Shown here: in pieces, positions 1 through 64,000 of the stretch
How the letters are laid out: each line of letters opens with the position of its first letter
Numbering within the stretch: the first letter of the stretch is position 1
Assembly (NCBI GenBank): GCA_018645005.1
Contig: JABGPJ010000066.1
Coordinates: 41,808-105,807, forward strand
Reading direction: 5' to 3'
DNA from: Deltaproteobacteria bacterium
GTDB taxonomy: Bacteria; SAR324; XYD2-FULL-50-16
Length of the DNA stretch: 64,000 nt
Made by a program: the position numbers and the translations under genes
Notes under the pieces: model-generated
What the model saw: the letters and a program-made list of their open reading frames with translations, nothing else
The model's database searches: none
What the model was told of the DNA's origin: nothing

Positions 1-129
1 TTGAAAGAGCATCCCTGGTTTATCGCGGTACAGTATCATCCCGAATTTAAATCAAAACCCACAAAACCCCATCCGTTGTTTTACAGATTTGTTGAAGCCT
101 CCTACAATAACAAACAGAAGGCTAAGTAA
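1..129 (+). CDS. pyrG: CTP synthase, C-terminal fragment (start lies upstream of the window)
   Basis: Frame +1 from position 1 translates to ...[42 protein letters not shown]. This matches the conserved C-terminal glutamine amidotransferase end of CTP synthases (HPxFxxxQFHPEF...PHPLF). Stop codon at 127-129. Confidence 0.6.
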
Positions 130-257
130 ACGGGCAGAAATTTTACCGTTTACTGCATAAAGAGTAGCTGTTTGGGCGATCTTAAAGAGACGGATACTCA
201 CATAGCGATGTAACTAAAGGATGTTTTCCTAATTTATCATTACGATCTAAGCATTTT

Positions 258-1262
258 ATGGAAACGAATTCAGGCTATCGGCTCCTCCATATGCGGATGG
301 GCATTTTGTTGCTGATTCTAATGTCCTGGTGCTCGGTTCAGGCGGCAGAGACATATAAAATTCAGGGAACAATCCTGACCGAAAAGCAGAAACCTGCTGG
401 TGGAGCGGTTGTCCTGTTGATGAAAATCGTTATGCAGGGACAACCGACAATCAGTCCGCTGAAACAAGGGTTGTCAGATGAACAAGGTCGGTACGAGTTT
501 ATAATTGAGCCAGCGGAAGCTAACTCTTTTTTTCGAATTGAGGCCATGACTGAAAAGTCGACGACCAGTTCTGAGCCATTCAAGTTTAAGAAAGGTCAGT
601 TCGTGAAGTCGATGCGACTCATTTTACCAACAATTAAGAAGGGGGCGACATATCTTGATTTCGGCAGGGATATTCTGGTTGTTGACGCCATGGAATCTGC
701 TTTGCGAATAACCGAAATTATTAGGTTTTCAAACAAATCAAACGCCATGGTGAATACCGACAGTGAGCCGATTATAAAACGGATTCCTGCCGAAGCTGAG
801 AACTTTCAGTTATTTAAAGGGCAGAACCGTTTCAATGCGACGAGGGAATCGGATAAAATTCTGTTCAGACTGCTTGTGCCACCAGGAGATAATCAACTTT
901 ATTTCAGTTATGATCTTCCTGTGAATAAGCGGTCGGTTGTATTCTTAAATCATCTGCTACCTCAGACTGGCGAGATGGAGATCATCGCTCCGGTCAATAC
1001 GCTGGATCTCTCTTTTGACAGGCCGCCTGAGCTTGCTGCAGCCAGAATTGTCAGGCAGGTAAAACGTTTCAGTAATAAACAATATGATTCGCAAACAATT
1101 TTTCTTGAAGAAGATCAAAGAGAAATCGCCGTAGTGATCAAGAATATTCCAATTTCCCGGGAACAATTCTACTATCCGGCCATCATGCTTGCGGCACTGT
1201 TATTTTTCGGATTGTCCTTCTTTCTTATCAAAAGGTCTCAACCCGCTTCAGAAAACAGCTAA
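258..1262 (+). CDS. Hypothetical exported protein with N-terminal signal peptide and C-terminal transmembrane anchor (start may be 291)
   Basis: ORF of 334 aa. The N-terminus MRMGILLLILMSWCSVQA-AETY looks like a signal peptide. The C-terminus has a hydrophobic helix (AIMLAALLFFGLSFFLI) followed by a charged tail. No family recognised by eye. Confidence 0.45.
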   Translation: METNSGYRLLHMRMGILLLILMSWCSVQAAETYKIQGTILTEKQKPAGGAVVLLMKIVMQGQPTISPLKQGLSDEQGRYEFIIEPAEANSFFRIEAMTEKSTTSSEPFKFKKGQFVKSMRLILPTIKKGATYLDFGRDILVVDAMESALRITEIIRFSNKSNAMVNTDSEPIIKRIPAEAENFQLFKGQNRFNATRESDKILFRLLVPPGDNQLYFSYDLPVNKRSVVFLNHLLPQTGEMEIIAPVNTLDLSFDRPPELAAARIVRQVKRFSNKQYDSQTIFLEEDQREIAVVIKNIPISREQFYYPAIMLAALLFFGLSFFLIKRSQPASENS

Positions 1263-1277
1263 CTGGTAGAGCTGGCT

Positions 1278-1985
1278 TTGCCAGTCAAGATGGTCTCGAA
1301 CTATTTAAAAACCTCTTCTCACAGGTTCTACGGCGCAGTTGTGACCTTAATCATGCTGCTGTTGTATGAAATTCTGATCATCTGGGAAAACACTTCAAAT
1401 GTTGTTATTCGGAACGCTCCGGAAGCCTGGTTTCGAACACTACTCAATTTTCTGGGCATCTCCCACTATTATATCAGTTTCATCATGGTTACAGCGGCTA
1501 TTCTGGCGGTTCCTCTTTTCTACAAGCCAGGATTGGCGGTTCGTAAAAATGTTTTTCTGCTACTCATCCTTGAATCCATTGTCTGGGGAGCTATTTCCGG
1601 TCTGTTGATTCAGGCAATTATTGCCCAACTTTTTCTGGTGACCGGTAGCATATCCGGCTCCATTATTGGCGATCTTGGTCTGGCAATTGGTGCTGGATTG
1701 TTTGAAGAGCTTTTTTTTCGTGTGATCCTGACTTCGGCACTGATCTGGATCTGTCATAAGCTGATTCCGCTCAAATGGCTTTCAATCGTGGTGGCCGTTA
1801 TCCTCGCCTCATTTTTGTTTTCTCTGGCACATTACGTCGGTAGTGCGGGGGATGCATTTGAAATTTATTCTTTTTTATTTCGGTTTCTGGCCGGATTGTG
1901 GTTCACAACCCTGTATTCCGTCAGGGGGTTTGCTGTGGTGTGCCTGACACATGCTTTTTATGACATATTCATCCTCATATTTTAA
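1278..1985 (+). CDS. CPBP-family (CAAX protease / Abi) intramembrane metalloprotease
   Basis: Polytopic membrane protein of 235 aa. It carries the CPBP motifs EELFFR (motif 1, EExxxR) and FSLAHY (motif 2, FxxxH). Confidence 0.65.
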   Translation: MPVKMVSNYLKTSSHRFYGAVVTLIMLLLYEILIIWENTSNVVIRNAPEAWFRTLLNFLGISHYYISFIMVTAAILAVPLFYKPGLAVRKNVFLLLILESIVWGAISGLLIQAIIAQLFLVTGSISGSIIGDLGLAIGAGLFEELFFRVILTSALIWICHKLIPLKWLSIVVAVILASFLFSLAHYVGSAGDAFEIYSFLFRFLAGLWFTTLYSVRGFAVVCLTHAFYDIFILIF

Positions 1986-2286
1986 TTAATCGGAAATTTG
2001 TACCTGTGCGAGAAATGTCTGATCGGCAATCAGGGTTCGATCTGAAAACTCGATTCAAGCTTTGTCATACCTGACTTTTGCGAAGGACAATCGGAGATGG
2101 TTTGATCAGGTGGGCTCATTGACTATCTGACAGAAAAAAGGCAACATCTAAGGTTAGGTTGCTTCATGACCGGGCTGATTTTGCTTTTAAGACGGATGTC
2201 GATCTTGGGTGCTAATCAGTCTTATTACAGGTCCGAGGGGCCTGTGGGGTGATAGCCCTCTTTTTCTCAACAGATCGAGGCGAAAT

Positions 2287-2808
2287 ATGAAAAAAATAAT
2301 TCTGGTCACAATCTTTATCCTACTGGCAACATCCGTATTTGGGCAGGTTGCGATGAAAGTAGGATATGTCAATATGAACAAAGCGATCAATCTTTCCAAT
2401 GAGGGTAAGCGATCGAAGAAGTTTCTGGAGGTTCAGGCGCAACGCACCCAGGGGCTGTTAAAGGCTAAGGAGCAAGATCTGCTCAAGAAAGAGGCAGAGT
2501 TGAAGAATAGCATTATGCTGAATGAGACTGCCAAAAATATTAAAAGACAGGAGATCGTCAGGCTCAAAAAAGAGTTGAGGGATGACCTTGGCAAGGCAAA
2601 AAAAAGCATGCGCCAGGATGAAATGAGGCATTCAACTAAAATTTTCAAGGATCTCGTCCTGGTTATCAAGGAGATAGCAAAGGAGGAGAATTTTGATTTG
2701 ATCTTGGAATTCAATGTCAAACAGACCATTCTCTTCTCCAAGTATGAAATGATCGATATCACCGATAAAGCAACTGAACGGTATAATAAAATTCAGTCAA
2801 TAGAGTAA
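2287..2808 (+). CDS. skp: OmpH/Skp-family periplasmic chaperone
   Basis: ATG at 2287 gives MKKIILVTIFILLATSVFGQ, a signal peptide, then VAMKVGYVNMNKAI and a lysine/glutamate-rich coiled-coil. This is typical of Skp. It sits directly upstream of fabZ-lpxA, the conserved context. The ORF track start at 2209 (TTG) is probably too far upstream. Confidence 0.7.
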   Translation: MKKIILVTIFILLATSVFGQVAMKVGYVNMNKAINLSNEGKRSKKFLEVQAQRTQGLLKAKEQDLLKKEAELKNSIMLNETAKNIKRQEIVRLKKELRDDLGKAKKSMRQDEMRHSTKIFKDLVLVIKEIAKEENFDLILEFNVKQTILFSKYEMIDITDKATERYNKIQSIE

Positions 2809-2876
2809 CTGTGGCCGACTAAACCCGGAAATCACTCTCACTGGGATTACGTCTGAATTTAACGAATAAGAGGAAA

Positions 2877-3326
2877 ATGACCATGGTATTGGATATATTG
2901 CAAATTAAAGAACGACTGAAACACCGGTTTCCCTTTCTATTGATCGATCGGGTTTTAGAACTGGAAGAGGGCGTGAAGTGTACGGCTTTAAAAAATGTGA
3001 CCGTGAACGAGCCGTTTTTTCAGGGGCATTTTCCGGAAAGCCCAATTTTTCCAGGGGTCTTGATCGTTGAAGCGATGGCACAAACAGGTGGTATTGCCGG
3101 GTATACATTGTCAGAGTCAAAGGGAAAGGATCTAACCTTCTTTGCGGGATTCGATAAGGTTAAGTTCAAAAAACCGGTAGTTCCGGGAGATCAACTGATT
3201 TTGAAATCCGAATTTATTAAGCGAAAGATGAATATCTGGTTTCTAACGGGTGAGGCATTTGTGGATGACAAACTCGTTGCACGGGCTGACTTCAAACTGG
3301 CAATAATTCCATCTGCGGAAAGTTAA
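2877..3326 (+). CDS. fabZ: 3-hydroxyacyl-[ACP] dehydratase FabZ
   Basis: Hot-dog fold signature LLIDRVLELEEG...FFQGHFPESPIFPGVLIVEAMAQ. Length 149 aa. Immediately upstream of lpxA. Confidence 0.9.
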   Translation: MTMVLDILQIKERLKHRFPFLLIDRVLELEEGVKCTALKNVTVNEPFFQGHFPESPIFPGVLIVEAMAQTGGIAGYTLSESKGKDLTFFAGFDKVKFKKPVVPGDQLILKSEFIKRKMNIWFLTGEAFVDDKLVARADFKLAIIPSAES

Positions 3327-3387
3327 TCAGCAGAAAAACGCTGTTTTCAGATCACCGAAACAAAAATATTTCAGTCAGAAACTTAAG

Positions 3388-4158
3388 ATGATTCATCAAA
3401 CCGCAATCATTGATCCGGAAGCGAAGCTGCACAGCAGTGTCGAAGTGGGTGCTTATTCTGTTATTGGCCCTGGTGTTGAAATTGGAGCAGATTGCCGAAT
3501 TGCGCATCACGTTGTCATTGAAGGACCGACCAAGATAGGAGCCGGGTCCAGGATTTTCCCCTTCGCATCATTGGGCCTTGAGCCCCAGGATAAGAAGTTT
3601 CAAGGGGAACAGTCCTATCTTGAAATCGGAAGCCATAATACGATTCGAGAGTATGTGACCATCAATCGTGGGACTGAGGTTGGCGGCGGAACTACAAAAC
3701 TTGGAGATCATGGCTGGATCATGGCGTATTGCCATATCGCCCATGACTGCATTGTTGGTGATCATGTCACCATGTCTAATGGAGCCACCCTGGGTGGTCA
3801 TGTGGTTGTAAAGGATTATGCGAATATCGGCGGACTATCAGGCGTACACCAATTTTGCCGGATAGGAGAGTATGCGATTGTGGGCGGGCAGAGCATGATT
3901 ACACAGGATGTTGTGCCGTTTGCCATCGCAGCAGGAAATCGAGCCAAACTGGCCGGCGTTAACTATATTGGTTTGGATCGCAGGGGATTCACATCAGAGG
4001 AGATCGATATCATTAACCAGGCCTTCAAAATATTTTTTAAAAATGGCCTGACAAGAGATGTCGCTTTGCTAAAATTGAAAGAGGAATTTCCGGAATCAGC
4101 CCATATTGGAATGTTCGTGGATTTTATTCAATCTTCAGAACGGGGTGTTTGCCGCTGA
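3388..4158 (+). CDS. lpxA: Acyl-ACP:UDP-N-acetylglucosamine O-acyltransferase LpxA
   Basis: Left-handed beta-helix hexapeptide repeats, MIHQTAIIDPEAKL start and catalytic HIAHDC region. Global similarity to E. coli LpxA. Confidence 0.9.
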   Translation: MIHQTAIIDPEAKLHSSVEVGAYSVIGPGVEIGADCRIAHHVVIEGPTKIGAGSRIFPFASLGLEPQDKKFQGEQSYLEIGSHNTIREYVTINRGTEVGGGTTKLGDHGWIMAYCHIAHDCIVGDHVTMSNGATLGGHVVVKDYANIGGLSGVHQFCRIGEYAIVGGQSMITQDVVPFAIAAGNRAKLAGVNYIGLDRRGFTSEEIDIINQAFKIFFKNGLTRDVALLKLKEEFPESAHIGMFVDFIQSSERGVCR

Positions 4159-4345
4159 GTAAGTAAAACACATGGATGCCATTTCAAATTAGAGGATTAT
4201 TCAAAATTACCTCTTGTTCCCAAAACGCTTATAGACGGAAACTCTCATTGAGCGATAACACCCTCTCACTGTTGCCCACATCCGGGATTCAGTGGTGAAA
4301 CACGACCGACAGTTTGACAAAAAAAATACTGACCTGAATTACTAA

Positions 4346-5401
4346 TTGATCAGATATGCAGGAATCCGTGAAATGAATAAAATGAACATTGCTGTTGTCG
4401 GCTATGGATATTGGGGACCCAATTTAGTCCGTAATTTTTCCTGGTTGACTGAAACCCATGTAAAATATGTTTGTGATCTCGATGAAAACCGTCTGGAGAA
4501 GGTCCAGGCTCTTTTCCCCAATGTTGAGATCACGACGACCGACTATCAACAGATTCTCGATGATCCCCAAATTACAGCTGTGGCAATCGCCACTCCGGTG
4601 GGAACTCACTTTCCTTTGGCTAAAGCAGCTTTGGAAGCCGGGAAACATGTACTGGTCGAAAAACCGATGACTGATAAGGCCGAGGATGCGGCGGCGCTGA
4701 ACGCACTGGCCAGAAAAATGGATCGGATCATAATGGTGGACCATACCTTTCTCTACACTGGTGCTGTCAAAAAAATAAAAGAACTGGTTGATTCCGGGCA
4801 GATTGGGGATATTTACTATTTTGATTCGGTTCGAGTAAATCTGGGGCTGTTTCAGAACGATGTTAATGTCATCTGGGATCTTGCGCCCCATGATCTCTCC
4901 ATCATGAAATACATCATTGGGAAAAAGCCTGTCAGTGTGAGTGCAAACGGTGTCTCTCACGTTAAAAACAATCTGGAGAATATAGCATATTTGTCGGTGT
5001 TTTATGACGATTCAACTTTTGCCCATTTTCATATCAACTGGCTTTCTCCAATCAAGGTCCGGCAGATAATGATTGGTGGTTCGGAAAAAATGATCGTTTA
5101 CAACGACATGGAAAATACAGAGAAAATAAAAGTATACGATACCGGGGTGGAGCTGAACTCAGGTGACAAAGATCTCCTGTATCAGGCTCTGATTCAGTAT
5201 CGTACCGGAGATATGTACGCCCCAAAACTAGACCAGACGGAAGCGCTGAAAACAGAATGCCAGCATTTTGTCGATTGTATTCGACAGGGAAAGTCTCCGA
5301 TCAGCGATGGTGAATTCGGGTTGGAGATTGTGAAAATTCTGGAGGCAGCGCAGTCTTCCATCAAACAACAGGGAAAAAACATCTATCTGGAAGAGATATG
5401 A
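4346..5401 (+). CDS. gnnA: Gfo/Idh/MocA-family NAD-dependent oxidoreductase, probable UDP-GlcNAc 3-dehydrogenase GnnA (start may be 4373 or 4382)
   Basis: N-terminal Rossmann motif IAVVGYGYWGPN and the EKP motif typical of Gfo/Idh/MocA enzymes. It lies between lpxA and lpxB next to a DegT aminotransferase, the gnnA/gnnB arrangement described for Acidithiobacillus ferrooxidans. Confidence 0.6.
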   Translation: MIRYAGIREMNKMNIAVVGYGYWGPNLVRNFSWLTETHVKYVCDLDENRLEKVQALFPNVEITTTDYQQILDDPQITAVAIATPVGTHFPLAKAALEAGKHVLVEKPMTDKAEDAAALNALARKMDRIIMVDHTFLYTGAVKKIKELVDSGQIGDIYYFDSVRVNLGLFQNDVNVIWDLAPHDLSIMKYIIGKKPVSVSANGVSHVKNNLENIAYLSVFYDDSTFAHFHINWLSPIKVRQIMIGGSEKMIVYNDMENTEKIKVYDTGVELNSGDKDLLYQALIQYRTGDMYAPKLDQTEALKTECQHFVDCIRQGKSPISDGEFGLEIVKILEAAQSSIKQQGKNIYLEEI

Positions 5402-6909
5402 TAAAACTTCTTCTGTCACACGATCTACTGATTGAAGCACTACAGAACCCTGAAACGGCAGCGACGCAGCTCATAAAAAAATGCACGGATGATCCAGGAA
5501 TCCAGGCCTGGATTCTTGCTCATGCGGTTCAAATCTGCGCCAGCCAAGGCTTTTCAAGTGAAAAAATCGGACAACTAATCGACGGACTCGCACAAATTCC
5601 TAATAACGCACACCTCAACGAACAGGCCCTTGCGTCCCAGGTTGGCTTTGAAACCGGATTGCAGATCGCTGCGGCCAGGATGTTTAAGATTCCACGTGTG
5701 GTTGTTACCAAACCTCAAGAAGATGAAAAAGGGGTTGCTTTCATCGACTGTCGGGAGGCCCTGGATATTGACGTTTTGATGGATTCTCAGCGGGTTGATT
5801 TCCTTAATTTGAATCTTGCTCTTCATCCTATATTCAACCGTATGGATGGCTGGTTTATGGAGATCATCCAAAATACCGCTTTTGCTGGTGGTAATCACGT
5901 GGCCGAATTTGAAAAGGAATTTGCAGGTTTTTGTCAGATTCCCCATGCGGTTGGTGTCAGCAATGGAACAGACGCTCTGTTGTTTGCACTGCTTGCGATG
6001 GGGATTCAACAAGGGGATGAAATCATCACGGTTCCTAACACGTTTATCGCCACTACTGAAGCGATTTCACAGGCGGGTGCAGTTCCTGTTTTTGTGGATG
6101 TCTACCCTGATTCGTATAATATAAATACGGATTTAATCGAAGAGAAGATAACAGACAAAACCAGAGCCATTCTGCCGGTACACCTTTATGGGCAAGTTGC
6201 TGATATGGACGCTATCATGGCGATTGCTGCAAAGCATCATCTATTGGTTCTGGAAGACGCCTGTCAGGCACATGGGGCCTATTATAAGGGTAAACGGGCC
6301 GGTACTCTCGGACACGCCGGGGCTTTCAGCATGTATCCGGGAAAAAATCTGGGGGCATTTGGGGAAGCGGGATGCGTCATTACGCCTGATCCCAAAATAG
6401 CCGCAACCGTAAAGCGTTTGCGGGAACATGGGCAAAGCAAGAAGTACTATCATCTGGTAGAAGGTTATAATGGACGGATGGATAATTTACAGGCCGCTGC
6501 GTTAAGAGCCAAACTGCCCTTCCTGGATGAGTGGAATGAAAATAGGCAGAAGATAGCCCGGCTTTATCAAGAGGGACTCAGTGAGGTTCCCGAGGTGAAA
6601 CTGCCGGTAATAAACGATTATGCAAGTCATGTTTTCCATCTGTTTGTCATACTGGTTCAGGATCCCCATGAGCTTTCTGCTTATTTGAAACAGCAGGAGA
6701 TTCATACAGGGTTTCATTATCCTGTACCACTACATCTGCAGGAGGCGTATGCAGGTCGGGAGGAACAGCAGGGGAGTTATCCTGTTTCCGAACAATGTGC
6801 TGATCAACTGCTTAGCCTGCCGATATTTCCTGAATTGACTGAAAGACAGGTCAGTCGTGTCTGTGATGAGATAAAGCTGTATTACCAGCGAAGCGCTTCT
6901 ACCGGCTAA
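5398..6909 (+). CDS. gnnB: DegT/DnrJ/EryC1/StrS-family PLP aminotransferase, probable UDP-3-keto-GlcNAc transaminase GnnB, with an N-terminal extension of about 130 aa of unknown function
   Basis: Residues from about 130 to the end align by eye to the DegT family (VDFLNLNLALHPI...HVAEFEKEFAGFCQIPHAVGVSNGTDAL...YNGRMDNLQAAAL). Its start overlaps the gnnA stop (ATGA). The first 130 aa have no recognisable match. Confidence 0.6.
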   Translation: MIKLLLSHDLLIEALQNPETAATQLIKKCTDDPGIQAWILAHAVQICASQGFSSEKIGQLIDGLAQIPNNAHLNEQALASQVGFETGLQIAAARMFKIPRVVVTKPQEDEKGVAFIDCREALDIDVLMDSQRVDFLNLNLALHPIFNRMDGWFMEIIQNTAFAGGNHVAEFEKEFAGFCQIPHAVGVSNGTDALLFALLAMGIQQGDEIITVPNTFIATTEAISQAGAVPVFVDVYPDSYNINTDLIEEKITDKTRAILPVHLYGQVADMDAIMAIAAKHHLLVLEDACQAHGAYYKGKRAGTLGHAGAFSMYPGKNLGAFGEAGCVITPDPKIAATVKRLREHGQSKKYYHLVEGYNGRMDNLQAAALRAKLPFLDEWNENRQKIARLYQEGLSEVPEVKLPVINDYASHVFHLFVILVQDPHELSAYLKQQEIHTGFHYPVPLHLQEAYAGREEQQGSYPVSEQCADQLLSLPIFPELTERQVSRVCDEIKLYYQRSASTG

Positions 6910-6940
6910 TTATTAGATGCAATAGATATTCAGGCAACCT

Positions 6941-8065
6941 ATGAGCAAATTGATGGTCATTTCAGGAGAAGCGTCCGGGGATCTGCATGGTGGCAATGTC
7001 GTCCAGCGCCTGAAATTATTGCGTCCAGACCTCGAAATCATCGGAACTGGAGGGGACAATTTGGCGGCAGCCGGAGCTCGACTATTCTACCGGGTGGAGG
7101 ACCTCGCGGTGATTGGTTTTTCTGAAGTACTAAAGGTATACAAACATCTTAAAGCCGTTTTCGATGACCTGGTCAGAAAACTCGATGAAGAAAAACCGGA
7201 TGCAGTGCTGCTGATAGATTATCCGGCATTTAATCTGAAGTTTGCCGGGGAAGCAAAAAAAAGAGGTATTAAGGTCATTTTCTACATCGCGCCGCAAGTG
7301 TGGGCCTGGAAAAAAAACAGAATTCACAAAATTAAAGCGTTGGTTGACGAGCTGATCGTTCTTTTCCCCTTTGAAGTAGATTTTTTCAAAAAGGAGGGGA
7401 TGAAGACCCATTGCTTTGGGCACCCTTTACTCGATATTGCTGAGCCGACACTGGATCGCAAAGATTTCATTCAGAAATGGCAATTGAGCCCGACGAAGAA
7501 AACGATCAGTCTCCTGCCTGGAAGCCGAAAAAACGAAATTGCCAAGCACCTGCCGTTGTTATGCGAAACAGCCAAACAGATCGCGCGGGAACGGGATGAC
7601 ATCCAGTTTATCTACCCTCTGGCACCGACGGTCAGCAAGGCATCTGTTGCGTCTGATCTCAACCAGAAAAACCCCTCTATCACACTGATTGAAGCAGACA
7701 CTTACAATACGATTGCGCACTCCGATCTGGCTCTGGTCACGTCTGGCACAGCGACACTGGAAACGGCAATTCTGAAAACGCCCCTGATTATCATTTACAA
7801 ATCATCGCTGGTCACCTACTTGATTGGCAAGTACATGCTGAGGATCAAAGCGATAGGGTTGCCCAATATCATCGCAGACAGGGAGATTGTACCGGAAGAC
7901 CCACACTTTGTTTCTCCAGGTAAAATAGCAAACTGGGTTAATTACTATCTCACGAACGGTGAAGCCTACCTGAAGATTAAGCAAAATCTGATTGAGCTGA
8001 GGAGTCAACTGGGAGAAAAAGGGGCTTATCAGAAAACGGCTGCATTTATTAATACACTATTTTAA
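6941..8065 (+). CDS. lpxB: Lipid-A-disaccharide synthase LpxB
   Basis: MSKLMVISGEASGDLHGG N-terminus and GT19 family similarity throughout. Length 374 aa. Confidence 0.9.
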   Translation: MSKLMVISGEASGDLHGGNVVQRLKLLRPDLEIIGTGGDNLAAAGARLFYRVEDLAVIGFSEVLKVYKHLKAVFDDLVRKLDEEKPDAVLLIDYPAFNLKFAGEAKKRGIKVIFYIAPQVWAWKKNRIHKIKALVDELIVLFPFEVDFFKKEGMKTHCFGHPLLDIAEPTLDRKDFIQKWQLSPTKKTISLLPGSRKNEIAKHLPLLCETAKQIARERDDIQFIYPLAPTVSKASVASDLNQKNPSITLIEADTYNTIAHSDLALVTSGTATLETAILKTPLIIIYKSSLVTYLIGKYMLRIKAIGLPNIIADREIVPEDPHFVSPGKIANWVNYYLTNGEAYLKIKQNLIELRSQLGEKGAYQKTAAFINTLF

Positions 8066-8178
8066 ACCACTGAATTATCCGTTGACAGGATAAGAGCAAC
8101 CCCGGATTCAACGTACTGTTGAAGGGTGTTGCTCATCGAAAGTAAGCCAAGAATCGGACAGGAAAATAAACCCATCGC

Positions 8179-9324
8179 ATGAAAAAAGAGATTACGTTAG
8201 CAGGTAAAAATTATATCTTGATTGGAACTGCCCATATTTCCAAAGACAGTATTGAAGAAGTATCAGAGGTTATTAGCGATATTCGGCCGGATGCCGTTTG
8301 TGTAGAGTTGTGTGCAGGCCGGTATGAGTCTATCCGGAATGCAGACCATTGGAAAAGTATGGATATTGTCAAAGTGGTCAAAGAAGGAAAAGCCCCGATG
8401 TTGATGATGAATCTGATTCTATCGGCGTTTCAAAAGAAAATGGGTGATAAACTGGGAGTCAAACCCGGGGCAGAAATGGTCAAGGCAATTCAGATTGCAG
8501 AAGAGACCGGCAGTGAAATTGTGCTGGCTGATCGGGATATCACGATCACATTTAAAAGGGCCTGGGGCATTCTATCATTCTGGGAAAAGATCAAACTCTT
8601 TGGTCAGATTTTTGTCAGTGTCTTTGAAACGCCGGATATTTCAGAAGATGAAGTTGAAAGTCTGAAAGAAGGTGATATGTTGACGGAAGCGATTGATATG
8701 ATGGCAAAGGAACTGCCTGGGATAAAATCTGTCCTCATTGATGAAAGAGACCGGTTTCAGGCAGCGAAGATCCTGGAAGCAAAAGGAGAATCAATTGTTG
8801 CGGTTGTTGGCGCCGGACATATTCCAGGAATTATTCATCACATGGAAAATCCAGGGGACATTTCCGAATTGGAAACCACGCCTCCACCCGGGAAAACGGG
8901 GAAAATTCTGAAGTGGGGAATTCCTTTGGGAATACTTGCAATTATTGCCTATGGCTTTTTTGGAATGAATACGGATGTCAGCCTGGAAATGCTAAAGCGC
9001 TGGGTCCTGGCAAACGGGATTCTGTCAGCGTTAGGAGCGTTATTGGCCGGCGGCCATCTCTTGACAGTTTTGGTGGCCTTTGTCGCCGCGCCGATCACCT
9101 CGCTCAATCCAACCATTGCCGCGGGATGGGTCTCAGGTTTGACGGAAGCCTGGATTCGAAAACCAAAAGTTGAAGACTTCGAAAACCTGCCGGTGGACAT
9201 TACCTCAGTTCGCGGATTTCGGAAAAATGAAATCACCAGAATTTTACTGGTGGTCGTTTTGAGCAATCTGGGCAGCACAATCGGGACTTTTATCGGGATC
9301 CCCTTGATTACGTCTTTACTGTGA
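8179..9324 (+). CDS. TraB/GumN-family protein with C-terminal transmembrane segments
   Basis: ITLAGKNYILIGTAHISKDS...AVCVELC motif of the TraB/PrgY/GumN family. Hydrophobic C-terminal third. Confidence 0.65.
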   Translation: MKKEITLAGKNYILIGTAHISKDSIEEVSEVISDIRPDAVCVELCAGRYESIRNADHWKSMDIVKVVKEGKAPMLMMNLILSAFQKKMGDKLGVKPGAEMVKAIQIAEETGSEIVLADRDITITFKRAWGILSFWEKIKLFGQIFVSVFETPDISEDEVESLKEGDMLTEAIDMMAKELPGIKSVLIDERDRFQAAKILEAKGESIVAVVGAGHIPGIIHHMENPGDISELETTPPPGKTGKILKWGIPLGILAIIAYGFFGMNTDVSLEMLKRWVLANGILSALGALLAGGHLLTVLVAFVAAPITSLNPTIAAGWVSGLTEAWIRKPKVEDFENLPVDITSVRGFRKNEITRILLVVVLSNLGSTIGTFIGIPLITSLL

Positions 9325-9403
9325 TGTGTATCCGGACCCGTCGGGAATTTTTGTAAACCGGTTTTATAAAGACATACCGTGCTTATTGGATATATAGAAG
9401 GTA

Positions 9404-9510
9404 TTAAGGGTTGGCTCAAGAATTACTTGGCATTCTGCCTGCAAAATGTCCTGTCTTTACGAGACTTTTACGGACAGATTATGCCAAGTTATTTTTGTAC
9501 GATCCCTAAG
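9404..9510. repeat. 107-bp intergenic repeat, copy 1 of 3
   Basis: Near-identical 107-bp sequences at 9404-9510, 21122-21228 and 24735-24841, all in the same orientation. They run from TTAAGGG to CCCTAAG, with an internal imperfect inverted repeat AATTACTTGGCAT...ATGCCAAGTTATT. Confidence 0.85.
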
Positions 9511-9535
9511 TGCAAAAAAATGACAGAAATGGGTT

Positions 9536-9773
9536 CAGCAATGTCCGGTTAGGTTTTTGCAGTTCAAAAGCTGAATGATAAAACCCGTCTCTACACATAA
9601 GGATTTAAAGATTTTCTAAGTTTGCTTCACGAAAAACCGCCAAACTCGCTCGTGCTTTGCTCAAACATGGCTCATTTTCGCTACGCTAAACTAAGAAAAT
9701 CTAATAAATCCTTATCAGCGCGATCCAGGCTTCATCATTCAGCTTTTTGCAAAAACCTAACCGGACATTGCTG
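9536..9773. mobile_element. MITE-like non-autonomous element, long form, with 9-bp target-site duplication
   Basis: Terminal inverted repeats CAGCAATGTCCGGTTAGGTTTTTGCA (9536-9561) and their reverse complement (9748-9773). Flanked by direct repeats AAATGGGTT at 9527-9535 and 9774-9782. The internal region of about 185 bp is non-coding. Confidence 0.7.
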
Positions 9774-9840
9774 AAATGGGTTAGATTGAAGATGACAGTA
9801 CGATATTTTAAAAACAACAAACCTGTTTATTCTCTCAGGA

Positions 9841-10209
9841 GTGACGATGGATAGTGAAAAGACGATCTTAAACAATTTTCTACCGCAACTGAAAAGTTTT
9901 GTTAAATCGGAAACGGTTTTTGGAGAACCATACAACATCGGCGAAGTGACGATGATCCCGGTTAATTCTGTGAAAGTCGGATTCGGTTTTGGTTCGGGGG
10001 ATACAAAGACAATTGACAGTTCCGCTGGTGGCGGTGGTGTTTTGCTGACACCGGTCGCATTTATTGTTGTTAAGGGCGAAGACGTTTCCATTCACAATTT
10101 AAGCGCCGGTACGATTGAAAATGTACTGGAAAAAGTTCCTGAAGCTCTGGATAAGTTTATTTCTATATTTCAAAAATTGCAGAAAAAGAATAAAAAGACG
10201 GACGAATGA
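9841..10209 (+). CDS. GerW/YtfJ-family protein (sporulation protein YtfJ-like)
   Basis: VTMIPVNSVKVGFGFGSGD...SSAGGGGVLLTPVAFIVVKGEDVSIHNL matches the remembered YtfJ/GerW core (VSKVGFGFxxGG...GGGxxxTPxAFLxV). Its stop overlaps the next start (ATGA). Confidence 0.55.
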   Translation: MTMDSEKTILNNFLPQLKSFVKSETVFGEPYNIGEVTMIPVNSVKVGFGFGSGDTKTIDSSAGGGGVLLTPVAFIVVKGEDVSIHNLSAGTIENVLEKVPEALDKFISIFQKLQKKNKKTDE

Positions 10210-10817
10210 TTTTTTTATACGGTTTTCTCTTGGCAATCGGGGTTCTGCTGATTGTTATTCTGAGCATCCCTGTTAAAGTTCGTTTGGAATCGAATCTCGT
10301 ATTTCTGGTTCAGTGGGTTTTTCTGACTGTCAGGATTATCGTTGAGCAAAATAACGTCCGAACAGAACTGCAACTATTCAACAAAACAATAGAGAGCCGG
10401 AAAAAAGCCAAACAGAAACCGGTCACTAAACAAAAAAAGGCCAAAAAGAAAAAACCGAAAAAAAAGGTTCCATTCTCATTTTTAAAAGATACCCTGCAGG
10501 ATGCTGCTATTAAAAAAGTTATATACCAGTCTCTTCATTTAGTCCTGCGCTGTCTTTTCGCAATTAAGATCCGATTTTTGAAATGGAATATCGGTTTAGC
10601 AGACTACTACTGGCAGGGAATTATCTATGGTGTTGTCAGCGGATTACCCAATACCAAACGATGGCAAATCCACGGAAATTTTGATGAGGTCAACGATTTT
10701 CTACTGATTATACAAATATCGATCTGGCGAGTTCTATCTGCAATCGCCATTTTTCTATTCTTCTTTCCTTATTTCAGGACATTACGAATTTACATGCGGT
10801 TCCGAGCGGCAACTTGA
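10206..10817 (+). CDS. Small membrane protein with a lysine-rich linker (possibly DUF2953/YtfI-like)
   Basis: N-terminal transmembrane helix (FLYGFLLAIGVLLIVILSI), a KKAKQKPVTKQKKAKKKKPKKK stretch and a hydrophobic C-terminus. In Bacillus, ytfJ is paired with ytfI (DUF2953). The assignment is tentative. Confidence 0.4.
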   Translation: MIFLYGFLLAIGVLLIVILSIPVKVRLESNLVFLVQWVFLTVRIIVEQNNVRTELQLFNKTIESRKKAKQKPVTKQKKAKKKKPKKKVPFSFLKDTLQDAAIKKVIYQSLHLVLRCLFAIKIRFLKWNIGLADYYWQGIIYGVVSGLPNTKRWQIHGNFDEVNDFLLIIQISIWRVLSAIAIFLFFFPYFRTLRIYMRFRAAT

Positions 10818-13800
10818 ATCGGGAAACAGTGAAAAATCCGAAAAGAATCAGCTTTAAAAGCAAAGGACTTGAACTGATACAGGTCTGCGGGCCTTACGCA
10901 GAACTCTATTTCGACTGGAAGCAGATACCGCCTCTTGACCTGAGCAAAAGTTATTACCTGGTCGAAATCTCACCTGACTCGTTGATTCTGCCCCTTGAAT
11001 ATGCCAGACCCAACTCGGACGGGCCGCTTCATTTCTGCCTGAAAACGGGGGTCGAATATCAGCTGAGGCTCCTTGCGGTCCCACTCCCCGCATTTTCGAT
11101 TGAATCTGATCTCGATCCACCTCCTCAATTGGAATTCATTCCCCAACATGAAAATTTGCATAAACTGATCTGGGGAAATGTCGATGTGGAGGCACTAAGT
11201 CAGTCTTGCAACAGCCATCATGTTGAAATTTACCAGGAGGGAATCTTATCCCAGCAATGGGCTCTACAACCGCTTATCTCTTGTGAACTGGTTGGAAGAC
11301 CGGCGGTCATTGAAATTCGCTGCGGCTCTGGTGAGCGGTTGTTACTGATTAACACCAATCTGCAGCAAATGACCTGTGCCGGATCCCTTCCCTTTACCCT
11401 CAAGAAGCAACCGGTTCGACTGAGTCTTTCAACTGCTATCCATCCGGTTCCGGGTTGGCGTGTCAGGGTGGATTTGCCTGGGTCTTTTCAGATGCGGAAA
11501 ATATGGCAGGAATCATTTCTAACTGAGTTTAGCACGTCAGACCCGGCTCATATTATTGGCTGCTTCAGATTTTATGAAAACGGAAAACAGGTTCTCGACA
11601 TCAGGCAGTGGGGATTTTCGACACATATTCAAAACCATCTGATTGACCAGATCCAATTACAGGAGTGGAAGCTCAAAAAGAAAAAGCGGGTTCATCATCT
11701 GAAACTTCAACTTCAGGTCACTTCGGCCCATCGAGAGCTCTATAAATTTGTCCTGCTCGAAAAACAGCTTGCAGGAAATATAAATGTCGAAACGGTTGGG
11801 TTCTCCGAAGATGAGATTGAATCTGCTGAACAGAATTTGTTTAAAAACCAGCGGCATGTCGTCTGGGAGCAAGCCTTTTTTGAGCTGGTACTTTGGTTCA
11901 AGGTGGATGGTCATGACTGGCAGGAATTTCAAAGGGATATCGCCCATTCTCTCCGCTGGGACTATGTCCCCTCAGAATCAGCAACTGAATGCTTTTGCGA
12001 GTGGGTACTCTTCGATCTGAACCAGCCGGATCGATTGGTGACGGTGCTATCTTCAGGTCTGGAGAAACGAATACAATGGCCTGACCGGGTCTATCTGAGA
12101 CCGTTCAATACAGAACGACTGTTTGCCTGTTGGGACCTGGAAAAACGCAACATTGAAAACAGGATCCGGTCAGACTGGGGCGTCGTTCTTTCCCAAGTTG
12201 GATTTTACCTTAAAGTGCATGAGGAGCATCTTGGTACGAGAATCCGGCGTGCAGACCTGGATTGTCACTTGATTGATGTTTTCTCTGCTCAAAAAAATCT
12301 CTATTTCGATGTTGAACCCAATAAGTGTTTTTCGGTTGAGATCGTCGCGCGTTTTGAACAGCAAGAGATTTCACTGACACCGGTATCCACATCTGTCGTT
12401 ACCCCCAGAAAACCGGATCAGTCATCTCTCAGCTACCCCCACTACAGCAAATCAGAAAGCCAGGGGTATCATTGCACCCAGCGGCAAGTCCGTCATCTGC
12501 AGGGAACAGATGCTCAAAACAGAGCCAACGTTATGCTGCACCTGCATATGCACTCCCCAAACCTCTATCGGGCTGATCCTTTTCGGGAGAGCTTTCTGAG
12601 AGACGGCACCTGGCCGATTGTCACCAACGAAGGGGCTGAAGTTCATAATCCGCCAGGGGAATGGGTTTTGAGGAACTGTCTAGATTCTTGGCTACCGATT
12701 CTGAGAGTTTTGCGTAGTCTGGCTGCGGAATCGGTCGATTATCAGCTCAGTCTCGATATATCACCTCCCGTGGCCTATATGATAAGTAGTCCCTGGTTCA
12801 AGGACTACATGTCCCGTTATTTATTGCGGATGAAAGCATATGTGAGCGGACAGATTGCCTTGATGAAATTCCGCAACGATTCACCTGATTTTATTTATGC
12901 AGCGGAGCGCTGTCTGATCGATTTGGATGCGATTGAATCTTTTTACATTTCTGATCTGGATAAAAACATCATCGGTGCTTTCCGTGAACTTGAACTGCAA
13001 GGGTTCGTTGAAATATCAACCTGTACAGCAACGCATGGAATGCCTGCCGAGCTGGAGAGTCTTCCGGATGCACTTGACAGTCAGATTACACTGGCTGCCA
13101 GAAGCCATCATCGAATTTTTGGAGATCGGCCCAAAGGGATCTGGCTTGCTGAAAACTCTTTTTTCCCTGGCGTTGAACAGTTGCTTTCCAGAGAAGCGTT
13201 GGGATTTTTCTTTGTTGAAGCAGAAGCTATTTTATGTGGGTCGCACAAACTCTCCGAAGAGGAGTTCAGTCCGGTTATCCTCCCTCTGAATCAGGTAGTC
13301 GCATTTGGCCGCAGCCGTTTGGGCAGAGCCCAGGTCTGGGATGCTGACATTGGCTATGCCGGTCATCCGGATTTTCGAGAATATCATTTTCGGCACTTAG
13401 GGTTGCCGGTCAAGCGGATCACTTCGAAAACAACGGATGACAAACAGCCGTATCACCCGGACCAGGCAGAAAAGACGGCTCGGAAGCTGGCACAGGATTT
13501 TCATCACAAACTGAGTGAGAAAGCCTTCGAATTAAGCAGCCGCAGCTTTAAATCGATTCCCCTGATCAGCTGTACCTATGACGCCGAGCTATTCGGTCAT
13601 CATTGGTGGGAAGGACCTGTTTTTCTGGAAGAGCTTTTAAGAGAGTTTTATCGCAAAGCGGGTGCAATCGGATTGACGACACCATCGCATTATCTCGCAG
13701 GGAATCCCACTCTACCCGAGGTGGTGCCAAATCCATCCACCTGGGGGCATGAAGCGGTGCATGTAAAGTGGACGGATCCGAAAGTTGCCTGGACGTTCAG

Positions 13801-14131
13801 AGAATTAGAAAGAGCGGATCAGATTTTGAAAACCTATTTAGCACTGGGTCAGGAAAACAGGCTGACAGATTTTCAAATACGGATTGTTGAGCAGATGGAG
13901 GCGGAATTCATCCGTGCGCAAAGCTCGGATTTGACTTTTGTCATCATGGCCGGAGATTTTGAGGAGGATATGCAGAGAGAAATTTTGAAGTACCTGGACT
14001 ACTTTTATCGTCTCAAATCCCTGATTGACAATAATGTTGAGGACGAACAATTTCTGTTGTTCCGGCAGTACGAAAATAATATGTTTCCTGAAATTGCCGG
14101 ATGCTATGCCATCCGTCTGCAACCCACTTAA
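10814..14131 (+). CDS. 1105-aa fusion protein: uncharacterised N-terminal region of about 560 aa plus a C-terminal GH57 alpha-glucan-active domain
   Basis: The C-terminal half carries GH57 hallmarks: HLHMHSPNLY (like LHAHLPY), GIWLAENSFFPG (nucleophile Glu region) and CTYDAELFGHHWWEG (acid/base Asp region). The TTG start overlaps the upstream stop (TTGA). No recognisable family for residues 1-560. Confidence 0.65.
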   Translation: MNRETVKNPKRISFKSKGLELIQVCGPYAELYFDWKQIPPLDLSKSYYLVEISPDSLILPLEYARPNSDGPLHFCLKTGVEYQLRLLAVPLPAFSIESDLDPPPQLEFIPQHENLHKLIWGNVDVEALSQSCNSHHVEIYQEGILSQQWALQPLISCELVGRPAVIEIRCGSGERLLLINTNLQQMTCAGSLPFTLKKQPVRLSLSTAIHPVPGWRVRVDLPGSFQMRKIWQESFLTEFSTSDPAHIIGCFRFYENGKQVLDIRQWGFSTHIQNHLIDQIQLQEWKLKKKKRVHHLKLQLQVTSAHRELYKFVLLEKQLAGNINVETVGFSEDEIESAEQNLFKNQRHVVWEQAFFELVLWFKVDGHDWQEFQRDIAHSLRWDYVPSESATECFCEWVLFDLNQPDRLVTVLSSGLEKRIQWPDRVYLRPFNTERLFACWDLEKRNIENRIRSDWGVVLSQVGFYLKVHEEHLGTRIRRADLDCHLIDVFSAQKNLYFDVEPNKCFSVEIVARFEQQEISLTPVSTSVVTPRKPDQSSLSYPHYSKSESQGYHCTQRQVRHLQGTDAQNRANVMLHLHMHSPNLYRADPFRESFLRDGTWPIVTNEGAEVHNPPGEWVLRNCLDSWLPILRVLRSLAAESVDYQLSLDISPPVAYMISSPWFKDYMSRYLLRMKAYVSGQIALMKFRNDSPDFIYAAERCLIDLDAIESFYISDLDKNIIGAFRELELQGFVEISTCTATHGMPAELESLPDALDSQITLAARSHHRIFGDRPKGIWLAENSFFPGVEQLLSREALGFFFVEAEAILCGSHKLSEEEFSPVILPLNQVVAFGRSRLGRAQVWDADIGYAGHPDFREYHFRHLGLPVKRITSKTTDDKQPYHPDQAEKTARKLAQDFHHKLSEKAFELSSRSFKSIPLISCTYDAELFGHHWWEGPVFLEELLREFYRKAGAIGLTTPSHYLAGNPTLPEVVPNPSTWGHEAVHVKWTDPKVAWTFRELERADQILKTYLALGQENRLTDFQIRIVEQMEAEFIRAQSSDLTFVIMAGDFEEDMQREILKYLDYFYRLKSLIDNNVEDEQFLLFRQYENNMFPEIAGCYAIRLQPT

Positions 14132-14157
14132 TCCACCTGACATAATCCAGATTTATT

Positions 14158-14210
14158 CAGCAATGTCCGGTTTGGTTTTTGTTTTGCAAAAACCTAACCG
14201 GTCATTGCTG
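14158..14210. mobile_element. MITE-like element, minimal 53-bp form (terminal inverted repeats only), with 9-bp target-site duplication
   Basis: CAGCAATGTCCGGTTTGGTTTTTG-TTT-GCAAAAACCTAACCGGTCATTGCTG, the same termini as the 9536-9773 element. Flanked by direct repeats AGATTTATT at 14149-14157 and 14211-14219. Begins 27 bp after the stop of the GH57 fusion gene. Confidence 0.7.
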
Positions 14211-14289
14211 AGATTTATTCAAAGATAGACCTTAAAAGGAGGCTACAACATCAGTAGTCTTTTACGTACTCAAATAGACAAGGAGTTTC

Positions 14290-14844
14290 ATGATGACAGA
14301 AGAGATCACTAAAATCGGTATCGTGACTGTGAGCGATAGGGCTTTTCGCGGTGAGTATGAAGATAAAGGCGGACCCGCCATCCGGGACTGGCTGCAAAGC
14401 GCCTTGAAAAGTGAGTGGGAAGGGATCGGAAAAATTGTTCCGGACGAACAGGATAGTATCGAAACGGCACTGCGGAGCCTGGTTGACCAGGAAAAATGTC
14501 ATCTGATTCTAACGACCGGTGGGACCGGTCCGGCAAAAAGGGATGTGACGCCAGATGCGACTCTTTGCATTGCGGATAAGGTGATGGATGGATTTGGAGA
14601 ACGAATGCGTTCTATCAGTTTGAAATATGTTCCCACGGCCATTCTCTCCCGGCAGGTGGGTGTTATTCGCAAGCAGTCTCTGATTGTAAATCTACCTGGT
14701 CAACCCAAAGCCATTAAGGAGACTCTGGATGAACTTTTCGAAGCGATTCCTTACTGCATTGAGTTGTTAGAGGGGCCTGTGCTGGAAACAAACGAAGAAA
14801 TCGTCACGGCTTTCAGACCCAAATCTGCAAAAAACAAAAAGTAA
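14290..14844 (+). CDS. mogA: Molybdenum cofactor biosynthesis protein MogA/MoaB family
   Basis: IGIVTVSDRAFRGEYEDKGGPAI...LILTTGGTGPAKRDVTPDAT is a MoCF_biosynth domain signature. Length 184 aa. Confidence 0.8.
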   Translation: MMTEEITKIGIVTVSDRAFRGEYEDKGGPAIRDWLQSALKSEWEGIGKIVPDEQDSIETALRSLVDQEKCHLILTTGGTGPAKRDVTPDATLCIADKVMDGFGERMRSISLKYVPTAILSRQVGVIRKQSLIVNLPGQPKAIKETLDELFEAIPYCIELLEGPVLETNEEIVTAFRPKSAKNKK

Positions 14845-15160
14845 GATCTACCCTTCTTCTGAAGAAATATTCATATTTATCTGAAATCATATCATATTGA
14901 TTTCGGGATGAAAGCCCTTATTAAATGATAAGGATCAAACTTTATATGATTAGAATATACAAAATGAACCTTGCCGTTATAAAATTAAAGGATATTTTGT
15001 AAATGGAGAAGATCTGTTTTGATGGGGTTCCCGCAAAGCGATAATGACTTGGTATAAATGGGAGTTGGGTTATTGAAATTAATGATGACCCATTTCCAAT
15101 GACAAGTCGAGATACCTTTTCTGTTATTTTGTACGATTAACCACAAGACAAAGAAAAATT

Positions 15161-16240
15161 ATGGATTCTATTGAACAGAAAATAAGGGAAACACTGCAAC
15201 AGATCCCTTTCAGTAACAACGGCGGGAATATTTTGGACAGCGGCGTTGTCTATTCGCTAGAACTTAAAGGTGAAACCGCCAATGTTGTGCTTGTCATCGG
15301 TGAAGAAAATCAGTCAATCAAGGACGAAACAGCTGCGAAGGTAGAGCAGGGGTTGAAATCCGTTGAGGGCATCAGTGAAGTGGGAGTTAAAGTGGTGAGC
15401 TCCCAGGCAGAGATCGAGGCGCAACAACAGCCGGCTTCTGGAGAAAATCCGGCACCACCGGAGCAGGCAAACTATCTTCAGGAATATGCAAACGTTATTC
15501 TGGTCGCCAGTGGCAAAGGCGGAGTTGGAAAATCTACGGTGGCAATCAATCTGGCCCTGGCCCTCAAAGCACTGGGGAAAACCGTTTCTGTGTTGGACGC
15601 CGATGTCTATGGCCCCTCCATTCCTATCATGCTTGGAAAGCGGGACGAACCATTGCAGGTGGAAGGAGAGAAGGTTAAGCCGTTGAATCAGTTTGGTATT
15701 GATTTCATGTCTGTGGGCAATATGGTCAAAGAAGATCAGGCACTAATCTGGAGAGGGCCCATGGCTCATCAGGTGATCCAGCAAATGCTCCGTGATGCAG
15801 CCTGGCCGGGGGGAGATTATATGATTGTTGATCTACCACCGGGAACAGGGGACGTTCAACTCTCTCTCTCCCAGATGGTAGCAGCCACAGGTGCCGTTGT
15901 TGTTTGTACGCCACAAGATGTAGCGCTGCTGGATGCGAGGAAAGCGATTGCCATGTTTACCAAGGTCAATATCCCTGTTCTGGGTATGATTGAAAACATG
16001 AGTGCTTTTGTCTGTCCTAAATGTGGTGCAGAGACCCCGATTTTTGCAAAAGGCGGCACCGAGCGTGAGAGCTCCGCTCAGGAAGTAGCCTATATCGGTG
16101 GTGTTCCAATTGAAATGGATATCCGACTGGGATCCGACAATGGTGACCCCATCGTACACGCCAGTCCAAATTCAGGCAGTGCAAAAATTTTCATGGAAAT
16201 GGCAGCTAAACTGGACCAGATAGTGACGGAGGCGGGTTAA
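15161..16240 (+). CDS. apbC: Mrp/NBP35/ApbC-family iron-sulfur cluster carrier ATPase
   Basis: N-terminal DUF59-like region. Deviant Walker A ILVASGKGGVGKST. CxxC motif (CPKC) in the C-terminal half. Confidence 0.85.
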   Translation: MDSIEQKIRETLQQIPFSNNGGNILDSGVVYSLELKGETANVVLVIGEENQSIKDETAAKVEQGLKSVEGISEVGVKVVSSQAEIEAQQQPASGENPAPPEQANYLQEYANVILVASGKGGVGKSTVAINLALALKALGKTVSVLDADVYGPSIPIMLGKRDEPLQVEGEKVKPLNQFGIDFMSVGNMVKEDQALIWRGPMAHQVIQQMLRDAAWPGGDYMIVDLPPGTGDVQLSLSQMVAATGAVVVCTPQDVALLDARKAIAMFTKVNIPVLGMIENMSAFVCPKCGAETPIFAKGGTERESSAQEVAYIGGVPIEMDIRLGSDNGDPIVHASPNSGSAKIFMEMAAKLDQIVTEAG

Positions 16241-16560
16241 TGGCAGGCAGCAAATTAAGCACCAGACCCAAGGAGATTACCTTTGACGGCAGAATGCACA
16301 TTATCTGGCATGATGGTGCGCACACAATTTATAACTATTGGGATCTGCGAACTGCATGTCCCTGTGCGTCCTGTGTGGATGAACTCACCGGCGAAAAAGT
16401 GTTGGATGACAACAGCGTGCCCAAAGAGATTCATCCGGTGAAGAGTGCCTATATTGGTAATTATGCGCTGGAAATTCTCTGGAGTGATGATCATAACACA
16501 GGGATCTATACATTCCAGAAATTACGTGACGAATATCCTCATTCAACCGCAGCGATTTGA
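16240..16560 (+). CDS. DUF971-family protein (gamma-butyrobetaine hydroxylase-like N-terminal domain)
   Basis: ITFDGRMHIIWHDGAHTIYNYWDLRTACPCASC is characteristic of DUF971. Its start overlaps the mrp stop (TAATG). Confidence 0.7.
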   Translation: MAGSKLSTRPKEITFDGRMHIIWHDGAHTIYNYWDLRTACPCASCVDELTGEKVLDDNSVPKEIHPVKSAYIGNYALEILWSDDHNTGIYTFQKLRDEYPHSTAAI

Positions 16561-16576
16561 TTCAGCGCCTTTTTGA

Positions 16577-17752
<1,176 letters not shown>

Positions 17753-17786
17753 CCGGGTTTGAGGGACCTGTTTTTGGAAGATATTG

Positions 17787-19079
17787 TCAGGTTTTCTCCA
17801 TTTGGTTTTCTATCGTCAGGCGTTGCTCATAACATTTTCTTGAGCCTTCGTCGTCACCCTGGTCGTATAGCAGCTTTCCCAAATGATCGAGTATATCCAA
17901 CTGTCCTGTAAAATCTTTGATCGTCTTTTTAATGGCTAGGTGATTCTGGTAGGTTTGCGTGAGTCTGGGCCAGTCTTCCAACTGATGATAGGCTGTTTCG
18001 ATCTCTGTATAGATCTCGTCCATTTTATCAAATTTATGCAATTGCCTGAATTCATTTAGCGTAGTAAACAGAAAATGAACCGCGTATTGCTGCTGATCTG
18101 CTTCGACATATCTCTTTACAATCTGCTCCAGTAATTCCAAATGCTGGGGATGCTGTTTATCCACATAGTTTGTAAAAAGCTCCTGCTGGGTTTTTGACGC
18201 TTTTTCATGCTGGTCAAGATCGAACTCACAATCTCCCTTCAACAGTGTCAGCTTCACTATCATGTCAGCGGGGACCTCCATCTCGACAGGCGAGTCGAAA
18301 AACTGACTTAATGCGGACAGGCTCTTATCATATTCCTTTTTCTGATAATAACTCTGCGCCATTGATAGCGTTATTTCAGCTGCATCTTTGGTTCCCGATT
18401 CATCTGCTTCAAAATCGCTGCTGGTGAGAGCCTCTTGAGATGTCAATGGCGGCGCCATCTTCGGACCTTCCGTCTCCCGAGTTTGTTCATTTGAATTCGA
18501 CGGCAGAGAGAGGTTAGTCAGTTTTTTTGGGGGCAGTTTGACAGGGTCCACTTTACCCGAAGAAACTTCGGGTGTCTCTTTAATATCGTCGAACATTGTC
18601 CCTATTGATGCTACCGATATTTTTTCTTTTATGTTCCTTTCAGGTTTTCCGGGGCTTTTCTTTCTGGCTGCTGGCAGCCCTGGTTTACTCTTTTGGGGTG
18701 GTGCTTTTGGTGTTTCGGTTCTCTTTTCCTGGAGTTTCGTTTTGCTTTTACTGGACAGTGAGAGAATGACATCATTCTCACCTTCAGATTTTCTCAGCCC
18801 CGATTTACTGGATTGCGTCAAGTTTTTTTGAAACCGAGAAAAGACGCTCGGATCAATGGCTTGGTCTGGGGAACCGGATTGATCCGATACAAGGGACTCC
18901 TTTTTAGCGGCGGCTGACTTCTTTCCGGTTGTCAGATTCTGAGATCTACCACCTTTTTTATGGGTCCGGGAGATGATAAACTGTAGCTGAACCATCAGCA
19001 GAAAAACCAGCCCTATGATGGCGAGCTTGGTTTCTATATCCAAATCGATATAAGAAACGGCTATACCGGATGCAGCCAC
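17787..19079 (-). CDS. Hypothetical membrane-anchored protein with a low-complexity lysine/serine/proline-rich region and a C-terminal helical (TPR-like) domain
   Basis: N-terminal transmembrane helix (LAIIGLVFLLMVQLQFII), then about 200 aa of disordered K/S/P-rich sequence, then a helical C-terminus. No family assigned. Confidence 0.45.
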   Translation of the reverse strand: MAASGIAVSYIDLDIETKLAIIGLVFLLMVQLQFIISRTHKKGGRSQNLTTGKKSAAAKKESLVSDQSGSPDQAIDPSVFSRFQKNLTQSSKSGLRKSEGENDVILSLSSKSKTKLQEKRTETPKAPPQKSKPGLPAARKKSPGKPERNIKEKISVASIGTMFDDIKETPEVSSGKVDPVKLPPKKLTNLSLPSNSNEQTRETEGPKMAPPLTSQEALTSSDFEADESGTKDAAEITLSMAQSYYQKKEYDKSLSALSQFFDSPVEMEVPADMIVKLTLLKGDCEFDLDQHEKASKTQQELFTNYVDKQHPQHLELLEQIVKRYVEADQQQYAVHFLFTTLNEFRQLHKFDKMDEIYTEIETAYHQLEDWPRLTQTYQNHLAIKKTIKDFTGQLDILDHLGKLLYDQGDDEGSRKCYEQRLTIENQMEKT

Positions 19080-19316
19080 AATCGTCAGAACTTGAATAAG
19101 TGGTTTAATGATTTTTCACTCCGTTTAAGATCGTGAATAAAACTACCCAGCTAACCAATTTTTAATGCGGTGGGGATGACGTTCAAGTTCGGGCAAATCA
19201 TTAGTTTGATAGGCTTGACTCCGGACGCGACTATCCTTTCTGTTCAAGAGACGCTTTCAGGCTGATAACAAGATCGCCACATTTGAGGACTTCGCCTTAA
19301 ATCCAGTATTTTCGGG

Positions 19317-19826
19317 CTATGTCCACCTACTATCTCGATATTTTGATTCAAGGTCAACGACTTTAAGGTTTGAATCTCTCAGGCGAATTGCCAGCATTTT
19401 CGCAAAATTTCGATAAAGCTTGTATGCAATAGCAAAATATTTTCGTGTTCCGGAAATCTGTGTCAACATTTCATCATTGATCGAAAAAAGCAGTGAGTTG
19501 CCTCTGGCTGTGGCTTTTGCCGACCTTCTGCGCTGATCCAGCAGTCCCATCTCTCCAAAACACTCTCCAGGATTCAAGACTGCCAGCTCTGTCTCTTTAT
19601 CTATACCGTCTTTCTTTCCAATTGTTTTGCTGATAACGACATTTCCATTAATTAAAATGTACATTTTGGAGCCGAATACGTTTTCTTCAAATATCGTATC
19701 ACCATCTTTATAACGTTCCGGGTTCATAAACTTTAAAAACGTATAGAGCTCTGCATCTGTAAAACCTTTAAAAAATTCGACAGATACTTGAAGTCTTTCA
19801 AAAATGCTTCTGTTTATCTTTATCAT
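19317..19826 (-). CDS. Stand-alone cyclic-nucleotide-binding domain protein with no DNA-binding domain
   Basis: cNMP-binding signature GECFGEMGLL...RSAKATA within a 169-aa protein. No helix-turn-helix. Confidence 0.7.
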   Translation of the reverse strand: MIKINRSIFERLQVSVEFFKGFTDAELYTFLKFMNPERYKDGDTIFEENVFGSKMYILINGNVVISKTIGKKDGIDKETELAVLNPGECFGEMGLLDQRRRSAKATARGNSLLFSINDEMLTQISGTRKYFAIAYKLYRNFAKMLAIRLRDSNLKVVDLESKYRDSRWT

Positions 19827-19979
19827 GTCTTTAGATTGAGTAGACCATGCTTTTCAAACAGCCTGCTCGGCAATAGTTTACCCGGAAAGTTAATAAAATG
19901 TGGTGTACGTTGCTTTCCCCGTAGCAGTCTTTATAAATTTGTAACCTGTTTCTCAAATTCAGGCAAATAATTTATGTGA

Positions 19980-20951
19980 TCAGGCGATTAATGAATAGGT
20001 TGTCTGTGGGACACTTTCATTTCTCAATATTTGATGGGTTTCCTCAAGGTATCTTAAATGCGCGATTGCTTCCCCTGTCGCAAACCATTTTTGAGGAACT
20101 GGAAACTGCTCCCAGGAATCGCATTTGATATCCCAATGCATCTTTGACGCGACTCCGTACGCGTGTCTGGATCCTTGGTCCAGTATGGAGAGTATTTCGT
20201 CCAGCCTCGCCATATGATGATGTTTGAGCTCATCAATCCGCTCTCTGAAATTTGTAAACATACTCCGATGCCCAGGCAGGACCAAATCGACTACCAGAGG
20301 GTATACTTTATCCAGACTATTGAGGTAAAATTTCAGCATATCCTGCTGGTCAGACCAGCCTTGTATGTTTGGGGTAATGTCACCTAAAATGTGATCACCT
20401 GAAATAAGCAGCCTTTTATCCGCTTCATAAAGGCAGGTATGGCCAAGCGAATGTCCCGGAGTTTCGATGCAGGTCAGTTTATAGTCGCCAACTTCAAGCA
20501 AATCACCATCCTGCAGAATCTTAAGCTCAGGAACCCATTGCGTTCCGAACTTCTTTCCAGGGTGTTGCTTAAACGCATTTCGGAGTTCAGTTTCTGGGAA
20601 ACCGTTTTCGGCAGCATAGGTAAACATGTGCTCAAAACCGTCCCATCCATCGAGAATCTCCGCATCGGGTCGATTAAAATATATGGTGCTTGTAGGCGTT
20701 TTAAGTTTTTCTACCAGACCAAAATGATCAGCATGTAAATGGGTAATAAAAAAATCGGTACAAGTCAGGTCAATATTCAGAGAGCGTAAGCCTTTTTGCA
20801 TCGCTGCAAGACACTCTTCCCGATTAAACCCCGTATCGATGATCAGGTTGCGAGTAGAGCCCGTGATGATATAAGAATTCAGTGATTTTAGAGGACTATC
20901 AGGTAGCGGAATTTCAAGGCGGTAAAATCCAGGTAAAATTTCTTCGGGCAT
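19980..20951 (-). CDS. MBL-fold metallo-hydrolase
   Basis: THLHADHFG metal-binding motif plus downstream His/Asp ligands. Start moved to the internal ATG at 20951 (MPEEILPGFY), because the upstream 62 codons overlap the 107-bp repeat and look non-coding. Confidence 0.65.
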   Translation of the reverse strand: MPEEILPGFYRLEIPLPDSPLKSLNSYIITGSTRNLIIDTGFNREECLAAMQKGLRSLNIDLTCTDFFITHLHADHFGLVEKLKTPTSTIYFNRPDAEILDGWDGFEHMFTYAAENGFPETELRNAFKQHPGKKFGTQWVPELKILQDGDLLEVGDYKLTCIETPGHSLGHTCLYEADKRLLISGDHILGDITPNIQGWSDQQDMLKFYLNSLDKVYPLVVDLVLPGHRSMFTNFRERIDELKHHHMARLDEILSILDQGSRHAYGVASKMHWDIKCDSWEQFPVPQKWFATGEAIAHLRYLEETHQILRNESVPQTTYSLIA

Positions 20952-21121
20952 AAGTTTGTCCTTTGATTCTGAAAATGGGATCGGCAAATTTCGTAAGACC
21001 TTTTGTTTATTGTATTTCCAAATGTGTTGATAAGAAAATATAACATTTTTTCGGGAAAACTCGCAAGTAGCCGGAGTACTGAAAAAATGTAATGACTGGT
21101 TATCTGTTAATAAATTAATTA

Positions 21122-21228
21122 TTAAGGGTCGGCTCAAAAATTACTTGGCATTCTGTCAGCAAAATGTCTGGTCTTTATGGGACTTTTGCGGACAGTTTAT
21201 GCCAAGTTATTTTTGTACGATCCCTAAG
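21122..21228. repeat. 107-bp intergenic repeat, copy 2 of 3
   Basis: Same element as 9404-9510. Ends 18 bp before the priA start codon. Confidence 0.85.
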
Positions 21229-21246
21229 ATCCATTTAGGGTACCAA

Positions 21247-23652
21247 ATGATAGTAAAAGTAGCTTTAAATATTCCCTTCACTGAACCTTATGATTATCAG
21301 ATCCCTGAAGAATTGAATCTACAGATCAATGTCGGTATCCGAGTTCTCGTTTCTGTCGGCTCCAGAAGAATGATCGGAGTGGTTGTTGAGATTCTGTCAG
21401 CGTCAAAGCATGACAAGCTCAAACCGGTGTTAGCGCTGATTGAAAATGAGCCTGTTTTCGATCCTAGAATGCTTTTTTTCACAAAATGGATTTCCAATTA
21501 CTATCTCTGCAGTTGGGGAGAGGTTCTGGACGCTGCTTTACCGACAGGTTTGAAACCAAAAGTGATTAAGAAGATTCAGGTAGATACCACCAGCATCAGC
21601 CAATTATCGCTGGATCCTCAAGAAGAGGAGTGGTTGAGATCGATTGTGGACAAAAAAGAGTCCGATATCTTGAAGAACAAAAAAGGAGAAGATTACAGCC
21701 ATCTTTATTCGAAATTGAAAAAGAAGAAGATCATTTATCATATCTATACACACACGACCGGTAATTCAGGTCTTTCCTATACAGAGTGGTTGAGTTACCA
21801 ACCCGAATATGGAGATCAGGTCACAGTCAGAAAGGGGAGCCTGACAAGCCAGATACTGCAGTGGTTTAAATCAGAAAATGAACTCATACGGCAAACCGTA
21901 TTGGACCGGTTTCCAAACGCCTCGCCCCAGTTAAACAGTTTGATCAAAAAAAAGGCGCTGCTGAAATCAAAAAAACCAATACCAGTCGGATCTTGTCCCT
22001 CGACAATCAACACGGATCTGTTTATTCAGCCCAATGTTGAACAGCGTGTGGCGATAGACACCATTTTAACGGCAATCAAGCAAAAAACGTATCAAACCTT
22101 TCTGTTACATGGCGTCACCGGTAGCGGAAAAACAGAGGTGTATCTTTATGCCGTCAAAGAAGCCATTCAACAAGGGCAAACGGTTCTGATATTAATTCCG
22201 GAAATCTCATTGACTCCTCAGGCTGTTAGTCGCTTCAGAGAACGATTCGGAGATCGCATTGCTGTCCTGCACAGCGGAATGGCTGAAAAAGAGCGTGCTT
22301 TGGAGTGGTGGAAAATAAAAAGAAAGCTCTGTGATATTGTTATCGGGGCGCGTTCAGCCATTTTTGCCCCCTTAGAGGATATCGGATTGATCGTTGTGGA
22401 CGAGGAACATGACACGTCATACAAACAGCAGGAGGGCCCTTTTTATAATGCCAGAGACGCTGCGGTGAAAATCGCTAGTGAACGGGGCTGTGTAGCTCTG
22501 CTGGGATCTGCGACGCCATCTGTCGAATCATATTTCAATTTATCCAGCGGGAAATATACCCATCTCAGACTTAAAAACAGGGTGAATCGACAGTCGCTTC
22601 CAAGTTTTGAATTGATAGATCTAAAAAAGGAAGAGCGACAGAAAGGCGCCTTTTATCTCTCTAAACACTTTATCACCCGGTTGAAGGGGGTTCTGCAACG
22701 TCAGAAGCAAGCACTGATCTTTTTAAATCGTCGAGGATATGCGGCATTTTTATCCTGCGCGTCCTGTGAACTTCCAGTCCTCTGCCAGAACTGTTCAATT
22801 GCACTAACCTGGCATCGAACCCGGCAGCGTTTAATCTGCCACCATTGCGGATTCAGTCAGAACTATCCCCAAACCTGCCCTCACTGTCACGAAACTGTTT
22901 TTAATCTTGAGGGCATCGGGACCCAACGAGTTGAAAGGGACCTTAAGCTACTTTTTCCTAACGCAAGATTTTTGAGAATGGACCGGGATACGGTTCGTAA
23001 GAGGGGAGCTCTGGAGCGAAATATCGACAAAATAAATGACAGGCAGGTCGATTTTGTGATTGGGACCCAGTTGATCAGCAAAGGGCACGATTTTAAGCAT
23101 ATCGGGATTGTCTGCATCATATTTGCTGATATGAGCCTCAATATCCCGGATTTTCGGTCTTCTGAACGAAGTTTTCAACTGATATCCCAGGTATCCGGCA
23201 GAGCTGGCCGGGACGAGAAAAGTGTTGGTCTGGCTTTGATCCAGTCATATAACCCCGGGCATTATGCATTTCAGACTGCTATACAGAATGATTTCACTGG
23301 ATTTTTCAACCAGGAAATGATGTTGCGCAGGGATTTGGATAATCCGCCGTACATCCGACAGATTCTGATAAAAGTCAGCGATAAAAATCCGGGCAACGTT
23401 GAGATATCTGCTGTTAAACTAGGAAGTATCCTTAAGGATTCAGCAGTACGATCGAATTTCCAGGTTCTCGGCCCGGTCGAATCTCCGTTACAAAAAATAA
23501 ATAATCGTTACTACTGGCAAATCTTGATCAAGAGCGGGGAAATTGGAAAGGCTAAACGCTTTATCAGAGATCTTCTTTTTAACCGCAAAGGCTGGCGGGT
23601 GAAAGCGGGGACACGGATTTCTATTGATGTTGACCCCATGACAATGCTGTAA
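21247..23652 (+). CDS. priA: Primosomal protein N' (replication restart helicase PriA)
   Basis: DEAD-like helicase motifs (GVTGSGKTEVY, DEEHD). Cys-rich zinc-binding insert (CASCELPVLCQNC...CHHCGFS...CPHC). Start placed at ATG 21247 (MIVKVALNIPF), because the longer ORF from 21145 runs into the repeat. Confidence 0.9.
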   Translation: MIVKVALNIPFTEPYDYQIPEELNLQINVGIRVLVSVGSRRMIGVVVEILSASKHDKLKPVLALIENEPVFDPRMLFFTKWISNYYLCSWGEVLDAALPTGLKPKVIKKIQVDTTSISQLSLDPQEEEWLRSIVDKKESDILKNKKGEDYSHLYSKLKKKKIIYHIYTHTTGNSGLSYTEWLSYQPEYGDQVTVRKGSLTSQILQWFKSENELIRQTVLDRFPNASPQLNSLIKKKALLKSKKPIPVGSCPSTINTDLFIQPNVEQRVAIDTILTAIKQKTYQTFLLHGVTGSGKTEVYLYAVKEAIQQGQTVLILIPEISLTPQAVSRFRERFGDRIAVLHSGMAEKERALEWWKIKRKLCDIVIGARSAIFAPLEDIGLIVVDEEHDTSYKQQEGPFYNARDAAVKIASERGCVALLGSATPSVESYFNLSSGKYTHLRLKNRVNRQSLPSFELIDLKKEERQKGAFYLSKHFITRLKGVLQRQKQALIFLNRRGYAAFLSCASCELPVLCQNCSIALTWHRTRQRLICHHCGFSQNYPQTCPHCHETVFNLEGIGTQRVERDLKLLFPNARFLRMDRDTVRKRGALERNIDKINDRQVDFVIGTQLISKGHDFKHIGIVCIIFADMSLNIPDFRSSERSFQLISQVSGRAGRDEKSVGLALIQSYNPGHYAFQTAIQNDFTGFFNQEMMLRRDLDNPPYIRQILIKVSDKNPGNVEISAVKLGSILKDSAVRSNFQVLGPVESPLQKINNRYYWQILIKSGEIGKAKRFIRDLLFNRKGWRVKAGTRISIDVDPMTML

Positions 23653-23693
23653 TTTGCTAACCATGGGATCTATTATCAAGGCTGGGAAACAGC

Positions 23694-24692
23694 CTAATTT
23701 ATTTTGTCTGAATTTACATCGATCTTCAGAGTTTTTGCTTTCTTTCCTGTCTGCACAAATATCAATCGGGTATGACCGGCATCGACATCCAAAAATTCTT
23801 CTCCATCCATAATCACTGTGATATCGATGGTTTTTCGGACACTGTTTTCTCCCTTGAACGGTTTAACGATGGCCTTGATTCTGGCATAGCCACGCTCGTT
23901 CAAATGGATGTCTGTGCCAAATCGAATATTGTCGAATACATGGCTGATATATATGGGCCCCGCACGAAAGGCATTCTGGTTGGAATTTTTTTGAACCATC
24001 TGTAATGTTAAATAGACCCCTACCTCTTCTCTGGTTTCAGGAACCTTAATTTCAGTCTTATCAGCTTTGATAACCAGATGGAAAGGCAGGTTTTTGATCT
24101 TGTCGCTGATTGAGCCCCGACGGGTAATTCCAGAGAGGATTTGTCCGGGCTGCAAATCAACTGCGTCATCATCGTTTTTCACCGTGACTGCCCCTGAAGA
24201 CAGACTGACAGTCAATTTATCATCACGCTCGACCATTGAGACAACGGTCCCCTTGATACCTGCCGTTGCGGTTGGGGTCCGAATAGTAGTGCTCTGGTAC
24301 TTCTTGGTAAATTTGCCCCAGAAAGAGCCAATTTCTAAGAAAAGGTGATGCAAAAAACGCCTTGATCCTTTTTTTGATTCCACCGATTTTTCTAGCAAGA
24401 AGCGCGTATTTGTGAACAAACGTAATAAGGACCCATCTCGAAAGGCAATTGTGACTTTTCCAGTTTTACCGGTGACAACCATATCCTGATCATAAAGAAT
24501 CAAACCGGTTCTGCCTGCAAGCCGGGCGGAACCCCTCTCGATTTCGATTTGACCCCGAAGATCTTTGATGCTGGCTACCGCGTTTATGGCGAAGCTGTTC
24601 GGTACCCACAGGGTTAGTATCAAAGTCAAACTGATCACGGCTGACAAAAAAGCGTTTTTGAGCATGGATTTTCTCTCACCCCCTTTATACAT
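23694..24692 (-). CDS. FecR-domain protein with N-terminal signal peptide or anchor
   Basis: A hydrophobic N-terminus followed by a FecR-like beta-rich domain (GQIEIERGSARLAGRTGLILYDQDMVVTGKTGKVTIAFRDGSLLRLFTNTRF). No adjacent ECF sigma factor gene. Confidence 0.55.
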   Translation of the reverse strand: MYKGGERKSMLKNAFLSAVISLTLILTLWVPNSFAINAVASIKDLRGQIEIERGSARLAGRTGLILYDQDMVVTGKTGKVTIAFRDGSLLRLFTNTRFLLEKSVESKKGSRRFLHHLFLEIGSFWGKFTKKYQSTTIRTPTATAGIKGTVVSMVERDDKLTVSLSSGAVTVKNDDDAVDLQPGQILSGITRRGSISDKIKNLPFHLVIKADKTEIKVPETREEVGVYLTLQMVQKNSNQNAFRAGPIYISHVFDNIRFGTDIHLNERGYARIKAIVKPFKGENSVRKTIDITVIMDGEEFLDVDAGHTRLIFVQTGKKAKTLKIDVNSDKIN

Positions 24693-24734
24693 TTTTCAAT
24701 ATGTTCTAACGAAATTTCACTTTTGATTTGTAGC

Positions 24735-24841
24735 TTAAGGGCTGGCTCGAAAATTACTTGGCATTTTGTCTGCAAAATGTCCAGTCTTTTCAGAACTTTT
24801 GCGGACAGATTATGCCAAGTTATTTTTGTACGATCCCTAAG
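24735..24841. repeat. 107-bp intergenic repeat, copy 3 of 3
   Basis: Same element as 9404-9510 and 21122-21228. Confidence 0.85.
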
Positions 24842-25450
24842 GGAAATACGGGTTTTGTGTTTAGCCAATAGTAGTGCAAATACCGTACAATTAGGTCAGG
24901 TGGTAATTATTGCCTTCATAACCTGATTCGCTTTTTGCCTCTTATTATATTATATTGTCTCGTAAAAGGAATGACAATTAATTGTGTTGTGAAATCACAA
25001 GCTTGTCGGAGCTGGAATTGGGGTTTTGGTATAATACAGCCACGGTACGCAGCCACGGTACGGTTCCAAAGCCATTTTTCCGCTTACTCTTTTGTTTGAA
25101 TGGGACAATAGGAGGTGAGTCATTAAAGAAACGGTCTGGACAAAATGGTGTTGTCTCTAAATAGTCCGAAAACTCAACTATTTAGGGTTTGGTCCCGGAT
25201 TGAATGATTCCGAATAATCTACTGCAAAAATTCTTTCTGAATAAAATATTGCAGCCGGAGGGACCAAAAAGGTTTGGGATTTTTTGACTGAAATGCATCT
25301 TTATTGCAAGTATTTTCTATCGAGTTAAAAAAATGGTATTCTGAGGGGGCAAAAGAAATCCCAAAGAGACCAATTTTGATTATTTGCGACATTTTTGTCG
25401 AGATAATGGCTCTCAGAGACAGGTCGATTCTTTGAAAAATTTAAACCTTT

Positions 25451-26368
25451 ATGAAAAAAATCTATCTACTGCTCCTGGTGACTATTTTTTCGGTTAATGT
25501 TTCTGCCCAGGTCGTGACGCCATCTCTGGATGGGGCTTTTCCGGTTGAAATGGCATCGGCTGCGGGATGGCGTTTTGGCAGTACCTTGGGTGGGCAGACA
25601 TCCTTTGGCAAGGTCGATGGAGAGACAGAAAAAGCGGATTATCACAACATTGATTCTTCTTTTTTGCTTGCGTATCAACCGAGCAACATTGTCGCCGAGT
25701 TTTATTGGGCATCTCCCGGGACGTTTTATCAGTGGGAAACTGAAACAGATACTCTGAATGAGACCAACAATGGCGATGGCAGATTCAGCCTGACTCTGCG
25801 GGGGGAAAAAAATGTCACCATTGGTATCGGTTATCGTATAGCCGATCAGGACACCACTTCTGATACGATTAATAAAAGTTTATACGAAGGAAGTTTTTCG
25901 CTGCGAATGCTGGATGGACTCTATCTGGCAGCCGGGATGCAGCGAGTGACGGAAAAGTTTCACACCGGTGATTCCAGAAAGTGGAATCGTATCCTGACCG
26001 GGGTGTCTTTGCAGGTGGGAGACCCACTTAAAAATTTGTTTCGCACCGAAGTCTCTTTCCAGACGTCACCAGAAAGCTCTGTTGATGATCCAGCAATAAA
26101 GCCTCACAGAGAGACGAGCCGTATTCAGGCTGCGGCTGAACTTCTCTGGGGTGCTTTTTTGTTCTCATATCAGTACCGGAACACAACTCTGGGTGCTGTC
26201 GGCACAGAAATAGATGATCAAATTGTCGCCAGGCATCGTTACGGCATTGGGCTTAAAATAGGCAGCGCCACTCTCGGATTTTACGCTGGGGGTGGGACAC
26301 GCACTGCAGGTGACAAAGTACTAAAAACCCAATTATATCAGGGGACTTTGAGTTTAAACTTTATTTAA
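25451..26368 (+). CDS. Secreted protein, possible outer-membrane beta-barrel (paralog A)
   Basis: Signal peptide MKKIYLLLLVTIFSVNVSA-QVV. Alternating hydrophobic pattern rich in Gly, Tyr and Thr. N-terminal mature motif QVVTPSLD...SAAGWRFG is shared with the next gene. Confidence 0.5.
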   Translation: MKKIYLLLLVTIFSVNVSAQVVTPSLDGAFPVEMASAAGWRFGSTLGGQTSFGKVDGETEKADYHNIDSSFLLAYQPSNIVAEFYWASPGTFYQWETETDTLNETNNGDGRFSLTLRGEKNVTIGIGYRIADQDTTSDTINKSLYEGSFSLRMLDGLYLAAGMQRVTEKFHTGDSRKWNRILTGVSLQVGDPLKNLFRTEVSFQTSPESSVDDPAIKPHRETSRIQAAAELLWGAFLFSYQYRNTTLGAVGTEIDDQIVARHRYGIGLKIGSATLGFYAGGGTRTAGDKVLKTQLYQGTLSLNFI

Positions 26369-26449
26369 TTTCTTGATCTGAACAGTCCAACCCTTCATAT
26401 TTACAGCATGGATGCGCAGGTAAATTTAGATCAAACCAAGGACCCAACG

Positions 26450-27433
26450 ATGAAAATCGCGATGATAGGATCAAAAGCACTATTATTCCTGGGGGTGCTG
26501 CTTTTATGGGCGAACTGCGGGTTTGGCCAGGTCGTTACCTCCTCTATGGATCCAACCCAGTCAATTCTGATGCCCTCCGCTGCAGGTTGGCGTGAGAAAC
26601 CGGCTGCGGGTATAGGTTATCATGAGGGTAGCGGGACGCGGGATCTGAATAACCAGGAGATCTATCAGTTCGATATATCCGGCTTGGACGGCAACCTGGC
26701 ATTTACAGTGGGTAATGCATTCATAGAGATGTATGGGTCTCAGAGCACTACGAATGTCCAACTGGACCAATTCTATGAAGGACAGTTCAACCTTAAATTC
26801 AATGATGCCAGGCTGAACATTGCTCTAGCCGGGAACGATTTTCTTACCATCGGTTTGGGAGTACGCTCTACCGAGTCTACTGACCATATTGATGCCAACT
26901 ACGATTCGGAAACAACCGATGCCATGCGAGCAATCGGTTCTATCTCGATCAAAGCCCTGGATATGTTTTATTTCGGCCTTGGTTTCGAGCGCGTCAAAGA
27001 AGAAAACACTTATGCTGTCGGTTTGACTTGGAACAATGTTATCAGCGGTGTGGCTATGCATCTGGGTCAACCCGGTGGAACGCAATTCAAGGTTGAATAC
27101 TCTCTCGCCTATTCAGAATCCCAGGTAAATACGCTCTCCGGAGATTTGGTGGAAAATAACCATCCACAAACAGCGATCTCCCGTATGTCCGGGGAATTGA
27201 TGTTCAGCGGTTTGTTGTTTGCGTTCAAGTCCGAAGAGAAAAAAATTGATGTGGATATTGTAGAGAATGGACAAACTGTTAAAGAGATCAAGATGGTCAA
27301 CAATCAGGGCGGGGTGCTCTGGATTCCAGAAAACGGTCTTAGTATGGGCTTTTATTTTCTAACCGGAACCAATACAGCGAGTTATGACGATTCAATCAGC
27401 TCGTTCAAGGTGAAATTAGCTTATGTTTTTTAG
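26450..27433 (+). CDS. Secreted protein, possible outer-membrane beta-barrel (paralog B)
   Basis: Start placed at ATG 26450 (MKIAMIGSKALLFLGVLLLWANCGFG-QVV). Mature N-terminus QVVTSSMD...SAAGWREK parallels paralog A. Ends with an aromatic C-terminal residue (F), like paralog A (I). Confidence 0.5.
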   Translation: MKIAMIGSKALLFLGVLLLWANCGFGQVVTSSMDPTQSILMPSAAGWREKPAAGIGYHEGSGTRDLNNQEIYQFDISGLDGNLAFTVGNAFIEMYGSQSTTNVQLDQFYEGQFNLKFNDARLNIALAGNDFLTIGLGVRSTESTDHIDANYDSETTDAMRAIGSISIKALDMFYFGLGFERVKEENTYAVGLTWNNVISGVAMHLGQPGGTQFKVEYSLAYSESQVNTLSGDLVENNHPQTAISRMSGELMFSGLLFAFKSEEKKIDVDIVENGQTVKEIKMVNNQGGVLWIPENGLSMGFYFLTGTNTASYDDSISSFKVKLAYVF

Positions 27434-27505
27434 ACAACGGATTGGACTTTTGTACTGATACCGGGAAGTTCTCCTTATCTGAAATCACTATTCTGACAAT
27501 TCAAT

Positions 27506-29518
27506 ATGATGAAACAGATAGCTAACCGCATTTTCATAAGCTGCCTGACCCTGGCAGCCTTGGCTGGGTTTGTTTTTGTCGCTTGTAAATCCGACAGTGG
27601 CAAGGTGCAGTCTTTTGATGAGGATTCTCCTCATGTGATGGCTGTTTCGCCGGCAGACAGCACTACAGATGTTTCTGTGAACACATCAATTACCGTGAGT
27701 TTTGATGAGTCTATGTACCCCTCCACCATCAGTTTTAATAGTGATGATGAGGAGTGTTCTGGTGGTGTGCAGCTATCCCGGGATGGATTTATCAGTTGTG
27801 TGCCGTTGTCTTCTGCGAGCTTGTCTTATGATTCAGATAAAAAGGTGTTTACCCTTTCTCCCCAATCCCCACTTGATGGTAAGGTCAACTACAAAATTAA
27901 GATTACAACGGATGCCAAAGATCTTTCTTTAAATCCTCTGGAGACTGATTTTTTAACCTCATCTGGATTTACGACTAAAACGAGTGGACCCGTCCCGGTC
28001 AATAGTGCGCAGGCGATCTATTTTGGTGATCAGAATACCAAAGAATCTGAACTAACTGGAACTATTAAGATTGATCGTGCGATAGACGAAAGCGATATTG
28101 CCGGTTACAACATTTATTGGGGATCCAGCGAAACTGAACGGCTCGCCGACACACCATTGATTGGATCTTTGCTGGTGAGTGCTGATAAGCTTCAGTACAA
28201 TCTGGATAATACTGCCATTCCTGGGGGTGCCACGCATTTTCTTGCCTATTCTTCGAATGAGAATGGGGACTCCCTGACACCAGTAGCTCTGGATATTCCT
28301 GATACAGTTTTGAAAATGGTGGCTGATATAAACGGATCCGGTCCATCGAATCCACACAGTTACAAGGTTTGGAACAGCAAACTGTATTTTAGTGCCAATG
28401 ACGGATCAACAGGGGCGGAACTGTGGGAATTTGATGGGGTTTCAGCGCCTAAGTTGGCTGCTGATATCACAGGCGATCCAGCTTCATCAATGACTGTCCC
28501 GCAGAAAATGGTGGAATTTAATAGTAAGTTGTATTTTACGGCTTGTGACAGTACTGTTGGATGTGAATTACGGGGCTATGACGGCACCTCGGTATCTCTG
28601 GTCGAAGATATATATGCGGGCACTTTCAGTTCTGACCCAACGGAGCTAACTGCCTTTGGTGGTAAATTATACTTTTCTGCTTGTGATGTAGCCAATGGAT
28701 GTGAGTTGTGGTTTTGGGACGGAACGCCCAGTCCCAGTGGCTTAAATATTGGAATGGTAGCAGATATTGCTTATCTTCCAACCCCAGATAGTTCTTCTGA
28801 TGTTAAAGATATTACTGAATTAAATGGGAAGTTGTATTTTAGTGCTAGTGATGGCCCTAGTGATTTCTTTGGCAGGGAAATTTGGTGGTATGATGGAACA
28901 ACTCCGCCGGCATCTGTTTCCCTAGGCACAAATTACAATGGCATAAATATTCGAACAACGACTGCTTCCTCGGATCCGGAAGGAATTACGGTTTATGGTG
29001 AAAGACTGATTTTTGGTGCAGACGACGGAATTGGTGCGGGAAAAGAACCCTGGATTTCTGACGGAACAATCTCCCCAACAACCGTTGGCAATTATTCCAT
29101 CTTATCCAATATCACTGGCGATGGCTCAAGCTCTTCACCCAAAGGATTTACTGAATTTAACGGCAAGCTCTATTTTTCTGCTACAACAGCCGCAAATGGA
29201 GATGAACTGTGGGTCTACGATGGAAACAACTCTCCAACTCTTGTGGCTGATATTAATCCATCAGGAAGTTCCTCCCCCTCCCATCTGTTTGCTTTCAATG
29301 GCATGCTGATTTTCAGTGCTTTCACAACTGAAAATGGCAATGAACTTTATGGATACAATGATTACGATCCCTCCGGAACGCCTTTTATGATCGCAGATAT
29401 CAATAATGGGTCCGGACCTTCCATGCCTGAATTCTTCACAGTGTTCAACAGTCGGCTCTATTTTACTGCGAATGATGGTACAAACGGGAACGAGCTGTGG
29501 GTGTTTTACACTGAATAA
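27506..29518 (+). CDS. Lipoprotein with N-terminal Ig-like domain and multiple ELWxxDG repeats
   Basis: Lipobox FVAC. Seven repeats of the ELWxxDG type (GAELWEFDG, GCELRGYDG, GCELWFWDG, GREIWWYDG, GDELWVYDG, GNELYGYND, GNELWVFY), each preceded by KLYFSA-type strands. Confidence 0.6.
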   Translation: MMKQIANRIFISCLTLAALAGFVFVACKSDSGKVQSFDEDSPHVMAVSPADSTTDVSVNTSITVSFDESMYPSTISFNSDDEECSGGVQLSRDGFISCVPLSSASLSYDSDKKVFTLSPQSPLDGKVNYKIKITTDAKDLSLNPLETDFLTSSGFTTKTSGPVPVNSAQAIYFGDQNTKESELTGTIKIDRAIDESDIAGYNIYWGSSETERLADTPLIGSLLVSADKLQYNLDNTAIPGGATHFLAYSSNENGDSLTPVALDIPDTVLKMVADINGSGPSNPHSYKVWNSKLYFSANDGSTGAELWEFDGVSAPKLAADITGDPASSMTVPQKMVEFNSKLYFTACDSTVGCELRGYDGTSVSLVEDIYAGTFSSDPTELTAFGGKLYFSACDVANGCELWFWDGTPSPSGLNIGMVADIAYLPTPDSSSDVKDITELNGKLYFSASDGPSDFFGREIWWYDGTTPPASVSLGTNYNGINIRTTTASSDPEGITVYGERLIFGADDGIGAGKEPWISDGTISPTTVGNYSILSNITGDGSSSSPKGFTEFNGKLYFSATTAANGDELWVYDGNNSPTLVADINPSGSSSPSHLFAFNGMLIFSAFTTENGNELYGYNDYDPSGTPFMIADINNGSGPSMPEFFTVFNSRLYFTANDGTNGNELWVFYTE

Positions 29519-29540
29519 ACTTTGTTGAAAAACCGGATTT

Positions 29541-30572
29541 TTAAATCCGCCGTTTCGTCTCACTGGTAACTCTTTCCATCTGTATCATCACTTTCTCCAA
29601 AACAGACTCAACCCTCACCTGACGGATACATTCCAGTTGGCATTTTGGATAGTGACACTGCTCCTTGCAGCCGGGGTCAAACTCGACGGCCAGATGCTGC
29701 TCCTGGTTTGGCGGGGTCCAATTCCGCTGCAGCGGTCGTCCAAAAATAGCAACCGTTGGGACGCTGGCAGAAATCGCAAAATGCATGGGACCATTGTCGT
29801 TGCCAATATGGAGATCCACTCTTTTCAGCAGGGCGACCGTCTCACTGATGCTGGGGATGTCATAATCTGGTAGTGATGGATGTTGCATTTTCTCCCGCAC
29901 AGCCTGGACAAAGTTGTACTCTCCGGGACCCCAGAGAAAGAGAATTTGCGCATTATATTCCTCAATCAGAAAATCGCAGATTTCAGCAAAACAGGCTGGT
30001 GGCCAGACCTTATAGTCCCGTCGGGAGACAGGCGAGACGGAAACCAGCAGTTTTTGCCGATCATAATTAATCTGCGTCAAGACCTTATTTACAGCTGTTT
30101 CATCCTCTGGGCCGGTAAAAAAATCCAGCTTGGATTCGATTTTTTGTATGCCAAGAGCTGTCAGCAGATGTGCCTGTTTGAGAGCTGAATATGAAGTTCC
30201 AACAGATGGTTCAAGGGCATGTGAAAAAAAAATGGATCGGCCAGGACTTTTAAAACCGATACGGATGGGGGCTCCGGAAAGCCAGGAGAGCAGAGCAGTT
30301 TTTGGCAATCCATAAAAATCGATCACAATAGAGTACTGCTCTTTGCGAATGTGTCGGATCACTGAAAGCACATCCCTGAAAGTCTCCACACTCGGATAAA
30401 GCATGGTTTTGGATATATAGGGGCTACGCTTGAAAATCTGGTCCGATGGTGCCTGGGTGAGAACATGGATTTCAAACCCGGGATCTGATTCAGCCAGGGA
30501 TCGAACGGCCGGAGTGGTCATCAGCACATCCCCGATCTGTTTGAGTTGAATAAAAAGAATCTTTTCTTTCAT
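29541..30572 (-). CDS. Glycosyltransferase family 9 (LPS heptosyltransferase-like)
   Basis: MKEKILFIQLKQIGDVLMTTPAVRSL N-terminus and GT9 fold pattern through the C-terminal half. Length 343 aa. Confidence 0.75.
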   Translation of the reverse strand: MKEKILFIQLKQIGDVLMTTPAVRSLAESDPGFEIHVLTQAPSDQIFKRSPYISKTMLYPSVETFRDVLSVIRHIRKEQYSIVIDFYGLPKTALLSWLSGAPIRIGFKSPGRSIFFSHALEPSVGTSYSALKQAHLLTALGIQKIESKLDFFTGPEDETAVNKVLTQINYDRQKLLVSVSPVSRRDYKVWPPACFAEICDFLIEEYNAQILFLWGPGEYNFVQAVREKMQHPSLPDYDIPSISETVALLKRVDLHIGNDNGPMHFAISASVPTVAIFGRPLQRNWTPPNQEQHLAVEFDPGCKEQCHYPKCQLECIRQVRVESVLEKVMIQMERVTSETKRRI

Positions 30573-30619
30573 GGGGATTTTTTTGCGGCAACTCTCTGAG
30601 AGGATCTGATTTATTTAGA

Positions 30620-31312
30620 TCAAGCAGGCGTATCAGATTCCGGATGGGAGATTTCGACTCCCTGGTGAAACTGGAATAACTCTTTGGCAAATTCAGCCGT
30701 TTCCCGGCAGGACATATAATCGAGGACGCCCCCCACAGCACCACCTAAAATTGGGATTGCCTTACTGACTCTGGAAAACCCTTTTGTGGTGGCAACCTGC
30801 ATCAATCTCGCTGCAACTGCCTGATTAATCAATTGTATGGTCTGCTTAGGCAGCTGCGATAAGGCATTTTTTCGCAGTAATTTCGATATTTCCTGCACGT
30901 CTCTGTTCAGGAGCCTTTTCCCCTTTTTCCCAAGCAGGCACAGGGCAATCGTCATTTTGACCGGAGGATCGTCGATGTCGAAGCCGCCGATATAAGCCAT
31001 CGCTGCGACCATACGGGTTTGCAGTACCCAGTTAATACCCAGTGAGGCAGGAATGGCGATTGGCAGGGAAATAATACCGCCCAGACTGGTCAAAAACCCG
31101 GATGTGAAATTTTTTCTCTCTTCCCATTTGACAAGGGCATCAATCCGCTCAATTTTTGTTTTATAGGCTGGATTCTGCAGGTACTGATCCCCCAGTTCTC
31201 TGGCACTGGATAAACCACCGCCGCCGTTTATGCCCAGGTGAATGACTTTCTTTAAGAAAATTCCAGCCTTGTCAGACGATGTTCCGTTTTCCGTTGAGTT
31301 GTTTGTTTCCAT
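30620..31312 (-). CDS. EcsC-family protein
   Basis: ISLPIAIPASLGINWVLQTRMVAAMAYIGGFDIDDPPVKMTIALCLLG resembles the EcsC family core. Length 230 aa. Confidence 0.5.
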   Translation of the reverse strand: METNNSTENGTSSDKAGIFLKKVIHLGINGGGGLSSARELGDQYLQNPAYKTKIERIDALVKWEERKNFTSGFLTSLGGIISLPIAIPASLGINWVLQTRMVAAMAYIGGFDIDDPPVKMTIALCLLGKKGKRLLNRDVQEISKLLRKNALSQLPKQTIQLINQAVAARLMQVATTKGFSRVSKAIPILGGAVGGVLDYMSCRETAEFAKELFQFHQGVEISHPESDTPA

Positions 31313-31651
31313 CTAAGCCCTGTTTAATGCAGTGGGAGTCCCGACGTCACCGACTAAATTTAATTGCTGCGTATCACGTTTTTTTTTCAATCCGGTTGTA
31401 GATGCATCAGATTACAAGATCTACAGCATAAGGGAAAGTGTAATTCGATTTTACAGTTAGAATTGACTTTTTAGGTTCTCCAAATTAAAAAGGGAGTACA
31501 ATGAGAAATTAAGCAGACAATTTCTAAGGAGTGTATTGAATTGGAATAAGCCGTTTCTAAATGATACATTTGGACTATCAATGGGTCTTTCCAACCGGAT
31601 CGGTTTGATAGACGTATGATAATGTGTGGGTAAATAATTGGCATAAAAGCA

Positions 31652-33478
31652 ATGAAACTTGAGAAAAAGAAAAAGCCCTATTTCGGAGCACATAGCTATT
31701 CACAGCGTAAACTGATTCGAGAACTCAGCGAGCATCCAAGTATTCTGGATGTACTTGAAAAGTACCCCCCGGAAAAATCAAAAATCAGTCTGACCCGAAA
31801 TTCAGTTCAGGAATATCTGAAGGAAATAGTGGCAACGCCTTCTAAAACGGTTGTTGATGGATTGCGGCGCAGCCTCGGATTACTCTGGTACCGGATTTTC
31901 AATGGATTGGACGTTCAGGGACTTTCCAGTCTGAAAGAACAGGTAGAAGGGAAGCAGGTGATCTATCTCCCTTGCCACCGTAGCCATCTTGATTACCTGG
32001 TACTCTCTTATGTGTTGGATCAGGAGTATATGGAACTTCCCCATATTCTGGCGGGGAGCAATCTAAACCTCGCCGGTGTTGGCCGGATGCTGAAAGGAGG
32101 CGGGGCTGTTTTTATGCGTCGTTCCTTTAAAAACAACCCGCTCTATGCAACAGCCTTTGTTACCTATTTATACTATCTACTGGATCATAAAATTCCCCTT
32201 GAAGTCTTCATTGAGGGGGGGCGCTCCCGAACCGGGAAAAACCTGCCGCCACGAATCGGGATTCTCTCTATTCTGATTGAGTATCTAATGCAAAACAGTG
32301 ACAAGGATCTTCAGCTGGTTCCGATCTCTTTCACGTATGAGCGCATCCCGGAGGAAACGGCCTATATTAAGGAGCTGGATGGTGCAGTCAAACAGCAGGA
32401 AAACCTGTTGGAACTCCTGAATGCTTATAAGGTGCTGAAGAAAAATTTTGGAAAGGTTTTTGTCTCTTTTGCTCCGCCCATGTCGCTTCGAAGTATGATG
32501 GATGGATATCTCCAGATCAATGAGCTTGAAGCGACGCCCGAACCAGATACAAAAGACTTTAATGAGATGGCCTATTGTTTTGGTATGGATGTCATGGATC
32601 AGATAAATATCCATACCAGGATATCGGCACTACCAGTCGTTGCCACCGCCTTGTTGTCGGAAAAACATCAGGGATTCCACCGGAACGATCTCCTGTACAA
32701 AAGCCAATTCCTGGTCGATGTTTATCAAGCCGTCCATCCACGGGCACAAGATACGTTGGTGGAAAGCGAGGGGGGCTTAAGCGGGATAATTGAATTTCTG
32801 ATACAAGGGGGAACAGTTCAGCGTATTCGAGATCCGGATGAGGATATTTTTTATTTCAAATCCAAAGAAAAAATCAGGCTGAATCTGTATAAGAACATAT
32901 TTGTTCACCACTTTGTTATCCCATCCATCATTGCCTTGAAACTGAAACAGGGAGTGAAAACGAGAGAGAAACTCCTGGAAGATATCCTCTTTTTTGATAA
33001 TCTGTATCGCTACGAGTTCATGTTCCCGCGTTCGTATGATTTTACAGAGGCTATTAACACGATGATCTCATTTTCCCTGGACAATGGACTGATTTCGGAA
33101 ACGGAGGGTGAACTCCTGCCAAATCCTGCAAAAGACAAAGAGCTCAATCTGCTGGCAAATATTTTGCAGCCTTTTCTTGAAACGTTTTATGTCGCAATTA
33201 AAGTTCTGACGTCAAAAAAAGTCTCTTTTCCCCAGGATGCAGACAAGCTGGTTGCGCTTTTCCGTGAAAATCATCACAAATACCTGCTCCTAGGCAAAGT
33301 GAATTCACTGGAAGGGAATTTGACGGTTTCCTATAAGAATATTATCCGCTTTTTTACTGAAGAAAAAATCATTCAATCAGGTAAGGGAAGATCAAAAAAA
33401 ACGATGATCCGCAAGAATGAGGAGTTTGACAAAATTCATATCCTTTATGACAAACTGTTTCCCAAAGTGATGCTCTAG
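31652..33478 (+). CDS. plsB: Glycerol-3-phosphate acyltransferase, PlsB family (short form)
   Basis: Acyltransferase HX4D motif LPCHRSHLDYLVLSYVL almost identical to the E. coli PlsB catalytic motif, then FIEGGRSRTG (motif III). Length 608 aa. Confidence 0.7.
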   Translation: MKLEKKKKPYFGAHSYSQRKLIRELSEHPSILDVLEKYPPEKSKISLTRNSVQEYLKEIVATPSKTVVDGLRRSLGLLWYRIFNGLDVQGLSSLKEQVEGKQVIYLPCHRSHLDYLVLSYVLDQEYMELPHILAGSNLNLAGVGRMLKGGGAVFMRRSFKNNPLYATAFVTYLYYLLDHKIPLEVFIEGGRSRTGKNLPPRIGILSILIEYLMQNSDKDLQLVPISFTYERIPEETAYIKELDGAVKQQENLLELLNAYKVLKKNFGKVFVSFAPPMSLRSMMDGYLQINELEATPEPDTKDFNEMAYCFGMDVMDQINIHTRISALPVVATALLSEKHQGFHRNDLLYKSQFLVDVYQAVHPRAQDTLVESEGGLSGIIEFLIQGGTVQRIRDPDEDIFYFKSKEKIRLNLYKNIFVHHFVIPSIIALKLKQGVKTREKLLEDILFFDNLYRYEFMFPRSYDFTEAINTMISFSLDNGLISETEGELLPNPAKDKELNLLANILQPFLETFYVAIKVLTSKKVSFPQDADKLVALFRENHHKYLLLGKVNSLEGNLTVSYKNIIRFFTEEKIIQSGKGRSKKTMIRKNEEFDKIHILYDKLFPKVML

Positions 33479-33541
33479 CACTTCCAGACTAGAGCTATAG
33501 CGGAATTGGCTTTCGATGTGTTGAACCGGTCGTGGCATGTT

Positions 33542-34528
33542 CTACTTCCGGTTGAAAGGGTGTTGATAAACCTGCCAGGTTGTCTTGACGAGTGATTCCA
33601 GGTCACTGAATTCAGGTTCCCATCCCAGTGTCTCCCGCGCTACTTTTAAACCGGTATAAAGCTCTGCTGGATCACCTTCACGACGTTTTGTGACCGTATA
33701 ATTGAGTTTTCTCCCCGTGATCCTTTCTGCCATAGAGATGATTTCCAAAACGGAATGCCCCTTTCCGGTTCCGAGATTCAGAATTAGAGATTGTGCTGTA
33801 TTTTGGATTTTCTGGTAGGCCAGCAGATGCGCCCTGGCCAGGTCGCTGACATGGATGTAGTCACGGATACCAGTGCCGTCGGGTGTTGGATAATCGTCTC
33901 CAAATACCGACATCTCGGCTCTGATTCCTGCCGCTGTTTCCATCACAACAGGGATCAGATTGGCTGGCGCAATTTCCAGTCCAAGAATTTCACCTCCCGG
34001 GTCGTAACCGGCAGCGTTAAAATAGCGAAGGCTGGCGAATTTAATTCCCTTCAGGCGGTCATACCAGCCCAGAAACCGCTCAACTTCATATTTTGTAAAA
34101 CCATAAAAATTAATGGGATCCACCGGATGGTTTTCGTCAAGGGGCAGGTAATTGGGCATGCCGTAGACGGCGGCAGAAGAGGAAAAGACAACGATACGGG
34201 TTTGAGAAAGAGAAACGGCTTCCAGGAGATTCATGGTGCCGTTTATATTCTGATAGGCGTACTGCTCCGGGATTTCCATCGATTCTCCGGCTGCCTTTAA
34301 AGCAGCGAGATGAATGACAGCATCGAATTTTTCCGTGAACAGTTCTTTCAATTGTTCACGATTTTGTATATCCCCGGGTATGAACCGGGCCTGTTTAAAC
34401 AGGTTAATCTCCTGCCCGGAACTTAAGTTGTCAAAAACGGTTACGCGGTAGTTGGCCTTCAGAAAAGTCTGAACAACATGACTGCCGATATATCCGGCTC
34501 CGCCAATGACAAGAATGGAATCTGACAT
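33542..34528 (-). CDS. galE: UDP-glucose 4-epimerase
   Basis: ILVIGGAGYIGSHVV Rossmann motif, a YxxxK catalytic dyad context and SDR-extended family similarity. Length 328 aa. Confidence 0.85.
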   Translation of the reverse strand: MSDSILVIGGAGYIGSHVVQTFLKANYRVTVFDNLSSGQEINLFKQARFIPGDIQNREQLKELFTEKFDAVIHLAALKAAGESMEIPEQYAYQNINGTMNLLEAVSLSQTRIVVFSSSAAVYGMPNYLPLDENHPVDPINFYGFTKYEVERFLGWYDRLKGIKFASLRYFNAAGYDPGGEILGLEIAPANLIPVVMETAAGIRAEMSVFGDDYPTPDGTGIRDYIHVSDLARAHLLAYQKIQNTAQSLILNLGTGKGHSVLEIISMAERITGRKLNYTVTKRREGDPAELYTGLKVARETLGWEPEFSDLESLVKTTWQVYQHPFNRK

Positions 34529-34538
34529 TGTGCTCCTA

Positions 34539-35987
34539 TTATTTTTGCCAGGTTTTTGGAAAAAAGAGAATTAATATTGTCAGGATTTCCAGCCTTCCCA
34601 TTACCATGTCTAGTGATAATATCCATTTAGTAAAAATTCCCAGATGGGCATAGTTTTCGGTTGGTCCCACAGATCCAAATCCAGGACCAATGTTGCTCAG
34701 GCTTGCCACCACACTACCGATGGCTGTGACCATGTCATTGATCTCAAGGGAGACCAGCAGAATCGAGACAACCATGACGGCTGTATAAATAAAAATAAAG
34801 CCCAGGATATTTGCCAGTACATTCCGGTCCAAGACGGAATTTCTCATTTTAACAGTACGAATCAGATTTGGATGCAGAAGCTTCAAAGCCTCGGTATACA
34901 TGTATTTTAAGACCAGCATCAAGCGGACCGATTTTATTCCACCTGCAGTACTTCCGGCACAGCCCCCCATTATCATGATAAACAGGAGAATGAACTGTCC
35001 ATAAATGGGCCACAACTCATAATCGACTGTACCGTACCCGGTTGTTGTCAAGATGGACGTGACCGAAAAACAGACATCCCGCACGACTTTAATCGCATTA
35101 CCACCTTGTTGGAATAGTATGGTTGCCACAATGGTAACAATACTAAACAGAATAATTAGAAAATAGAAATTGAGTTCGGGGTCGCGGGTATAGGTCTTCA
35201 GCGTAAACCCTTTGAAGAGAAATCGGTAATGTAACGCAAAATTGATGCCGGCGATAATCATGAAGATAATCAGAACCCATTCGATAAAGGGGGAGTTGAA
35301 TCCTGCGACACTGTTGTTTTTTGTGCTGAAACCGCCAGTTGACATGGCTGTAAAGGAGTGGCAAATAGCGTCGAAAAAAGTCATCCCACCCATCCAAAGA
35401 AGTAAGGTCAGCATCACGGTAAAAATCAAATATACCATCCAAAGCACTTTCGCTGTGTCCTGGATGCGGGGTGTTAGTTTCTCAGCGGTGGGGCCAGGAA
35501 CTTCAGCCTGAAAGATGCCCATGCCACCGATATTCAGATAAGGGATAATTGCCAGGGCGAAAACGATAATCCCCATGCCGCCCAGCCATTGGGTCAGGCT
35601 ACGCCAAAACAGTGTTGCGGGATGCAAGGCTTCAATCTTGGTGAGGACAGACGAGCCAGTTGTCGTAAAGCCGCTGATAGACTCAAAATAAGCATCTGTA
35701 AAACCCGGAATTGCGTTTGAGAAGAAATATGGCAGACATCCAATAAGACCGGCACTCAACCAACCAAAAGTGACCAGTGCATAGCTGTCACGATATTTCA
35801 GACTATGCTTCGATTTGGGAATCATGGCCAGCAGGCCACCTGTGACGGAGGCGATGATGAGAGTGTATAAAAAACCATGGAAATCGTCAGTTCCCAAAAT
35901 AAAGGCGTAAACGGTCGGGATTAAAAGAAAAATAGCTAAAACGCTTGTAATTAGTCCCAGCATTTTAAATATCGATGCGTATTGCAT
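34539..35987 (-). CDS. trkH: TrkH/KtrB-family potassium transporter membrane subunit
   Basis: Polytopic 482-aa protein with repeated pore-loop GFxTxGxS motifs typical of TrkH. Confidence 0.85.
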   Translation of the reverse strand: MQYASIFKMLGLITSVLAIFLLIPTVYAFILGTDDFHGFLYTLIIASVTGGLLAMIPKSKHSLKYRDSYALVTFGWLSAGLIGCLPYFFSNAIPGFTDAYFESISGFTTTGSSVLTKIEALHPATLFWRSLTQWLGGMGIIVFALAIIPYLNIGGMGIFQAEVPGPTAEKLTPRIQDTAKVLWMVYLIFTVMLTLLLWMGGMTFFDAICHSFTAMSTGGFSTKNNSVAGFNSPFIEWVLIIFMIIAGINFALHYRFLFKGFTLKTYTRDPELNFYFLIILFSIVTIVATILFQQGGNAIKVVRDVCFSVTSILTTTGYGTVDYELWPIYGQFILLFIMIMGGCAGSTAGGIKSVRLMLVLKYMYTEALKLLHPNLIRTVKMRNSVLDRNVLANILGFIFIYTAVMVVSILLVSLEINDMVTAIGSVVASLSNIGPGFGSVGPTENYAHLGIFTKWILSLDMVMGRLEILTILILFFPKTWQK

Positions 35988-35993
35988 AAAACC

Positions 35994-37373
35994 TTAGTGG
36001 ATGGTGCTTTTTGATGGTTGCTGCTTGAAAAACGTCATGACCTTTTTCCGGTCAAGGCGGTGAAGAATTATGAGGATGGTATCATCTGGAGATAAAACAG
36101 AATCTCCGCTTGGAACCAGAAACTGGTTCTCTCGATGAATCACAGCAATGAGAACATTCTCCGGCAGGTCCAACTTTTTTAGGGGTTGATCAAGGCAGGG
36201 TGTGGTTTCATCCACATGAACTTCCAGGATCTCAATCTGGCTGTTGATCAGAGAGAAATAAGTAAAGATGTTTGTGTCCTGTATAAATCGGATGAGATGA
36301 CGAGCAGTCAATGTGCGTGGGCTAATGCCAAGCGTAATCGGCGTGTTCTGGTCGATAATGGGTATCAGTTCGGGTTGTTTAACAAGGCAGATGGTCCGTT
36401 CGACACCTTGCTGGCTTGCCAGGAGGCAGGATGTCAGGTTAACCTGTTCATTTTCTGTAACCGAAATAAAATAGTCAGCGGTTTCAATTCCTTCTGCAAT
36501 CAATTGCTTGAGATCTGTGCCATCGAAATTCAGAACTAACGTTTTTTGCAGTTTTTCGCAAATGTGATAGCTACGGGCCAGATCCTTTTCAATCAACTTG
36601 ACATTCTGATTCGCGCGTTCCAGGCGCTGAGCTACTCTTAAGCCCATATGACCGCCACCATTGACAAATACCTGTCGGGATTTTGACTGAAGATGATCAT
36701 ATCCCAATATCTTACGTAGTAACTGATAATATTTGGTGCGGTAAAAGAAATAGACAATATCGTCTTGCTGAATAGTTTCATTCTTATCAGGGATAATAGA
36801 CATGTCCTTGCGTTGAATGATTCCTATGTGAAACTTTCCCCCCAAATAATTCTCATCAAGCTGCCGGATTGAATGAGCGAGAATTTTTGAATAATGGGTC
36901 ATCTTGTATCCAGTCAGAGTAATCTCGCCCGCCACAAATTCATGACTATCGACAATATTTGGTGTTAAAACCAGATTGAAAAGCTCCTCTGCGACAAGGG
37001 AGACCGGATTGATAACCCAATCGATACCAAGGGATTTCAGCGAGAACTGTCTTTTTTCACTGTTCAGATCGATTTGCCTGATGCGGCAGATGGTTTTTTT
37101 GGCCCCCGCTTCAGATGCGGTTTTACAGGCGATCATATTGGTTTCATCTGAATTGGTGATGGCCATGAAGAGGTCGGTCTTCTCCAGATGTGTTTTGTGC
37201 AGGAATTTACTGTTGATGATACTTTCATTATCCGTCTGGATTTCAAAATCTATTTTCAATTTCTCCAGAACTTCTTTGTTGGTATCAATCACATAAATTT
37301 CATGATCCTCCCTACACAATTTTTCAATAAGATGAAATCCGACTTCACCTGCACCGGCAATTACTATCTTCAA
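35994..37373 (-). CDS. trkA: Trk system potassium uptake protein TrkA (tandem NAD-binding and TrkA-C domains)
   Basis: MKIVIAGAGEVGFHL and a second GGGHMG Rossmann motif. Length 459 aa. Adjacent to and co-oriented with trkH. Confidence 0.85.
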   Translation of the reverse strand: MKIVIAGAGEVGFHLIEKLCREDHEIYVIDTNKEVLEKLKIDFEIQTDNESIINSKFLHKTHLEKTDLFMAITNSDETNMIACKTASEAGAKKTICRIRQIDLNSEKRQFSLKSLGIDWVINPVSLVAEELFNLVLTPNIVDSHEFVAGEITLTGYKMTHYSKILAHSIRQLDENYLGGKFHIGIIQRKDMSIIPDKNETIQQDDIVYFFYRTKYYQLLRKILGYDHLQSKSRQVFVNGGGHMGLRVAQRLERANQNVKLIEKDLARSYHICEKLQKTLVLNFDGTDLKQLIAEGIETADYFISVTENEQVNLTSCLLASQQGVERTICLVKQPELIPIIDQNTPITLGISPRTLTARHLIRFIQDTNIFTYFSLINSQIEILEVHVDETTPCLDQPLKKLDLPENVLIAVIHRENQFLVPSGDSVLSPDDTILIILHRLDRKKVMTFFKQQPSKSTIH

Positions 37374-37472
37374 TAGATCTCCGTTCGCTATATTCTGATG
37401 TTTGTCTTGATCTTAAAGGAGTCTTGAGAAATTCGTCAAAGCATAATACCTCTTCACCAGAGGGATAGCGGG

Positions 37473-38246
37473 TTACACGAGATCTACAGCATCAATGTGA
37501 TTGGGTCCTGGTTTGAGCAGGTGAATCAGGTACTCCTGATTTCCGCTTTTTTTACCTTGGATGGGAGATGGCTTGATTTGACGAACCACATATCCCAATG
37601 ATTCGGCATGCTGTTTGATGGAATCGATAACCCACGATCTGATCCGGGGATCGCTGACAATACCGCCCTTGCGGATGTTCTCTTTGCCCGCCTCAAATTG
37701 AGGTTTGATCAATGCGATCAGATTCCCCCCAGATTTCAAAAAATTGAGACAGTTTTGAAGGATTTTGGTCAAGGAGATAAAACTAACATCAATTACAATA
37801 ATATCGACAAACGAACCGATATCGGCCAGGGTCAGGTATCTGAAATTTGTTTTTTCCATGTTCTTGACCCGTTCATCTGTCACCAGCTTCCAGTCCAATT
37901 GCCCGTACCCGACGTCTATTGCGAAAATATAGGTAGCACCATGTTGTAACAGACAATCGGTAAAACCACCGGTGGAGGAGCCGACGTCCATTGCAATCTG
38001 GTTTCGAACATCGATATTGAAATCGGCGAGGGCTTTCTCAAGTTTCAAGCCGCCCCGGCTCACATATGGATGATCCATCCCTTTGAGGCGTATGTTTACA
38101 TCATTTACCAACATGCAACCCGGTTTTTCGATTTTCTGTTCGTCAACAAGCACATTCCCTGCAATGATATAAGCTTGGGCCCTTTCCCGGCTTGGTGCCA
38201 GACCCCGTGCAACCAACAACTTGTCAAGCCTTGACTTCTGTTTCAT
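37473..38246 (-). CDS. tlyA: TlyA-family rRNA 2'-O-methyltransferase (hemolysin A-like)
   Basis: N-terminal S4 domain (RLDKLLVARGLAPSRERAQ) followed by an FtsJ-type methyltransferase fold (VGSSTGGFTDCLL). Confidence 0.85.
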   Translation of the reverse strand: MKQKSRLDKLLVARGLAPSRERAQAYIIAGNVLVDEQKIEKPGCMLVNDVNIRLKGMDHPYVSRGGLKLEKALADFNIDVRNQIAMDVGSSTGGFTDCLLQHGATYIFAIDVGYGQLDWKLVTDERVKNMEKTNFRYLTLADIGSFVDIIVIDVSFISLTKILQNCLNFLKSGGNLIALIKPQFEAGKENIRKGGIVSDPRIRSWVIDSIKQHAESLGYVVRQIKPSPIQGKKSGNQEYLIHLLKPGPNHIDAVDLV

Positions 38247-38544
38247 TCTGTCTGTCTGTTCTTTTGATTTTTAGTCCCTTGCGGAACGATGAAATAACCA
38301 CCAAGCTCACCAGGGAAAGCCAATTGACTCTTTCTTATTCAAAATAGCCCTGGTCCATGGATAATCTTGAAATATTAGCCTATGATAAAACCATTGGATT
38401 TGATTGAGCAAGCCGGTGATCCTGTCAGGATCAGAATTCTGTCTGTATTCATTTTATTTTGCAGCAGGGTGATAAATAACAGCCGCCGTAAAAAACTTTT
38501 TTTACTAATTTGAAACCGACAAGTTGACTTATCTGCACCCATAA

Positions 38545-39780
38545 ATGAGTATTCTTCAGGAACGATTTTCAACCCTTCCCCAAAAGGTTCGGGATACTAT
38601 CTGGAAATTTACGGAAATCTATAAAAGAGAAGGCTTCGAGTGTTTTCTGGTTGGTGGCAGTTGTCGGGATCTGCTGCTTGGCGAAATGCCTTATGATTTT
38701 GACTATGCAACCAATTGCCCACTCCACGTCTCCAGAAAGCTGTTTAAAAAAGTCATCTCCATTGGTGCTTCCCATGGAACCCTTATTATCTCTTTTTATG
38801 GGTTTCATTTTGAAATCACCCGTTTTCGCAAAGATGTCAGCACAGACGGCCGCAAAGCGGTGATTGCATTTTCAGACTCCATTGAAGAGGATCAGAAAAG
38901 GAGAGATTTACGTCTCAATGCCCTGGCTTATGACGTTGTTGAGGATCGACTTGTGGACAGCCAGAACGCTCTCGACGATTTCAAGGAGAAAAAGATCCGT
39001 TTCGTTGGAAATGCCGAAGACCGGATCAAAGAGGATCATTTGCGTGCACTGAGGTATGGCCGTCTGATATCTAAGCTGCTTCCTCTGGGCTTTTCCTATG
39101 ATCCTGATGAGATGCAGGCGGTGATCAGGATTTTTGACAGCCGCTTTCTCTCGATTGAACGTATTTATGATGAGTTTGGCAAAATACTCGCTCCCGGTTT
39201 AAAAGACAACCAATTTTTAAATGATTATCTGCCTAAATTGAATATCTTCAAACAATTTTTTCCGGACCCTGAAACGGCCGGAAAAGTGATGGAAAGAATT
39301 GTTGAAACCGGAAGCCATCTGCCGCTGGCCTTTCAATACCATAAAACTCATACTATCGCCGAAACCAGTACTGTTTTGAAATTAAGTAGGGAAAATAAGC
39401 GTCTGATTCTGCTACTCAAAGAATTTTCAGAACAGGATTTGTCCGACAATACTATTTTGAAAAGCCTGCTCAGCAAAGCAGAATTTATTGATATTAATGC
39501 TTTATTAATTGCTATTAATGATTTAATCGGGGTGGATGTTACCCGGCATGTCCTGGATATCATAAAAAAAGGACAGCCGTACCGCGTAAAAGATCTGGCG
39601 TTGCAGGGAAATGATTTGCAGGAACTGGGTATCAAAGGCAGGGGCATCGGGCTAATGATAAACCTCCTGCTGAACGCAGTCTGGGCCCAACCTCAACTCA
39701 ACTCAAAAGAACAGTTGCTTCGGTTGGCGGCAGATCTAAAAGAAAAGATGAGAGATTCAAATCCTGATGCAGGTGACTGA
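38545..39780 (+). CDS. cca: CCA-adding tRNA nucleotidyltransferase / poly(A) polymerase family
   Basis: Polymerase-beta superfamily head motif FLVGGSCRDLLLG...DFDYAT. Length 411 aa. Confidence 0.8.
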   Translation: MSILQERFSTLPQKVRDTIWKFTEIYKREGFECFLVGGSCRDLLLGEMPYDFDYATNCPLHVSRKLFKKVISIGASHGTLIISFYGFHFEITRFRKDVSTDGRKAVIAFSDSIEEDQKRRDLRLNALAYDVVEDRLVDSQNALDDFKEKKIRFVGNAEDRIKEDHLRALRYGRLISKLLPLGFSYDPDEMQAVIRIFDSRFLSIERIYDEFGKILAPGLKDNQFLNDYLPKLNIFKQFFPDPETAGKVMERIVETGSHLPLAFQYHKTHTIAETSTVLKLSRENKRLILLLKEFSEQDLSDNTILKSLLSKAEFIDINALLIAINDLIGVDVTRHVLDIIKKGQPYRVKDLALQGNDLQELGIKGRGIGLMINLLLNAVWAQPQLNSKEQLLRLAADLKEKMRDSNPDAGD

Positions 39781-39786
39781 TACTTT

Positions 39787-40518
39787 CTATAAATGATCTG
39801 TTTCGTCTACCAGTGACTCAAGGTAGTTTAAATCTTGTAAGATGATGTGATGTTTATTCATCTGAATCACATCTGTTTTTTCAAGACGCCCCAGAACCCT
39901 GACAACCGTCTCAGTTGTTGTACCGGCCATGGCCGCAATCTCTTTCCGGGTCAAAGGCATTTCCAACTGGTAAAGGTCATTTTCTCTGTAACCAATTTTC
40001 CTGGTTAGATTTAATAGGATTTTTGCTACACGGGATTCAATTCTAGTCAGGGCCATCTCTGGAACTTTGCGCATCAGCTGTTGACTGTTCTGACTGCTGT
40101 ATTTTAAGAATTTTCGGTAGATCTCGGGATGTTTCTCCAGAAATTTGAAAAATGGTTCAGTAGGGATTTCTACCAGTGTTACTTCACCTTCGGTCACCGC
40201 TCTGACTGCGTATGTCTGCTCGCTGAATATGGCAAAAATACCAAAGAATTCACCCTCGGTGGCGATTCTTAAAATCATCTCCTGACCTGGTTTCAAACTC
40301 CGGATGACTTTCACCAGACCCTTGTTAACAAAGGTGAATTTTGTAGCGACATCACCTTGCTCGAAAATGACTTCATTTTTCTTAAGGGTTCGAATGGTCG
40401 TCAATTTTGATAGTTCCAGCAGTAAATCGTGGCTCAGATCCTTAAACAACTCTAGTGTTTTTAGTGTGGCAACTCTAATCTCGTGATCAAATTTCTTGTT
40501 GGCCGGTGAAATTTTCAT
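39787..40518 (-). CDS. Crp/Fnr-family transcriptional regulator
   Basis: N-terminal cNMP-binding domain and C-terminal helix-turn-helix (RKEIAAMAGTTTETVVRVLGRLE). Confidence 0.8.
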   Translation of the reverse strand: MKISPANKKFDHEIRVATLKTLELFKDLSHDLLLELSKLTTIRTLKKNEVIFEQGDVATKFTFVNKGLVKVIRSLKPGQEMILRIATEGEFFGIFAIFSEQTYAVRAVTEGEVTLVEIPTEPFFKFLEKHPEIYRKFLKYSSQNSQQLMRKVPEMALTRIESRVAKILLNLTRKIGYRENDLYQLEMPLTRKEIAAMAGTTTETVVRVLGRLEKTDVIQMNKHHIILQDLNYLESLVDETDHL

Positions 40519-40856
40519 AGGGAAATACGTTTTGAGTTTTTACGGTTACCGTCTTGAAATCTTAAAAATAAATTTAGGCCTATTTGCCAGGAGAGATCTC
40601 ACCTAAGAATAAAGCCCGCACCGTCTTTATATTATTCCGATCGCTTTGCAGTCCTCAAAAACAGTGATGTCTGTATTTTTCAAAACTTATATGATCTCAG
40701 ACAATAAATCAATGAATTAAAATTAAATTGACGGAATTCCGGGGCCAAAATAGTAAAAATAAGTTAATTCAGCTATTTACGCAGGGACAATTTTTGGTGA
40801 ATCCCAGCTATGGAATTTTAAATTACAAAGGAATTTTGAATTACCAAATTGTGAGT

Positions 40857-40901
40857 AAACAATTCCGACTCGGATATTTAAACAATTCCGACTCGGATAT
40901 T
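40857..40901. repeat. Tandem 22-bp direct repeat with palindromic core
   Basis: AAACAATTCCGACTCGGATATT twice (40857-40878 and 40880-40901). The core CCGACTCGG is dyad-symmetric. A second tandem pair, GGAATTTTAAATTAC and GGAATTTTGAATTAC, lies at 40812-40844. Confidence 0.8.
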
Positions 40902-41316
40902 ATAGATACGGGAATGAGGTTAGTTCGGGATTAAAATCAAAATATAACAGTTGCCTAAAAAATATCAAAGTCTTTTTGAAAAATTAAATGATTTTCCGCT
41001 ACGCAAACATCCCAAATTGAAATTGAATTTCTCGGTTTCTGGAAATTTGCAAAAAAAGTGAACGCTCGTTCTAGGTCGCCGAAAAAGGAACTTTAGTTTT
41101 TTCCCGGTTATTGATGAATACTTGGATTTTGAATGTTTAACTCTGGACCGTTTGGTCGAAAACAAGGGATATTTATTGGGTAGGTTGCAGCTGTCGATAG
41201 GGTTGATGAGTGGACAGTCAAAAAAGTAAAAACGGTTCAGAATTATTACCGGTTTTTATTTTAAAGGAGTGCTGCAAACTGACTGAGTATAATGGAAAAT
41301 TGCGGAGCAAAACGGC

Positions 41317-42204
41317 GTGATCGAAAAACATTCCCAACCTCGGATAAATTGGTTTCCGGGGCATATGGCCAAAGCCTTGAAAGATGTCAGGCAAAAGATA
41401 AGCAAGGTTGATCTGGTACTGGAGGTCAGAGATGCCAGAATACCCCTGGCATCAGGCAATATTTCCCTGGAAAAAGCCTTGAACCAGAAGCCACGGTTGA
41501 TTGTTTTTAATAAGGCGAATTTGGCAGAAAAAGCAAATATCAAGCTATGGCGAAACTGGTTTGCCGAGCGGGATGACCGAATTCTCTTTCTTGATGCCTT
41601 TGATGCGAGATCACTGAAAATGTTATCGAAAATGGCCCGAGCGGTTATGCAACAAAAGTGGCAAAAATTTATTAAGAAAGGAATTCAGCCCCCCCCATTG
41701 CGGATGATGTTGCTGGGAATTCCAAATACCGGGAAATCCACAATCATCAACCGATTGACCAAAAGAAAAGCTGCCGGTACAGGCGACCGTCCTGGTGTGA
41801 CCCGTTCACAAGAGTGGATTGTTTTGGGCAGGGATTTAGAGTTGCTGGATACACCCGGAATAATGCCACCTAGAATTGACACCGAAGAGCAGGGTTTATG
41901 GCTCTGTGCGATTCATGCCATTAAAGATGAAATAGTTGGTAAGGAGAAGGTCGCCTCTTTTGTTGTCAAATATTTGCAGCAGATTGCGTCCCCTGATTTC
42001 ATAAATAAATATAGTTTACAAGATTCTGAAGTCATAGAGAGCGAAGAGCTGATAATGCAAATAGGATCAAAATTGAATTGCAGAAAAAAAGGGGGGGAAA
42101 TCGATTATGCAAAAACCTGTAGCCAGATATTGCATGACTTCAGGTCTGGGCTGCTGGGTGCCTGCAGTTTCGAAAAACCACCTAAGGAAAAAATTATTCC
42201 CTGA
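41317..42204 (+). CDS. rbgA: Ribosome biogenesis GTPase A (YlqF/RbgA)
   Basis: GTG start. INWFPGHMAKA start motif. Circularly permuted GTPase motifs (DARIP...NKADL, GIPNTGKST). Confidence 0.85.
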   Translation: MIEKHSQPRINWFPGHMAKALKDVRQKISKVDLVLEVRDARIPLASGNISLEKALNQKPRLIVFNKANLAEKANIKLWRNWFAERDDRILFLDAFDARSLKMLSKMARAVMQQKWQKFIKKGIQPPPLRMMLLGIPNTGKSTIINRLTKRKAAGTGDRPGVTRSQEWIVLGRDLELLDTPGIMPPRIDTEEQGLWLCAIHAIKDEIVGKEKVASFVVKYLQQIASPDFINKYSLQDSEVIESEELIMQIGSKLNCRKKGGEIDYAKTCSQILHDFRSGLLGACSFEKPPKEKIIP

Positions 42205-42205
42205 T

Positions 42206-42277
42206 TAATGTGCAGTGAATGGGTGGCCTTTCATAAAGCCGTATCTTGAATTAATGTGCAGTGAATCGGTGGCCTTT
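42206..42277. repeat. Two copies of a 27-bp direct repeat
   Basis: TTAATGTGCAGTGAAT(G/C)GGTGGCCTTT at 42206-42232 and 42251-42277. Located in the 176-bp gap upstream of the ykgJ-like gene. Confidence 0.8.
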
Positions 42278-42380
42278 GATGGCGTTCGGGGTCATATTGA
42301 AAAAACGAACACAACAGCGGTGAAAGAGCTGCGTTCATGTTGTTCCGATTATTTAAATCTTAATGTAGATAACATAGAAA

Positions 42381-43166
42381 ATGGAAAAAGATCAAAAAAA
42401 TCAAAACAAGCGCGAGCGTGGGGAATTTGATTTAAAACCCATTGCAGACGATGCGACCTTTCGCTTTTCCTGCCATCCCGGGATCTCATGTTTTAATGAA
42501 TGCTGCCATGAGATCGATGTGGTGTTGACACCTTTTGATGTATTGCGACTCAAGAAAAAACTGGGCATCCGCTCCGACGAATTTCTGGCTAAGTATACCG
42601 TACTTCAGTCTTTCGGAACCACCGAGGTCCCTTTGTTGAAACTGGCGGTGGCTGATGAAGAAACCCGTCAATGTGTTTTTCTAGGGGAAAAGGGCTGCTC
42701 GATCTATGACTCTCGGCCTACAGTCTGCCGGAACTATCCTACTGGTGTGGCCTCTCAGGATCCGACAGCCGGTCAAAGTGCTCAGCCTTATTTTATTATC
42801 GAAGAGGATATGTGCAAGGGGCATTTTGAAGGTCAGAACTGGTCCATCCCTGAGTGGAAAGCCAACCAGGGGGCTGCAGAACTGGATGAACTTAATAAAC
42901 CCTGGCTCGAAATGATCCCTAGGCTGAAGTCTTTGAGATTAAAAGATGATAAAGATCAAAAAATGAATATCTTTATCATGGTGAGTTTTGATCAGGATAC
43001 ATTTCGTAGTATGGTTTTTGAGAGTTCTTTTTTGGACCGTTTCGAAGTAAGCCAGGCTACTGCTGACCTGCTTAAAAACGATGAGGATGAGCTGTTGAAA
43101 TTCGGTTTTAAATGGTTGGAATTCATCCTCTTCGGCGAAGGCCCAATCAGGCCTAAAAAGCAGTGA
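42381..43166 (+). CDS. YkgJ/FliB-like putative zinc- or iron-chelating domain protein (CxxCxxCC)
   Basis: FSCHPGISCFNECCHEIDV cysteine cluster and a second Cys/His region (CVFLGEKGCSIYDSRPTVCRNYP) typical of the UPF0153/YkgJ family. Confidence 0.55.
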   Translation: MEKDQKNQNKRERGEFDLKPIADDATFRFSCHPGISCFNECCHEIDVVLTPFDVLRLKKKLGIRSDEFLAKYTVLQSFGTTEVPLLKLAVADEETRQCVFLGEKGCSIYDSRPTVCRNYPTGVASQDPTAGQSAQPYFIIEEDMCKGHFEGQNWSIPEWKANQGAAELDELNKPWLEMIPRLKSLRLKDDKDQKMNIFIMVSFDQDTFRSMVFESSFLDRFEVSQATADLLKNDEDELLKFGFKWLEFILFGEGPIRPKKQ

Positions 43167-43243
43167 TTAAGGGCATTCAAGAGGATTTAAGTAGATTAAC
43201 GGGATTTACATGAGAATCCTTGATTTATGTCACTCAAACCCGC

Positions 43244-43271
43244 TTGACATGTGCTTTTTCTTTAGTAAAAT
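43244..43271 (+). promoter_or_regulatory. Candidate sigma70-type promoter for the aprBA operon
   Basis: TTGACA at 43244-43249, a 16-bp spacer, then TAAAAT at 43266-43271, about 115 bp upstream of the aprB start. Confidence 0.4.
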
Positions 43272-43385
43272 GTGAATTGTTTTTTGTGGATCTAATGTTG
43301 GGTCCTTAAAAAAAGCAACATAATAATTTAGAAACGTTTTTATTAACCATATTTTGCAAAACGAGAACTCTTCTAGGAGACATAA

Positions 43386-43829
43386 ATGCCAAGTTTTGTG
43401 ATTACTGAGAAATGTGACGGTTGTAAAGGCCAGGACAAAACCGCTTGTATGTATATTTGTCCTCATGACCTGATGAAACTGGACATGGATTCAATGAAAG
43501 CATGGAACCAAGAACCGGTTCAGTGCTGGGAGTGCTATAACTGTGTAAAAATCTGCCCTCAACAGGCAATTGAAGTTAGATGTTATGCTGACTTTGCTCC
43601 ACTCGGGGCCGCATGTATCCCCATGAGAGGAACGGATACAATTATGTGGACCGTCAAGTTTCGCGATGGAATGATTAAAAGATTCAAGTTCCCGATCCGA
43701 ACTATCGAAGAAGGATCACTGTCAATTACTGATGGCGTGCAAGATGTCCAGGTTGACGTTAGCAAGATTAAAGAGCAGGGACTGTACACACAACAGGCTG
43801 CAGGCGTAACGTATCCCGTTCCGGCATAA
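43386..43829 (+). CDS. aprB: Adenylylsulfate (APS) reductase beta subunit
   Basis: MPSFVITEKCDGCKGQDKTACMYICPHDLM...CWECYNCVKICPQQAI...MWTVKFRDGMIKRFKFPIRT matches Desulfovibrio AprB almost motif for motif. Confidence 0.92.
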   Translation: MPSFVITEKCDGCKGQDKTACMYICPHDLMKLDMDSMKAWNQEPVQCWECYNCVKICPQQAIEVRCYADFAPLGAACIPMRGTDTIMWTVKFRDGMIKRFKFPIRTIEEGSLSITDGVQDVQVDVSKIKEQGLYTQQAAGVTYPVPA

Positions 43830-43899
43830 CTGTTGTTTTTGAATATTTTGATTTCACCGCTTATTTTACTCATTACAACCTTTTAGGAGTGTTAGCGTA

Positions 43900-45870
43900 A
43901 TGGAACCCAAAGTTAATAATTTTGAACATATTGAAAAGCCGGAGATCGTCGTCCATGAGACCGATCTTCTGTTGATCGGTGGTGGTATGGCAGCCTGTGG
44001 TACTGCATATGAAGCAGACAAATGGGCCAGCCCCCAGGGTATTAGAGTTACTATGGTTGATAAAGCAGCAGTTGATAGAAGTGGTGCTGTGGCCATGGGA
44101 CTTTCTGCAATCAATACGTATGTTGGCGAAAACAATGCTGCTGACTTCGTTAAGTACGTTCGACAGGACTTGATGGGTATTACCCGTGAAGACCTTGTTT
44201 ATGACCTGGCTCGCTGGGTTGATGATTCTGTTCATCTCTTTGAAGACTGGGGACTGCCCGTCTGGAAGAAAGGTGATGACAATGAATCTCTGGACGGACA
44301 TCAGGCTGCTAAAGCCGGCAAGCCTTCCCTGCGTGAAGGTGGAAAGCCAGTTCGTTCTGGTAAATGGCAGATCATGATCAACGGTGAATCCTACAAAGTG
44401 ATCGTTGGTGAAGCTGGAAAAGCTGGTCTGGAAGCAAACAGAGTTGCAACAGGTGTTGAGCAGAACCTTTTTGAGCGTGTTTTCATCATCAAAGTCCTGA
44501 ATGATAAAGATGATCCTACAAAAGTAGCTGGTGCAGTCGGTTTTAGCGTCAGGGAAAACAAGCTTTATATCTTTAAGTGCAAAACAGCACTTCTTGGCTG
44601 TGGTGGCTGTGTGAACTTCTTTAGAGGTCGTGCTACAGCTGAAGGTCAAGGTCGTGCATGGTTTCCTGTCTGGAACTCTGGCTCTAACTACGCCATGGGT
44701 GCTGAGGCTGGTGCTGAACTGGTCCTGATGGAAAATCGTTTCGTCCCTGCCCGTTTCAAGGATGGTTATGGTCCTGTAGGTGCTTGGTTTCTGCTTTTTA
44801 AAGCGAAGGCTACCAACGCACTGGGCGAAGATTACTGCGTGACAAACGCTGATGAAGCCAGAAAGTATTACGGCAAATATGTTGATGCGATCGGTACCTG
44901 TATGCGGAACCACATGATGATCATCGACATGAAAGCTGGTAAAGGTCCAATCAAGATTCATACTGATGTTGCTCTGCAAACACTGGGTGAAACTCTGGAC
45001 AAAAAAGCCATGAAGCATCTGGAAGCAGAAGCTTGGGAAGATTTCCTGGATATGTCAATATCTCAGGCTGGTGTATGGGCTGCTAACAACATGGCGCCTG
45101 AAAAAGTACCGTCTGAATTGATGCCTTCTGAGCCTTATATGTTGGGTTCACACGCTGGTTGCGCTGGCCTTTGGGTTAGTGGCCCTGGCGATTTCGGTCC
45201 TGCGGATTATTTCTGGGGATACAACAGAATGACCACCGTTAAAGGTCTGTTTACAGCTGGTGACGGTGCTGGTGCTTCCGGTCACAAGTTCTCTTCCGGT
45301 TCGCATGCTGAAGGTCGTGTAGCTGGAAAATCCATGGTTGCTTACTGCATGGATAATCCTGATATGCCTGCTTTCGCTGAAACAGAAGACGAATTGGCTG
45401 CTGAAGTATTCTTGCCAATGGAAACCTATGCCAAGTTCAGTGGTTATACCACTGATCCTGACATCAACCCCGAGTACATCCGTCCGGTTATGGTGCAGCA
45501 ACGTCTGCAGAAGATCATGGACGAGTATGTGGGTGGCACAAGTACTTACTACATGACCAGTGGAACCATGCTGACTGAAGGACTGAGCTACCTGGAAATG
45601 TTGAAAGAAGATGAAGTGCATATGGCTGCTGAGGATCTTCATGAACTGCTGAGAGCTTGGGAAAATCATCACAGAATTGTTGCTGCTGAAGCTCATGCAC
45701 AGCACATTCTGTTTAGAGAAGAAACTCGTTATCCTGGCTATTACTATCGTGGCGATTTTCTGGCTATTGATGATGAAAACTGGAAGTGTTTCACAAACTC
45801 AACCTATGATAAGAACACTAGAGAATTTAAAGTTTTCAAGCGTGATTATCATCAGATCATCCCTGAGTAA
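43900..45870 (+). CDS. aprA: Adenylylsulfate (APS) reductase alpha subunit
   Basis: FAD-binding LLLIGGGMAACG. Length 656 aa. Global similarity to AprA, including the C-terminal RYPGYYYR region. Immediately follows aprB. Confidence 0.95.
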   Translation: MEPKVNNFEHIEKPEIVVHETDLLLIGGGMAACGTAYEADKWASPQGIRVTMVDKAAVDRSGAVAMGLSAINTYVGENNAADFVKYVRQDLMGITREDLVYDLARWVDDSVHLFEDWGLPVWKKGDDNESLDGHQAAKAGKPSLREGGKPVRSGKWQIMINGESYKVIVGEAGKAGLEANRVATGVEQNLFERVFIIKVLNDKDDPTKVAGAVGFSVRENKLYIFKCKTALLGCGGCVNFFRGRATAEGQGRAWFPVWNSGSNYAMGAEAGAELVLMENRFVPARFKDGYGPVGAWFLLFKAKATNALGEDYCVTNADEARKYYGKYVDAIGTCMRNHMMIIDMKAGKGPIKIHTDVALQTLGETLDKKAMKHLEAEAWEDFLDMSISQAGVWAANNMAPEKVPSELMPSEPYMLGSHAGCAGLWVSGPGDFGPADYFWGYNRMTTVKGLFTAGDGAGASGHKFSSGSHAEGRVAGKSMVAYCMDNPDMPAFAETEDELAAEVFLPMETYAKFSGYTTDPDINPEYIRPVMVQQRLQKIMDEYVGGTSTYYMTSGTMLTEGLSYLEMLKEDEVHMAAEDLHELLRAWENHHRIVAAEAHAQHILFREETRYPGYYYRGDFLAIDDENWKCFTNSTYDKNTREFKVFKRDYHQIIPE

Positions 45871-45932
45871 TCCAGAGCCATCTGGTCTGGTATCTGCTGC
45901 GTAAGCTGCAGGTACCAGTTGTGTGAAAGACG

Positions 45933-45980
45933 ACAGAGTGGTGTCTTAGGAAAAACTTCGATGCCACTCTGTTTTTTTTA
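45933..45980 (+). terminator. Rho-independent terminator-like hairpin after aprA
   Basis: Stem ACAGAGTGG...CCACTCTGT followed by TTTTTTTT at 45972-45979. Read-through into qmoABC remains possible. Confidence 0.5.
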
Positions 45981-46119
45981 ATGTATGAGACGATCACCTC
46001 ATCAGATTCAATCCGGAAGTAAATATTTTAGTTCCAAACCGGTAAGACAGGTTTTAACACACAAAGCGAAAGAATTATTCACAATATTTAACTATCCGAT
46101 CCAACTACAAGGGAATTGA

Positions 46120-47373
46120 ATGGCAGAACAAAAAGGAAAGATATTAGTAATCGGTGGTGGAATCAGTGGTGTTTCTACAGCACTGGAAGCAGCCGAGGTC
46201 GGTTATGACGTAATTCTGGTTGAAAAAAATCCTTCCCTAGGAGGTCGAGTTTCCAGGTTTTATCAATATTTCCCAAAACTATGCCCTCCCCTTTGCGGAC
46301 TGGAAATCAACTACAAAAGACTGAAGCCGAACCCATATATACAAACACTCACAAACTCAGAAGTCGAGTCGATTTCCGGAGAACCTGGGAAATATCAGGT
46401 TAAAATCACGACAAATCCAACTTTCGTGAATGAGAAATGCGTCATTTGCGATAAATGTACGGAAGTTTGTCCATCGGAAAGAGAAAGTGAGCACAATTAC
46501 GGTTTGGATAAAACCAAAGCGATTTTTATACCGCATAAGATGGCCTATCCAGCTCGATTTACTATCGATAGGGACGCCTGCGATCCGTCATGCTCAAAAT
46601 GTGTTGAAGCATGCGAATACGATGCAATTGATCTGCAGATGCAACCCAAAACAACCGATATCGAAGTGGCAGCTATCGTTTATGCAACTGGATGGAAACC
46701 TTACGATGCCAATAAAATTGACAATCTTGGATTCGGGAAAGTTGAAAATGTGATCAACAACGTGATGATGGAGCGGATCGCTCATGGTCAAGGCCCCACT
46801 CAAGGCCAACTCCTGCGTCCGTCGGATCAGAAAAAAGCGGATTCGATCGCTTTCGTACAGTGTGCCGGGTCCAGGGATGAAAATCACCTGCCCTATTGTT
46901 CCGCTGTTTGCTGCCTGGCCTCATTGAAACAGGCCCGCTACGCAAGACTGGCGAATCCGGATGCAAAAATTTATATTTTCTACATTGATATTCGCTCACC
47001 TGGTAAATACGAAGATTTTGCGACTGAAATTCAAAAGGATGAGAACATCATCATGGTCAAAGGGAAAGTTGCCAAAGTGACCCAGGGCCAGGGCGGGAAT
47101 GTTGTTGTAGAAGCGGAAGATATCCTGAACGGCGGAAAAGTCAGCCTGGAAGTGGATATGGTTGTTTTGGCAACTGGAATGGAGTCCAGCATGAAGGGGG
47201 CAAATTTGCCGGATGTGGTTCAACTGGATGAAAACGGTTTTGTTGCACCAAATTTACAAAATCACGGGATCCTGTCCGCAGGAGTGGCAAAATTCCCAGG
47301 CGATGTTAACAGTTCTATTCAAGATTCAACCGGAGCAGCTTTAAAAGCGATTCAAACTGTAGTGGGGAATTAA
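46120..47373 (+). CDS. qmoA: Quinone-interacting membrane-bound oxidoreductase subunit A (HdrA-like flavoprotein)
   Basis: ILVIGGGISGVSTALEAAEVGYDVILVEK FAD motif and HdrA-like Cys clusters. Directly downstream of aprBA. Confidence 0.9.
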   Translation: MAEQKGKILVIGGGISGVSTALEAAEVGYDVILVEKNPSLGGRVSRFYQYFPKLCPPLCGLEINYKRLKPNPYIQTLTNSEVESISGEPGKYQVKITTNPTFVNEKCVICDKCTEVCPSERESEHNYGLDKTKAIFIPHKMAYPARFTIDRDACDPSCSKCVEACEYDAIDLQMQPKTTDIEVAAIVYATGWKPYDANKIDNLGFGKVENVINNVMMERIAHGQGPTQGQLLRPSDQKKADSIAFVQCAGSRDENHLPYCSAVCCLASLKQARYARLANPDAKIYIFYIDIRSPGKYEDFATEIQKDENIIMVKGKVAKVTQGQGGNVVVEAEDILNGGKVSLEVDMVVLATGMESSMKGANLPDVVQLDENGFVAPNLQNHGILSAGVAKFPGDVNSSIQDSTGAALKAIQTVVGN

Positions 47374-47377
47374 AAAT

Positions 47378-49534
47378 ATGGAAAAAAAGATAGGAGTTTA
47401 TATTTGTTCTGGATGCGATATTGATAAAGCGGTAGAGACAGAAGGACTGGAAAAAGTGGCGGCCAATGAATACAAGGTCCCGGTTTGTAAAACCCATCCT
47501 TTTCTGTGCAGCCAAGAAGGAATTCAGCTTTTAAAAGACGACCAGAAAAACGAAGGTGTTAATTGTTTTGTGATTGCTGCCTGCTCATCCCGATATCATC
47601 AGAACGATTTTGATATGGGCAAGGAATCTATAATAGTCAGAACCCCCATTCGTGAACAGGTTGCCTGGATTCTGGAGCCGCGGGATGCGGAAGGCAAAGT
47701 TAACGAAGATACACAGATGGCCGCGGAAGATTACATACGCATGTACACTTCCAGAGTCCGTTTGACCAATATCCCGGAACCGTATCAGCAGGAAGAAACA
47801 GATAAGAGTCTGATCGTTATCGGCGGAGGGGTTGCCGGGATGACTGCCTCTATCGAAGCGGCTAAAGCCGGGTATAAAATTAACCTGATTGAGAAGTCCA
47901 ACCAACTGGGTGGATTTGCTTTAAATGACAAAAGCATTATTCCGACACAGATGCCTTTTGAAGATCTGATGCCGAATAATGTGAGCGAATTGATTGCTGA
48001 AACAGAAGCTATCAAAAATATCACTGTGCACAAGTCCAGCACAGTTGCATCTATTGCGGGGGAACCCGGTGCGTTTCAAGTAAAACTGGAAAATGCTGCA
48101 GCAACTGAGTTTAAAGCGGGCGCTGTTGTGATGGCTTCTGGAGCAACACCCTATGATGCGAGTAAATTAACAGATCTGGGTATTGCTTTTGACAATGTTG
48201 TCAGCAGCATCGAATTTGAGGAGATGGCAAAATCGGGTGCCTTGAAAAGAGCGGATGGACAGCCGGTGAAAAGTGTGGCTTTTATCCAATGCGCTGGGTC
48301 CAGGGATGAAGACCATCTGCCTTACTGTTCTTCTACCTGCTGCATGACATCCTTGAAACAGGCGGCCTATGTCAGGGAACTGGATAGTGAAGCCAAAGCA
48401 TATATTATATATAAGGACATGCGTACGCCAGGTCAGTATGAGGCTTTCTATCGTAAACAGCAGGACGACCCTGGTGTTTTCATGACGAAGGGAAAGGTTG
48501 TGGCAGTCAATGAACTGTCTGACAAAAAAGTAGGCATTGATGTCGATGAGTCACTATTGGGCGAAAATATTCAGCTGCAGGCTGATCTGGTGGTGCTCGC
48601 TATCGGCCAGGTGCCTTCTACTCTGGAAGAGGGTTCAATCCTGAACCTGCAGTATCGACAGGGACCGGATATGCCGGACTTGAAGTATGGATATCCAGAC
48701 TCCCATTTTGTCTGTTTTCCGTATGAAACTAGAAGAACTGGAATTTATGCTGCAGGAACGGTCCGACAACCAATGGATAATAATTTCGCTGTCAGGGATG
48801 CTACAGGTGCGGCTCTAAAGGCGATACAGGCGGTTGAAATGGCCGATCTCGGTCAACGGATGCACCCCAGATCAGGCGATTTGACTTTTATGTCACCGGA
48901 TCTTTCTCGCTGTACAGACTGTAAGCGATGTACAGAAGAGTGCCCTTTCGGGGCCATTGATGAAAATGAAAAAGGGACCCCTCTGCCAAACTCGGCTCGT
49001 TGTCGAAGTTGTGGTATTTGTATGGGAGCCTGTCCTGAGAGAGTGATCTCATTTGCAGACTATAGTGTTTCGATTCTGTCTGAAATGATCAAAAATATCG
49101 AAATTCCCGATGAAGATGACGAAAAACCAAGAGTGGTTGTTTTCATCTGTGAAAATGATGCGATGCCGGCACTTGAGCAAATGGCCATGGATCGACAAAA
49201 AATCAGTCCGTTTGTTCGGTTTATTCCATTGAGATGTCTGGGTGGTAATAACCTGGTCTTCGTATCGGATGCCCTGTCTGTTGGCGTTGACGGTATGATG
49301 TATATGGGCTGCAAGCATGGTGATGATTATCAGTGCCACTTCATCAAGGGTAGTGAATTGTGTGACGAGCGGCTGGGCAAGGTTCAAGAAACCATCGGTA
49401 GACTCGCGCTGGAATCGGAAAGGATTCAGCAGTTCGAAATCAGCTTGAATGATGCACCAAAGCTGCCTCAAATAATCGCTGATTTTATGGAAGAGCTGGA
49501 AGATTACGGCCCCAATCCGTTTAAGGGTATGTAA
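47378..49534 (+). CDS. qmoB: Quinone-interacting membrane-bound oxidoreductase subunit B (HdrA-like with MvhD-like C-terminus)
   Basis: 718-aa protein. Second FAD motif VIGGGVAGMTASIEAAKAGY. Ferredoxin-type CxxCxxCxxxCP motifs. C-terminal Cys-rich MvhD-like region. Confidence 0.9.
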   Translation: MEKKIGVYICSGCDIDKAVETEGLEKVAANEYKVPVCKTHPFLCSQEGIQLLKDDQKNEGVNCFVIAACSSRYHQNDFDMGKESIIVRTPIREQVAWILEPRDAEGKVNEDTQMAAEDYIRMYTSRVRLTNIPEPYQQEETDKSLIVIGGGVAGMTASIEAAKAGYKINLIEKSNQLGGFALNDKSIIPTQMPFEDLMPNNVSELIAETEAIKNITVHKSSTVASIAGEPGAFQVKLENAAATEFKAGAVVMASGATPYDASKLTDLGIAFDNVVSSIEFEEMAKSGALKRADGQPVKSVAFIQCAGSRDEDHLPYCSSTCCMTSLKQAAYVRELDSEAKAYIIYKDMRTPGQYEAFYRKQQDDPGVFMTKGKVVAVNELSDKKVGIDVDESLLGENIQLQADLVVLAIGQVPSTLEEGSILNLQYRQGPDMPDLKYGYPDSHFVCFPYETRRTGIYAAGTVRQPMDNNFAVRDATGAALKAIQAVEMADLGQRMHPRSGDLTFMSPDLSRCTDCKRCTEECPFGAIDENEKGTPLPNSARCRSCGICMGACPERVISFADYSVSILSEMIKNIEIPDEDDEKPRVVVFICENDAMPALEQMAMDRQKISPFVRFIPLRCLGGNNLVFVSDALSVGVDGMMYMGCKHGDDYQCHFIKGSELCDERLGKVQETIGRLALESERIQQFEISLNDAPKLPQIIADFMEELEDYGPNPFKGM

Positions 49535-49705
49535 CCCGTGAACATTTTGAATTTTTGATTGAACATTCACTGTCATTTTGACCAATTCCAGTTTGTGTCA
49601 AAATGACATCTGTTATCTGACAATCTGTGGAACGTTAGTGATTTATTGGATAGTGTCTATATCCTGAGAAGATTGTCGAATACCAAATAATTGGAGGTTT
49701 TTCGA

Positions 49706-50914
49706 ATGTCAGACCGAGTATTAATCAATGCGGATTTGAAGTTTGTAGAGGGAGTAATGAAAGCAGGTGGGGAAGACCTGAATAAATGCTATCAATGCTC
49801 AACCTGCACGGTCGTTTGCCCACTTACTCCTGAAGGGGCTCCGTTCCCCAGAAAAGAGATGATAGCCGCACAGTGGGGTATCAAAGACAAACTGATCAAA
49901 AGTATGGACCCCTGGCTGTGCTTCCACTGTAATGACTGTTCAGAGCAGTGTCCGAGAGGAGCTAAACCAGGTGACGTGATGGCTGCGATTCGCAACATGA
50001 TTATTGCAAATGTAGCGGTTCCGTCCTTTCTGGGCAAATTAACCCAATCTGCCGGTGGCGCACTGGGACTGTTACTGTTCCCGATCATCCTGATTGCCGC
50101 TGTGATTTTTATGGTTAATGGTGGGGAAATGGCGTTTTTGGATAATCCGGTAATCGATTTTCACAAAAATATGATTTCTCAACTGGCCATTGAAATGATT
50201 TATATTCCGGCACTATTCTTTGGAATAATTACGGGTCTGTTAGGGGTCAAAAATTTGATAGCGGGCTTAAGCGAAACCTATCCTAAGACTGATAAAGGGG
50301 AAGCCCTGGTACCTGCCATCATCGGAACGGTGAAAGATATTCTGAGCCATAAAAAATTCAGGGAATGTGGGGTGAACCAGAGTCGGAATATTGCGCATAT
50401 GTTTCTGTTTTATGCTTTTATCGGCCTGGCGATCACGACCGCAGGTGTAACCGGGATTTATTATATCAACCTGTTTGCCGGCTCCAATGTTGTGACGCCG
50501 ACGCCACTGCCGTTCTTTCATCCCATCAAAATCATTGGTAACGTCAGTGCTCTGGCAGCTTCAATTGGTATCCTGTTGATTGTTTACAGAAGATTGACCG
50601 CCGAAAACGTCGGGAATACGGTTGCGTTTGACTGGATTTTCATCGTGAACATTCTGCTAATTGTAGCAACGGGTATCTTGGCACAAACAGTTCGGGTGGC
50701 TGGAAGTCAGGCTTCATACTTCATCTATTATTGCCATCTGGTTTTAGTTTTCTATCTCTTCATGTATATGCCACACTCGAAGTTCGGTCATATGTTTTAT
50801 CGAACTGCCGCTTTGGTCTATTCACGCTACTCAGGTCGTGAGAAAAGTATCGGGATGACTTTTCTGGAAGGGAAACAACAAGAACAACTTGAAGAATCAG
50901 ACAAAGTTGCATAA
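49706..50914 (+). CDS. qmoC: Quinone-interacting membrane-bound oxidoreductase subunit C (ferredoxin domain plus membrane heme b domain)
   Basis: N-terminal CYQCSTCTVVCP and CFHCNDCSEQCP iron-sulfur motifs, then six predicted transmembrane helices. Start set to ATG 49706 because a GGAGG site sits 8 bp upstream; the ORF track TTG at 49691 overlaps that site. Confidence 0.85.
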   Translation: MSDRVLINADLKFVEGVMKAGGEDLNKCYQCSTCTVVCPLTPEGAPFPRKEMIAAQWGIKDKLIKSMDPWLCFHCNDCSEQCPRGAKPGDVMAAIRNMIIANVAVPSFLGKLTQSAGGALGLLLFPIILIAAVIFMVNGGEMAFLDNPVIDFHKNMISQLAIEMIYIPALFFGIITGLLGVKNLIAGLSETYPKTDKGEALVPAIIGTVKDILSHKKFRECGVNQSRNIAHMFLFYAFIGLAITTAGVTGIYYINLFAGSNVVTPTPLPFFHPIKIIGNVSALAASIGILLIVYRRLTAENVGNTVAFDWIFIVNILLIVATGILAQTVRVAGSQASYFIYYCHLVLVFYLFMYMPHSKFGHMFYRTAALVYSRYSGREKSIGMTFLEGKQQEQLEESDKVA

Positions 50915-51014
50915 CAGTTTGCAGGTTTTGTAGTCTTTGTTGATCAATCTGTCACATCTGCCGCGATTCCTTTCGCGATAGATTTTTTTGAATAAAAACT
51001 GGGAGATACAGAAT

Positions 51015-52280
51015 ATGTCAAATTTAATAGCTCCGCATGGCGGAAAAGGTTTGGTTTGTGCGTTGCTGGAAGGCGCTGCACTGGAAGCGGAAAAGCAAAA
51101 AGCTGCAGGTTTGAAGCAACTTTCAATTTCAGGTCGTGAAAATGGTGACCTGATCATGATGGGTATCGGTGGATTCAGCCCTCTGAACGGTTTTATGGGA
51201 AAAGCTTCCTGGAAGCGCGTTTGTGAAGAATACTTGCTTGAAGATGGCACATTCTGGCCGATTCCGGTGACGCTGTCAGCCGATAAGGCAGATGCCGATG
51301 CGATCAATATTGGTGATGAAATCGCTCTGGTCAACCCTGATGGCGAAACAATGGCCACTATGAAGGTTGAAGAGAAGTTTGAAATGAGCGAAGCCGATAA
51401 GAAATGGGAATGTGAAAAATGCTATAAAGGCAAAGGTGAAGAAAGTGCAGACGATAAATTCTGGGAAATAGCCATGGAAGATCATCCTGGCGTTCAGATG
51501 GTAATGGGACAAAAAGACGTTAACCTGGCTGGCCCTGTTAAGGTACTTGGCGAAGGCGATTTCCGCGAAAGATTCCCTGGTGTATATATGTCACCGGCCG
51601 AAAGCCGCGCGATTTTTGAGAAAAAAGGCTGGTCAACTATTGCCGCTCTGCAACTCAGAAACCCGATGCACAGATCTCATGAGCATCTGGCCAAAATTGC
51701 GGCTGACGTATGTGATGGTGTTTTTATTCATTCACTGGTGGGCGCTTTGAAGCCTGGTGATATCCCGGCTGAAGTACGTATCGAGTGTATCGATACGTTG
51801 ATTGACGGCTATTTTGTCAAGGAAAACGTTGTTCAGGGTGGTTACCCCCTCGACATGCGCTATGCAGGACCGAGAGAAGGTCTGCTGCATGCCACTTTCA
51901 GACAAAACTATGGTGTCTCCAAAATGATTATTGGTCGTGACCATGCAGGCGTTGGTGATTTCTACGGTCTGTTTGATGCTCAGACCATTTTTGATGAAAT
52001 TCCAAAGCCTGAGGATGATGGTAAACGCCTGCTTTGTGAGCCACTGAAAATCGACTGGACCTTTTACTGCAAAACTTGTGATGGAATGGCGTCTCTCCGA
52101 ACATGTCCTCATGACGACTCAGTCCGTGTTAAACTTAGTGGAACCAAGCTGAGAAAAGCGTTGTCAGAAGGAACCGAGGTTGTAGATCATTTTGGTCGGG
52201 AAGAAGTCCTGGTTATTCTGAGAAAATACTATGCTGGCTTGAAGGACAAAGTTGAAATTAAGATGCATAACAAAGTCTAG
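51015..52280 (+). CDS. sat: Sulfate adenylyltransferase (ATP sulfurylase)
   Basis: [20 protein letters not shown] start as in Desulfovibrio Sat. [13 protein letters not shown] (QTRN/HxxH) active-site motifs. Start placed at the internal ATG at 51015. Confidence 0.9.
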
Positions 52281-52317
52281 TGATTGATTGATCACTGGAA
52301 AGTGTCTTTTAGCTTTA

Positions 52318-52352
52318 GGTGCGCCAATAGGCGCACCGTCAGAAGTTGTTTT
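52318..52352 (+). terminator. GC-rich hairpin after sat, a possible attenuating terminator
   Basis: GGTGCGCC-AATA-GGCGCACC at 52318-52337, followed by a T-rich tract (GTTGTTTTCT). Confidence 0.35.
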
Positions 52353-52408
52353 CTACCCTGACACGCAATTTTTAAGACGAATTATCAGAAATTAAGGAGA
52401 ATCTAATC

Positions 52409-53329
52409 ATGACAGTTTATGTAGTAGGGCATAAAAGCCCGGATACCGATTCTGTAACTGCTGCAATCGCCTATGCCGGATTGAAAAAAGCGCAGGGAGT
52501 AGACGCAGTTGCGGCTTGTCAGGGAGAACTTAACCCTGAAACACAGATGGTATTGGATAAGTTCGGCTTTTCCGCTCCTGAGATCGTAACAGACGCTGCT
52601 GGCAAACAGGTAATCCTGGTTGACCACGGTGACCTGGCGCAAGCCCCGGATAACCTGGCCGATGGTGAATTACTGGAAGTTGTTGACCACCATAAAGTGG
52701 GTGACATCACCACAAACGGCCCCATATTTTTCTATACCAAGCCTGTGGGCTGTACTGGTACAATCCTGAAAGAACTATATGATACAAACAGCGTGGAAAT
52801 TCCAGCCAATGTTGCTGGGATTCTGCTTTGCGCCATCTTGAGTGATACAGTGCTGTTTAAATCACCGACCTGTACTGAAGAAGATAAAAAGGCGTGTGAT
52901 GAACTGGCAAAGATCGCAGGCGTGGACAATATGGAAGCGCTGGCCATGGAAATGTTCAAAGCGAAATCAGCGGTTGCAGGTGTTCCAGCAAGAGATCTGG
53001 TATTCCGCGATTATAAAGATTTCGATATGGGCGGCAAGAAAGTGGGTATTGGTCAATTAGAACTGGTCGACCTTTCTCTGATCGATGATGTTCGCGACGA
53101 TCTGCTGAAGGCGGTTCAAGAAGTTAAGGCCGAAGGACGACATTCCGTTTTCCTGATGCTGACCGATATTATGAAAGAGGGATCTGACCTGATGGTTGTT
53201 TCGGATGATCCTTCTGTTGTGGAAAAAGCTTTTGGCAAAAAACTGGAAGGGACAACAGTTTGGGTTGATGGAATGATGAGCCGCAAGAAGCAGGCTGTTC
53301 CGCCTCTGCAGGAAGCTTTTGGTGCATAG
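52409..53329 (+). CDS. ppaC: Manganese-dependent inorganic pyrophosphatase (family II, DHH-DHHA2)
   Basis: MTVYVVGHKSPDTDSVTAAIAYA DHH motif, the downstream DHH and the DHHA2 GGH region. Length 306 aa. Confidence 0.9.
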   Translation: MTVYVVGHKSPDTDSVTAAIAYAGLKKAQGVDAVAACQGELNPETQMVLDKFGFSAPEIVTDAAGKQVILVDHGDLAQAPDNLADGELLEVVDHHKVGDITTNGPIFFYTKPVGCTGTILKELYDTNSVEIPANVAGILLCAILSDTVLFKSPTCTEEDKKACDELAKIAGVDNMEALAMEMFKAKSAVAGVPARDLVFRDYKDFDMGGKKVGIGQLELVDLSLIDDVRDDLLKAVQEVKAEGRHSVFLMLTDIMKEGSDLMVVSDDPSVVEKAFGKKLEGTTVWVDGMMSRKKQAVPPLQEAFGA

Positions 53330-53741
53330 CAACTAGTGGGTTGCTTGAAGTTGTTTCTTTTATCGCCCGCCACGGCATAAATAATCGCTTGTCGGGTGAT
53401 AAAAACCGGAAAGTAAAACGAAAATTCCGGGTCTGGATCCGATTCGGTGAAATCTGAAGTTCACTTCTGATGATTGGAACCGAACACCGAGTTACAGATT
53501 TCAAGCGGTTGACTGACACTTGTGCCGTATTTCAACAGGTTACCGAAATTGTCAGTCTGACCGCTTACGAATCGTTACTTTTTCTTTAAATTTTGTGTTA
53601 CTTCTACTATATGTATATCTCCATCTTTCGACTATTTAAAATCAGTGGAAGTTGTACAAAACGGAAAAGAGAATATTTGTTCACGCCTCAGGCGTAAGAT
53701 GATTTTTTCATAAGATTAACGAGAATAATCTGGGAGGAAAA

Positions 53742-54971
53742 ATGCAACTAACTGGATTGAAGTACGGAAAGCTTTTAATGGACATGGTCGAATTCCCCGT
53801 AGCCAAAATGCTGACAGAAGATGCTACGAAAGAGGAAATTGAAGGAATGTTAAAAGAGTCCGGGAAAGTGGTGGTCAAACCGTCTTTTATGGGAAGTGCG
53901 GGTAAGAAGGGAAAGGCCGGATTGGTAAAAATCGCTAGTAGTTATGCGGAAGCAGATGCTGCTAGAAAAGAAATGTTTTTCGCCAAATACAGCCAGGGGC
54001 CGGTTGAGCATAAGGCTAAAGGGGTGACTTTCGAAGAGTTTGTTGAATCGGATGCGGAACTGTATTTCAGTTTGACAACATCGACCATTACACGGAAGCC
54101 GGTCATGCTTTTGATCGTTGAAGGTGGTGTCGAAGTTGAAGATCTGCCCGCGGAAAAGAAAGCCATCGTTTCATTTGATCCATTGGTCGGATTGAAAGGG
54201 TATCATGTTAACGATGCGTTAATTAAATTGGGTTGCCCCAAGGCTTTCATCAGCCCTCTCGTGCAGCAACTGCCAAAATTATGGGATTTATATAACAATT
54301 ATGGACTAACCATGATTGAGCTTAATCCGATCAGGATGAAGAAAGGAAAAAGGCCATTGCCTGTGGCATGCGACGTCAAGGCTGCTTTCGACCAGGATGA
54401 TCCGGCACATACACGTATTAAGTTACCACCCGAAGTCTTCGCAACTGAACTCACCGATTTTGAATTGGAAATCAACCAGTTGAGAACCTATCAGGGACAA
54501 AGTGATGTGGTTGAAATCAATCCAAGTGGAACCATTCTACCTTTCATGTTTGGTGGTGGTGCCAACAGTGCAGCCACAGAAGTTCTAGGAGACAGAGCAA
54601 TCTTTTCATCTGACTTTGGCGGGAACCCCCCGTACCAGAAGATGAAGGAGATAGCCGATATCTCTTACCGACATTTCCTGGCACGTGCCAACATTGTGTC
54701 GATTATCGGTGGTAAGGCAAACAATACCGATATCTTCGTGACTTTTAAAGCGATGCTGGACGCGCTGAGAGAGAATATCAAACTGAATCCGAATATTCAC
54801 GTAGTGATTGGCCGTGGTGGCCCCCAGGTTGTTCAGGGTATGATCTACGCTCGTGACCTTCTCGACAGTCTGAAGATCCCTTACAAAATGTTCGGATTTG
54901 ACAGCAGTATGATCGGAGTATTGAATTATACGTTGGAACTGGATGCCTGGCTTGAGTCTAAGAAAAAATAA
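53742..54971 (+). CDS. ATP-grasp subunit of an ATP-citrate lyase / citryl-CoA synthetase-like enzyme (AclB/CcsB/SucC-like)
   Basis: 409-aa protein with a SucC-like ATP-grasp N-terminus (VVVKPSFMGSAGKKGKAGLVKI). It is paired with the downstream CoA-ligase and citrate-synthase-like fusion. Confidence 0.55.
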   Translation: MQLTGLKYGKLLMDMVEFPVAKMLTEDATKEEIEGMLKESGKVVVKPSFMGSAGKKGKAGLVKIASSYAEADAARKEMFFAKYSQGPVEHKAKGVTFEEFVESDAELYFSLTTSTITRKPVMLLIVEGGVEVEDLPAEKKAIVSFDPLVGLKGYHVNDALIKLGCPKAFISPLVQQLPKLWDLYNNYGLTMIELNPIRMKKGKRPLPVACDVKAAFDQDDPAHTRIKLPPEVFATELTDFELEINQLRTYQGQSDVVEINPSGTILPFMFGGGANSAATEVLGDRAIFSSDFGGNPPYQKMKEIADISYRHFLARANIVSIIGGKANNTDIFVTFKAMLDALRENIKLNPNIHVVIGRGGPQVVQGMIYARDLLDSLKIPYKMFGFDSSMIGVLNYTLELDAWLESKKK

Positions 54972-55081
54972 GGCTGATCCAAAAATGACCAAATGAATCT
55001 TAAAGATTGATTCATTCAGACTTGAATCGAATATTTTGAATATGCTAATCAGAAAATATATCACTTTTTATTGGAGAAGCT

Positions 55082-57796
55082 ATGAGCCAAACTAATCCGT
55101 TCCCCTACTATGTGGGAATAAATAGTCTAGAAGAGATAGCGAATAAACAGACACGCTGTGTTGTGATGAATATTCTTGGTGGTGAGAGTAAAGGTGTTAC
55201 CCCTACATCACACGAGTTCAGCGGTGGAAACATTGTTGCGGGTGTCCAGTATGGACGAGCCGGCAAAATGGAAACAAAAATCGGTGATATTCCGGTTTTT
55301 GGAAGTATCAAAGAGATCGTTGATGCAGGCATCGAGTTTGACACGGGTGTGATTTATCTTCCACCAACTGCTGTTGCTGCCGCTGCTGACGAATTGATCG
55401 CGCACAATCCGAAACTGACCAAGATCGTTGTCCTGACTGAAAAAGTCAGCGTGAAGGACTCCCAGTTTATCCGTGCAATAGCCCAGAGCAATCAGATTGA
55501 CGTTTTTGGTGGGAACTGCCTGGGTATCGGGAATTCCTGGGAACAGGTTCGTGTGGGTGGCGCTTTGGGTGGAAAATCACCCGGTGAGAGTCTGGTGAAA
55601 GGAAGTGTGGCTGTTTACAGTAACTCTGGGAACTTCAGTACAACCATTCCGGAATATTTAAAAACAGGTGGTTGGGGAACATCAACGGTGCTGAGCAGTG
55701 GAAAAGACCTCTATATCCAGTTCGCTCTGGCAGAATTCCTGAACGCAGCTGAAAATGATGCACGCACCAAGGGTATCATGATGTATATCGAGCCGGGCGG
55801 ATATTATGAAAAACAAGCCCTGGACTGGATTGAAGAAGGTCTGTACAAGTTTACCAAGCCTATCGTTTGTTGTGTCACCGGACGCTGGAAAGCCAACCTG
55901 TCACGTGCGGTCGGCCATGCTGGCGCAATCGCTGGTGGTGGTGATGATGCGCTGGCCAAAGAGGGGTGGTTTGATACCTATTTTGGAGTGGGTGAGTTTG
56001 ATCCAGCCAACCCCAAAGTCTCAAAAAAGGGTGTTCGCATCGCTTCTATCCAGGATGCTCCGACAGCCATGACAGCGATCATGAAAGAGATCGGTGTTGA
56101 GCCGGATTTTGTATCATCAGGTGACCTAAGCCTGAAGCCCTGGTTTGTGAATGACCAGGATGCCGGAATCCCGGAAAAACTGCAAATGCAGAAAGTTGAA
56201 GCCATGGCGCCTTACAATGATGCCATCAAAAAACTGGGAAACCAGGTGGGTGCGCAACTGTCACGGGAATCCATGCGGAATAAATCAGGTGCCAGTATGA
56301 TGAACCCCAAATCTCAGATTACCGAAGTTCATGGGGTTTCTGTGCTGGATTTGGTCAAGGAAAGCTTTGCTGCGACAAACGTCTTTGCTCTGATAAAAGA
56401 GCTGCCCGCTGCTGCAGATATGCCGATGGTTAACGCGATCATGAACTACTACACGGCCATTGGTGCTGAGAACATGGATGTGGCTGTAAAAGCCCGTGCC
56501 AACGATTCATTGCCCAACGCTTATCTGGGTGCTGCTGTGATGATGAATGGTGACAGACAACTGTTCAAAGATTACCGAGCCATGACCAACACCATGATCG
56601 ACCTGTTCTATACCCAGGTCTGGAATGACAAGTCTGTCAATGAGGCTGCCATTGCTAAAGCGCTTGAGCAAAAAGGTGCCATGCCGGAAGGGGAAGCCAG
56701 TGCACAGGACGCCAAAGTGGCTGATTTCTTTGTTGACGTGATTGAGAAAAACAACCTCCAGAGTGTGTTTACTGAATACGCCATTAAATACGCAGCAGAA
56801 AACAAGGTGAATAAGCTGGACTTGCTGATGGCTGCCATGCTGCTGACACTTTCCTGGAAGGCCCTGACAGACAGGCAGATCCCACAGGAAACAGCGGCTG
56901 ATCTCGGTAACTACCTGTTCCTCAATGGTGTGATTGTGGGTTGTTCAGCTCCGGCTTATCCAAATAACGATTTCTGGAACAAGCTGACCTCACTGGAGGA
57001 CCTCAGTCTGTTGAATATGGATTTCTCTGATTCGATTTTCAGGATTCTCTTTAACAGGGAACCGGCAGAGAAAGAACTGTTTGCACTGAACGCCATGTTG
57101 AATCTGACGATCTCCAACGGACCAGGTACGGTTAGTGCCAAGGGATCCAAGGAATCTGTCAGTGGTGGTAACCCCATCGCTTCCTGCTATGTCGGTTGGA
57201 TGGAAAACACCGGTCGTGATCACGGTGGAAACGGATTTGAGGCCATCAAGTATGTGAATGACAACATGGGCGCTTTTGATCCGTACAAGGCGACATCTGA
57301 AGAGATGAATGCAGCCATGGAAGAAATTGCACAGAAAGCTGCAGAAGAATATGGCTCATTGAAGAAAAAAGCCAAGGAAGAAGGTGACATGAAGTACTTC
57401 AAGGTGCCTTGTGTGAATCATCCTGTCTTCAAAGGCAAGCCGATTAACTACGATCCTCGAGAGACTCACATTCGAGAACTGTTCAAGGAAAGAAATGAAA
57501 TAAATCCCTTCCAGGAATTTTATCATGTTCTTGTCCAGAAACTTTACGATGTGGGTGCAACCAAAAACGTGTTCTGCGTCAACATCGATGCAGTTATTGC
57601 CACCATCTCACTGGATCTGATTTGGAAAGATATCAAGAGTGGGGCCATGCCTGAAAAAGATATGCAGGACATCGCTTTTACACTCTTCCAGTTTGCACGG
57701 ATGGTGGGTTGTTCAGCTGAAATCGCCGATCATAAGAGCCGTGGAAACCCGATCGATTGTAGAACTCCTGCCAGCCAATGTTTCTGGGTTGGTTAG
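55082..57796 (+). CDS. 904-aa fusion of a succinyl-CoA-synthetase-alpha-like CoA-binding/ligase domain, a phospho-histidine loop and a citrate-synthase-like domain (ATP-citrate lyase alpha / citryl-CoA lyase-like)
   Basis: SucD-like CoA-binding N-terminus. A GHAGA histidine loop near residue 279, as in ATP-citrate lyase. The C-terminal region carries citrate synthase catalytic signatures: NHPVFKGKPINYDPRE (like GHAVLRKTDPR) and CVNIDAV (like PNVDAH). Confidence 0.55.
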   Translation: MSQTNPFPYYVGINSLEEIANKQTRCVVMNILGGESKGVTPTSHEFSGGNIVAGVQYGRAGKMETKIGDIPVFGSIKEIVDAGIEFDTGVIYLPPTAVAAAADELIAHNPKLTKIVVLTEKVSVKDSQFIRAIAQSNQIDVFGGNCLGIGNSWEQVRVGGALGGKSPGESLVKGSVAVYSNSGNFSTTIPEYLKTGGWGTSTVLSSGKDLYIQFALAEFLNAAENDARTKGIMMYIEPGGYYEKQALDWIEEGLYKFTKPIVCCVTGRWKANLSRAVGHAGAIAGGGDDALAKEGWFDTYFGVGEFDPANPKVSKKGVRIASIQDAPTAMTAIMKEIGVEPDFVSSGDLSLKPWFVNDQDAGIPEKLQMQKVEAMAPYNDAIKKLGNQVGAQLSRESMRNKSGASMMNPKSQITEVHGVSVLDLVKESFAATNVFALIKELPAAADMPMVNAIMNYYTAIGAENMDVAVKARANDSLPNAYLGAAVMMNGDRQLFKDYRAMTNTMIDLFYTQVWNDKSVNEAAIAKALEQKGAMPEGEASAQDAKVADFFVDVIEKNNLQSVFTEYAIKYAAENKVNKLDLLMAAMLLTLSWKALTDRQIPQETAADLGNYLFLNGVIVGCSAPAYPNNDFWNKLTSLEDLSLLNMDFSDSIFRILFNREPAEKELFALNAMLNLTISNGPGTVSAKGSKESVSGGNPIASCYVGWMENTGRDHGGNGFEAIKYVNDNMGAFDPYKATSEEMNAAMEEIAQKAAEEYGSLKKKAKEEGDMKYFKVPCVNHPVFKGKPINYDPRETHIRELFKERNEINPFQEFYHVLVQKLYDVGATKNVFCVNIDAVIATISLDLIWKDIKSGAMPEKDMQDIAFTLFQFARMVGCSAEIADHKSRGNPIDCRTPASQCFWVG

Positions 57797-58040
57797 TGTT
57801 TGACGGTCAAAACTGTTTTGGGCAGCTGCGAAATGGGTATAAACACGCTTTCAAGGCTGCCAATCAGTGACCTGGATCAATCAATAATTTGAGACGTTAT
57901 TGTAGAGTGGGTCAACAGAAGAGAAAGAGTACGATAACCGCCCATCGGTGCTGAAAAAAGAGCTTAGATGGGAGGTTCATTTGGGGGAAACACAAATCTG
58001 TGTTTCAAACGATTTAAAAACAGATATTACGGAGAATAAT

Positions 58041-58379
58041 ATGGGTTTTGAACTGAATGGCACAACTTATGAGACTGACGAAGATGGATACTTGATCAAC
58101 ATCGGTGGATGGAACGAAGATGTGGCCCATCACCTGGCTGAAGAAGAAGAGATTCCAGAACTGACCGAAAAACACTGGCAGATTATTAATTTTCTGAGAG
58201 GCTACTACGAAGAATACCAGATCGCGCCGATGATCAAGATTTTGATCAAAGCCATCATGAAAGATATGGATCTTTCCAAGCGTGATGCTTCAAAGATGCT
58301 GTATGAACTGTATCCTGCAGGACCTGCAAAGCAAGCCTGTAAAATTGCCGGACTGCCTAAGCCGACCGGTTGCGTCTAG
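58041..58379 (+). CDS. dsrC: Dissimilatory sulfite reductase subunit DsrC
   Basis: Ends with the diagnostic ...CKIAGLPKPTGCV C-terminal arm carrying both conserved cysteines. Start set at ATG 58041, which has a GGAG site upstream and gives the typical 112-aa size. Confidence 0.9.
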   Translation: MGFELNGTTYETDEDGYLINIGGWNEDVAHHLAEEEEIPELTEKHWQIINFLRGYYEEYQIAPMIKILIKAIMKDMDLSKRDASKMLYELYPAGPAKQACKIAGLPKPTGCV

Positions 58380-58512
58380 CCCATTTCGCATGATAAATGC
58401 CCCGGGATCATTGAATTTGATGATCGTCTAGGGGAAGTTTTTTCAATAATCGCCAACAAAGGGTGATACAAATTTACTAATTTGAGATTGCCCAGCTATT
58501 TGGAGAGGATTA

Positions 58513-59727
58513 ATGTCAGATACACCAATGATGGACGAACTGGAAAAAGGTCCATGGCCAAGTTTCGTCAGAGAAATTAGAAGAGCCGGTAAGCAAAGTG
58601 CTACCGCAAGAGATTTAATTAATATTCTTGAACTGTCTTACAAAGATAAAAAAACCCACTGGAAACATGGTGGTGTTGTCGGTGTCAGGGGATACGGTGC
58701 CGGTGTTATCGGCCGCTATGTCGATGATCCCGTCCAGTTTCCCGGCGTTGCCCATTTCCATACGGTTCGTGTGAACCAGACCTCCGGTTTTGTGTACAAT
58801 ACCAAAGGACTGGGCGAGATCATGGATATCTGGGACAAACGTGGTTCCGGTATGACCAACATGCACGGTTCTACGGGTGACCTGGTTCTTCTAGGAACAA
58901 CCTCAGAACAACTGGATCCGATTTTTACTGACATCTCCCAGAAAGGTTGGGACTTGGGTGGTTCCGGATCGGATTTGAGAACACCAAGCTGCTGCCTGGG
59001 TCCTGCACGCTGTGAATACGCCTGTATCGACACACTGGCAATTACACGGGAGTGTACAAACTATTACCAGGATGAATTGCATCGCCCGGCGTTTCCATAC
59101 AAGTTTAAGATTAAAGTCGCCGGTTGTTCAAACGACTGTGTGGCATCGATTGCCCGTTCCGACCTCTCAATTATCGGAACCTGGAAAGATGATATCCGCA
59201 TTGATCAGGACGAAATTGCAAATTACGTCAAGGGTGGCGGAATTGATATCATGAAGGAAGTGGTCATGATGTGCCCAACCCAATGTATCGATTTTGATGG
59301 CACCAAAATGGAGATCGACAACAGCAACTGTGTTCACTGTATGCACTGCATCAACAAATTGACTAAGGCACTGCGTGTTGGAACAGATCAAGGTGCAACA
59401 ATTCTGCTGGGTGCTAAGGCGCCGATTGTTGAAGGAGCGATGCTTGCTTCCGTGATTGTACCCTTTATGAAACTGGAAGAACCATTTGAAAATCTGAAAG
59501 AATTGATCGAAGCTCTCTGGGAAGTCTGGGATGAAGATGGAAAGAACAAGGAGCGGATTGGTGAATTCATGGAAAGAATGGGGAAAGGTGAATTTGTTGA
59601 AGCTGTCGGAGAACAACTCGCTGACGGTGAATGCGGAATCGAAATGACCTCTCAAATTGATATGATTAACCATCCGAGAGAGAACCCATACATTTTCTAC
59701 GATGAGTATCTTGAAGAAGAAGGCTAG
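58513..59727 (+). CDS. dsrA: Dissimilatory sulfite reductase alpha subunit
   Basis: LEKGPWPSFV...HWKHGGVVGV...GVAHFHTVRV...LTNMHGSTGD...DELHRPAFPYKFKIKVAGCSNDCVASIARSD matches Desulfovibrio DsrA over nearly the full length. Confidence 0.95.
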   Translation: MSDTPMMDELEKGPWPSFVREIRRAGKQSATARDLINILELSYKDKKTHWKHGGVVGVRGYGAGVIGRYVDDPVQFPGVAHFHTVRVNQTSGFVYNTKGLGEIMDIWDKRGSGMTNMHGSTGDLVLLGTTSEQLDPIFTDISQKGWDLGGSGSDLRTPSCCLGPARCEYACIDTLAITRECTNYYQDELHRPAFPYKFKIKVAGCSNDCVASIARSDLSIIGTWKDDIRIDQDEIANYVKGGGIDIMKEVVMMCPTQCIDFDGTKMEIDNSNCVHCMHCINKLTKALRVGTDQGATILLGAKAPIVEGAMLASVIVPFMKLEEPFENLKELIEALWEVWDEDGKNKERIGEFMERMGKGEFVEAVGEQLADGECGIEMTSQIDMINHPRENPYIFYDEYLEEEG

Positions 59728-59832
59728 GGGTCCTTTCACTGGGAATTTGGTTAATTATCATACAAATGGTGAATTTCCAAATAGACCTTAACGATTTTGT
59801 TTTAAACAACATGTAATTTCTAAAGGGAAAAT

Positions 59833-60906
59833 ATGGCAGAAGAAAGAATTACTGACCAGGGTGCGAAGGACTATAAAGAGTTCCTGCATCCGGTTATGGT
59901 AAAAAATTACGGACAGTGGAAATACCACGAAATTCTCAAGCCTGGTGTTCTGGTCCATGTCGCTGATTCCGGAGATAAGATTTACAGTGTCCGGGTCGCT
60001 TCACCCAGGCTGTTGAGCACGGTGAGTATTCGGTTTTTCATGTCTGTTGCGGATAAGTATTGTGACGGTTTCCTGAGATGGACAACCCGAAACAACGTTG
60101 AGTTCCTGACTGATAAGGAAGAAAATGTTGAACTGATCATCAAGGCTGTGAACGACGATGGCTGGCCGGTCGGTGGAACAGGAAGAACTGCTTCCAACGT
60201 TGTGCATACACAGGGTTGGGTTCATTGTCATACATCGGCAACTGATGCTTCCGGTATCGTAAAATCACTGATGGATGAGGTTTTCGAGGATTTTACATCA
60301 GAGAATCTTCCCGGAAAACTGAAACTGGCTCTGGCCTGTTGTCTGAATATGTGTGGTGCGGTCCACGCATCTGACATCTCCATTCTCGGTATTCACCGTC
60401 GACCCCCCAAGGTAGATTATCACTTGCTGGGTCAGATCTGTGAAATTCCGACAACTATCGCAGCTTGTCCGACTGGAGCGATCCGTCAGGATATCGTCGA
60501 TGGTGTGAAAGCGATGAAAATAATTGAAGATCAGTGTATGTTCTGCGGTGCCTGCTACACAGCTTGCCCCAACATGCCTCTGGCAGATGCCCTGAATGAC
60601 GGTGTCTCTATCTGGGTCGGTGGGAAGATTGCAAACGCCAGATCCAAACCCGGCTTCACCAAGCTGGTTGTCCCTTTTCTTCCGAATAATCCGCCGCGAT
60701 GGCCGGAAGTTATTGATGCCGTGAAGAAAATTATTCAGGTATACAAAGATAACGGAAGAAAATGGGAACGCCTTGGCGAGATGATCGATCGGATTGGTTG
60801 GGCGAAGTTTTTTAAGCTGACAGGTTTTGCGTTTACCAAATATCATATTGATGATTATAAATTGGCGACCAAATCCTATAATATGTCGGCTCATGTAAGA
60901 TTTTAG
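59833..60906 (+). CDS. dsrB: Dissimilatory sulfite reductase beta subunit
   Basis: [59 protein letters not shown]...[11 protein letters not shown] matches DsrB. Siroheme/iron-sulfur Cys clusters are present. Confidence 0.95.
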
Positions 60907-60915
60907 GAGTTAAAA

Positions 60916-61188
60916 ATGGCAGTAGATTTAAATGTAGTAGCTGAAGATATGTTTGAAATGGTTAAAGAAGTTGCCGGCATCAAAAAATTAAAACCGGGTG
61001 ACGTTTTGAAAGCCATGGTCAAGAAGTATGGGGATCAGGGATTCACGAAGAAAGATGCGAAAGCAGCTATCCGCATTCTGATTGATGGTGAAAGGCTGGT
61101 ATATACCTATATCAACGGCTCTTTTGTTGAACTGCCCCATGAAGACGGCGCCGCTATGGCCGCTAATGAGGCTGCAAGGAATAAATAA
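60916..61188 (+). CDS. dsrD: DsrD-like small winged-helix protein
   Basis: 90-aa ORF starting 10 bp after dsrB, the canonical dsrD position. LVYTYINGSFVEL resembles the DsrD wing region. The sequence match is weaker than for dsrAB. Confidence 0.65.
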   Translation: MAVDLNVVAEDMFEMVKEVAGIKKLKPGDVLKAMVKKYGDQGFTKKDAKAAIRILIDGERLVYTYINGSFVELPHEDGAAMAANEAARNK

Positions 61189-61264
61189 AGTTTGAAGTCC
61201 CGGCTTTTCTTCGATCGTTTGGAAAAGCCGGAACCTCATCCAATGATATATTGACCGGAAAAGC

Positions 61265-61627
61265 ATGTTTGTAATAACTGAACGCGCGGCAGAGCAGTTT
61301 AAAAACTCTGCTGATGCAGTGGGTGATGATACCGTTTCATTGCGGATCTCCGCTAGAATATCCGTTCCCGGCGGTATGAAGTATAATATGGGCTTTGACC
61401 ATCAAAAAGAGGATGACACAGCCTGTGAGATATCCGGGATAAAGTTTCTACTGGATCCGGAATCGGTTAAAAATACAAAGGATATGTTGGTTGACTTTCG
61501 AGACTTTGAGGGCGCTGAACAATTTGTATTTCTGAACCCCAATGATAAAAAAGAAAACTGTGAAACATCACCCGATGGGTGTGATCCCGATGGTAACCCA
61601 ACCTGTAAAACCTGTACAGGGGATTAG
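61265..61627 (+). CDS. HesB/IscA-family (A-type carrier) protein with atypical Cys-rich C-terminal tail
   Basis: IscA-like core (SLRISARISVPGGMKYNMGFD...FVFLNPN) but the canonical CGCG tail is replaced by NCETSPDGCDPDGNPTCKTCTGD, which has 5 Cys. Confidence 0.55.
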   Translation: MFVITERAAEQFKNSADAVGDDTVSLRISARISVPGGMKYNMGFDHQKEDDTACEISGIKFLLDPESVKNTKDMLVDFRDFEGAEQFVFLNPNDKKENCETSPDGCDPDGNPTCKTCTGD

Positions 61628-61937
61628 GGCTGGCCACCAGGAGAACAGCACTTCCCGGACGGAGAGGTAAAGTACGACCGCCGTTGGAATCCGGTTTTCA
61701 AGAAAACCAGTGTAAGGTCCGAAGACTTCTTGCCCGGTTGGGCCTGAGCTCATCTGACAAACAGGCAATTCAGATTAGCTGCCTGTATTTAACTAGAGGC
61801 TGACCCCGCTGGGAATCGCTACAAACATTCTCCGGTGAACGTTAATTAATTCATGGTCGGTGGATATGGTAATTTCAAATTGCCTGGAAACTGCCTATTT
61901 TCTTTGATTGTGAAAAATTTTTTAAACAGGAAGAAAT

Positions 61938-63614
61938 ATGGCCATCGTTGTTAGAAAGATAAAAAGACCAGTTAGAGCCCATATCGGCGGCGGGAAAAAA
62001 TCCCAGAGTACGAAGCTGCCACGATATGTCGCCAAGCGGCCGCCATGTACTGATACATGTCCAAGCAGCGAGGATATCCGTGGGTATCTGACATATATTG
62101 CTCAGTCTGAAGAGTATGGACGGACTTTCGAAGAGTCCATGGAGCAAGCATGGCATATGCTGACAGACAAAAACCCGATGCCGGCTGTCATGGGAAGGGT
62201 TTGTCCTCACCCATGTGAAACAGCATGTAATCGTAAAGATAAAGACGGCGCTGTCAGTATTAATAAAGTAGAACTGTCGATTGGACAATTCGGGCTGGAA
62301 AACAAACTGGCTCTGAAAGCATTAACGGAAGAGAAGACGGGCAAGAAGATTGCTGTTATCGGTAGTGGACCGTCCGGTATCTCATGCGCTTACCAACTCG
62401 TCAGAAAAGGTCACTCTGTGACTGTTTTTGAATCCAAGTCAGAACCAGGTGGAATGATTCGCTGGGGTATTCCCGCATATCGACTGCCAAGAGATATTAT
62501 TGCAGCAGAATATCAAAGAATTTTTGATCTGGGCGTTGAATTCAAACCGAATACCAAGGTTGGAAAAGATATCAGTCTGGATCAACTGAAAAGTGATTAT
62601 GATGCGATTTATCAAGCAATTGGTGCTCAGGTTGGTTGGTCTCTCGGATTAGACGGAGAAGATTCAGCTAATGTTTATACGGGTGTTGAATTCCTGTACA
62701 AGCATAATATGCAGGAACAGATGAATATTGGTGATAAGGTGATCGTCGTGGGTGGTGGTGACACTGCTATGGACGTTGCCAGAAGCTGCAAACGGATGGG
62801 AGCTGATGTGACGGTTGTTTATCGCCGGAGCAGAAACGAAATGCCCGCTATTGAAGAAGATATCGTCGGTGCTGAAGAAGAAGGGATTAACTTCAATTTC
62901 CTATGTACACCAATTAAACTACAGGTTGCAGACGGAAACGTTACCGGGATGACATGTGTACGCATGGAACTGGGTGAGCCGGATGAAAGTGGTCGGGCCA
63001 GCTTTTCTGTGATTGATGGGTCCGAGTTTGATATCGCAGCCACCTCTTTAATTCCTTCCATCAGCCAGGAAGCTGATTTTGAGGGTATGGAAGAGATGAA
63101 AAATGAGAAAAACTGGACGTCTATTGCCACAGATTTCGGTCGTTTGAGTGAAGATGGCAAAATCTGGTCTGGTGGGGATGTGACCAGAGGCTTGGGGTTA
63201 GTGACTGAGGCTGTTGGTGACGGACGGATTGCTGCTGAAGATATTGATCGCTTTGTGATGGGCGCTGAATATGAGAAGCCGGAAGTCATGCCGGTGATCA
63301 ATTCTGCGACGATGCACATGCAACATTATGCAGATGCAGCTCGCAATTCCATTGGTGAAAAACCCGGTGCTGAAAGGATCTCTGACTTTAATGAGTATAT
63401 TATTCCTTTCACCATTGAAGCGATCAAAGCAGAAACAGCTCGCTGTATGAGTTGTGGTTCCTGTTTTGATTGTGAAAACTGCTGGAAGTTCTGTGGTGAT
63501 GGTGCTGTCAATAAGCTCGCCAAGGGGCAGCACTTTGAATTCAATCTGGATAAATGTATTGGTTGTAGTAAATGTATGGAAGAGTGCCCATGCGGACTGA
63601 TTGACATGATCTAA
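61938..63614 (+). CDS. GltD-family NAD(P)H-dependent iron-sulfur flavoprotein with C-terminal 2x[4Fe-4S] ferredoxin domain (DsrL-like architecture)
   Basis: GltD N-terminal Cys pattern (CTDTCP...RVCPHPCETAC). FAD motif IAVIGSGPSG. Second dinucleotide motif VIVVGGGDTAMD. A C-terminal extension carries CMSCGSCFDCENC and CIGCSKCMEECP. Confidence 0.6.
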   Translation: MAIVVRKIKRPVRAHIGGGKKSQSTKLPRYVAKRPPCTDTCPSSEDIRGYLTYIAQSEEYGRTFEESMEQAWHMLTDKNPMPAVMGRVCPHPCETACNRKDKDGAVSINKVELSIGQFGLENKLALKALTEEKTGKKIAVIGSGPSGISCAYQLVRKGHSVTVFESKSEPGGMIRWGIPAYRLPRDIIAAEYQRIFDLGVEFKPNTKVGKDISLDQLKSDYDAIYQAIGAQVGWSLGLDGEDSANVYTGVEFLYKHNMQEQMNIGDKVIVVGGGDTAMDVARSCKRMGADVTVVYRRSRNEMPAIEEDIVGAEEEGINFNFLCTPIKLQVADGNVTGMTCVRMELGEPDESGRASFSVIDGSEFDIAATSLIPSISQEADFEGMEEMKNEKNWTSIATDFGRLSEDGKIWSGGDVTRGLGLVTEAVGDGRIAAEDIDRFVMGAEYEKPEVMPVINSATMHMQHYADAARNSIGEKPGAERISDFNEYIIPFTIEAIKAETARCMSCGSCFDCENCWKFCGDGAVNKLAKGQHFEFNLDKCIGCSKCMEECPCGLIDMI

Positions 63615-63625
63615 TCGTTAATAAA

Positions 63626-63662
63626 AAGTCTCTGCTGATTCTTCACAGAGACTTTTTTTTTG
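63626..63662 (+). terminator. Rho-independent terminator
   Basis: AGTCTCTG-ctgattcttca-CAGAGACT followed by a T run (TTTTTTTTT), 12 bp after the stop of the DsrL-like gene. Confidence 0.75.
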
Positions 63663-63672
63663 CCTAAAAATT

Positions 63673-64000
63673 ATGGAATTAGTAAATAAGTTATCAGAAA
63701 AGAAACAGGAGATTGTGCGGGAGTGGATTCGTAAAACGATGGAGGCTTATCCCGCAGAGTCTCTCGCTGTTTTGAACCGGAATAAAAACCAGTTTGCTAA
63801 TCCATTATCTCATACTATTTCCGAAAATATTGACCTTCTCTTTGAAGAACTGCTGAGCGAGATAAATCCTGAAAAAGTGGCCCCGATTCTTGATAAAGTT
63901 ATACGTATCAGGGCTGTGCAGGATATGGCGCCAGCAAAGGCAATCTCTTTTGTCTTTGATCTGAAAGGGGTGATTCGAGATGCGCTGAAAGATGAGATTC
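63673..64000 (+). CDS. Partial ORF running off the window end, possibly an RsbRD N-terminal-like regulatory domain
   Basis: ATG at 63673. MELVNKLSEKKQEIVREWIRKTMEAYP...QFANPLSHTISENIDLLFEEL resembles the W...YP...FxNPxG pattern remembered for the RsbRD_N domain. Absent from the ORF track because no stop lies inside the window. Confidence 0.3.
   Translation, partial: MELVNKLSEKKQEIVREWIRKTMEAYPAESLAVLNRNKNQFANPLSHTISENIDLLFEELLSEINPEKVAPILDKVIRIRAVQDMAPAKAISFVFDLKGVIRDALKDEI

Follow-up and report, generated by a model that had tools for sequence, protein, structure and literature searches.

Among described bacterial repeats, the Correia elements (CREE/NEMIS) of Neisseria and the RUP elements of Streptococcus pneumoniae are ∼100–155 bp long, RUP measuring 107 bp, and are bounded by inverted repeats. 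Both occur in hundreds of intergenic copies, come in a long and a short version distinguished by an internal segment, and form hairpins in transcripts; the mobilization of RUP has been attributed to an IS630-type transposase. Among transposons, PIF/Harbinger elements generate 5'-TWA-3' duplications and are related to the bacterial IS5 elements, and the duplication made by NuwaII is C|TNA|G (PMC4482050). An end of the IS5-family element ISNme1 reads GAGACCTTTGCAAAA (PMC4596501).

Here we describe a repeat family with three copies in a 64,000-nt stretch of DNA, referred to as the window. The copies are very probably MITEs, mobilized by a DDE transposase acting in trans. The literature yielded no paper on MITEs in SAR324, and the family is apparently undescribed, even though the kind of element is ordinary.

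Anatomy of the three copies

The first-pass annotation had reported repeats at 9404–9510, 21122–21228 and 24735–24841. All three were found again, each 107 nt long and on the + strand, and their pairwise identity of 88–91% agreed with the earlier estimate of 85–90%; the surrounding flanks were unrelated. No further copy was detected in the window by an nhmmer model built from the three. The reported ends TTAAGGG and CCCTAAG were indeed conserved, but their outer bases belong to the flank and the duplicated target and not to the element: the ends are parsed as T + TAA (duplicated target) + GGG... and ...CCC + TAA + G. The true element is a 99-bp imperfect palindrome, GGGTCGGCTC...GTACGATCCC, and its coordinates are given in Table 1. 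Its 26-bp terminal inverted repeats, GGGTCGGCTCAAAAATTACTTGGCAT and GGGATCGTACAAAAATAACTTGGCAT, were identical at 20 of 26 positions, and the similarity of the arms extended beyond these ends through nearly their whole length. The two ends are represented by GGGTCGGCTCAAAAATTA and GGGATCGTACAAAAATAA, in inverted orientation to each other. An internal inverted repeat around a variable centre was present as described, although the centre measured 47 nt instead of ∼55 nt and was itself palindromic. The motif AATTACTTGGCAT and its mirror were found exactly once per copy; matches to the two in the window numbered 10 against 2.3 expected, a count that none of 100 shuffles reached. That length and ends vary so little, a point emphasized earlier, results from a conserved preferred target (TTAAG) and from the young age of the copies.

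Table 1. Coordinates of the three copies and their flanking duplications in the window.
Feature	Position	Strand	Sequence
Putative MITE copy 1, core 99 bp	9408–9506	+	GGGTTGGCTC...GTACGATCCC
Copy 1, terminal inverted repeats	9408–9433 and 9481–9506		
Copy 1, target-site duplication, left	9405–9407	.	TAA
Copy 1, target-site duplication, right	9507–9509	.	TAA
Putative MITE copy 2, core 99 bp	21126–21224	+	
Copy 2, terminal inverted repeats	21126–21151 and 21199–21224		
Copy 2, target-site duplications	21123–21125 and 21225–21227		TAA
Putative MITE copy 3, core 99 bp	24739–24837	+	
Copy 3, terminal inverted repeats	24739–24764 and 24812–24837		
Copy 3, target-site duplications	24736–24738 and 24838–24840		TAA

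The core of copy 1 is located 83 nt from a TraB/PrgY-family gene (8179–9324), on its downstream side. It had been thought to abut a neighboring MITE, from which it is in fact separated by 23 nt. Copy 2 occupies the divergent intergenic region between a metallo-beta-lactamase-fold gene (- strand) and priA. As stated before, the 107-nt repeat stops 18 nt ahead of the priA ATG at 21247; the distance from the end of the core is 22 nt. Copy 3 lies in the divergent intergenic region between a FecR-domain gene (- strand) and a 305-aa gene at 25451, so that copies 2 and 3 bracket priA and the FecR-domain gene, again as noticed earlier. The overlap of copy 2 with a spurious ORF was also confirmed: this ORF is a TTG-started extension of priA (21145–23652), and the 835-aa proteins P0002 and P0006 are priA with this spurious start, which some gene callers adopt. 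It was the only ORF that overlapped a copy, and the element has no coding capacity.

Spread and subfamilies

A wider count of copies, which the first-pass annotation had proposed, showed that the family is multi-copy and dispersed in the MAG JAOZRE01 and in metagenomes. Among 185,579 species representatives scanned, JAOZRE01 alone contained the exact right-end 26-mer, with 32 occurrences distributed over 30 contigs and both strands. A degenerate end pattern was found at 120 or more metagenome loci, and among those listed (at least 120) the model gave 193 non-overlapping matches in 0.94 Mb. Family statistics were derived from ∼150 de-duplicated copies from the one related MAG and at least 120 metagenome loci, among the matches listed. 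The MAGs involved, besides JAOZRE01, are GCA_018693585.1 and GCA_018697355.1, and the JGI samples of the source environments include 3300028195. Several copies were truncated by contig ends.

The core length classes among the copies listed were 99 bp (n = 96), 137 bp (n = 21) and 97 bp (n = 15), and the 137-bp class carries an extra internal hairpin. Beside the subfamily described here (A), a sister subfamily B was found. Insertions of B into A were seen at two distinct sites, and the resulting A[B] composite recurred at several loci. At one locus a tandem pair had one common TTA, and a single copy was present there in another sample; L081 and L077 differ by this polymorphism. Copies from different species were ∼90% alike, compared with a DNA identity of only ∼70–75% between orthologous genes of the same species.

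Target-site duplications and empty sites

The three nucleotides flanking the element matched exactly in 96 of 153 de-duplicated copies among the matches listed, and in 42 more with one mismatch. In 5000 shuffles of the flanks of the listed copies the mean number of exact matches was 51 and the maximum 67. A first set of copies had given identical 3-nt flanks in 18 of 28 (permutation p = 1e-4). Most of the exact duplications among the copies listed were TAA (66), followed by TTA (21) and others (9). Flanks other than TAA co-varied across the element, with TTA/TTA 21 times and also TAT, TGA, AAA, TCA and ATA. The base 5' of the duplication was C or T in 124 of the 153 listed copies and the base 3' of it was G or A in 129, which gives an extended target of Y-TWA-R, mostly TTAAG or CTAAG. 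An exact duplication was missing in 37% of the copies listed; most of these were off by a single base, which fits later mutation.

Empty sites were recovered as well. The unoccupied sequence CTGAT-TAA-GAGC (L070) had a 95%-identical filled counterpart, TGAT-TAA-[137-bp element]-TAA-GAG (L097). Four syntenic related species, whose priA proteins were 87, 82, 76 and 71% identical, lacked copies 2 and 3. The closest of them (L157) had an exact empty site for copy 2, TTAT-TAA-GATCCATT, and the site of copy 3 was likewise empty among these syntenic relatives.

These observations bear on the suggestion of a REP/BIME-like element made in the first-pass annotation. According to this reading, the repeats would be REP/BIME- or REPIN-like palindromes spread by a RAYT, an IS200/IS605-like tyrosine transposase that recognizes a DNA hairpin. 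A length of ∼100 nt, hairpin formation, intergenic location and high copy number would all agree with it, as would the co-variation of the arms between subfamilies, which hairpin recognition would select. However, REP and REPIN elements to our knowledge make no target duplication, and the reading is disfavored because most copies here have a 3-bp duplication and the empty site keeps a single TAA. In addition, the window yielded neither a RAYT nor any other Y1 transposase domain, and the long inverted-repeat ends are typical of DDE elements, unlike REP units of 20–40 nt. We therefore regard the REP-like origin as extremely unlikely.

Gene context

Among the matches listed, 153 of 158 copies were intergenic. 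Their orientation relative to neighboring genes was the same in 41 and opposite in 38 cases, and the gene contexts of the copies listed were unremarkable, with 79 co-directional, 22 divergent and 22 convergent. The distance from a listed copy to a gene start had a 5th percentile of 13 nt and a median of 118 nt.

This closeness to gene starts would agree with a co-option of copies as outward promoters, through the T-rich right end, or as bidirectional intrinsic terminators, a role that would account for their retention beside priA and the FecR-domain gene. The position of copy 2 directly ahead of priA and of copies 2 and 3 in divergent promoter regions would fit such a role, as would the layout of A-tract, long stem and T-tract, which each copy presents on both strands, and an inner hairpin of copy 3 that was flagged as terminator-like. 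The earlier proposal of promoter elements in the last 40 bp nevertheless found no support, as the promoter scan gave no sigma-70-like site inside any copy and the two ends faced gene starts about equally (right 74, left 64, copies listed). The unremarkable gene contexts also speak against co-option, and sister species keep the same priA–FecR arrangement without the element. Co-option is thus unlikely, and any effect on neighboring genes, such as that of a long hairpin in the priA leader with an A-tract on one side and a T-tract on the other, or of a structure resembling a terminator on either strand, would be a by-product.

Folding and covariation of the arms

Every copy in the window folded end to end into a single long imperfect hairpin on both strands (z -5 to -9 versus shuffles), with folding energies of -35 to -49 kcal/mol. 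Hairpins of this stability could indicate that the ∼100-nt hairpin is itself the functional product, as a small-RNA gene or a cis-acting RNA family whose dispersal is secondary. RNAalifold gave a weak consensus of 13 pairs on 100 copies, and pairs were therefore counted on a single-sequence structure. Across 100 distinct copies 93.9% of the pair cells were paired, changes on both sides occurred in 40 cells (reached by 0 of 500 shuffles), and G-U cells outnumbered A-C cells on the + strand by 185 to 55. All three counts would agree with an RNA product. On closer reading, however, nearly all double changes trace to one subfamily of ∼10 sequences and therefore represent few events. The G-U excess is due to three or four subfamily marker substitutions, with rare variants being balanced (35 G-U versus 29 A-C), and folding was about equal on both strands. 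The sequences gave no strand-specific signal of RNA pairing.

An Rfam search of the whole window, also suggested earlier, gave 0 matches at the gathering score; the best sub-threshold matches were generic miRNA-precursor hairpins with 23 bits against cut-offs of 60–117, so that no family came at or near threshold. The absence of an Rfam family, the random orientation relative to genes and the marks of transposition all argue against the structured small-RNA gene of the first-pass annotation. The copies also have no internal promoter-like site, and target duplications and empty sites show that they arrived by DNA transposition. Moreover, if one transposase had to bind both arms, these would co-vary with no RNA involved. 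A functional RNA is thus very unlikely.

Between subfamilies A and B, 4–5 pairs showed compensatory changes, some of them inside the arms past the 26-bp ends. Such inner-arm changes are not predicted by simple decay, and they could reflect selection on the hairpin itself.

Search for a partner transposase

Pfam scans of the 40 window ORFs of at least 100 aa revealed no transposase domain, and none of the genes called on the identical contig L001 carried a Pfam label of this kind. When 1,158 ORFs from ∼1.3 Mb of related loci were compared with one another, only orthologous pairs and no multi-copy ORF came to light. A fuzzy search for paired ends 0.4–3.5 kb apart with matching duplications returned in every case just two neighboring MITEs. 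Four end variants compared by blastn with 72,556 plasmids gave chance matches only (E 3–9), the end pattern had 0 matches in viral contigs, and no IS1031-type protein was present in 50 kb of an Acetobacter plasmid. On contig Ga0114931_10009244 (L060), a related end is located 130 nt from where the contig stops.

The ends of the element and published IS5-family ends such as that of ISNme1 have a G(A/G)G...AAAA layout in common. One diverged copy begins with GAGATCGTTTAAAAA, which agrees with GAGACCTTTGCAAAA of ISNme1 at 11 of 15 positions, as counted by hand, whereas the database searches gave no IS that matched the ends. A TWA duplication of 3 bp is a hallmark of the IS5/PIF-Harbinger ('Tourist-like') superfamily. 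From the duplication, through both its length and its sequence, and from this loose likeness of the ends we infer that the family belongs there; no autonomous partner was found in the sequences covered above.

The similarity of copies across species, the preserved complementarity of the arms and the lack of a visible partner IS leave room for a family that is more than decaying junk, with hairpin-dependent mobilization, an undescribed transposase or recent transfer between species in an uncultured marine lineage. We give this a small probability.

Discussion

Each copy is a non-coding, almost fully palindromic 99-bp remnant of a DNA transposon. Transposition is shown by the target duplications and the empty sites, by the nesting and by the existence of subfamilies, and the family has these features of a MITE: it is short and non-coding, with inverted-repeat ends, a fixed-length duplication, dispersed copies, and filled and empty sites. 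Of the alternatives raised in the first-pass annotation, a second MITE family was the one that the 3-bp duplications, empty sites, nesting and subfamilies bore out. In the proposed mechanism, both element ends would be bound by a DDE transposase provided in trans, which would excise or copy the element and insert it into Y-TWA-R by cutting the target with a stagger of 3 nt. The central TAA or TTA would then be duplicated as the cut is repaired.

Bacterial MITEs are routine, and the general picture of them is not changed by this family. Its practical consequences concern annotation, as in some gene calls copy 2 lengthened the priA product by 34 false N-terminal residues, and assembly, which the repeats probably break. 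The filled and empty sites are ready strain and species markers for an abundant, uncultured, sulfur-cycling marine SAR324-like lineage. If the partner transposase is found, a bacterial family with the TWA signature of eukaryotic Tourist/Harbinger elements would be a data point for the relationship between IS5 and Harbinger.

REP, BIME and REPIN elements resemble the present family as abundant intergenic hairpin repeats with co-varying arms; they differ in their RAYT tyrosine transposases and in not being known to make a target-site duplication, where the present family has 3-bp ones. Correia elements and RUP duplicate TA (2 bp), in contrast to 3 bp here, and sequence similarity to them is not expected. 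ATR of Neisseria, with ISNme1 as its parent, and MITEPgRS and BrickBuilt of Porphyromonas gingivalis are likewise non-coding, intergenic and multi-copy with G(A/G)G....AAAA ends, but full-length IS elements with ends that are identical or one base off are present in the same genomes (PMC4596501). For the present family the sequences covered yielded no such IS. The ends of the present family begin with GGG (GAG in one diverged copy), and their likeness to IS5-family ends is one of loose layout. The duplications of BrickBuilt are irregular (PMC4596501), whereas those of the present family are a clean 3 bp. Tourist-like PIF/Harbinger MITEs are eukaryotic, whereas the present family is bacterial and had no transposase partner that we could find. 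The two are nevertheless alike in being small, numerous and nested, in ending in terminal inverted repeats and in preferring non-coding DNA, and Tourist-like MITEs and their IS5 relatives share with it a 3-bp T-W-A duplication inside a palindromic extended target (PMC4482050).

Results

The 107-bp repeat reported in the first-pass annotation was confirmed at three positions in the window. The copies are equal in length, share 88-91% pairwise identity and lie in surroundings that are unrelated among the three. No fourth copy was found in the 64-kb window with a profile built from these three. Alignment of the copies with their flanks showed that similarity ended at GGG... on the left and ...CCC on the right, and that the three bases outside these ends covaried (TAA/TAA, TTA/TTA, and likewise TGA and AAA). 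The ends first proposed, TTAAGGG...CCCTAAG, are thereby corrected to T-TAA-[GGG...CCC]-TAA-G, with an element core of 99 bp.

Identical 3-nt flanks were present in 18 of the 28 copies of a first set (permutation p = 1e-4). In 153 de-duplicated copies, 96 pairs of flanks matched exactly and 42 had one mismatch; 5000 flank shuffles gave 51 exact matches on average and never more than 67. The exact duplications were TAA (66), TTA (21) and a few others; over all copies, the preceding base was C or T in 81% and the following base G or A in 84%. The covarying flanks, together with the pyrimidine before and the purine after them, identify the target as a palindromic Y-TWA-R, opened by a 3-nt staggered cut.

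The inner dyad AATTACTTGGCAT / ATGCCAAGTTATT occurred once in each copy, well above chance. A centre between its arms, earlier put at about 55 nt and called variable, was indeed present; it measured 47 nt and was itself palindromic, so that the whole length of each copy folds into a single long, imperfect hairpin (-35 to -49 kcal/mol on either strand, z -5 to -9). The spacing of 18 nt between copy 2 and priA also held when measured to the conserved ATG at 21247 (801 aa product). Some public calls (the 835-aa proteins P0002 and P0006) start at TTG 21145, which reads through copy 2; with the ATG as the conserved start, the longer protein is an annotation artefact brought about by the insertion, and one practical consequence is a mis-extended priA gene call.

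Coordinates of the repeat copies and of other features in the window and in related loci (L-numbers)
Feature	Location	Strand	Length	Setting or remark
Copy 1	9404-9510	+	107 nt	downstream of TraB/PrgY-family gene
Copy 2	21122-21228	+	107 nt	between metallo-beta-lactamase-fold gene and priA
Copy 3	24735-24841	+	107 nt	between FecR-domain gene and 305-aa gene
priA, public call from TTG	21145-23652		835 aa	P0002, P0006
Second MITE	9534-9776		~243 bp	ends TCAGCAATGTCCGGTTAGGTTTTTGCA
Mini-copy of second MITE	14156-14214		59 bp	two ends back to back
Sulfur cluster	43386-60906			aprB, aprA, three Qmo-like genes, sat, DHH-family phosphoesterase, ATP-citrate-lyase-like pair, dsrC, dsrAB-like
Nested transposons	L094:2307-2505
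Nested transposons	L100:5169-5404
Nested transposons	L139:9545-10064
Nested transposons	L116, L104, L149, L119, L124
Shared insertion site	L033:3230-3374			family A
Shared insertion site	L124:1633-1782			family A
Extra bases upstream of priA	L157:5549-6000		~260 bases	sister species closest to the window
Similar ends	L093:2037-2127
Similar ends	L126:273-363
Similar ends	L060:11701-11830
Similar ends	L109:1246-1278

The invariant right-end 26-mer occurred 32 times, on 30 contigs and both strands, in one related MAG (JAOZRE01); a scan of 185,579 species representatives gave no further MAG that carries it. A degenerate pattern of both ends matched at least 120 metagenome loci, and a profile search of the listed loci (0.94 Mb) returned 193 non-overlapping matches. 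Beyond the seeding match this is roughly one extra copy per 13 kb, which suggests, by extrapolation from metagenome loci, about 10^2 copies per genome. JAOZRE01 is a species distinct from the metagenome populations: orthologous DNA is 64-85% identical (mean 72%), while the repeat copies are still about 90% alike.

The same kind of ends (GGGATCGTTCAAAAATAAC, GGGTTGGCTCAAAAATAAATTGG) was also seen at four loci on contigs of other organisms (GC 53-59% versus 44.5% in the window). These include an element of roughly 91 nt and a single end that lies 130 nt short of a contig break; no second end was seen there, and the first may belong to a full-length IS of this group.

Core lengths fell into classes of 99 bp (n = 96), 137 bp (n = 21) and 97 bp (n = 15), the 137-bp class having an additional 38-nt hairpin in the left arm. 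The sister subfamily B has arms TTCACAT/ATGTGAA where family A has TTGGCAT/ATGCCAA. B was nested within A at two different positions, and the A[B] composite, being present at several loci, was itself moved. At L139, the 243-bp second MITE of the window lies within B, and B within A.

Filled and empty sites were observed directly. L097 holds a 137-bp variant with TAA at either side, and the 95% identical L070 has a single TAA and no element. Two tandem copies with one TTA in common (L077) are represented by one copy at the same locus in another sample (L081). Gene order around priA is fully kept in four related species (priA 87, 82, 76 and 71% identical), which have no copies at all; the exact empty site of copy 2, TTAT-TAA-GATCCATTCAAGGTACCAAATG, is present in the closest sister species, and the copy 3 site is empty in all four. 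Copies 2 and 3 thus represent insertions particular to the window's lineage. Insertion polymorphisms of the 99-bp family are usable in this uncultured marine lineage.

The extra bases upstream of priA in L157 are absent from the other relatives and may be another insertion in the same intergenic region. L033 and L124, from two populations, carry family-A elements at the same TAA (flanks about 78-85% identical), one a 137-bp variant and the other a short copy with nested B; either the insertion is old and common to both, or one hot spot was used repeatedly.

A small-RNA gene, a REP/BIME element and a promoter had also been proposed. Rfam gave no match on the window at gathering score and, at permissive thresholds, only miRNA-precursor-like hairpins (about 23 bits). 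No sigma-70-like sites were found inside the copies. Intergenic positions accounted for 153 of 158 de-duplicated copies; orientation was the same as that of co-directional neighbour genes in 41 cases and opposite in 38, and right and left ends faced gene starts 74 and 64 times. Across 100 distinct copies, 93.9% of pair cells were paired. Two-sided changes occupied 40 pair cells and, since almost all of these (pairs 26-82, 27-81, 34-72 and 36-70) lie in the roughly ten sequences of subfamily B, represent few events. The excess of G-U over A-C cells (185 versus 55) was traced to substitutions that mark subfamilies, three or four in number; among rare variants the two kinds were balanced (35 versus 29), and no strand-specific RNA constraint on the hairpin was seen in these copies. 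If both arms must fit the same transposase, compensatory changes are to be expected, although the inner-arm pairs leave some room for selection acting on the hairpin itself.

The second, unrelated MITE has a direct repeat of 7-8 bp (AATGGGT) on either side, and its mini-copy has GATTTAT; together they enclose a 4.6-kb segment with the GH57 gene. At least eight near-full-length copies, along with shorter derivatives, are present in the metagenome loci. A duplication of this greater length suggests a transposase family other than that of the 99-bp element.

Over 22 kb the window matches marine MAG contigs labelled 'Deltaproteobacteria bacterium' (L001 among the loci) at 100% identity, and the nearest named homologues of its priA belong to the SAR324 cluster. 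It encodes lipid-A genes, a GH57 enzyme, priA, a FecR-domain protein, TrkAH, aprBA, Qmo-like genes, sat, an ATP-citrate-lyase-like pair, dsrC and dsrAB-like genes. The dense sulfur-metabolism cluster fits a SAR324-type sulfur-oxidising lifestyle. No transposase gene was found among the encoded proteins.

Discussion

The target duplication of constant length (3 bp) at a favoured palindromic site, the inverted-repeat ends, the filled and empty sites, the nested insertions and subfamilies, and the avoidance of coding sequence make it very probable that the 99-bp element is a MITE, which would be moved by a DDE transposase acting in trans. Elements of comparable size and form, such as Correia, RUP, ATR and BrickBuilt, are familiar among bacterial MITEs. 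No collection searched held a matching element, and the literature search found no report of MITEs in SAR324.

Since no autonomous partner was found in the window, related loci, plasmids or viral contigs, we infer the superfamily indirectly, and IS5 / PIF-Harbinger is the somewhat favoured assignment. In the ISfinder classification, the IS5 groups IS1031, ISL2 and IS427 make 2-4-bp duplications, often at TNA. Published IS5-family ends have a G(A/G)G...AAAA layout (PMC4596501), which the ends of the 99-bp element loosely resemble; this is a lead rather than a test. PIF/Harbinger elements, whose bacterial relatives are the IS5 family, make a characteristic 3-bp TWA duplication (PMC4482050). The 99-bp element resembles them in this duplication, and its family shows the Tourist-type target signature cleanly in a bacterial setting.

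Follow-up and report, generated by a model that had tools for sequence, protein, structure and literature searches.

The stretch of DNA analysed here, 64,000 nucleotides in length and hereafter called the window, carries a three-gene block on the + strand (9847–14131) composed of a YtfJ/GerW-like gene (9847–10209, +; Pfam Spore_YtfJ), an unknown gene of 203 aa (10206–10817, +) and a GH57 gene of 1105 aa (10814–14131, +; Pfam Glyco_hydro_57 and BE_C, with DUF4912 under the Pfam cut-off). A short non-coding element without assigned strand lies on either side of this block, namely a 238-bp MITE (copy 1, 9536–9773), which belongs to a family of 238-bp elements, and a 53-bp MITE (copy 2, 14158–14210), and the three genes are the context of these insertions and not part of a mobile unit. 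The distance of 58 bp between the upstream element and the operon given in a preliminary description holds when it is counted from the end of the target-site duplication to a GTG at position 9841, but not for the start chosen by gene callers, an ATG at 9847 (120 aa) which is preceded by a Shine-Dalgarno sequence (AGGAG, 9837–9841) and is separated from the duplication by 64 nt and from copy 1 by 73 nt. On the other side, copy 2 starts 26 nt past the GH57 stop codon (14131), and a MogA-like gene lies downstream of it. The same description had the operon bracketed exactly by the two elements, which is overstated, as the conserved block also includes a TraB/GumN gene upstream of copy 1. The intergenic gap that harbours copy 1 contains in addition a second, unrelated MITE of 99 bp (9408–9506).

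Copy 1 is delimited by terminal inverted repeats of 26 bp each (9536–9561 and 9748–9773), the arms of which are identical at 26/26 positions (CAGCAATGTCCGGTTAGGTTTTTGCA), and folding of the element as DNA predicts a single hairpin that spans its entire length (-66.6 kcal/mol, z = -14.3). Its coding content is restricted to a mechanical 50-aa TTG open reading frame, and a transposase gene is absent. Copy 2 is a termini-only deletion derivative in which 24 nt of the left terminus and 24 nt of the right terminus are joined by TTTTG, its arms matching at 22/24 positions and each deviating at 1 position from the terminus typical of the family. We located the terminus CAGCAATGTCCGGTTWGGTTTTTG at four places of the window (9536+, 9750-, 14158+ and 14187-), and a chance origin was rejected, as 0 matches were obtained in 100 dinucleotide-preserving shuffles. 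Sizes of 238 and 53 bp (well under ~500 bp), the lack of a transposase gene and the presence of terminal inverted repeats on both copies are all features expected of MITEs. Searches for other identities were negative: Rfam returned 0 matches at the gathering score, no tRNA was found, and the terminus gave 0 matches against viral contigs, so that a phage or viral origin was rejected. At relaxed Rfam thresholds, eukaryotic miRNA-precursor, snoRNA, Phe-leader and sok models appeared, all of them far under their cut-offs, and none was therefore accepted as a real family.

Both copies are flanked by exact direct repeats of 9 bp, AAATGGGTT in the case of copy 1 (9527–9535, identical to 9774–9782) and AGATTTATT in the case of copy 2 (14149–14157 and 14211–14219), none of them assigned to a strand. 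Together with the terminal inverted repeats, these duplications bear out the earlier proposal of MITEs carrying the signature of transposition. Extending the comparison to the family, the flanking 9-mers agreed at 9/9 or 8/9 positions in 42/59 unique elements among the matches listed, against ≤5/9 in the control, whereas the flanks of about 17/59 unique elements among these matches agreed poorly; the latter may stem from ancient insertion, from recombination between copies or from chimeric assembly of the metagenomes. The targets are AT-rich and follow the pattern A-N7-T, an A in position 1 and a T in position 9 both occurring at 66% versus a background of 27%. We considered whether the terminal T...A might belong to the inverted repeat, the duplication then being shorter, and rejected this possibility because many exact 9-mers lack the starting A or the ending T, which identifies the A/T bias as a target preference.

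The MITE family to which the 238-bp form belongs is abundant in the marine population of the window (Saanich Inlet, SAR324-like). A scan of metagenomes for the terminus recovered at least 118 loci, and about 165 or more distinct flanks correspond to at least 80 insertion sites, these counts being derived from metagenome contigs and not from one closed genome. About 38 or more distinct full copies of 234–242 bp are 88–97.5% identical to the consensus, and copy 1 itself shows 94.5% identity to the consensus of ~38 distinct copies among the matches listed; the population thus contains multiple dispersed copies, as expected of a MITE. The insertions are mostly intergenic, as indicated by the open frame running over the junction once the element is removed, which has a median of 72 aa compared to 321 aa for randomly chosen positions. 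At least 12 other loci likewise contain two or more elements or termini lying within a few kb. The 53-bp form was found among the matches listed at this locus only, where six assemblies from this population carry it.

As the preliminary description had suggested looking for, a full-length element with the same termini and a transposase gene exists, and it belongs to the IS4 family. Identical 26-bp termini bound two elements found in other genomes, L008 (1317 bp) and L012 (1328 bp, from Desulforhabdus sp. TSK), each with a perfect 9-bp duplication and each encoding a DDE transposase of 387 aa, and it is this sharing of termini with a transposase-encoding partner that is expected of MITEs. The 387-aa proteins score 180–196 bits against the NCBIfam model NF033592 'IS4 family transposase' (cut-off 115) and 63–86 bits against Pfam DDE_Tnp_1, and the stretch YKLRWEVEKFFAWWK of the L012 protein corresponds to the Y-2-R-3-E-6-K (YREK) motif. 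Both elements start with CAGCAATGT, in agreement with CA------T ends. The IS4Sa subgroup is defined by a size of 1150–1750 bp, CA------T ends, presence of YREK and direct repeats of 8–10 bp (De Palmenaer et al. 2008, Table 1, PMC2266710), and L008 and L012 agree with it in all four respects. The partner element thus appears closest to IS4Sa, a placement made by the criteria of that table and not by phylogeny with reference members. In contrast to IS4Sa elements, the window copies are free of transposase and would be substrates only.

Assignment to a named insertion sequence was rejected, as the closest annotated plasmid-borne relatives (e.g. ISRel1, 'IS4 family') are 26–31% identical and close homologues are either unnamed or called 'IS4 family transposase'. 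A sequence search of the PDB gave no relative of the transposase. Past the 26-bp termini, the MITE interior has nothing in common with the sampled insertion sequences. The terminus itself is unchanged across several Desulfobacterota lineages and across transposases that are only 60–66% identical to the L012 protein, which makes it a useful search key for this IS group in mobile-element catalogues. Among the matches listed, the contigs of the window population lack a full-length insertion sequence bounded by these termini, such elements being prone to assemble poorly, and all 8 complete insertion sequences listed with these termini come from other environments or taxa. Likewise, a tblastn search for a resident autonomous copy, using the transposase against 150 loci, detected full or partial copies on non-Saanich Inlet contigs only.

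We compared the locus to that of relatives, three of which (L030, L031 and L032) were aligned over both insertion sites while others (L151, L152 and L154/L155) were inspected for gene order. The order TraB-YtfJ-x-GH57 is kept in seven relatives with GH57 identities of 82–52% (82, 81, 78, 74, 66 and 52%). A GH57 homologue with 52% identity is labelled Candidatus Lambdaproteobacteria at NCBI, and identical proteins bear the label 'Deltaproteobacteria bacterium'. MogA is found directly downstream in 6/7 of these relatives, and MogA-Mrp-TGT follow directly downstream in relatives down to 66% GH57 identity. Allowing ≤6 mismatches, we detected no MITE terminus anywhere in the loci of the seven relatives. 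Both insertion sites are empty in the three aligned relatives: L030 and L031 carry one diverged copy of the AAATGGGTT stretch and lack the element, and at the site of copy 2 the relatives show ...CTGACATAATCYGGATTTG once, again with the element absent. Such empty sites, read from the alignments, point to past mobility of the elements. Among the sampled contigs of the population, no polymorphism was observed at this locus.

Taken together, these results strongly support, with a probability of about 0.9, a model in which both elements are MITEs of one IS4-family IS group that inserted independently beside a resident operon. The different duplication at each copy implies that the copies were inserted separately, and the evidence favours the coincidental intergenic insertion that the preliminary description had listed as its first alternative. 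By analogy with what is established for IS4-family elements, a DDE transposase of 387 aa, presumably supplied in trans in this genome, would bind the 26-bp termini and excise the element, which would then be joined to a target cut with a 9-bp stagger, the repair of which would generate the 9-bp duplication. Two separate arrivals would have placed copy 1 and copy 2 into the gaps on either side of the long-resident YtfJ-x-GH57 group. The interior of copy 2 was probably lost by in-place deletion of the long palindrome, which is likelier than transposition of an already shortened copy because no second 53-bp copy was found among the matches listed.

The alternative that the two copies are the ends of a 4.7-kb composite unit, with the operon moved or movable via the outer termini, draws on the same-family termini of both copies, on the fact that any two outward-facing termini are usable in principle, and on IS4-family precedents: Tn5 and Tn10 are composite transposons built from IS4-family elements. 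The window locus resembles Tn5 and Tn10 in having passenger genes between two elements with IS4-family termini; it differs from them in that its flanks are formed by non-coding MITEs with a separate duplication each, and in that the genes between them were ancestrally present here, the corresponding sites of relatives being empty. The outer flanks are AAATGGGTT versus AGATTTATT and each copy has a complete duplication of its own instead of a single outer duplication shared by the unit, which implies that the unit did not come here whole. Moreover, instead of turning up in a different context, the gene order is kept without the elements over the whole range of relatives, and all GH57 homologues whose contigs were inspected share this context; the arms of copy 2 mismatch at two positions, and the transposase is absent from the population sample among the matches listed. 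As an account of past movement this alternative is largely refuted, and overall we regard it as very improbable. A role of the operon as a mobilisable cassette is likewise not supported, given duplications that differ, syntenic relatives devoid of the termini, no excised allele in the sample and the recurrence of close pairs of elements at other loci. Scarcely more credible is a recombination hotspot, in which homologous recombination between the copies would delete or invert the operon. Non-matching flanks do occur elsewhere in the family (e.g. L018, the L086/L101 locus and L073, whose right flank is that of L034), as expected from recombination between copies, yet mismatched flanks in metagenomes can also be chimeric joins at repeats. 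The two copies have only 2 x 24–26 bp in common, very little sequence for recombination that depends on RecA, and a search for the four flanks in all sampled loci recovered the parental arrangement only, with no hybrid junction. No hybrid, excised or recombinant allele of this locus was present among the sampled contigs, which all display the same arrangement. Since the MITEs landed separately beside a pre-existing operon, the arrangement is an ordinary one and no sign of a mobile cassette.

A further set of alternatives concerns the RNA level. Transcribed copy 2 is predicted by folding to form a 24-pair hairpin (-36.3 kcal/mol, z = -7.5) followed by AGAUUUAUU, and this hairpin could affect the transcript. 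If the hairpins had been exapted, copy 2 might act as a terminator or 3' RNA stabiliser and copy 1 might modulate ytfJ, both being kept because they are useful. The strength of the predicted copy 2 hairpin and the presence of both elements in every sampled population contig are compatible with such roles, and an influence of MITEs on adjacent transcripts is known for Correia and ERIC elements. Universal presence is, however, equally expected if the insertions are neutral and the population is clonal, and the family inserts into intergenic regions in general. The copy 2 hairpin was not flagged by a simple consensus terminator scan, its tail being partly U-rich and not a clean U-run. A small, native-looking hairpin followed by a T-run (GGCTAC-N7-GTAGTC-TTTT) persists ~30 nt past copy 2 in the downstream direction. 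Among the matches listed, the 53-bp form is a one-off, which argues against repeated selection. We therefore consider exaptation unlikely. More doubtful still is the combined scenario in which the two MITEs were co-opted to delimit the YtfJ-x-GH57 transcript at the RNA level, with a hairpin in its 5' leader and a terminating or stabilising element at its 3' end, and in which the at least 80 copies of this free-living population, devoid of a resident transposase, were mobilised by one transiently acquired from co-occurring Desulfobacterota, a group in which the same 26-bp terminus occurs.

The probability that the elements are instead REP/BIME-type palindromes, spread by a RAYT (IS200/IS605-like) and serving as general post-gene terminators, is close to nil. 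Like REP/BIME and ERIC sequences, copy 2 is a short, strongly pairing extragenic palindrome located just past a gene; it is unlike them in its target duplications, in its DDE-transposon termini and in the single occurrence of the short form among the matches listed. REPs are without such 9-bp duplications, and the termini belong to a DDE insertion sequence of the IS4 family, so that these two features together have already refuted this reading. Whether the 53-bp form follows most genes, as a REP-type terminator would, had been raised at the outset; it does not, being confined among the matches listed to a single locus.

IS-derived MITEs of other bacteria include Correia in Neisseria, Nezha in cyanobacteria and RUP in Streptococcus. 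Like these, the window elements (53–238 bp) are small and non-coding and share identical terminal repeats with a transposase-encoding element, and their family shares with them a duplication of fixed length, many mostly intergenic copies and the potential of the whole element to form a hairpin. They differ in having an IS4-family (IS4Sa-like) partner and 9-bp duplications, in an interior unrelated to the sampled partners, and in their host, an uncultured marine SAR324-like lineage. A full-text literature search for MITEs in SAR324 found no paper. The locus leaves the current understanding of MITEs unchanged; for annotation, the appropriate label is two independent MITE insertions, not a transposon or genomic island. 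Beyond this locus, at least two MITE families have expanded in the abundant uncultured SAR324-like lineage of Saanich Inlet. Such families break metagenome assemblies, with contigs ending within the elements, and contigs L028, L029 and L153 from other assemblies terminate within copy 1 in a manner typical of repeats. Contigs carrying the MITE families also turn up in bins labelled as other phyla.

Direct reading of the window sequence confirmed the preliminary description of paired MITE-like elements with 9-bp target-site duplications around the GerW-GH57 operon, which comprises the genes of a YtfJ/GerW-like protein, a 203-aa protein that matches no family, and a GH57 protein of 1105 aa. The upstream element (copy 1, 9536-9773, 238 bp; terminal arms identical at 26/26 positions) lies between the two exact copies of the 9-bp direct repeat AAATGGGTT (9527-9535 and 9774-9782). 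The downstream element (copy 2, 14158-14210, 53 bp), in which TTTTG separates a left from a right terminus of 24 nt each (arms 22/24), lies between the two exact copies of the 9-bp direct repeat AGATTTATT (14149-14157 and 14211-14219). The window (64 kb) contains the terminus motif CAGCAATGTCCGGTTWGGTTTTTG four times, at 9536 and 14158 on the plus strand and at 9750 and 14187 on the minus strand, with none expected from 100 dinucleotide-preserving shuffles. The spacings to the operon first reported vary with the choice of start codon; the one that follows a Shine-Dalgarno sequence is the ATG at 9847. An Rfam search returned no family match for the elements, no tRNA was found in a tRNA search, and the terminus had no match among viral sequences.

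The bracketing had suggested that the operon might be a mobilisable cassette, a proposal that did not hold: the operon is not a cassette. Because each copy has its own duplication, two separate insertion events took place, and since a unit moved as one piece would show only one duplication, placed at the outer ends, the operon did not move in this manner. In loci with GH57 homologues at 82, 81, 78, 74 and 66% identity, the order LpxB-TraB/GumN-YtfJ-x-GH57-MogA-Mrp-GBBH-like-TGT (x, the 203-aa protein) is kept as far as contigs reach; at 52%, TraB-YtfJ-x-GH57 is kept, the upstream genes differ and four extra genes precede MogA. None of these relatives' loci (GH57 82-52%) carries the terminus, even at 6 mismatches, and alignments showed both sites to be empty in relatives in which the operon is present. 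Site 1 reads ...ATACTAAGTGCAAAAAAGAAAT...GGAAATTTTGG...GAAGAT in the related loci L030 and L031, the window having the same frame plus two insertions, and site 2 in aligned relatives reads ...CTGACATAATCYGGATTTG followed by an unrelated spacer, with no element. As every relative has TraB/GumN ahead of YtfJ, copy 1 is located inside a conserved four-gene neighbourhood and not at its edge. Moreover, the filled arrangement is identical in all sampled contigs of the population, strain variant L153 included, and no hybrid or excised allele of the locus was found among them. Finally, at least 12 other loci have two elements or more that lie no further than a few kb apart, and contigs of 18-60 kb contain three or four each; given that close pairs are common elsewhere, a pair 4.4 kb apart is expected by chance.

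Many contigs from marine metagenomes, of Saanich Inlet and similar ones, encode proteins identical to those of the window, and the corresponding genomes are labelled 'Deltaproteobacteria bacterium' at NCBI; these labels and the origin of the 52% GH57 homologue (Candidatus Lambdaproteobacteria) indicate a SAR324-like host. The gene block formed by TraB/GumN, the YtfJ/GerW-like protein, a 203-208-aa protein without family match and a ~1100-aa GH57 protein (8179-14131) is also present in L030, L031, L032, L151, L152 and L154 and holds together at GH57 identities as low as 52%. The lineage is Gram-negative and does not sporulate, and LpxB adjoins the block. The GH57 protein, a giant enzyme encoded beside a 'sporulation' YtfJ protein, carries a branching-enzyme domain at its C-terminus and matches DUF4912 weakly, below the threshold.

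Scanning metagenomes with the terminus identified at least 118 loci, most of them from the same samples as the window's population. Across all fetched loci, at least 242 termini (at most 3 mismatches) and at least ~165 distinct flanks were counted, the latter therefore corresponding to at least 80 insertion sites on metagenome contigs. At least ~38 distinct copies of 234-242 bp are 88-97.5% identical to the 238-bp consensus (94.5% for copy 1). The 9-bp repeats proved consistent across the family, the flanking 9-mers matching at 9/9 or 8/9 in 42 of the 59 unique complete elements among the matches listed, while control outer 9-mers never matched at more than 5/9. Target sites are AT-rich; position 1 is A and position 9 is T in 66% of cases each (vs 27% background). 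Once the element and one duplication are removed, the open frame over the junction has a median length of 72 aa, as compared to 321 aa at random positions, indicating that these insertions are mostly intergenic.

Several members have mismatched flanks (L018, 1265-1476; L086, 1948-2185, the same locus as L101; L073, 5512-5748; L093, 3948-4185), the right flank of L073 being the L034 site and the left flank of L093 the L095 site; these are explained either by copies having recombined or by metagenome assemblers having made chimeric joins. Family pieces 98-99% identical to the consensus also occur at the ends of two short contigs, L019 (5107-5243) and L020 (1-133), binned in genomes from Saanich Inlet that carry the labels Candidatus Peregrinibacteria and Desulfobacula; the repeat-ended contigs may have been mis-binned, or the presence may really be cross-taxon. 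Contigs L028, L029 and L153 all terminate within copy 1, pointing to this element as the cause of the breaks; the elements matter chiefly for correct annotation and as a source of such breaks.

A transposase-bearing copy with the same termini, by which the IS family could be named, was found outside the population. Scanning one genome per species gave 22 loci, mainly in Desulfobacterota metagenome-assembled genomes, two of which hold full-length elements bounded by identical termini: L008 (173-1489, 1317 bp, Pseudomonadota MAG) and L012 (883-2210, 1328 bp, Desulforhabdus sp. TSK), with perfect 9-mer duplications CAACTTTTT and AGGGGTTTC, respectively. Each encodes a 387-aa protein that matches Pfam DDE_Tnp_1 and scores 180-196 bits against NCBIfam NF033592 'IS4 family transposase' (cut-off 115), and the IS4-family-defining Y-2-R-3-E-6-K motif is present in the L012 protein as YKLRWEVEKFFAWWK. 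The IS4Sa subgroup is described as having a length of 1150-1750 bp, ends CA------T, YREK and direct repeats of 8-10 bp (De Palmenaer et al. 2008, Table 1, PMC2266710). The full-length relatives agree in all four respects (ends CAGCAATGT, 1317-1328 bp, YREK, 9-bp repeats), and the partner element, placed by these Table 1 features, would fit an IS4Sa-like assignment.

The transposase group comprises at least 4946 proteins at E <= 1e-40, many matches being ~1.3-kb contigs that consist of the element alone; its nearest annotated plasmid relatives show only 26-31% identity, and no PDB relative was found by sequence. Full-length elements occur in L008, L012, L062, L083, L084, L122 and L130, and at least one terminus keeps its outer 26 bp unchanged in elements whose transposases are just 60-66% identical to the L012 protein; judged by these sequences, conservation is far stronger in the terminus than in the transposase presumed to bind it. 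Other genomes contain MITEs with identical termini and unrelated interiors, and the 26-bp terminus is all that the 238-bp family shares with the full-length elements sampled, its interior having nothing in common with them. No full-length element was seen on contigs of the window's population among the matches listed, an absence to be read in light of the poor assembly of insertion sequences. The 238-bp MITE family is new, though of a known kind; it comes from an uncultured marine lineage and has a putative partner in the IS4Sa-like group. A full-text literature search found no paper mentioning MITEs in this lineage.

Several points were observed directly: the anatomy of a MITE, 9-bp duplications throughout the family, a preferred type of target, autonomous relatives that share the termini, and sites that are empty in relatives. 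For the underlying chemistry, the established IS4-family biology of IS10 and IS50 suggests a model in which a DDE transposase would bind the termini in trans and excise the element, which would then be inserted at a 9-bp staggered cut whose repair would generate the duplication.

The 53-bp form was encountered at this locus only, in six assemblies of one population (among the matches listed), which disposes of the suggestion that it could be a REP-type terminator ubiquitous after genes; its target duplication, DDE-transposon termini and single copy among those matches likewise rule out a REP-type element. Short forms elsewhere, at different sites (48, 62, ~73, 84 and 121-126 bp), are each distinct and look like sporadic internal deletions. 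Copy 2 may have transposed in an already shortened state, a less likely route; in-place loss of the interior from a long palindrome seems likelier, since no second 53-bp copy was found among the matches listed. As RNA, copy 2 is predicted to form a 24-pair hairpin (-36.3 kcal/mol, z = -7.5) 26 nt past the GH57 stop codon. It was not flagged by a simple terminator scan, and a small hairpin of native appearance, with a T-run, still lies ~30 nt downstream; an effect of copy 2 on the transcript is possible.

A second, unrelated MITE-like family, of 99 bp, is present at 9408-9506, 21126-21224 and 24739-24837 (all plus strand), with ends GGG...CCC and imperfect inverted termini. It is flanked by a 3-bp TAA/TTA direct repeat, the two 3-mers being identical in 27 of the 34 unique complete copies that the fetched loci contain, and as RNA would fold into one hairpin (-38 kcal/mol, z = -6.0). 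About 63 distinct copies were found on contigs of the same population among the matches listed, and the copy at 9408 is missing from L030 and L031, which carry a single TAA. The 3-bp TWA duplication may point to an IS5-family or PIF-like partner.

In L045 (3601-3838), a 99-bp element has a 238-bp MITE nested at its extreme end (duplication TCCCTAAGT); in L136 (~3700-3760) a solo terminus adjoins a truncated 99-bp element. In L154 (78% GH57 identity), the two intergenic gaps that contain copy 1 and copy 2 in the window are enlarged to 429 and 265 bp by other sequence (~4150-4250, TraB-YtfJ gap, and 8638-8903), including a ~100-bp element with 16-bp inverted termini GTTACCCAGAAAAGTT...AACTTTTCTGGGTAAC; these intergenic gaps appear to tolerate small insertions repeatedly. 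A ~40-nt stretch, TTTTATAAAGACATA-CGTGC-T-TTGGATATATAGA (9355-9400), is conserved in the TraB-YtfJ gap of L030, L031, L032 and L154, upstream of both MITE insertions; if it were the ytfJ promoter or operator, the transcribed leader would include both MITEs.

The window further contains a 23-nt unit exactly duplicated in tandem (40856-40901), two 31-nt copies 46 nt apart with 94% identity (42204-42280), and an 86-nt repeat (46849-46934 and 48278-48363; 77% identity, 1.4-kb spacing) that possibly belongs to paralogous genes.

Follow-up and report, generated by a model that had tools for sequence, protein, structure and literature searches.

A YtfJ/DUF2953-like gene pair next to a DUF4912-GH57 fusion gene in a SAR324-type bacterium: a probable juxtaposition of two known modules

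In Firmicutes, a DUF2953 protein (YtfI) and a YtfJ protein are encoded by adjacent genes on the same strand, the YtfJ protein being soluble and the DUF2953 protein carrying an N-terminal anchor and a lysine-rich linker. In B. subtilis, ytfI presumably adjoins ytfJ; in the one Bacillus genome examined, ytfJ was found without a DUF2953 ORF beside it. The function of GerW, the Bacillus YtfJ, is unknown (PMC4366231). Among the GH57 family enzymes, the catalytic nucleophile is Glu and the acid/base catalyst is Asp (PMC9291813). The branching enzymes TK1436 (3n8t), PH1386 (5wu7) and TT1467 (1ufa/3p0b) share a three-domain architecture including BE_C, the catalytic dyad and five conserved regions, and have a flexible loop and a beta5-beta6 insert. 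The enzyme TmGBE/AmyC of Thermotoga maritima (2b5d), 528 aa in length and with no N-terminal extension, is without both elements (PMC9291813), an absence that has been linked to little or no branching together with increased alpha-1,4-transglycosylation (PMC9291813, PMC10346327).

Members of both groups are encoded side by side within a stretch of 64,000 nucleotides, herein referred to as the window. Three overlapping genes had been predicted, and the three ORFs were found at these positions on the + strand together with the ATGA (10206-10209, gene 1/gene 2) and TTGA (10814-10817, gene 2/gene 3) junctions, although two start codons needed correction. Since conserved homologs exist for all three, these genes are not chance ORFs. 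The start of gene 1 is most likely ATG 9847 and not GTG 9841, because AGGAG (9837-9841) precedes this ATG, the gene caller gave a protein of 120 aa, and the aligned ATG is the start in all relatives. The start of gene 3 is ambiguous, either TTG 10814 or GTG 10829; in the relative L006, the GTG equivalent is the only start available. Of the two predicted overlaps, therefore, that between genes 2 and 3 is uncertain, the alternative being an 11-nt gap, while the ATGA overlap between genes 1 and 2 holds and is conserved: in 10 of the 10 related genomes measured, the two frames overlap (ATGA or GTGATG) or lie 2-3 nt apart. Genes 2 and 3 of the relatives overlap by 4 nt at one extreme and are separated by 126 nt at the other. 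Neither a promoter nor a terminator signal stood out in the gene 2-gene 3 interval, and in this genome the three genes are probably cotranscribed. The region downstream from gene 3 (14132-14240; MFE -39.1 kcal/mol, z -7.0) contains a strong hairpin, the arms of which match an element at 9534-9775, and this hairpin could end the transcript.

Table 1. Positions of genes, domains and predicted catalytic codons in the window.
Feature	Position	Strand	Basis or remark
Gene 1, soluble YtfJ-family protein, 120 aa	9847..10209	+	mechanical ORF from GTG 9841
Gene 2, divergent DUF2953 (YtfI-like) membrane protein by profile, 203 aa	10206..10817	+	ATG overlaps gene 1 stop (ATGA)
Gene 2, N-terminal hydrophobic segment, residues about 1-29	10206..10292	+	Kyte-Doolittle max 2.97 (19-residue window)
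Gene 2, lysine-rich linker, residues 61-105	10386..10520	+	17 K in 45 residues
Gene 2, C-terminal hydrophobic segment, residues 164-190	10695..10775	+	Kyte-Doolittle max 2.23
Gene 3, cytoplasmic multidomain GH57 protein, 1105 aa	10814..14131	+	alternative start GTG 10829
Gene 3 D1-D4, four beta-sandwich domains without family assignment, residues about 10-421	10841..12076	+	predicted structure
Gene 3 D5, DUF4912 domain, residues 422-536	12077..12421	+	Pfam sub-threshold, hhalign
Gene 3 linker, residues 537-571	12422..12526	+	conserved motifs
Gene 3, GH57 branching-enzyme-like half (catalytic barrel and helical BE_C domain)	12527..14131	+	Pfam, PDB matches, Foldseek
Glu780 codon, predicted catalytic nucleophile, conserved region III GIWLAENSF	13151..13153	+	alignment
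Asp923 codon, predicted acid/base catalyst, conserved region IV YDAELFGHHWW	13580..13582	+	alignment
Strong hairpin	14157..14213	+	26 nt past gene 3 stop; arms of multi-copy palindromic element

The host was originally taken for a probable sulfate reducer, a label probably prompted by the aprA-like, qmoABC-like and sat genes of the window. Judging from the names given to homologs, it is instead of the Lambdaproteobacteria/SAR324 type, and the related genomes are MAGs of that type. This lineage is not known to sporulate. Window ORFs matched in Pfam include an LpxA/LpxB-type lipid A pathway, unlike the Firmicutes hosts of YtfI/YtfJ.

The assignment of gene 1 as YtfJ/GerW-like was confirmed at the family level (Pfam Spore_YtfJ, 56.1 bits against a GA of 25). 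Orthology to GerW was rejected, the score against the NCBIfam GerW equivalog being only 44.9 for a cut-off of 116.3. The hydropathy scan detected no hydrophobic segment in gene 1. Gene 2, predicted to encode a small lysine-rich membrane protein, indeed has a lysine-rich linker, a compositional feature common to gene 2 and DUF2953 proteins, and two hydrophobic segments. The N-terminal segment, which the aligned orthologs share, is probably a membrane anchor, and the FPY motif of the C-terminal segment is conserved among them as well. Pfam and NCBIfam searches with gene 2 gave no match, its sequence being too divergent for the Pfam model. The relationship to DUF2953 that had been suspected was recovered by profile searches only: a profile of 10 orthologs found PF11167 proteins (E 5e-8), and the hhalign alignment with DUF2953 covered the full length (99.0%, E 3.3e-18). 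As judged from sequence profiles, gene 2 thus is a divergent DUF2953 (YtfI-like) protein detectable by profile methods alone. Taken together, the Spore_YtfJ protein of gene 1 and the DUF2953 protein of gene 2 represent a YtfI/YtfJ pair, in agreement with the Firmicutes pair in family, adjacency, strand and protein features, but in the reversed order with YtfJ first.

Gene 3 has 25 full-length homologs (52-100% identity), and neither a hydrophobic segment nor a signal-like N-terminus was detected in its product by the hydropathy scan. In the full-length AlphaFold2 model (pLDDT 81.8, pTM 0.83) and in the model of residues 1-571 (pLDDT 83.9), the N-terminal part consists of five beta-sandwich domains, the last one being DUF4912; the linker showed pLDDT values below 50 in the N-terminal-only model and about 75-77 in the full-length model. 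The N-terminal 560 aa had been considered unrecognisable. D1-D4 have no family assignment and gave no Pfam match, while residues 424-534 correspond to DUF4912: D5 scored 22.7-23.3 bits, under the Pfam GA of 29.4, but was aligned by hhalign with the DUF4912 regions of P0064-P0067 (98.2%, E 4.7e-14), and BLASTP homology runs collinearly from D5 through into GH57. Foldseek with the N-terminal model returned only generic FN3/Ig-like tandem arrays, and no internal sequence repeats were found in this region. In other lineages, the DUF4912-GH57 fusions P0065, P0066 and P0067 are collinear with gene 3 in DUF4912, linker and GH57. These distant proteins, of similar overall length (about 1020 aa), share 26-31% identity with gene 3 over about 670 residues; D2 is weakly related to their N-terminal parts (hhalign 84%, E 7.7e-6), whereas profile comparison detected no counterpart of D1, D3 or D4. 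Asp923 of gene 3 is retained, but P0065 has lost the acid/base Asp. At L022, in contrast to the fusion in gene 3, GH57 is a gene of its own (530 aa), and the gene just ahead of it encodes the stand-alone DUF4912 protein P0064.

The C-terminal half of gene 3 matched Glyco_hydro_57 (53.6 bits) and BE_C (32.1 bits) in Pfam, both above GA, and the PDB sequences 2b5d, 5wu7, 3n8t, 1ufa and 3p0b (E 1e-28 to 1e-47), and superimposed in Foldseek on GH57 branching enzymes (TM 0.79-0.85). The catalytic motifs said to be kept were both found upon translation, GIWLAENSF at 13136-13162 and YDAELFGHHWW at 13577-13609. In the alignments, Glu780 falls on the WL(P/A)E glutamate of four GH57 branching enzymes and Asp923 on the aspartate of D(A/T)ELFGHWW, and among 22 homologs all five conserved regions, including both residues, are invariant. 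From its sequence, this half is predicted to be a catalytically competent retaining alpha-glucan enzyme of the branching-enzyme-like clade. The best sequence match is TmGBE (E 4e-46 to 4e-47), with the same fold (TM 0.83) and the same catalytic Glu and Asp, even though the identity is only about 23%, conserved region V reads SSDLTF in gene 3 against SSDWAF in TmGBE, and gene 3 carries 571 extra residues (five beta-sandwich domains and the linker). Between the nucleophile and the loop region, gene 3 and 2b5d align without gaps. Compared with 5wu7, 3n8t and 1ufa, gene 3 lacks the 15-17 residues of the beta5-beta6 insert and some 10 residues of the loop, both elements being missing from TmGBE too. 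Assigned from these two missing structural elements, the activity is more likely alpha-1,4-transglycosylation or hydrolysis accompanied by weak branching than that of a classical glycogen branching enzyme.

Gene 3 might nevertheless serve as the glycogen branching enzyme of the host, a GH57-type substitute for GlgB in classical GlgC/GlgA synthesis, with the N-terminal domains only tuning chain length or granule binding. The intact dyad, the BE_C domain and the nearest solved and curated relatives, all GH57 glycogen branching enzymes, fit this role, but we regard it as unlikely: the flexible loop and beta5-beta6 strands, absence of which is linked to very low or no branching (PMC9291813), are missing, the scores against the NCBIfam branching-enzyme equivalogs (180 and 147) stay far under the cut-offs (1000 and 920), and no glycogen synthesis gene was identified among 20 other long window ORFs scanned with Pfam or among the called genes of related loci. 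That gene 3 is an artefact of assembly or gene calling, joining an N-terminal DUF4912 protein to a GH57 enzyme, is highly improbable. A genuinely split arrangement exists in L022, and the relative P0026 (L005) was called as two proteins of 587 aa and 483 aa; however, the contig of the latter has low coverage (5.68x according to its name) and the split may reflect a frameshift, the frame in the window is uninterrupted, and at least 22 independent full-length homologs (1078-1108 aa) from various assemblies show a single open frame with conserved linker motifs.

The three genes were originally combined into one membrane-associated glucan-remodelling system. In such a system, the DUF2953 protein would be the anchor, YtfJ the adaptor and the GH57 enzyme an activity recruited to the inner face of the membrane. 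The genes lie tightly packed on the same strand with no internal terminator standing out, and are adjacent not only in the window but also in 9 other genomes or contigs of the lineage, genes 2 and 3 overlapping in 4 genomes and being separated by 10-24 nt in 5 others. The order YtfJ, DUF2953, GH57, seen in 10 of the 12 visible contexts downstream of gene 2 within the lineage, persists where neighbouring housekeeping proteins are only 53-60% identical, and the long beta-sandwich array could provide a docking surface. However, the flanking synteny LpxB-TraB ... MogA-Mrp-TGT is conserved as well as the three-gene cluster, so the adjacency is not specific to these genes. In L011, a nucleotidyltransferase/HEPN (toxin-antitoxin) insertion of 2 kb separates gene 2 from gene 3, and in L144/L145 the DNA after gene 2 holds mobile or defence-like genes over at least 5 kb, gene 3 not being within reach. 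Conservation of the neighbourhood thus holds for most genomes of the lineage but not for distant relatives, in which neither YtfJ nor DUF2953 was present near the DUF4912-GH57 loci L016, L019 and L022. Conversely, DUF2953 and YtfJ occur without GH57 in the Firmicute-like context ScpA-ScpB-DUF2953-YtfJ-DacB, and in Ilyobacter polytropus the gene for a GerW-family protein comes after that for a weakly DUF2953-like one. The N-terminal region, on which the novelty of the system had hinged, is in part DUF4912, a companion of GH57 elsewhere, fused or as a neighbouring gene. Most of what had been named as weakening the single system was therefore found, and we consider that system doubtful. The small sample of distant contexts, three loci with DUF4912-GH57 and two or three with YtfJ, is best read as showing that the pair and the enzyme adjoin only in this bacterial lineage.

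On balance we favour, with some reserve, two independent and already catalogued modules placed side by side, a YtfJ/DUF2953 membrane pair and a loop-less GH57 enzyme with an accessory array, the independence being argued from distribution alone. Genes 1 and 2 would form the non-sporulating counterpart of the YtfI/YtfJ pair. Given the overlapping frames, their products may be made in fixed proportion and assemble into one membrane-attached complex on the cytoplasmic side, the gene 2 protein contributing the putative N-terminal anchor, the lysine-rich linker and a C-terminal domain with the second hydrophobic segment. Gene 3 would encode a cytoplasmic GH57 enzyme of the class that has neither the loop nor the strands, with the Thermotoga maritima enzyme as its typical member. 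The five-domain array ending in DUF4912 appears to be a dedicated accessory module of its GH57 clade, because in other lineages the array is fused to the enzyme or encoded by the gene just before it, and it may hold or position the glucan substrate or mediate assembly. The adjacency of the three genes would then reflect a gene order specific to this lineage.

The three open reading frames of the cluster were found on the plus strand where the original prediction had placed them, and both boundary motifs, ATGA at 10206 and TTGA at 10814, are present in the sequence. For gene 1 the frame was kept and the start moved from 9841 to ATG 9847, the most likely start, because of the spacing of AGGAG from this ATG, the public gene call of 120 aa, and the use of the aligned ATG as the start in every relative. 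For gene 3, TTG 10814 is just the earliest of the possible starts. In the related locus L006 the frame opens late and leaves only a GTG, aligned with position 10829 of the window, as a usable start, so that the apparent overlap of gene 2 and gene 3 may instead be an 11-nt gap; the TTGA stands as sequence, and whether the overlap is real depends on the start, 10814 or 10829.

Positions of the features in the window, in the gene 3 protein and in loci of relatives
Feature	Position	Strand	Remark
TraB/PrgY/GumN-family protein	8179-9324		C-terminal hydrophobic segments; directly upstream of gene 1
Palindromic repeat element, upstream copy	9534-9775
AGGAG ahead of gene 1	9837-9841	+	ATG 9847 five bases on
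Gene 1, YtfJ family	9841-10209 as first placed; 9847-10209 most likely	+
Gene 2, DUF2953	10206-10817	+	203 aa
Gene 3, GH57	10814-14131	+	1105 aa
Palindromic repeat element, downstream copy	14157-14213		directly after gene 3
Dissimilatory sulfur gene set	43900-52280		AprA-like flavoprotein, QmoA-, QmoB- and QmoC-like proteins, ATP sulfurylase
Domain D5 of gene 3	residues 422-536
GH57 conserved motif HLHMHSP	residue 576
GH57 conserved motif GFVEISTCTATH	residue 730
GH57 conserved region III, GIWLAENSF	residue 775		Glu780
GH57 conserved region IV, YDAELFGHHWW	residue 922		Asp923
BE_C match of gene 3	residues 1018-1094
GH57 conserved motif RAQSSDLTF	residue 1034
Nucleotidyltransferase/HEPN pair in relative L011	4568-5316	-	opposite strand, in the gene 2/gene 3 gap
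Insertion genes in relatives L144/L145	5774-10211		toxin-antitoxin pair; Peptidase_C14/PEGA/FGE-sulfatase protein; HRDC protein; reverse transcriptase
P0065 in distant locus L016	6001-9060		DUF4912+GH57
Split gene 3 equivalent in relative L005	630-3913		587 aa (P0026) and 483 aa (GH57), 68 nt apart

Gene 1 matched Pfam Spore_YtfJ (PF09579) at 56.1 bits (GA 25; profile positions 4-81 of 81), and stayed under the cut-off of the NCBIfam GerW equivalog (TIGR02874; 44.9 against 116.3 bits). The resemblance to YtfJ/GerW that had been noted thus holds for the family and fails for the equivalog: judged by its sequence, gene 1 is a member of the Spore_YtfJ family and no ortholog of the Bacillus sporulation protein. 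No hydrophobic segment was detected in the gene 1 protein, and no sequence-related solved structure was found. A dedicated study of Bacillus GerW concluded that the protein is dispensable for germination and left its role to be determined (PMC4366231).

Gene 2 was expected to code for a small membrane protein, in agreement with its two hydrophobic segments (residues ~1-29 and 164-190), and its linker carries 17 lysines per 45 residues. The AAA/AAG-rich codons of this linker account in part for the low G+C content of genes 1 and 2 (0.40 and 0.38, respectively) compared with gene 3 (0.47-0.48) and the flanking genes (0.46-0.50). Gene 2 gave no match to Pfam or NCBIfam, and no DUF2953 (PF11167) Pfam match was obtained among 10 gene 2 orthologs even at E <= 10. 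The failure of these scans was not accepted as proof that DUF2953 is absent, since profile methods do detect the family: a profile of the 10 orthologs, searched against a 5.8-billion-sequence database, matched six PF11167 proteins (P0048 with E 5e-8, the five others with E 1.5e-3 to 5.7e-3), and hhalign of this profile with the PF11167 proteins gave 99.0% probability (E 3.3e-18) over 194 aligned columns, the whole length. Gene 2 and the DUF2953 proteins share an anchor at the N-terminus and a linker rich in lysine. On these profile comparisons gene 2 is a divergent YtfI-like protein, and the guess of DUF2953 was confirmed, though solely by sensitive profile methods.

A YtfJ-family gene adjoins gene 2 on the same strand in the window, as it does in every related locus. 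Of 10 lineage genomes, seven have an ATGA overlap at the junction of the two genes, one has a GTGATG overlap and two have a gap of 2-3 nt, and this conserved tight spacing supports co-translation of genes 1 and 2 as a putative functional pair. Outside the lineage, one of the DUF2953 matches lies in the Firmicute-like order ScpA-ScpB-DUF2953-YtfJ-DacB (reference pair L021), and in the Fusobacterium Ilyobacter polytropus the gene just ahead of one annotated as GerW-family codes for a weakly DUF2953-like protein of 201 aa. Based on these contexts, genes 1 and 2 are identified as the YtfI/YtfJ pair in reversed order. In B. subtilis ytfI adjoins ytfJ. As in the Firmicute pair, the same two families are neighbours on the same strand, but DUF2953 precedes YtfJ there (L021) while YtfJ comes first here. 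The pair is widespread yet not universal: only three YtfJ matches were found in a plasmid collection, and one of these, a Bacillus record, has no DUF2953 ORF beside ytfJ. Gene 2 (21-69% identity among relatives) and the N-terminal half of gene 3 (38-68%) evolve much faster than the neighbouring housekeeping genes (53-87%).

The C-terminal half of gene 3, taken as residues ~572-1105, matched Pfam Glyco_hydro_57 (PF03065; 53.6 bits, GA 21.2) and BE_C (PF09210; 32.1 bits, GA 25). The GH57 family is defined by five conserved sequence regions, with the Glu nucleophile in region III and the Asp acid/base in region IV (PMC9291813). All five motifs of gene 3 align with their counterparts in 2b5d, 5wu7, 3n8t and 1ufa. 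The two catalytic motifs translate as had been described, and Glu780 and Asp923, at the positions to which the roles of nucleophile and acid/base are assigned (PMC9291813), are invariant in 22 homologs. The closest solved relatives of this half are the GH57 branching enzymes 2b5d, 5wu7, 3n8t, 1ufa and 3p0b. The AlphaFold2 model of full-length gene 3 (pLDDT 81.8, pTM 0.83) superposes in Foldseek on GH57 branching enzymes at a target TM of 0.79-0.85 and an rmsd of 3.8-4.7 A, in agreement with a predicted GH57 catalytic-barrel fold. With the five regions present and both catalytic residues aligned and invariant, the enzyme is probably active, as the original prediction had also proposed.

The mode of action suggested by the same alignments is probably not that of a classical branching enzyme. 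In GH57 branching enzymes a flexible loop, usually with Tyr at its tip, lies over the cleft (loop sequences in Table 2 of PMC9291813), and this region of gene 3 is about 10 residues shorter than in TK1436 and PH1386. Gene 3 also lacks the beta5-beta6 insert after the nucleophile motif, leaving a gap of 15-17 residues where PH1386 (5wu7), TK1436 (3n8t) and TT1467 (1ufa) carry it. The T. maritima GH57 enzyme (2b5d) is loop-less, and the loop region of gene 3 aligns with it gap-free. Both NCBIfam branching-enzyme equivalogs scored far below their cut-offs (NF041133, 179.8 against 1000; NF041566, 147.1 against 920). Of the ~2,500 GH57 branching-enzyme homologs surveyed by Xiang et al., 92% are without the loop and the strands, those tested showed very low branching or none, and such enzymes were proposed to act in pathways still to be identified (PMC9291813); alpha-1,4-transglycosylation is higher without the loop (Bax et al., PMC10346327). 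Taking together the missing loop and strands, their published link to low branching and the low equivalog scores, we class gene 3 as a transglycosylase or hydrolase of the GH57 branching-enzyme-like type and not as a proven branching enzyme; it is probably not a classical brancher.

The 560 aa at the N-terminus had been considered unrecognisable. Structure prediction, a check that the original prediction had named, gave five beta-sandwich domains (D1-D5) and a linker for residues 1-571 (pLDDT 83.9); the linker is disordered when modelled in isolation and more confident in the full-length model. Foldseek against PDB retrieved tandem FN3/Ig-like arrays only, which are generic. No CBM family in Pfam, such as CBM20 or CBM48, matched the window protein at E <= 0.1 or 13 homologs at E <= 0.01. 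Internal duplication among the five domains was rejected, all pairs giving <= 3.1% probability in hhalign. D5 scored 22.7-23.3 bits with Pfam DUF4912 (PF16258), below GA 29.4, and such sub-threshold matches occur in just four of 13 family members. As only 2 proteins were retrieved with the N-terminal profile in a word-indexed homolog search, an exhaustive HMM search was required; among 1.84 billion representative proteins it found only 13, mostly members or fragments of one narrow family, plus four distant proteins. These four, the stand-alone DUF4912 protein P0064 and the DUF4912+GH57 fusions P0065, P0066 (both ~1020 aa) and P0067 (783 aa, on a short contig), match the DUF4912 model above GA (34.9-43.5 bits), and hhalign of D5 with their DUF4912 regions gave 98.2% (E 4.7e-14). 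D2 is weakly shared with them. BLASTP aligned gene 3 with the distant fusions collinearly, DUF4912 to linker to GH57, at 26-31% identity.

In the distant locus L022 a separate GH57 gene (530 aa) follows directly on the gene for P0064, and the fused P0066 in L019 occurs in a similar context, with a PseudoU_synth_2 gene upstream in both; the two loci form a natural fusion/split pair of DUF4912 and GH57. This recurrence, fused or adjoining, is good evidence of a working partnership between the DUF4912-containing module and this GH57 clade. The N-terminus is recognised in its end domain, DUF4912 with recurrent GH57 association, while D1-D4 are still generic beta-sandwiches without a Pfam family. 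In the full-text literature searched, DUF4912 is mentioned in just two papers, each time in passing. P0065 keeps the nucleophile Glu and has Pro and Thr where gene 3 has Asp923 and Glu925 (APTTLFGHRWY against YDAELFGHHWW), and may be a catalytically dead relative. The two-part call of the gene 3 equivalent in L005, a low-coverage contig (5.68x by contig name), may be a frameshift artefact or real.

The original prediction joined the three genes into one membrane-associated glucan-remodelling system. Within the lineage their neighbourhood is well conserved. The N-terminal module of gene 3 was found in ten species-level genomes (Candidatus Lambdaproteobacteria, a 'Deltaproteobacteria' MAG and unclassified bacteria; other homologs carry the name SAR324), and the order TraB-YtfJ-DUF2953-GH57 is present in 9 of the 10 loci, the tenth, L010, being a short contig with genes 2 and 3 only. 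The flanking order is conserved too: in six, as in the window, LpxB precedes TraB, and MogA lies downstream in seven, with Mrp next in six, so the adjacency of the three genes is no more conserved than that of housekeeping genes. A TraB/PrgY/GumN gene lies upstream of gene 1 wherever this region is visible in relatives, with spacers of 54-516 bp, and is absent from YtfJ contexts outside the lineage. Unlike the gene 1/gene 2 junction, that of genes 2 and 3 is variable: among the 10 genomes it is an overlap in four, a gap of 10-24 nt in four, a gap of 126 nt in one and a gap of 2 kb in L011, which contains a nucleotidyltransferase/HEPN pair. A further contig, L143, carries the YtfJ-DUF2953-GH57 triad with a 22-nt gap at this junction. 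L144/L145 keep LpxB-TraB-YtfJ-DUF2953; after these genes come a toxin-antitoxin pair of the type seen in L011, a caspase-like protein and a reverse transcriptase, and no gene 3 was detected within 5 kb. The junction of genes 2 and 3 is an insertion site in relatives.

Neighbourhood conservation, which the original prediction had named as a check, does not extend outside the lineage: within small samples, neither YtfJ nor DUF2953 was found in three DUF4912-GH57 loci, nor GH57 in YtfJ/DUF2953 loci. The single-system reading was set aside, because the modules are separate elsewhere, their junction is variable and interrupted, and the flanking synteny is equally kept. The most economical interpretation is that of two modules that lie side by side in this lineage and are probably transcribed together in this genome. 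Neither promoters nor terminators were enriched over shuffles in the scans, Rfam gave no credible match in window 8000-15500, and no defence system was matched in PADLOC by gene 1, gene 2 or the N-terminal part of gene 3. A functional link between the two modules is possible. We consider it improbable that the DUF4912-GH57 enzyme cooperates with the YtfJ/DUF2953 pair in this lineage, the pair tethering or regulating a very large cytoplasmic alpha-glucan transglycosylase.

A palindromic repeat element is located on both sides of the cluster. The upstream copy has perfect 28-nt inverted arms (TTCAGCAATGTCCGGTTAGGTTTTTGCA) around nested inverted repeats and is predicted to fold into a hairpin of ~242 nt (MFE -106.5 kcal/mol, z -11.3), and it accounts for the unusually long 516-bp spacer between TraB and gene 1. 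The downstream copy has the same arms as a compact 57-nt hairpin. The arm 26-mer was found in at least 118 metagenome stretches, with full-length copies (70-99% identity, arm spacing 208-212 nt) in 54 of those loci, and the element looks like a multi-copy MITE/REP-like sequence. A mobile cassette marked by identical flanking inverted repeats was rejected, since the element is multi-copy in many unrelated contexts and relatives lack it at the syntenic loci. Elsewhere in the window lies a dissimilatory sulfur gene set, which probably prompted the earlier description of the organism as a sulfate reducer.

Nothing here is a new kind of system; the families are catalogued though uncharacterised, and the cluster is a variant of them specific to this lineage. 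Its value lies in directing biochemical work and not in any surprise, three uncharacterised families meeting at one locus. One clade of the loop-less GH57 enzymes is always accompanied by a DUF4912-containing beta-sandwich module, fused or adjoining, and so gains a concrete partner for study. The presence of the YtfJ/DUF2953 pair in organisms with lipid A genes (the host codes for LpxA and LpxB) and, on weaker grounds, in a Fusobacterium bears on GerW function and argues that the pair is older than or independent of sporulation. Cooperation of the two modules, if real, would offer a first lead to the function of the GerW/YtfJ and YtfI families, and also to that of the GH57 'branching enzymes' without the loop, which are the majority.
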